A stretch of DNA of 18,432 bases. It comes from Candidatus Hydrogenedentota bacterium (GTDB lineage Bacteria > Hydrogenedentota > Hydrogenedentia > Hydrogenedentales > GCA-2746185). Both the position numbers and the translations under genes were made by a program. Position 1 is the stretch's first letter. Every line of letters starts with the position of its first letter. The DNA is taken from assembly GCA_046583315.1 (NCBI GenBank), contig JAYGCN010000054.1:1-18432 (forward strand). The letters run 5' to 3'. The notes under the pieces were generated by a model. That model was not told the origin of the DNA and searched no databases. It saw only the letters and a program-made list of their open reading frames with translations. Shown piece after piece: positions 1-18,432 of this stretch.

Positions 1-2
1 CT

Positions 3-824
3 GCAAACCAATGCGACTACAAAGTTGAGGGCGATCATTCCATCATCAGCAACCTCGCCCGCATTCAGTATCACGGAAACGACCCGGAGATAGTGGCTGC
101 TGCACAGGTTCGATTACGAAAACTTTCCCGATGGGAACGGAGCGGTAGCTTGCCCGACAACAAGGCACTGCGCGCGGTCCTGCGATCACTCCATGACACG
201 ATGGCCCCACGCACCATGTCGCGCCTGTTGTGGATGACCCCGGAATGGGTAGACATCGCTCGACAAATCGTATCGACCCGCGCAAGATCGGACGAATTTT
301 CCGAGGGTTTAAAGAATGTCGAATTCACCTTCTCCGAAATGTTCACCGACGGGCCTGAATACGCCTTTCCCGGTGGCGGCGATGGCGGATTCTGGGTCAC
401 CTGTTTCCACGGCGAAGTTACGGTCGGCTTCGGTCCACTACCCGAAAAATACGGCGAGCCCGGATACTACAACGAGGGCCTCTATACACCTATTCTCCCC
501 GTTGGCCGCACTGTAAATCCAGCCATGACGGATGCGGACAAGAAAGAACAGGGCACCTATCTCGCGGAGGCATTCAAAGACAGAAAACCAACCGATAAAA
601 GAGAATTTCCAATCCGAAACCAGGAGTTCCCCAAGGCCCTCGGCGGGGTCATGAGCGTGTTGCACGACGAGCTATCGAAGCGAACCTCCGGCGAATTGCC
701 ATCCGATTACGATGATTCCGTCAAGCCCGAATGGGGTACGCCCCAAAAGTTCGACCGAAATTCGTCCTACGACGCATCATGGGTACTCTACGATAAATTC
801 GATATCTACGGAAATCCAAGATAG
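3..824 (+). CDS. 5'-truncated hypothetical protein with tandem repeated domains, possibly SCP2-like (sterol carrier fold)
   Basis: The frame is open from position 3 (ANQCDYKVEGDHSII...), so the real start lies upstream of the window; TAG ends at 824. Two domain-end motifs, LRSLHDTMAPRT and MSVLHDELSKRT. A WMTPEWVDIAR...FTFSEMFTDGP...FWVTCFHGEVTVGFG segment resembles bacterial SCP2-like domains (from memory). Confidence 0.6.
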   Translation, partial: ANQCDYKVEGDHSIISNLARIQYHGNDPEIVAAAQVRLRKLSRWERSGSLPDNKALRAVLRSLHDTMAPRTMSRLLWMTPEWVDIARQIVSTRARSDEFSEGLKNVEFTFSEMFTDGPEYAFPGGGDGGFWVTCFHGEVTVGFGPLPEKYGEPGYYNEGLYTPILPVGRTVNPAMTDADKKEQGTYLAEAFKDRKPTDKREFPIRNQEFPKALGGVMSVLHDELSKRTSGELPSDYDDSVKPEWGTPQKFDRNSSYDASWVLYDKFDIYGNPR

Positions 825-861
825 ACCGAACCCCTTCAGAATCGATTTCTACAGGAGCAAA

Positions 862-870
862 TGCTAGACT
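862..870 (+). promoter_or_regulatory. Candidate extended -10 promoter (TGcTAGACT) for msrP
   Basis: TGnTAGACT 30 nt upstream of the msrP ATG, with a weak -35 (TCGATT, 842-847) at 17-nt spacing. Confidence 0.35.
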
Positions 871-900
871 ATCCGGATAAGAATTGCACCGGAGTCCCCC

Positions 901-1881
901 ATGCCCTCATTCATAAATCGCCCATCCTGGTATCTGCCCGACAGTCTTGCAACCGACGAAGAACTCTTCTTCGGCCGAAGAACTTTCCTCAAAGCCATGG
1001 GCATCGGCGGCATGATGACCGCTACTCCCTCTGCGTTCGGACTCGAGCAAACCGCAAAACCTACGGTCACTTTGCCGCTACCAAAGTACACCCGAAATCC
1101 CAAGTTCGCCGACGTAGGCCGTCCGCTGACCGAAGAATACGTCGGCACGACGTTCAACAACTTCTGGGAATTCTCCTTCCAGAAAAACGTGGCCGCAGTT
1201 GCAAAAAACTTCAAACTCGATCCCTACACCTTCACCATCGATGGACTTGTCGAGAAACCGATTACACTTGGGCTCGAAGACGTCGAAAAATTGGGTTACG
1301 AAGAACGCGTTTACCGATTCCGTTGCGTGGAAGCCTGGTCCATGACCGTACCCTGGCTCGGCGTGCCACTGGCCAAACTCGTCGCACTCGCGAAACCCAA
1401 ATCGAGCGCCAAATACGTCGCCTTCACCAGCTTTCTCGATCCCGTGCAGGCCCCAAACCAATCGCACCCGAAATATCAATGGCCCTACCACGAAGGCCTG
1501 CGCATCGACGAAGCCATGAACGAAATGGGATTCGTAGCGACGGGTGCCTACGGAAAACGGCTCCTGCCCCAAAGCGGCACTCCCTTACGCATCATCACGC
1601 CGTGGAAATACGGATACAAAGGCCCCAAAAGCGTCGTGCGCATGACCTTCGTCGACCAGGAACCGTCCACCTTCTGGTCCGCTGCGGTGCCAGACGAATA
1701 TCCCTTCTACTCGAACGTCGATCCGCAATCTCCCCATCCGCGATGGTCCCAAGCCGAAGAGAAACTCATCGTAGACAAAGCCAACGTCGCCGATGTCGAG
1801 ATCATCCCGACCCAATGGTACAACGGCTACGAAGAACAAGTTGGACACCTCTACAAAGACATGCCGCGAAAACTGATGTAG
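901..1881 (+). CDS. msrP: Protein-methionine-sulfoxide reductase catalytic subunit MsrP (YedY), molybdopterin enzyme of the sulfite oxidase family
   Basis: Tat motif GRRTFLK followed by a hydrophobic stretch. Motifs NNFWEFS, RVYRFRCVEAWSMTVPW (Mo-ligating Cys), WPYHEGLRIDEAMN, GTPLRIITPWKYGYKGPKS and EYPFYSNVDP..PHPRWSQA. GGAG upstream. Confidence 0.95.
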   Translation: MPSFINRPSWYLPDSLATDEELFFGRRTFLKAMGIGGMMTATPSAFGLEQTAKPTVTLPLPKYTRNPKFADVGRPLTEEYVGTTFNNFWEFSFQKNVAAVAKNFKLDPYTFTIDGLVEKPITLGLEDVEKLGYEERVYRFRCVEAWSMTVPWLGVPLAKLVALAKPKSSAKYVAFTSFLDPVQAPNQSHPKYQWPYHEGLRIDEAMNEMGFVATGAYGKRLLPQSGTPLRIITPWKYGYKGPKSVVRMTFVDQEPSTFWSAAVPDEYPFYSNVDPQSPHPRWSQAEEKLIVDKANVADVEIIPTQWYNGYEEQVGHLYKDMPRKLM

Positions 1882-2063
1882 GGTTACCGAGCTTCCAGAT
1901 CGCTCGTCACTCCGATCCGTGTCGTGTTGCCACCACCAGATCCTGAAAAATCTTACGCGTAAACAATTGCAGAACCCTTCAGTCCGAAACGGTTGCGATG
2001 AGTAGGACCTCTTACCGGAATTCCTGCGCGAACACGATTTAGAGATTTCCAATCCATCCGACC

Positions 2064-2095
2064 CGGTTGCTTTCAACCGAAGCGTGCCTTATACT
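2064..2095 (+). promoter_or_regulatory. Sigma70-like promoter (TTGCTT-17-TATACT) with a perfect inverted repeat CGGTTG-cttt-CAACCG over the -35
   Basis: -35 at 2067-2072, -10 at 2090-2095, 17-nt spacer. Palindrome at 2064-2079. Lies upstream of an RBS and the ATG at 2129. Confidence 0.55.
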
Positions 2096-2128
2096 TTAGG
2101 CAGAATACCTTCAGGAGTCGCGCCAGCA

Positions 2129-2350
2129 ATGCAAAAAACCTTGACTTATATCGAATACGCCATGTTTGCTGTTGCTGTGGTGTGCGTTCTATTAATCATT
2201 TTTGTGGTTGGCGATACCGACATCCTGGCAGAACCCCCGACTTGGGTGACGCTGCTACTGACGTCGCTCGGTGCTTTGTGCGCCGTAATCGGTGCGGGCC
2301 TGCATTGGGTCGGGTTACCGACAAAACAAAATTCGTCGAAGAAAAAGTAG
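2129..2350 (+). CDS. Small two-TM membrane protein (73 aa)
   Basis: AGGAG at 2113-2117 supports the ATG at 2129. Two hydrophobic helices (YAMFAVAVVCVLLIIFVV; WVTLLLTSLGALCAVIGAGLHWVGL) and a basic C-terminus (SSKKK). Confidence 0.7.
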   Translation: MQKTLTYIEYAMFAVAVVCVLLIIFVVGDTDILAEPPTWVTLLLTSLGALCAVIGAGLHWVGLPTKQNSSKKK

Positions 2351-2354
2351 CCGT

Positions 2355-2690
2355 CTAATCGCCCCCCGCGATATCGTTGCGTATGTTCGTGCAGACTTCA
2401 CTGTGCCCTGACTCTGCCTCTTGCCACGATTCATAGCGACGCAGGAAAAGATCGCGACGCTCCCCACCTTCCGTCACACGTGTTTCAAAAAGAACGGGTG
2501 TTCCGCCATCCCAGTTGTTGTCACAACCGCCGAACACCGTACGAACGTGAAAGCGCTCCAACGTATCATCTCCCACAACACTGCGACCAGACGCTTTTGC
2601 ATCATCGAGCCATAGCCCCCACGGAACCAAATCGGATTCGGGCATCGGTATCGGTTTGTTGTCTCCATCCAAAATATAAAGATCCGTCAT
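2355..2690 (-). CDS. Hypothetical protein resembling a phage/prophage-associated small protein family
   Basis: 111 aa. The pattern YILDG..P..DL..W..W...V.TVF.G.D..W..G.P.LFET.V..G...RY.SW.EA..GH resembles a conserved hypothetical family I recall from phage genomes. Last gene of a minus-strand cluster. Confidence 0.7.
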   Translation of the reverse strand: MTDLYILDGDNKPIPMPESDLVPWGLWLDDAKASGRSVVGDDTLERFHVRTVFGGCDNNWDGGTPVLFETRVTEGGERRDLFLRRYESWQEAESGHSEVCTNIRNDIAGGD

Positions 2691-2696
2691 GGCTCG

Positions 2697-3086
2697 TCAA
2701 TCACCGTCAGCAAGAATGGCATGAAGGGGTGAATCGGGATGGGTGAAATATTCGGAATGCGACTGATCTTCAATGATGCCAGACCCCGCTGCATTCACCG
2801 CGTACTCAGCGAGTTCGGCCAACCGTTGATTCATAATATTCGCGTTCGCCGCGTGCCCGAGCAGCACAATCAGATCCTGGGTGAGCACAACAATCACCCT
2901 TTCAACAGGCGTCGTAGAGCCATTCGGTGCCAACCATTCATTCTTCAGCCAGCGCGCCGAATCACGGGACATCGCCTCCAACGTCGGTTTGAAAAAACGA
3001 TCCGGATCGGCCCAATCCTGCTGCTCAAGTTCGGCTGTAGCCTCGGCAATCAACTCGACGAAATCTCTCTTAGTTTCCAACGGCAT
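2697..3086 (-). CDS. Hypothetical helical protein (129 aa)
   Basis: Likely start is the ATG at 3086 (MPLETKRDF...), overlapping the end of the upstream gene by 17 nt. 6-nt gap to the next gene. The longer ORF call to 3320 overlaps the upstream gene heavily. Confidence 0.65.
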   Translation of the reverse strand: MPLETKRDFVELIAEATAELEQQDWADPDRFFKPTLEAMSRDSARWLKNEWLAPNGSTTPVERVIVVLTQDLIVLLGHAANANIMNQRLAELAEYAVNAAGSGIIEDQSHSEYFTHPDSPLHAILADGD

Positions 3087-3915
3087 CACCTGCTGATTCC
3101 CGCACCATCGCTTGGCGAATATTTTTCCCATCGTTCGCCGCCGAGAACAGAATATGATTGAAGGATTCGAGCGCCGGATCGGATGCCGCATCGAGTCGTT
3201 GATAAATGAAAAGAAGCAACGGAATCGTATCGCCCTCCCCATCCACTTCACGATACGCAATATACGTAATTTTCCACCCGCTGCTCGTCTGCGCGACGCC
3301 CTTGTGAAAACGCGTATCATCGTTGGTGACCACGACCGTCGTTTTTACCGCTTTCGAAAGTCCCAGGGTCGAATCGTGCACCAATCGCTCTCCCAAATCC
3401 GCAATTGAATCGAATGCATCTTGCACCATTTTTGCAGCAACCTCAACCGAAGGCATGGTCTTCTCAGATGGAAGTCCCACCGAAAAAATAATCACTTGTG
3501 TTCTGTCACCTTCGTCGGCGGAGACCAGATCGATGGATGTCAAAAGCGTTTCGTCTTGCAAGCGGAAGCTATGGAAGCGCTGATCCATTGCCCGCGTAGA
3601 TTCTACTTGTTCATAACCGTCACTCAGAAGAATGGCCGCGTGATTCGAAATCGTCGCCGTTCCATCCCCCTCATCAGGCCTACGACCAATGCTAATGGCA
3701 AGATATCCAAATCCAACAATTATCAAGGTGATGACTGTTGCAATCTCAAAATACTTTTGGCGATTAATCGATTGTTGGTGGTCAGGGTCGCGAAGAATTT
3801 TCCCACTTTCATCGACAGCTGGCACCGCACCGCATTTTGCACACGGCCTCGGCTCGCCACTGAGAACGTCAAAGGTGAGCGCCTCGCCGCAGGAGGGACA
3901 TTGAATGCTGTTCAC
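3070..3915 (-). CDS. Hypothetical membrane protein with N-terminal zinc ribbon, one TM helix and an extracytoplasmic domain
   Basis: CPSC-x16-CAKC zinc-ribbon motif, then TM IATVITLIIVGFGYLAISI and a ~200-aa soluble domain. The GTG start overlaps the upstream stop (GTGA). Confidence 0.75.
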   Translation of the reverse strand: MNSIQCPSCGEALTFDVLSGEPRPCAKCGAVPAVDESGKILRDPDHQQSINRQKYFEIATVITLIIVGFGYLAISIGRRPDEGDGTATISNHAAILLSDGYEQVESTRAMDQRFHSFRLQDETLLTSIDLVSADEGDRTQVIIFSVGLPSEKTMPSVEVAAKMVQDAFDSIADLGERLVHDSTLGLSKAVKTTVVVTNDDTRFHKGVAQTSSGWKITYIAYREVDGEGDTIPLLLFIYQRLDAASDPALESFNHILFSAANDGKNIRQAMVRESAGDAVGN

Positions 3916-4256
3916 GATGGTGGAGACTCCTCTGGAGGTTGCGATTCAGATTGAAACTGACCGACCATGTCGCTGGAAGTGTCCACCTGCAATTCAAGCA
4001 TACAGGTTTGATTGTCGGCTCGTGTACCCGATATTTTCACGCGAAACACGTATTCATCGATGGGCTGAGGGGATTCAACGCCAATTTTCGTCAGATACGC
4101 CTCACTTTTAGCGTATTTCAACGCGAGAATACTCGCCCGCTGTGAGCGCTTTCGTTCTTCTTCGCGCTCTTCTTTGGATTTCGGTGGTAAATCCATCAGA
4201 AGCGTACGCAGAAAACCGCGACGACTGGCTTGGCTATTCCTCGGTTTTTTGGGCAT
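3912..4256 (-). CDS. Hypothetical protein with an N-terminal twin-arginine-like motif
   Basis: 114 aa. SRRGFLRTLL motif followed by a charged, not hydrophobic, region. First gene of the minus-strand cluster, coupled to the next gene. Confidence 0.6.
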   Translation of the reverse strand: MPKKPRNSQASRRGFLRTLLMDLPPKSKEEREEERKRSQRASILALKYAKSEAYLTKIGVESPQPIDEYVFRVKISGTRADNQTCMLELQVDTSSDMVGQFQSESQPPEESPPS

Positions 4257-4447
4257 TTTACGGCCAATTAGGGGTGTGTTTCGGCTCGGCTACTGACGTT
4301 CTCATGAACGTCCTACATCAATTCTATATTCCTGAGACCCAATTTACCAGAAAATTAAGGGGTTTTCGTCAATTTTGAGACGTTTTAGCATATAATGGGG
4401 TTTATTCCAGTAATGAATAGGGGCCTCAGTCGGGTCAAACGCCTGTT

Positions 4448-4477
4448 TTGATTGCGGAACACGGATCTAGGTAGAAT
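4448..4477 (+). promoter_or_regulatory. Candidate sigma70 promoter for the redox operon (TTGATT-18-TAGAAT)
   Basis: Lies in the AT-rich divergent intergenic region 4257-4531. An additional perfect TATAAT sits at 4391-4396. Confidence 0.4.
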
Positions 4478-4531
4478 TAACGGGCTTAACGTAAGGTTTT
4501 CTGTCTAAGAAATAAAGGTTGTTGTCGCGCT

Positions 4532-5995
4532 ATGAATCTCAGAGCCGAATTCGACGCGCTTGACGAAAATCGCATGGCCAGCTATGTTACGTCGGTCATA
4601 CTACTCGTCGTGTGCACAGTAGCTTCCATCGGGTCCCTCTACATGTGGTTGGACTACGATCCCACTCGTCTGCTCGAAGCCGAAATTCCTGGCTACGACA
4701 GCCTACCACCGGGTGCCGCAAGCAGTGCCACCAAAGCAGACCTGACCGGCGTATTCGAAGCCATGGAAGGTCAGCCTTCCGACTTACCCGGCAACTGGCC
4801 CAGTTTCCGCGGTCCCTCCTTCGACAACATCAGCGCAGATGCTCCCACACTCGCAACATCTTGGCCTGCCAACGGCCCCGAAATTTTATGGTCCGTCGAT
4901 ATCGGTAACGGGTATGCAGCACCTTCAGTGTTGAACGGAATCGTCTACCTGATGGATTACGACGAAGAGGATCGCAAAGATCTCTTGCGCGCGTTTTCGT
5001 TGGAAGACGGATCGGAAATTTGGCGACGCTCCTACAAAGTTATGGTGAAACGAAATCATGGCATGTCCCGGACCATTCCCGCTGTGACTGAAAGCACCAT
5101 CGTCACGATAGGCCCCAAATGTCACGTCGTCTGTCTCGACACGGCGACCGGCGATTTCAAATGGGGCATCGATCTGCAATCCGACTACGGCACGGTTGAA
5201 CCGCTGTGGTACGCCGCGCAATGTCCGCTCATCGAAGATGGAAAAGTCTTACTCGCGCCATGCGGTACCGACGTACTGATGATGGCAGTCGACTGCGATA
5301 CGGGTGAGGTGCAATGGACGACTCCCAATCCACGCAAGTGGGACATGTCGCATGCCTCCATCATTCCTATGACGATTCTCGGCAAGAAAATGTATGTCTA
5401 CGCCGCACTGGGAGGCATTCTGGCCGTGTCTGCAGAAGAAGATGATATCGGTTCGATACTCTGGGAGATTCACTGGGTCGCCAAAGTTGTCGCCCCCTCG
5501 CCGGTACCAGTCGGCGACGATCACATTCTCATAACGGCAGGCTACGGCACCGGAAACATGATGTTAAAGATTGTCGAATCTGGCGGGACGTATTCCGCAG
5601 AAGTCGAATATGCCCACGCGCCAGGTGATGGCCTCTCCTGTGAACAACAAACACCCATCTACAGCGACGGGCTTCTCTACGGCATCATGCCCAAAGATGC
5701 CGGATCGCTGAAGGGTCAATTCGTTGCCTACAATCCAGACGGCAGCCTTAACTGGTCCAGCGGCAGCGACAACCGATTCGGCTTCGGCCCCTTCCTGAAA
5801 GCCGACAATAAATTTTACATCCTCGACGATCACGGCGTGTTGACCATGCTCGAAGCGAGCACGAGCGGTTACAAGCAATTGGGTCAGGCCGAAGTCCTGC
5901 ACGGACACGACCCCTGGGGGCCCATCGCACTCGCGGGTTCACGAATGTTGTTACGCGATATGGATAATCTTATCTGCGTGGAAATAGGGGCTTAG
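4532..5995 (+). CDS. Membrane-anchored PQQ-binding-like (BamB/PQQ_2) beta-propeller protein
   Basis: N-terminal TM helix. WPSFRGP start motif typical of these propellers. Repeated Trp-docking motifs (EILWS, GSEIWR, GDFKWG, GEVQWT, GSLNWS). Confidence 0.85.
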   Translation: MNLRAEFDALDENRMASYVTSVILLVVCTVASIGSLYMWLDYDPTRLLEAEIPGYDSLPPGAASSATKADLTGVFEAMEGQPSDLPGNWPSFRGPSFDNISADAPTLATSWPANGPEILWSVDIGNGYAAPSVLNGIVYLMDYDEEDRKDLLRAFSLEDGSEIWRRSYKVMVKRNHGMSRTIPAVTESTIVTIGPKCHVVCLDTATGDFKWGIDLQSDYGTVEPLWYAAQCPLIEDGKVLLAPCGTDVLMMAVDCDTGEVQWTTPNPRKWDMSHASIIPMTILGKKMYVYAALGGILAVSAEEDDIGSILWEIHWVAKVVAPSPVPVGDDHILITAGYGTGNMMLKIVESGGTYSAEVEYAHAPGDGLSCEQQTPIYSDGLLYGIMPKDAGSLKGQFVAYNPDGSLNWSSGSDNRFGFGPFLKADNKFYILDDHGVLTMLEASTSGYKQLGQAEVLHGHDPWGPIALAGSRMLLRDMDNLICVEIGA

Positions 5996-5998
5996 ACG

Positions 5999-7000
5999 AT
6001 GAAAGAAACCGTTCGCAAAGTTAATCATCCCGTCATCGTTGGTGCCGTCATGCTCGCGATCGCTATCGCGTACTTCGCCTTGCTCGGACAATCCGGATTC
6101 CAGGAACCCAGCGCGGGTATTCAGTACGACGTAGCCACCTATCGCGATATCGACAACGTTGATACCCGCTTCGAAGAAGTCGGGCAGCTCGATCCCAAAA
6201 TGGAAAGTCCGCAGACCATGGCCGTGTCCGAGGACGGGCGCATCTTTATCGCAGGCGAAAACGAACTCGTCGTGTTCGGTGACAACGATACTGAAATTGA
6301 TCGCTTCCCGATTAGCGGCAAGGCCAAATGCATGACCGTTACACCGAAAAACGAAATCTTCATCGGATTCGACGATCACGTCGAAGTCCTGGCTATCGAC
6401 GGCACCGTGAAAGCCGTGTGGGATGTGATTGAACCGTTTCCCTACATCACGTCTATTGCCGTGCTCGACGAAAATGTCTTTGTCGCCGCTGCTGGCAACA
6501 AAGTGGTGATGCAATACGACCTCGACGGCAACCTCATCCGCGAAATCGGTAAGAAGAACGAAGATGAAGACATCCCTGGAATCGAAGTACCAAGCCCCTA
6601 CCTGGATCTCGCTGTAAATGACGAAGGCGACCTATGGGTGGTAAATCCCGGACTGCTCGGCATGGAACGTTATCGAAACGACGGCTCAATCGTTACATCA
6701 TGGTACCGGGCTACCCTGCAACTAGAAGGCTTCTCAGGATGTTGCAATCCGACACACGTGGCCTTCATGAACGATGGACGGCTCGTGACCGCCGAAAAAG
6801 GCTTGGTGCGTGTGAAGCTATACGACGTGACCGACGGCGAATATCAAGAACTCGTCGCCGGTTCAAAATTATTTCCAAGGGAGCAATCCCTGAAAGATAT
6901 CGCGGTGGACAAGCAAGACAGAATATTACTGCTCGATCCCAGAATCAACGCAGTGCGAATATTTGATGAGAAGGAGAAGGTTGATGGACAGCAAAGTTAG
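5999..7000 (+). CDS. N-terminally anchored NHL/6-bladed beta-propeller-like protein with a GFSGCCNP motif
   Basis: N-terminal hydrophobic helix. Blade-like repeats (PQTMAVSEDGRIFIA, DLAVNDEGDLWVVN, DIAVDKQDRILLLD). Vicinal Cys pair. 3-nt gap after the previous gene. Confidence 0.8.
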   Translation: MKETVRKVNHPVIVGAVMLAIAIAYFALLGQSGFQEPSAGIQYDVATYRDIDNVDTRFEEVGQLDPKMESPQTMAVSEDGRIFIAGENELVVFGDNDTEIDRFPISGKAKCMTVTPKNEIFIGFDDHVEVLAIDGTVKAVWDVIEPFPYITSIAVLDENVFVAAAGNKVVMQYDLDGNLIREIGKKNEDEDIPGIEVPSPYLDLAVNDEGDLWVVNPGLLGMERYRNDGSIVTSWYRATLQLEGFSGCCNPTHVAFMNDGRLVTAEKGLVRVKLYDVTDGEYQELVAGSKLFPREQSLKDIAVDKQDRILLLDPRINAVRIFDEKEKVDGQQS

Positions 7001-7178
7001 TCGACACGAATTCCTGCAGAAGGTTGGACGAAATGGATTGTTGCTCGCGCTGGGAGGCGTAGGTACGGCAGCAGCTCACGGGTCCAAGACCGTAGAGGAA
7101 TGTTTCAACCACAATTACTGCACAGACTGCTTCAGTTTCAAGGGCTGCACCCTGCCCGAGAAGAAGGAGGTGACGTAA
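6984..7178 (+). CDS. Small Cys-rich protein (64 aa) with a Tat-like leader
   Basis: Strong RBS AAGGAG at 6971-6976. MDSKVSRHEFLQ..., a hydrophobic stretch, then C-x5-C-x2-C-x5-C. Its stop overlaps the next start (TAATG). Confidence 0.75.
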   Translation: MDSKVSRHEFLQKVGRNGLLLALGGVGTAAAHGSKTVEECFNHNYCTDCFSFKGCTLPEKKEVT

Positions 7179-7738
7179 TGAGCGAACTCAAGAAATTCGA
7201 TCGACGCGATTTCATGCGCACCGCCGCAGCCGTAGGTTTCGTCGGCGCAACCTGGTCCGCTTCTGGCGAGAAAACCGAAGGCACCGTGTGGCAACTCGAT
7301 CCCGCCAAGTGTACCCAATGCGGTCGTTGCTCGACCCACTGCGTACTGGCGCCATCTGCGGTTAAATGCCTCAACCAATTCAACATCTGCGGCTACTGCG
7401 ACCTCTGTTTTGGTTATCTCCAGCCGGGTTCACGCAACCGTGATACCGGTGCAGAAAACCAGCTATGCCCCACCGCCGCCATCAAACGTACCTACATTGA
7501 AGATCCCTATTACGAATACCTTATCGACGAAGACCGTTGCATCGGTTGCGCGAAATGCGTCAACGCATGTCTCGTTTTCGGAAATGCATCCTTCTACCTG
7601 CAAATCCGTCAGGACATCTGTATTAACTGCAACGAATGCTCCATCGCCAAAGCCTGCCCATCGGACTGCTTCAGCGAAGTACCCGCGTCGGAACCCTACA
7701 TGTTCTTGACCGAGGAAGAGGGCCCTACAAAATCATGA
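7178..7738 (+). CDS. Tat-exported polyferredoxin (up to four [4Fe-4S] clusters)
   Basis: RBS AAGGAGG before the ATG at 7178. DRRDFMR Tat motif. 18 Cys, including CTQCGRCSTHC, CGYCDLC, CIGCAKCVNAC and CINCNEC..ACP. Confidence 0.88.
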   Translation: MSELKKFDRRDFMRTAAAVGFVGATWSASGEKTEGTVWQLDPAKCTQCGRCSTHCVLAPSAVKCLNQFNICGYCDLCFGYLQPGSRNRDTGAENQLCPTAAIKRTYIEDPYYEYLIDEDRCIGCAKCVNACLVFGNASFYLQIRQDICINCNECSIAKACPSDCFSEVPASEPYMFLTEEEGPTKS

Positions 7739-9030
7739 GGAATCTTCTCAGCATAGGGATAACACTTCTCGTGTTGCTCGCAGCATCCGGAGCCCAGGCC
7801 ATCGAATTGAAGTTTCCGCCGCCCGATTTCCAGACCTCCTACGCCTTGCCGGATATCTATGTGCCAACACCCGATGCAGGATTCGGCTGGTGGGACTCCG
7901 TCATTCTCTTCGCCGCGCTATCGATGGCAACGTTTTTCGTGTTCAAAGCTCGCTCACGACGCGGACTCTTCCTCCTCAGTATCTTTTCGCTCGCCTTTTT
8001 CGGCTTCTATCGTGACGGCTGCATCTGTCCGATAGGTTCCACCCAGAACGTGATGGCCGCCGTATTCATTCCTGACGTCGGCATATCCGCAATCGTCGTA
8101 TCCTTCTTCGTGTTACCGCTATTGTTCTCGCTATTTTACGGACGCGTTTTCTGCGCATCCGTCTGCCCGCTCGGAGCCATTCAAGAGCTCGTCGCCGTAG
8201 CACCCATTCGAATCTCCCCAGCACTCGAACGTGTTCTCGGTCTGGGCAAATACCTCTACCTCGGACTCGCGACACTCGGTGTGGCAACCGGTGCAGGCTT
8301 CCTCATATGCCGTTACGATCCCTTCGTCGGCATCTTCCGCATGGGCCACAGTTACAACATGCTCCTCGCCGGTGCCGCGATCTTGATTCTGGGAGTATTC
8401 GTAGCCAGACCCTACTGCCGATTCCTCTGCCCCTACGGCGTGCTACTCGGCTGGATGTCGTACTTCTCAAAATTCCACCTCGACATTCCCCCGTCTCCAT
8501 GCGTGTCGTGCCGCTTGTGTGAAGACTCTTGTCCCTACAACGCCATCGACATGCCGACCCCTGCCAATCTGGTCGAGAAGCCGGAAGTAGGCAAGGCGCG
8601 CATTCGTTGGACGCTCGCCGCCTCACCGCTGCTCATAGTGGCCGGTGCAGTGGTCGGTTACATGATGCACGAGCCTCTTTCCCGCATGCACCCTACGGTC
8701 TCCCTCAGCGAACAGATCGCCCAGGAAGATCTCGGCCTTCGTAGCGGCGAGAATCTCGATACCGATACCTTCCGCACCAGCGATGTCACCACAACGGAAT
8801 TACATGCCGACGCAATGGCCGTGCGCGAAACCTTCAAAACGGGTGGGGCATGGCTTGGCGCGTTTATGATGCTAATTGTAAGTTTGAAATTGGTTGGTCT
8901 GTCGATAGTAAAGAAACGCGAAATTTTCACGCCTCGCAAGGAAATGTGCTTCAGTTGCGGTCGGTGTTATCCCTATTGCCCAGTCGAAGCCGAAGAAGAA
9001 GAATTCGAGCTGGGAACACGAGTAGCCTGA
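7735..9030 (+). CDS. Integral membrane 4Fe-4S protein of the NapH/MauN/NosR/RdxA-like polyferredoxin family
   Basis: ATGA overlap with the previous stop. Signal peptide ending AQA and multiple TM helices. Motifs GCICPIG, FCASVCPLG, YCRFLCPYG, CVSCRLCEDSCP and CFSCGRCYPYCP. Confidence 0.88.
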   Translation: MRNLLSIGITLLVLLAASGAQAIELKFPPPDFQTSYALPDIYVPTPDAGFGWWDSVILFAALSMATFFVFKARSRRGLFLLSIFSLAFFGFYRDGCICPIGSTQNVMAAVFIPDVGISAIVVSFFVLPLLFSLFYGRVFCASVCPLGAIQELVAVAPIRISPALERVLGLGKYLYLGLATLGVATGAGFLICRYDPFVGIFRMGHSYNMLLAGAAILILGVFVARPYCRFLCPYGVLLGWMSYFSKFHLDIPPSPCVSCRLCEDSCPYNAIDMPTPANLVEKPEVGKARIRWTLAASPLLIVAGAVVGYMMHEPLSRMHPTVSLSEQIAQEDLGLRSGENLDTDTFRTSDVTTTELHADAMAVRETFKTGGAWLGAFMMLIVSLKLVGLSIVKKREIFTPRKEMCFSCGRCYPYCPVEAEEEEFELGTRVA

Positions 9031-10781
9031 TGTTAGAAAAAAGAGAGTTTGAAAAGAACGATTTCATGTGGCGCGTGTCTGCGATGTTAACCCTGGTCGC
9101 AGGCTCGTTCTCGTTGCTCGTATTCGTCATGCTCGTTATCAACTACCTGCAGATCCGTGCAGCCGATCCGGTAGACAACGTGATGCTCACGCAAATGCGC
9201 ATCGAATACGCCAATCTGCCGGATCAAGACGCCGTTCTCGCGAAACGCATCCAGGATCTCGATCTGCTTACGCGCAAAGCATTCTTCACCACACAGAATC
9301 ATCTGCGTATCGGCGCTATCATGCTACTCGTCGGTATTACTGTATTCATGGTCGCCTTCAAAAACATGGCGCGCTGGAGACCCGAGCGCCCTCAGCTTGC
9401 GGAGACCCCCACGGCCGAATACGAATTTCTTGCCATGGCCGAATCGCGAAACCTGATCACCTGGGGTGCCGTAATCCTGCTCGGCGGAGGCTTGATGGCC
9501 TCCTATTTCACCGAGAGCGCGTTGGTACCAAAAGCCGACGTGGGAATAGCAGCGGCACCCGGCAGTGAACCCGAAGCTGAAGTGGTCGCCAAAGTTTTCC
9601 CCGATTGGGATGCCGTCGAAAAACAGTGGCCGACATTTCGCGGGGCCGGGGCATTGGGCCAATCAAAATTCGATACTGTTCCAACAGAATGGAATGTGGA
9701 ATCAGGCCAAAACATCAAATGGAAAGTGGAATTGCCACGCATCGGCACGAACTCCCCCGTCATCTGGGATAACCGCCTATTCATGACCGGGGCCGACGAA
9801 GAAGTACGCGAAGTGTATTGCTACGACACCGAGACTGGCGAACTTCTGTGGACCAAGACCGTTGAAGGCCTCGAAGGCACACCCGACGAATCACCCCAGA
9901 TCAACGAAGAAACCGGATTCGCCGCACCCACCATGGCGGTACACGGCGACCAGGTGTTTGCCCTATTCGCGAACGCCGATATTGTTTCCTACGACTTCGA
10001 AGGCAATCAGATCTGGGGATACAACCTCGGTCTGCCTGACAATCACTACGGACATTCCTCCTCCCTGCTCACCTACGGCAACCTCCTATTTGTGCAATAC
10101 GACCAAGCCGAAAACAGCGAGCTCATCGCGCTCAACGCGGCGACGGGTGACGATGCTTGGGCCATGCCGCGCGACGAAATTTCCTGGGCCTCCCCCATCC
10201 TCGCACACACCGAGTTCGGTCCGCAGATCATCCTCGCCTCCGAAGAAAACGTCGACGCGTACGACCCGACCTCCGGCAAACTGCTCTGGCGTGAAGAAGT
10301 ACTCGGCGGCGAAGTCGCGCCCTCCCCGGCATACAGCAACGGCATCGTGTTCGCCGCAAACGAATGCGCCATGGCTGCGGGCATTCAAATCGGCGGTTCC
10401 AGCGACGCGGTTGAATCCGAAGTCATCTGGGAATACGACATGATGCTGCCCGAAGTATCCAGCCCTATCGGTGACGGTGAACGATTCTATTTCGCAACGT
10501 CCATCGGAGAAATCGTATGCCTCGATGCCAAAACTGGCGAAGAGCTGTGGATGTCCGAATACGACGACGGCTTCTATTCGTCTCCAGTATTGGTCGGTGA
10601 CAAAATCTACATCTCCGACATGCCCGGCAACATGTACATCGTTCGTGCCGGCTCAGAATACGAATTGCTGAACACCATCCCCATGGGCGACACCATTTTC
10701 GCAACACCAGCGTTCCTTGACGGACGCATCTATATACGCACCGCAACGGCCCTTTACTGTATCGAGAATCAAGATGTCTAG
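9030..10781 (+). CDS. PQQ-binding-like beta-propeller with an N-terminal three-TM membrane domain
   Basis: TGATG overlap. Three hydrophobic helices, then WPTFRGAG, NIKWKVELP..G.NSPVIWDNR, repeated TGELLW/SGKLLW/TGEELW, FYSSPV and ATPAFLDGRIYIRT motifs. Confidence 0.88.
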   Translation: MLEKREFEKNDFMWRVSAMLTLVAGSFSLLVFVMLVINYLQIRAADPVDNVMLTQMRIEYANLPDQDAVLAKRIQDLDLLTRKAFFTTQNHLRIGAIMLLVGITVFMVAFKNMARWRPERPQLAETPTAEYEFLAMAESRNLITWGAVILLGGGLMASYFTESALVPKADVGIAAAPGSEPEAEVVAKVFPDWDAVEKQWPTFRGAGALGQSKFDTVPTEWNVESGQNIKWKVELPRIGTNSPVIWDNRLFMTGADEEVREVYCYDTETGELLWTKTVEGLEGTPDESPQINEETGFAAPTMAVHGDQVFALFANADIVSYDFEGNQIWGYNLGLPDNHYGHSSSLLTYGNLLFVQYDQAENSELIALNAATGDDAWAMPRDEISWASPILAHTEFGPQIILASEENVDAYDPTSGKLLWREEVLGGEVAPSPAYSNGIVFAANECAMAAGIQIGGSSDAVESEVIWEYDMMLPEVSSPIGDGERFYFATSIGEIVCLDAKTGEELWMSEYDDGFYSSPVLVGDKIYISDMPGNMYIVRAGSEYELLNTIPMGDTIFATPAFLDGRIYIRTATALYCIENQDV

Positions 10782-13269
10782 CGAACTCGAAATATTAGAA
10801 TACGACATCGCCGATATCGAGGCGATCGTCGAAGAAACCGGAACCGGTCCCGAAGCGGTCATCCCGATTCTTCAGGCGATCCAGAAAAAATATCGATACC
10901 TGCCCGGTGTGGCACTCGAGCGCGTGTGTGAACTGACCAATATTCTGCCATCAGACATCGAAGGCGTTGCGACCTTCTACACCCAATTCCGAAGCGAACC
11001 CGTGGGCAAACACGTCATCAGCCTCTGCGACGGTACCGCCTGCCATGTCAAAGGATCCATCGACATTCACGAGGCCGTCTGCGAAGAACTGGGCATCAAA
11101 CCCGGCGACGACACTGATGACGAGGGAAATTATACGATTCAGAAAGTCGCCTGCTTGGGATGTTGTTCGCTGGCACCGGCACTCAAGATTGAAGAAGTCA
11201 CCTACGCCAACGTCGGCATCGATTCCATTACCCCCGTGTTCGAAGATTTTGTCAAACGGGAAGCCGAAGCATTAAACGGAAAAACAGAACTCAAACCCCG
11301 CAAAACCCATCTCAACGGCGCGGAAATCCGCATCGGTCTGGACTCCTGCTGCGTAGCCAGCGGCACCGATCGAATCGAGGCGGCCCTGGAAGCAGCCCTT
11401 ATCGAAATCGAATCGGACGTACCCATCAAACACGTCAGTTGCGTGCATATGTGCCACCAGGTCCCCGTAATCGAAGTCGTTCAAGAAGGCAAACCGACCA
11501 CGATGTACGTCAAGGTGGACGAAGAAGACATCTCCGAGATCGTGTCCAAGCACTTCAAACCGAAAAACCCTTTGAGCCTGCTGAAGTCAGCGGCCATGAA
11601 GTGGTCCGAACACCTCTACAGCAACCTCGATCAAGAAGAACTCGTCAGTCGCCACGGTTCAGACGTGCGTGACGAAGCCACGAACTCCACATTCCTTTCG
11701 AAACAAGTGCACATCGCGACTGAGTTTCGCGGCGATCTCGATCCCGCAAGTCTCCCGGAATACCTGCAACGCGGTGGGTTTATGGCCTTGGAAAAATGTC
11801 TCTTCGGCTCAACCGGCGGCGTCGCGCTGATGGCCGATCACCTCGGCCAGAAGCCCAAGTCGCGTTCCACCGAAACGGGCTGGGGTTCCGAACGTATCAT
11901 CAAAGAGATTCTTGACAGTGGTTTGCGAGGACGTGGCGGTGCCGGATTTCCAACGGGACGCAAATGGCAATTCGTAAAAGGCGCGCCCGGTGAGAAGAAA
12001 TACGTCATCTGCAACGGGGACGAAGGCGACCCCGGCGCATTCATGGACCGCATGATTCTTGAGTCGTACTCTTATCGCGTGATTGAAGGCATGGCGATCA
12101 GCGCATTGGCTGTCGACTCAGATGAAGGCATCCTGTACATCCGCGCCGAATACCCCCTCGCCACGAAACGCCTTCGTCAGGCCATCCTCGATTGCGAAGA
12201 AGCCGGCATCATCGGCGACGACATATTGGGCAGCGGAAAATCATTCCACCTTCGCGTAAAAGAAGGCGCCGGAGCATTCGTGTGTGGCGAAGAGACTGCC
12301 TTGATCGCGTCCCTCGAAGGAAAACGTGGAATGCCCACCATACGGCCACCATTCCCGGCCATCAAAGGCCTCTGGGGTAAACCCACCCTCATCAACAATA
12401 CCGAAACCGTCGCGATGGTGCCCTGGATCATACGCAATGGCGCAGAAAAGTTTGCCGAACTGGGGACCGAACGCAGTAAAGGCACCAAAGTATTCTCCTT
12501 GGCTGGCAAGATTCGTCACGGCGGCCTGATCGAAGTGCCCATGGGCATCACCATCAACGAAATCGTCGAAGACATCGGCGGTGGCATCGCGGACGGACAC
12601 ACCTTCAAAGCCATGCTCGTCGGCGGGCCTTCCGGCGGCTGTATCCCCGCGTCACTCGGCCATACGCCTGTGGACTACGAAGCCCTCTCCGAAATCGGCG
12701 CCATGATGGGTTCGGGCGGACTCATCGTGTTGGACGATACCGACTGCATCGTCGAGATGTGTCGCTACTTCCTCTCCTTTACCCAGGAAGAATCCTGCGG
12801 AAAATGTACGCCCTGCCGTATCGGTACCATGCGCATGAAAGAAATGCTCGAACGCCTCTGCAACGGCAAAGGCAAGTTAAGCGATCTTGAACTGCTGGAC
12901 GAGCTCGGGCAGGTCGTCAAAAATCAAAGTCTCTGTGGCCTCGGAAAAACCGCCCCGAACCCCGTGCTGACCGCCCTCAAATACTTCAAAGAAGAATTCA
13001 TCGCACACGTCAACGGAAAATGCCCGGCGGGAAAATGCAAACCCCTGATCGATTACTGGATCATCGATACCTGCATCGGCTGTACGAAATGCGAACAGGT
13101 CTGCCCGATTGACGATTGCATCGATTCTACGCCATTCAAATTCCACACCATCAATTTGGATACCTGTACCCGTTGCGACGCGTGCCTCCCGGTATGCCCG
13201 ACCAACGCCATAATCGCGGGCTCACGCGATCCCGAAGAAGTAAAACAAGCTGAGGAAGCACTGGTTTGA
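10774..13269 (+). CDS. NuoE-NuoF-like fusion (HydC-HydB / BfuC-BfuB type) NADH-binding FMN iron-sulfur flavoprotein
   Basis: NuoE-like CDGTAC...CLGCC [2Fe-2S]. Second thioredoxin-like domain SCC...CVHMC. NuoF motifs GLRGRGGAGFPTG, CNGDEGDPGAFMDR, GAGAFVCGEETAL, GGPSGG and ESCGKCTPCR...SLCGLG. C-terminal 2x[4Fe-4S]. The ATG at 10774 overlaps the previous stop. Confidence 0.92.
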   Translation: MSSELEILEYDIADIEAIVEETGTGPEAVIPILQAIQKKYRYLPGVALERVCELTNILPSDIEGVATFYTQFRSEPVGKHVISLCDGTACHVKGSIDIHEAVCEELGIKPGDDTDDEGNYTIQKVACLGCCSLAPALKIEEVTYANVGIDSITPVFEDFVKREAEALNGKTELKPRKTHLNGAEIRIGLDSCCVASGTDRIEAALEAALIEIESDVPIKHVSCVHMCHQVPVIEVVQEGKPTTMYVKVDEEDISEIVSKHFKPKNPLSLLKSAAMKWSEHLYSNLDQEELVSRHGSDVRDEATNSTFLSKQVHIATEFRGDLDPASLPEYLQRGGFMALEKCLFGSTGGVALMADHLGQKPKSRSTETGWGSERIIKEILDSGLRGRGGAGFPTGRKWQFVKGAPGEKKYVICNGDEGDPGAFMDRMILESYSYRVIEGMAISALAVDSDEGILYIRAEYPLATKRLRQAILDCEEAGIIGDDILGSGKSFHLRVKEGAGAFVCGEETALIASLEGKRGMPTIRPPFPAIKGLWGKPTLINNTETVAMVPWIIRNGAEKFAELGTERSKGTKVFSLAGKIRHGGLIEVPMGITINEIVEDIGGGIADGHTFKAMLVGGPSGGCIPASLGHTPVDYEALSEIGAMMGSGGLIVLDDTDCIVEMCRYFLSFTQEESCGKCTPCRIGTMRMKEMLERLCNGKGKLSDLELLDELGQVVKNQSLCGLGKTAPNPVLTALKYFKEEFIAHVNGKCPAGKCKPLIDYWIIDTCIGCTKCEQVCPIDDCIDSTPFKFHTINLDTCTRCDACLPVCPTNAIIAGSRDPEEVKQAEEALV

Positions 13270-14795
13270 TCAAGCTAAAAATAAATAATAAGGAAATCGA
13301 GGTCGAAGGAGGTACCACCCTAATTCATGTCGCGCGCGACATGGGCATCGAAGTCCCTACCCTGTGTTACTGGGAAGGCGTGAAACCCATGAACTCGTGC
13401 ATGTTGTGCGTGATGCGCGATTCCAACACAGGCATCTTGCACCCCTCCTGCTCCACCATGGTCCAGGAAGGCATGGACATCGAGACCGACAGCGGCGATG
13501 TATGTGAAGCGCGCAAAGACGTGCTCGAACTCACCATCAGTGAACACGTCGGCGATTGCGAAGCCCCCTGTACCCATACCTGTCCGGCTTCCATGAATAT
13601 CCCCGTGATGATGCGCCAGATTTACGAAGGCGATCTCGATGCCGCGGCGTATACCGTTACCAACGGTCTCGTATTCCCCGGCACCCTCGGATACGTATGC
13701 CCCGCGCCCTGCGAGAGCCCATGTCGTCGCAAAGGCTACGACGAAACCATGAAAATAAAGCGACTGCACCGCGAAGTCTCCGAAAAAGCGCTAAAGGATA
13801 ATCCCGAATTGCTCGACTGCCCCGAAGATTCCGGAAAACACGTCTCCATCATAGGCGGCGGACTCACTGGCATGGCCTCGGCCTGGGTATTGCGCAAACA
13901 CGGCCACGCAGTCACCATCTACGAAAAAGAAGCCAAGGCCGGCGGAAAAGTCCGCAACCTCACCGAAGAAGAACTGCCCAAAGAAGTACTCGACGCCGAA
14001 ATCGATTTCATTCGTCAGCTGGGTGTCACCTTCGAATACAATCGCGAAATAAACGGCAACGGCGACCTCGAAGCCATCATGGCAAATTCCGACAGTGTGA
14101 TCGTTGCCTGCAAGGAAGTCGCCAAACCCGGTGGAAAAATCTTTGAAGCCAAGGAACACAAACTCGACGTGCGCGCTGTCGGTAATGGCAAAACCACCGC
14201 CACCTGGGTCGACAAATACCTCAAAAGCGTCGAGCCGACACCCGATCCCAAACTTTTCGATTCCAAATACGGCAAACTCGACAAGTCAAATCTCAGCCGT
14301 CTGCTTGAGAACAAGACAGCCATGACGATCCCCAAAATTGAAGGCGAACTCGTCGATGCACGCGCCGAAGCAGGACGCTGCCTGCACTGCGATTGCCGCA
14401 AGCGGGTCAGTTGTGGCCTACGCAAGTATGCTTCGGACTACGGTGCCCAGAAAAAGAAATACTTCGCCTCCGAAACACCCGACGTGCGCATTCTCGGCAG
14501 TGGAAACGTTATTCTGGAACCCGGAAAGTGTATTCGCTGCGGGCTGTGCGTCGCCATCGCCGAAAAACACGGCGAAGACATCGGACTCACCTTCGCCAAT
14601 CGCGGCTTCGACATGGAAATTCGCGTTCCCTTCGACCACAGCTTCGATGACGCACTGAAAAAGTCGGCATCCGAATGCGTGGAGGCCTGCCCCACGGCAG
14701 CAATTGCGTTCCGAAATGTGGAAGACGTTCACGGCTGCCACACCTCAACACAAATCAAGTTGGTACGCCCCGTTCCAACATCACCGACGTCATAA
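13266..14795 (+). CDS. NuoG/HydA-N-like [2Fe-2S] + GltD/NfnB-like Fe-S/FAD fragment + 2x[4Fe-4S] protein (BfuA-like subunit lacking a catalytic domain)
   Basis: TTGA overlap. IEVPTLC...SCMLC...PSC [2Fe-2S]. HVGDCEAPCTHTCP and VCPAPCESPCRR (GltD-type Fe-S domain). IIGGGLTG Rossmann motif. EAGRCLHCDC...C, KCIRCGLC and CVEACPTAAI. Confidence 0.85.
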   Translation: MIKLKINNKEIEVEGGTTLIHVARDMGIEVPTLCYWEGVKPMNSCMLCVMRDSNTGILHPSCSTMVQEGMDIETDSGDVCEARKDVLELTISEHVGDCEAPCTHTCPASMNIPVMMRQIYEGDLDAAAYTVTNGLVFPGTLGYVCPAPCESPCRRKGYDETMKIKRLHREVSEKALKDNPELLDCPEDSGKHVSIIGGGLTGMASAWVLRKHGHAVTIYEKEAKAGGKVRNLTEEELPKEVLDAEIDFIRQLGVTFEYNREINGNGDLEAIMANSDSVIVACKEVAKPGGKIFEAKEHKLDVRAVGNGKTTATWVDKYLKSVEPTPDPKLFDSKYGKLDKSNLSRLLENKTAMTIPKIEGELVDARAEAGRCLHCDCRKRVSCGLRKYASDYGAQKKKYFASETPDVRILGSGNVILEPGKCIRCGLCVAIAEKHGEDIGLTFANRGFDMEIRVPFDHSFDDALKKSASECVEACPTAAIAFRNVEDVHGCHTSTQIKLVRPVPTSPTS

Positions 14796-14825
14796 TAAAC
14801 TTACATACAATAGAAAGCAGTAAAC

Positions 14826-15764
14826 ATGAAACGTAAAGCTGGTTTTACCCTCATCGAACTACTCGTTGTCATCGCCATCATTGGAATTCTCGCGGCAATT
14901 CTTCTGCCCGCACTTTCCCGTGCCCGCGAGGCCACGCGCCGGGCATCCTGCGCCAACAACCTCAAGCAACTCGGCTTGTCATTGAAAATGTACGCCAACG
15001 AATCACGTAATAATCTCTACCCCCGAACCCACGGCGACCAACCCTTCAGCGATCCGACGCTGACCAACGAACCGGTCGGTTGTGATTTCGATTCGTTTCA
15101 GGCAGGCCCCGCTTTCGCTCCGAAAATGGATACCGTATACCCAGAATACATTGACGAACAAGGCGTCTTTGTGTGTCCATCGGATCGCGACGCCGCAATC
15201 GATAACCCCTTGCTCCAGGTTGCCGACGACGGGAGCGGCATCTGTGATTACGTCGGTGTCATCACCGGAGGCGACCAAAGTTACAATTACCTCGGTTACG
15301 TTCTGGACCGCGTCGACGAAACCTATCCCATGAACCCGGCCTTTCCCGGTGCCAGTTTTGATGCACCCATCCAGTTTTCCGGCCTCGCTTTCCTGATCGG
15401 CACAACCACATTCAACGAAGACCCCGAAGACGACGGACCGCTTGACGAAAACATCGATCTCACGATCTATGGGATGGGCGGAAATGGCAACGCCGGCACC
15501 GACATCATCTACCGGTTACGCGAAGGCGTCACACGCATGCTCATCACGGATATCAATAACCCCGCGGCATCCGCGCGCTCCCAAACGACGCTACCCATTA
15601 TGTGGGACACGCTTAGCTCAAACATCGGAGGCAGAATCGGCTACAACCACGTGGCATCCGGTTGCAACACGCTATACATGGATGGACACGTCGCCTGGGT
15701 GCACCAAGGCGAAGTATTCCCCGCCACCGTGTCCCACGCACAGTTCAATGCGCTATTCGAATAG
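14826..15764 (+). CDS. Prepilin-type N-terminal cleavage/methylation protein, DUF1559 / H-X9-DG-CTERM family
   Basis: [46 protein letters not shown]; internal VFVCPSD; C-terminal [16 protein letters not shown]. Confidence 0.93.
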
Positions 15765-15767
15765 GCA

Positions 15768-16457
15768 CTAGACAAGTTCGAGCGTAAAACGCAACGTGAA
15801 ATAGATTCCCGTTGCCAGAAAGACGATGCCCGTGCCCCTGCGTGCCCACTTCTCTGCAAGTTGCACGTTCGAGAACACGCCGCCTACCTTGTTCGCCATG
15901 AAAACGATCAGCATCGCGAAAATCAGTACCGGTACAGCCACGCCCAAGGCATATACGAAAGGCAACAACACGCTCGATTCGTGAGTAACCGCCAGTGGAA
16001 TCATACCACCAAAGAACAACGCCGCTGTCGTCGGACAAAATGACATGGCAAACACGATTCCCAGCAGTGCTGAAATCCACACCCCCCCATCGGCCGCTTT
16101 CTTCTGCACCTCTTCTTTCAATTTTCCACGATTAAGTTGCACGTCCAACAATCCAAGCAGAAACATCGCCGTAACAACCAGAATTGGCCCCAGCAGTTTG
16201 AGAAAATAATCCTGCAACCACAACGAGACCGCCGGAACCGACAGCAAACTCCCCACGAGCAGCATACCCAAAACCACATACGCCAAGGCCTGTCCAGCAA
16301 TATAAAATAGTCCCGACAGCAACGCATACTTCGGATCATTCACCTTGCGCGCAATAAACGTGATCGCGGCAATGTTCGTGGCCATCAAGCAGGGACTCAC
16401 CGCCGTCAGAAATCCGAACCAGAACGCCGCACCCGTCGCCAGCGCGAAGTCACTCAT
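15768..16457 (-). CDS. CcdA/DsbD-like membrane protein, ArsG-family (aromatic arsenical permease-like)
   Basis: About six TM helices. TAVSPCLMATNIAAITFI and AMSFCPTTAALFFG carry the two CcdA-type membrane Cys. The start overlaps the upstream stop (ATGA). Confidence 0.8.
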   Translation of the reverse strand: MSDFALATGAAFWFGFLTAVSPCLMATNIAAITFIARKVNDPKYALLSGLFYIAGQALAYVVLGMLLVGSLLSVPAVSLWLQDYFLKLLGPILVVTAMFLLGLLDVQLNRGKLKEEVQKKAADGGVWISALLGIVFAMSFCPTTAALFFGGMIPLAVTHESSVLLPFVYALGVAVPVLIFAMLIVFMANKVGGVFSNVQLAEKWARRGTGIVFLATGIYFTLRFTLELV

Positions 16458-16951
16458 GGCGCCTCATCCATGAACGCCCGCAAGCTGGAATCGATGTACT
16501 CCATGTACGCAGTCTTATCGTGTACCAGATCCCAGATGTCATCCAGATTCTCCCAGCGAACTTCCTCGCCGGACTCCAGCTCCACCAGGACGACGGATTT
16601 CGAATACAAATCAAAATCGACCGGATAATGTTTGTTCTCCGGAGTCGTCATGTTCAGTGATCGCCACTGCAATCCACCCGAATCAAGCAGGCCAGCAAAC
16701 CCTTCCTGAACCGCCTCCAGCGCGTAGCCCTCCAGCTTCTCACAGGTCTCGCAATAGACATCGTTGTAGAAAAAATACACCGCCCAATCCGGCTCGACAC
16801 CCTCCACAATCGGCAGCGTCGCCCCGAGCGGACGTCGCTCCGATGCAGGCGATTCCGATGACGGACTGTCTTTCAGAACGGTATAGGCAAGGCTGCAAGC
16901 CACAAAACCGAGTAACACCGTATTGATCACGTATTTTTGAGTTCGATTCAT
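16454..16951 (-). CDS. Membrane-anchored thioredoxin-like CxxC protein, ArsF-family-like
   Basis: Likely ATG at 16951 (MNRTQKY...). N-terminal hydrophobic anchor. VYFFYNDVYCETCEKLE, LQWRSLN...ENKHY...SVVLV...WENLDDIWDLVHDK pattern as in ArsF-family proteins (from memory). Confidence 0.78.
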   Translation of the reverse strand: MNRTQKYVINTVLLGFVACSLAYTVLKDSPSSESPASERRPLGATLPIVEGVEPDWAVYFFYNDVYCETCEKLEGYALEAVQEGFAGLLDSGGLQWRSLNMTTPENKHYPVDFDLYSKSVVLVELESGEEVRWENLDDIWDLVHDKTAYMEYIDSSLRAFMDEAP

Positions 16952-17007
16952 GCCTGAATTATCCGTCAGTCGCTGGCCCAGATCAAGGTAAAGCGAATAA
17001 AATGACA

Positions 17008-17057
17008 CGCGATTCGGTTAATAGTACAAACCATTCGCGACCTTTTCATGATAGAAT
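17008..17057 (+). promoter_or_regulatory. Divergent control region: extended -10 (TGaTAGAAT, 17049-17057) and an imperfect inverted repeat (17008-17039)
   Basis: CGCGA..GGTT / AACC..TCGCG arms lie between the divergent arsF-like and HTH genes. RBS GGAGGTG at 17067-17073. Confidence 0.4.
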
Positions 17058-17078
17058 GCGCTATATGGAGGTGATTGC

Positions 17079-17327
17079 ATGACTACGCAGACCGATACTG
17101 TCTTAACACTCGAAGACGCTGCCGCATTCCTCAAAGTCTCGGAGGATGTTGTCCAGAATCTGCTCGAACAGCAAGACCTCGCCGGGCGTAAAATCGGCGG
17201 AGAATGGCGCACCACCACACGAGCCATCATCAGCTACGTCGACGGTGTCCCCATGCAGATGACCTGCTGCACAACCGAAGATGGATCAACCGTCTGTTGC
17301 ACCCCCGGCCAATCGGGCTGTTGCTGA
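17079..17327 (+). CDS. Excisionase-like (HTH_17/MerR-superfamily) DNA-binding protein with a Cys-Cys-rich C-terminal tail
   Basis: Strong RBS. VLTLEDAAAFLKVSEDVVQNLLEQQDLAGRKIGGEWR is a classic HTH_17 pattern. Tail TCCTTEDGSTVCCTPGQSGCC. Confidence 0.88.
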   Translation: MTTQTDTVLTLEDAAAFLKVSEDVVQNLLEQQDLAGRKIGGEWRTTTRAIISYVDGVPMQMTCCTTEDGSTVCCTPGQSGCC

Positions 17328-18431
17328 TTACGAACCGATGCAATACAACTTTTCCGACGTGCGGATGAATAATTTTCCGTCCGAGATGGCTGGTGATGCT
17401 TTGCTACCCCGGCCACCAAACGCGCCGCGCGACAGTATCTCGAACTTCTCACCAATCGAAACGACCACCACGCCGCCGTCTTCGTCAACCATATAGATTT
17501 TCCCATCGGCAGCGACCGGGGACGACCAGAATCGTTTGTTGTCCGGCAGATCGCCCACCCACAATTCCTCGCCCGATTTCGGATCGAAACACGCAAGCGT
17601 TTTCTGCACGCCGTTCAACACATACAACTTGCCATCATAGAAAACCGGCGTCGGCACATCCGTCGTGCGACTGTTATAAACCCACGCCGCCGTTTCGATA
17701 TCCTTCTGCGCCTTCACGCCCGGATTGAATGCATAAGCCAGGCTACCCCTGGGTTGCGCATTAAAAATAAGATCGCCTATCACGATGGGCGACGGGATCA
17801 AACGCCAATTCGAGCGCTTGCGAGGATTGTCCGCAAATCGCCATCGTTCCTCACCCGTGGCGATGTCATGCCCGGTCGTATAATCCCCGCCCTGCACAAC
17901 AATCACCGGCTCCTCTCCAACTTCATACGGAACAACCGTCGTATAGGAATCGTAAGACTCTCCGATGGCATCGCTGTCCCGATGATGATGAAACACGATA
18001 TCGCCCGTCTTTGCATCAAGCGCGAGCAGAAACGAATCACCATCATGATACTCGCGCAACGGTATCTCCGAACGCCACTGCCCCGTCAATATCGGGTAAT
18101 AGAGATTACCTTTGTACAAAGTCGGACTCGAAGCATAGCCAAATTGCAATCCAATACGCCCAAGATCCTTGATATTGCGCGACCAGACCTCATTCCCGTC
18201 ATGGTCCAGCGCAAACACCGGGCCGCTTCCAAAGGTAAAATACACACGCTCCGCATCCGCAACCGGAGAACACGCCGCCAGCGTATTGCGCGGGATGGGG
18301 CCATGCGCCTCAGCAAGCTGTTTTTGCCACAACACCTTTCCGCTGTCCCGATCAAGGCTAATCCCAAACAATTTGCTCAGCTCCGCATCGTTTGATACCA
18401 AAAAAACCTTGTTGCCCACGATAACGGGTGA
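17328..18431 (-). CDS. 5'-truncated PQQ-binding-like beta-propeller protein
   Basis: The frame stays open to the window edge (SPVIVGNKVF...). Motifs SGKVLWQ, ACSPVAD, FGYASSPTL, TGEERWR, DVPTPV, WSSPVAADGKIY and ASPAISDGKLFIRT. The stop directly abuts the HTH gene stop. Confidence 0.88.
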   Translation of the reverse strand, partial: SPVIVGNKVFLVSNDAELSKLFGISLDRDSGKVLWQKQLAEAHGPIPRNTLAACSPVADAERVYFTFGSGPVFALDHDGNEVWSRNIKDLGRIGLQFGYASSPTLYKGNLYYPILTGQWRSEIPLREYHDGDSFLLALDAKTGDIVFHHHRDSDAIGESYDSYTTVVPYEVGEEPVIVVQGGDYTTGHDIATGEERWRFADNPRKRSNWRLIPSPIVIGDLIFNAQPRGSLAYAFNPGVKAQKDIETAAWVYNSRTTDVPTPVFYDGKLYVLNGVQKTLACFDPKSGEELWVGDLPDNKRFWSSPVAADGKIYMVDEDGGVVVVSIGEKFEILSRGAFGGRGSKASPAISDGKLFIRTSEKLYCIGS

Positions 18432-18432
18432 A

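Follow-up and report, generated by a model that had tools for sequence, protein, structure and literature searches.

The closest solved relatives of the core of the locus described here are NfnABC and StnABC (Nfn-Bfu; PDB 9n5u, 9bov and 8oh5), which belong to the Bfu family. In the Nfn-type enzyme presented in PMC12018979, electrons follow the path FAD-A7-A6-A3-A2-A1-B1, and the B5 site of the bifurcating T. sibiricus enzyme holds zinc according to the same source. Bifurcating beta subunits carry A/E232, M234, a GGPSG motif and a Phe near FMN (PMC7311640). In the Type 2/3 Bfu enzymes (Wor-Bfu, NiFe-Bfu, Nuo-Bfu and Mbh-Bfu), BfuA acts as the wire that leads to additional subunits, and those named in section 5 of PMC9304861 have no NapG/H-like subunits, Tat ferredoxins or propellers. 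The NapGH, MauMN and NosR-type pairs associate a Tat four-cluster ferredoxin with a Fer4_5 protein bearing two CX3CP motifs; NapH is considered in PMC8238504 as a putative quinone-binding subunit, and flavinylated NapH-like systems are also described there. Finally, EhpF/EhpG (Pantoea phenazine pathway; PDB 3hgu) and the carboxylic acid reductase GriC/GriD are cytoplasmic and driven by ATP and NAD(P)H; pairs of the GriC/GriD type turn an aryl acid into its aldehyde by reduction (PMC10179220).

We analysed a window of 18,432 nucleotides from a Candidatus Hydrogenedentota bacterium (contig JAYGCN010000054.1), in which positions 4532 to 14795 are filled by eight co-oriented ORFs on the + strand:

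g1, 4532-5995, + strand: membrane-anchored PQQ_2/BamB-like beta-propeller (Pfam PF13360), predicted periplasmic, with one transmembrane helix at 22-40
g2, 5999-7000, + strand: NHL-type propeller with an N-terminal anchor, vicinal Cys248-Cys249 (GCCNP) and E266/K267/R271/K273
g3, 6984-7178, + strand: protein of 64 aa with a Tat-like leader and the motif C-x5-C-x2-C-x5-C-x-LP; one metal cluster predicted
g4, 7178-7738, + strand: Tat-signal polyferredoxin (TAT_signal and Fer4 matches); four [4Fe-4S] clusters predicted (16 Cys)
g5, 7735-9030, + strand: NapH-like membrane Fe-S protein (Fer4_5) with seven predicted transmembrane helices, two CX3CP motifs and a split 2x[4Fe-4S] domain
g6, 9030-10781, + strand: N-terminal membrane domain (two transmembrane helices by hydropathy, a third likely at about 141-160) followed by a PQQ_2 propeller
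g7, 10774-13269, + strand: BfuC-BfuB fusion (NuoE, NuoF and ferredoxin parts) with C1, the B5 site, the FMN/NADH domain, B1, the B2 site, B3 and B4
g8, 13266-14795, + strand: NfnA-like BfuA with 2Fe-2S, DPD-II, Rossmann and 4Fe-4S parts; clusters A1, A2, A3, A6 and A7 and half of an FAD domain predicted

The genes are separated by a 3-nt gap (g1/g2), overlap by 17 nt (g2/g3) or 8 nt (g6/g7), or meet in TAATG (g3/g4), ATGA (g4/g5), TGATG (g5/g6) and TTGA (g7/g8), so that the eight tightly joined genes of the original prediction were recovered exactly as described. A promoter scan stayed at chance level (4 found vs. 7.2 expected).

The original prediction had proposed a search for the synteny of all eight genes across phyla. 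For this purpose, we used g4-centred loci, which were taken from the best 80 matches of two scans (with 180 matches and at least 537, respectively) and are thus a biased sample. After removal of 10 same-contig duplicates, 150 loci were retained, then 149 once a locus with an uncalled g4 (L044) had been dropped, and 83 of them were long enough for the whole operon. Within this sample, all eight genes occur in order in 63 of the 83 long loci, and the seven larger genes, ignoring the 64-aa g3, in 73. In 61 of 73 loci, an ORF with the cysteine motif was reported between g2 and g4, although in one of them (L072) this ORF is g4 itself. The conserved order extends over Hydrogenedentota, Bacteroidota, Planctomycetota and Lentisphaeria, and cultured carriers are represented by three Labilibaculum records and Perlabentimonas gracilis. 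In the five genomes tested where g1 is not beside g4, it was each time found elsewhere in the genome. In g1, the motifs KRNHGxSR and QC are conserved, with H176, S179, R180, H274 and R475 in 121/121 sequences and C231 in 120/121, making up a candidate ligand-binding or catalytic face; g6, which is less conserved, is likely a scaffold. Moreover, gene fusions were identified for g3-g4 (L080), g4-g5 (P0121), g3-g4-g5 (P0122) and g7-g8, and they argue for a joint assembly of the g3-g4-g5 products and of the g7-g8 products. Identities between the genes are correlated (0.76-0.92), which reflects shared descent.

We then compared g7 and g8 with their solved relatives. The best PDB matches of g7 are NfnB chains (9n5u_B and 9bov_B), with the same BfuBC ligands, and g7 is the only NuoF-like match in the source genome. 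All four ligands of the C1 [2Fe-2S] cluster (C85/90/127/131) are present in 92/92 sequences, as are those of B1 (C675/678/681/721), next to the FMN/NADH domain (Complex1_51K, NADH_4Fe-4S). At the B2 site, C658, H745 and C750 are invariant (92/92) and C755 is found in 91/92, while the eight cysteines of the C-terminal B3/B4 ferredoxin domain are kept in 90-91/92. The B5 site retains C193 and C223 in 92/92, with C192 and C227 in 75 and Ser in the other 17, a point that counts against the reading proposed below. The bifurcation residues are also conserved (A422, M424 and GGPSG in 92/92), and two residues are candidates for the Phe near FMN, F502 (92/92) and F560 (87/92). Judging from the C1 and B1-B4 ligands and the bifurcation residues, g7 is an intact Bfu-type FMN/Fe-S core, which differs from NfnABC/StnABC by the fusion of BfuC to BfuB.

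The situation is different for g8. Residues 4-285 and 478-671 of 9bov_A align to g8 residues 2-282 and 299-480, leaving unmatched the stretch 285-478 of 9bov_A, where the second Rossmann motif lies. The NADPH motif was found in none of 89 g8 sequences, the only control being the PDB alignment, since a positive control within the genome gave nothing. In comparison, the A6/A7 cysteines are kept in 87-89/89 and the FAD half-domain in most. g8 is predicted to preserve A1, A2, A3, A6 and A7 of the Nfn path given in PMC12018979. Shorter forms of 341-359 aa have no Rossmann domain at all (L069, L073 and L083) and, like G462, lack the FAD half-domain. G462 has lost the whole NfnL insert, and one genome has a g7-g8 fusion that keeps only A1-A3. 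Because the NADPH motif is absent throughout and the FAD domain or the NfnL insert can be lost, NADPH would not be the third substrate and g8 would be a wire, as BfuA is in the Type 2/3 enzymes. The earlier claim that no conventional catalytic subunit is present holds in so far as no working third-substrate site remains, but it overlooked that g8 carries the relic of an NfnL-like catalytic domain whose NADPH half is deleted. Compared with NfnABC/StnABC, the operon has six additional membrane or exported partners but neither the NADPH-binding domain, of about 190 aa, nor the NuoG/Fdh-like part at the C-terminus; compared with the Type 2/3 enzymes, it has no W/Mo, NiFe or pumping subunits.

The genes g3-g5 could provide the continuation of this wire. 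The 16 cysteines of g4 are present in 150/150 sequences and a spare one, Cys64, in 146/150. Its best PDB match is 9mqx_E (E 1.7e-5), a weakly similar chain from a Bfu complex. Seven matches are longer forms of g4, namely two clean fusions and others that are apparently frameshift products. In g5, each of the 15 cysteines is found in 131-132 of 132 sequences. The structural model of g5 (pTM 0.82) contains seven long helices, two of which hydropathy alone had missed, and by their alternation C96/C98/C192 come to lie on the other side from the CX3CP and ferredoxin motifs. According to this model, the CX3CP motifs and the split 2x[4Fe-4S] domain would be cytoplasmic and C96/C98/C192 periplasmic. 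A fold search with the model gave no Foldseek match at E 0.001, and its best hit (Z 6.3) covers a helical hairpin only; neither a solved relative of g5 nor a NapH-type structure was found in the structure library searched. We found no evidence in the fold search for a new fold. Like NapGH and MauMN, the operon combines a Tat polyferredoxin with a membrane protein carrying two CX3CP motifs, but the scores are far below the family cut-offs (TIGR02163 for NapH, 44.9 vs. 213 bits for g5; TIGR00397, 19.1 vs. 179). Furthermore, g5 differs from these pairs by three extra invariant cysteines on its predicted outer face and by a helical hairpin that interrupts its ferredoxin domain, and the operon is coupled to a Bfu core instead of a nitrate reductase or NosZ. 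Unlike the flavinylated NapH-like systems, as far as they are covered in PMC8238504, it has no FMN-binding domain: a Pfam scan of the genes in the window detected neither this domain nor ApbE in the cluster.

The best clue to the function of the operon comes from a glycosyltransferase/ABC core and its alternative partner. The original prediction treated the eight genes as the whole unit; they are real, but they form only part of a system of 12-13 genes, whose second half comprises a YCxNC glycosyltransferase (GT4), another propeller (P7), a LolD-like ATPase and an FtsX-type permease, located downstream, upstream or divergently depending on the phylum. The YCxNC motif is kept in 50-51/51 sequences and C261 of P7 in 64/64. 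Among 135 Hydrogenedentota genomes, 74 have both GT4 and g4, on one contig in 34 cases, 57 have neither and 4 are discordant; GT4 is thus found in 74 of the 76 genomes with g4. In a sample of 151 Planctomycetota, 41 genomes carry GT4, and all of them have the operon (16), an EhpF/G-type module (29) or both (4). In this sample, GT4 is present in 16/17 genomes with g4, an EhpF homologue occurs in each of the 25 genomes that have GT4 but no g4, and reciprocally 29/29 EhpF genomes have GT4 and 25 of these 29 lack g1-g8. As marker of this module we used a full-length relative of EhpF (E 3e-45), found beside an ALDH-like gene and an Fe-ADH gene. In 201 Verrucomicrobiota, 6 of 20 genomes with g4 gave no GT4 match with the query used, one genome (G439) has GT4 with neither module, and another has both. 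The EhpF-type module is not homologous to g1-g8, and it includes 6-8 further tailoring genes and a sodium symporter; the absence of a symporter from the operon system is expected if the operon's step takes place outside. In Planctomycetota, g1 orthologues follow the distribution of g4. We rejected the possibility that g1 is common to EhpF-type genomes, since with 10 candidates scored per genome orthologues were found only in the 17 genomes with g4 and in G160, G191 having a weak paralogue. We also rejected a coupling between the loss of the g8 FAD domain and that of GT4, as one of three such genomes has GT4. A link to hopanoids was discarded as a general feature: cyclase matches occur in 48/135 genomes without tracking g4, and the source genome has no squalene synthase match. 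In G006, a squalene-cyclase-like operon does adjoin the cluster; in G002 it shares the contig, and in G139 GT4 is adjoined by hpnCDE.

From these observations, we propose that g1-g8 form an outward low-potential conduit that supplies a reductive step acting on the molecule handled by the GT4/ABC core. g7 and g8 would pool the electrons of NADH (-280 mV) and reduced ferredoxin (-500 mV), and this confurcation would deliver them at about -390 mV. They would leave g8 via cluster A3, as suggested by the fusion that keeps only A1-A3, and pass through g5 to the exported ferredoxins g4 and g3, then to the periplasmic propellers g1 and g2. The membrane would be crossed between the CX3CP site and the C96/C98/C192 site of g5, the latter perhaps completed by Cys64 of g4, and the membrane potential would add reducing power on the way out. 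The final step would be a low-potential reduction from the acid to the aldehyde or alcohol level, resembling the job of EhpF/G with an alcohol dehydrogenase. The conduit architecture is probable and the outward direction is somewhat favoured; taken as a whole, this is our best reading, but we hold it tentatively, at slightly less than an even chance. It is possible but rather doubtful that g1-g8 and the EhpF/G module carry out the same chemistry. Judging from gene content, g1-g8 do not replace the 6-8 tailoring genes, and the operon and the module need not be equivalent because five genomes, four Planctomycetota and one Verrucomicrobiota, have both. In addition, their alternation may instead reflect lifestyle or descent, related genomes not being independent. 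We are also not aware of any Fe-S/propeller enzyme capable of reducing carboxylates unless tungsten, molybdenum or ATP is involved. A tungsten-free and ATP-free periplasmic acid reductase at the propeller site, supplied by confurcation and the membrane potential together with electrons near -550 mV and replacing EhpF/G for a widespread glycosylated molecule or cofactor of the "empty" PQQ-like propellers, would be the boldest version, and we regard it as unlikely.

The same anatomy would also suit the opposite direction, in which the propellers oxidise a periplasmic aldehyde, aldose or alcohol and g3, g4 and g5 carry the electrons inwards, where bifurcation would pass them to NAD+ and ferredoxin. 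Wor-Bfu does likewise in the cytoplasm, aldehyde oxidation (-560 mV) being a known third reaction of Bfu enzymes (PMC9304861), and the best solved relative of g4 comes from a Bfu complex. The propellers are compatible with such a role: g1 and g6 have the fold of quinoprotein dehydrogenases, and g2 shows a weak lactonase-family match. However, no cofactor is evident. The PQQ_2 fold of the propellers called "PQQ-like" in the original prediction stands, but PQQ itself is an unlikely cofactor of g1 and g6: pqqC is present in 5 of the 135 Hydrogenedentota genomes (4 of them among those with g4), compared with 76 for the operon. It was also missing from five genomes of other phyla, for which no positive control gave a signal. 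As pqqC does not track the operon, we rejected PQQ, although it may be scavenged. Besides, the scores fall far below the cut-offs for PQQ quinoprotein dehydrogenases (TIGR03075; 19.6 for g1 and 42.6 for g6 vs. 480) and BamB (TIGR03300; 34.2 and 61 for the PQQ_2 propellers vs. 285), from which g1 and g6 also differ by their inner-membrane anchors and their own invariant motifs. An inward flow leaves unexplained the tie to GT4 and an exporter-type ABC system and the alternation with an acid-activating module, and we consider it improbable.

Equally improbable in our view is a role in recycling or activation, in which the EhpF/G module makes an exported cofactor de novo and genomes with g1-g8 scavenge and re-reduce it, the conduit keeping this cofactor, or a metal or dithiol site of the propellers, reduced. 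The vicinal cysteines of g2 (both in 140/141 sequences) could be such a site and, like the conserved cysteines of P7 and GT4, fit this explanation; some g2 relatives have a twin-arginine (RR) leader (L034, L065, L086 and L099). It would also account for the five sampled genomes with both modules, for the many cofactor-less PQQ-like propellers (11-16 matches per genome) and for a source genome that has only weak matches to the tailoring genes. It does not explain why g1-g8 are absent from most EhpF genomes, nor why a bifurcating core would be needed when NADPH or DsbD-type routes exist, and no uptake system is linked to the locus.

It is more improbable still that g5 acts on the quinone pool in the manner of NapH, the Bfu and periplasmic arms each exchanging with menaquinone without a direct wire. 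Menaquinone use has been proposed for Nuo-Bfu (PMC9304861), NapH itself is a putative quinone-binding subunit, and g7 is the only NuoF-like gene of an oxygen-respiring genome. Nevertheless, the low NapH score and the three outer cysteines of g5 argue against this role, and confurcation that ended at menaquinone would be wasteful of energy with no pumping subunits. The five matches to heme-copper oxidase subunit I in the source genome, together with pqqBCDE, indicate in any case that strict anaerobes are not the only carriers of the system. Lastly, a soluble Nfn-like transhydrogenase lying by chance beside unrelated envelope genes is scarcely credible: g7/g8 or g1 are absent from some immediate loci and 10 of the 83 long loci lack the seven-gene order, but the order crosses phyla, the NADPH domain is lost in every g8, genes are fused and g1 is retained elsewhere in the genome.

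The original prediction stated that this composition matches no characterised enzyme, and our structure and literature searches bore this out. No description of the operon was found in the literature, although relatives of g7 may stand unclassified in the enzyme table of PMC9304861. The operon is likely a variant within the Bfu family forming an undescribed transmembrane wire. If the outward conduit is correct, a Bfu-family enzyme would for the first time have its third reaction across the membrane via a plain Fe-S wire. With at least 537 matches in a species-genome collection, its carriers would be hundreds of bacterial species that degrade polysaccharides in sediments and digesters. Two orphan gene sets would be tied to one core, and the PQQ-like propellers, whose large families lack an explanation, would become accessible to tests, as would the way NapH-type proteins move electrons.

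The operon formed by the eight genes g1 to g8 is real and widespread. The window corresponds to the entire contig C320 of the source genome G000 (completeness of 96.7%), and its nearest relatives carry Hydrogenedentota titles. When re-read in the window sequence, the eight ORFs and their junctions proved to be as first described: one pair of genes is 3 nt apart, two pairs overlap by 17 and 8 nt, and the remaining junctions are the couplings TAATG, ATGA, TGATG and TTGA. The cluster could also be followed across several phyla, all eight genes being found in order in 63 of the 83 sufficiently long loci. With taxa taken from record titles, this order is present in 23/29 loci of Bacteroidota, 9/10 of Hydrogenedentota, 23/33 of Planctomycetota, 3/3 of Lentisphaeria, 0/1 of Kiritimatiellae (g3 being fused to g4), 0/2 of Verrucomicrobiota and 5/5 of the others. 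The Tat ferredoxin gene g4 was detected in 76 of 135 genomes of Hydrogenedentota; among the sampled Planctomycetota and Verrucomicrobiota, it is present in 17 of 151 and 20 of 201 genomes, respectively. Scanning the genome collection twice yielded 180 matches in one case and at least 537 in the other.

Around the operon, the window contains the following genes:
901-1881: molybdoenzyme (Pfam Oxidored_molyb), which we take to be MsrP-like
3070-4256: divergent gene pair, no Pfam match for either gene
14826-15764: DUF1559 prepilin-type gene (H-X9-DG protein), 30 nt 3' of g8
15768-17327: ArsG-family gene (over cut-off, weak DsbD match) and ArsF-family gene (over cut-off), convergent
17328-18432, minus strand: further PQQ_2 propeller, cut by the contig end

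The molybdoenzyme has a second copy on contig C207, and no MsrQ-like partner was noticed adjoining. Eight related loci also have the 281-aa gene of the divergent pair upstream of g1. The DUF1559 gene is found after g8 only in Hydrogenedentota, in several of their loci, and is not conserved in other phyla. The ArsG/ArsF-family region, which also encodes a small HTH_17 protein whose tail is rich in Cys, adjoins the operon in many Hydrogenedentota loci and was seen beside it in no other phylum. An extra PQQ_2 propeller near the operon also occurs in loci L002, L005, L010 and L017.

The cluster first described is part of a system, as the operon loci share four more genes. This core encodes a GT4 glycosyltransferase with a YCxNC motif, a propeller, a LolD-like ATPase and a duplicated FtsX permease of 1,090 aa. 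Bacteroidota and many Hydrogenedentota have it downstream of the operon and Planctomycetota have it upstream; in three loci (L023, L025 and L027), the arrangement is divergent. In the source genome, it was found on another contig:
C185, 1-12246 (locus L089, which begins at the contig end): propeller, YCxNC glycosyltransferase, propeller, LolD-like ATPase, 1,087-aa FtsX permease and three more propellers

GT4 and g4 are concordant in 131 of the 135 Hydrogenedentota genomes, one of the four exceptions having g5. The permease was found in all five g4 genomes tested among those without detected GT4, four times within ~9 kb of g4, and again in 5/5 in another test. Beside the cluster in genome G006 (L105:5230-11344) lies an operon for a ferredoxin, a radical SAM protein, a DUF116-polyprenyl synthase, a prenyltransferase and a squalene-cyclase-like protein; beside GT4 in genome G139 (L107:12037-17966) are two squalene/phytoene synthases, an FAD oxidoreductase and LytB.

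At the cytoplasmic end, g7 is a fusion of BfuC and BfuB; among solved structures, NfnB of 9n5u and 9bov are its best relatives. We aligned 92 copies of g7, including that of the window, with clusters named after the available parts of PMC12018979 and PMC9304861. All copies keep the C1 and B1 ligands, 91-92 have the B2 site and 90-91 have B3/B4, while B5 has four Cys in 75 copies and two in 17. The residues that the available text of PMC7311640 lists for bifurcating subunits are present in 92/92 copies. The alignment of the NfnA-like g8 with NfnA is interrupted by a gap of ~190 residues, inside which the NADPH Rossmann motif falls; this motif was found in 0 of 89 g8 copies. In addition, the FAD half of g8 is missing in three Lentisphaeria loci, and in genome G462 g7 is fused to BfuA without any NfnL insert:
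L231, 13166-16288 (G462): single-chain BfuC-BfuB-BfuA fusion without NfnL insert

Because the g7 ligands and residues are kept, the g8 NADPH motif is gone and the FAD half or NfnL insert is lost in some loci, the g7-g8 core is, judged by its sequence, Bfu and not Nfn, and for g8 the best interpretation is that of a wire, with a likely exit at A3. The L231 fusion is directly followed by a propeller, an ABC ATPase and a permease, a minimal version of the system. A MaoC-like dehydratase gene is inserted between g6 and g7 in four Bacteroidota loci (L039, L044, L053 and L068).

The NapH-like g5 combines two CX3CP motifs with a split ferredoxin domain, and three further Cys are also invariant. Its predicted structure (pLDDT 82, pTM 0.82) has seven long helices, and comparison with solved folds gave no match. 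Counting helices from the cleaved signal peptide, with helix alternation and positive loops, would place C96, C98 and C192 outside and the remaining Cys motifs inside. The g4 protein carries a Tat signal; 16 of its Cys are invariant, and 146 of 150 copies keep a seventeenth. A conserved four-Cys motif is present in g3. Fusions of g4-g5 (database protein P0121), g3-g4-g5 (P0122) and g3-g4 (locus L080) were found. Dense polar invariants occur in g1 (KRNHGxSR, QC, H274) and g2 (GCCNP, EK, R, K). In g2, the two Cys of GCCNP immediately precede the Pro with which a blade of the NHL repeat starts, a region that is presumably the binding face. The less conserved g6 may be a scaffold. In locus L034 (7853-9964), g2 is duplicated in tandem, its second copy carrying a twin-arginine leader, and g3 was not detected. 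In three Verrucomicrobiota loci (L064, L065 and L086), a 309-aa protein replaces g1 upstream of a g2 with a twin-arginine leader; it has no Pfam or NCBIfam match, and a 66% match on contig C186 of the source genome.

We also examined 20 neighbourhoods of Planctomycetota with GT4 and without g4. Many of these cores adjoin a sodium symporter, an AMP-ligase, an ALDH-like protein, an Fe-ADH, a HemN-like radical SAM enzyme, a halogenase-like flavoprotein, a PaaK-like ligase and a thioesterase; GT4 stands apart in about six neighbourhoods (L215, L217-L222). The AMP-ligase is a full-length relative of EhpF. In the available texts, EhpF-O turn phenazine dicarboxylate into a hydroxymethyl product (PMC3175449), ehpG belongs to the ALDH family (PMC11278526), and GriC/GriD act on an aryl acid, which they reduce to the aldehyde (PMC10179220). 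Each of the 41 GT4 genomes among the 151 Planctomycetota carries g4 or the ligase: g4 occurs in 16, the ligase in 29 and both together in 4. Conversely, all 29 ligase genomes have GT4. The ligase gave one weak match in the 135 Hydrogenedentota genomes. The pattern is less clear-cut in Verrucomicrobiota, where 14 of 18 GT4 genomes have g4, 2 the ligase only, 1 g5 and 1 neither, and GT4 is missing in 6 of 20 g4 genomes.

The membrane potential is roughly 150 mV. Confurcation would lead to about -390 mV (potentials of the available Table 1 of PMC9304861), and outward electron movement would add the membrane potential and approach the acid/aldehyde couple (-560 mV). Because the two together come close to this couple, our preferred reading, at somewhat under even chances, is that the operon conducts electrons outward for a reduction acting on the substrate of the core. 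Several observations count against this reading. Many tailoring genes of the EhpF-type module are not replaced by g1-g8, both modules occur together in five genomes, and we know of no such chemistry without W, Mo or ATP. The alternation of the two modules could come from relatedness and lifestyle. An aldehyde-oxidising loop running inward, in the reverse direction, would be thermodynamically as feasible as the outward conduit; we consider it unlikely. The recycling of an exported cofactor or dithiol, equally feasible, seems just as improbable. A 2-oxoacid:ferredoxin oxidoreductase, of which the source genome has a domain match, is a possible ferredoxin source. This genome also has five heme-copper oxidase matches, and therefore the system is not only anaerobic. 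It carries in addition a pqq gene run, pqqC being present in only 5 of 135 Hydrogenedentota genomes, all in the family of the source genome:
C143, 3765-6963 (locus L113): 39-aa peptide, pqqB, C, D and E-like

In the literature accessible without subscription, our search found no description of the operon. None of the Bfu types listed in the available part of PMC9304861 resembles the g1-g8 system, and the operon is not mentioned in that of PMC11406978, on Hydrogenedentota Bfu hydrogenases, nor described in those of bioRxiv 10.1101/723874 and PMC10945688. The accessible text of PMC8238504 covers flavinylated NapH-like systems only, and not this operon. The operon adds a new variant to the Bfu family.
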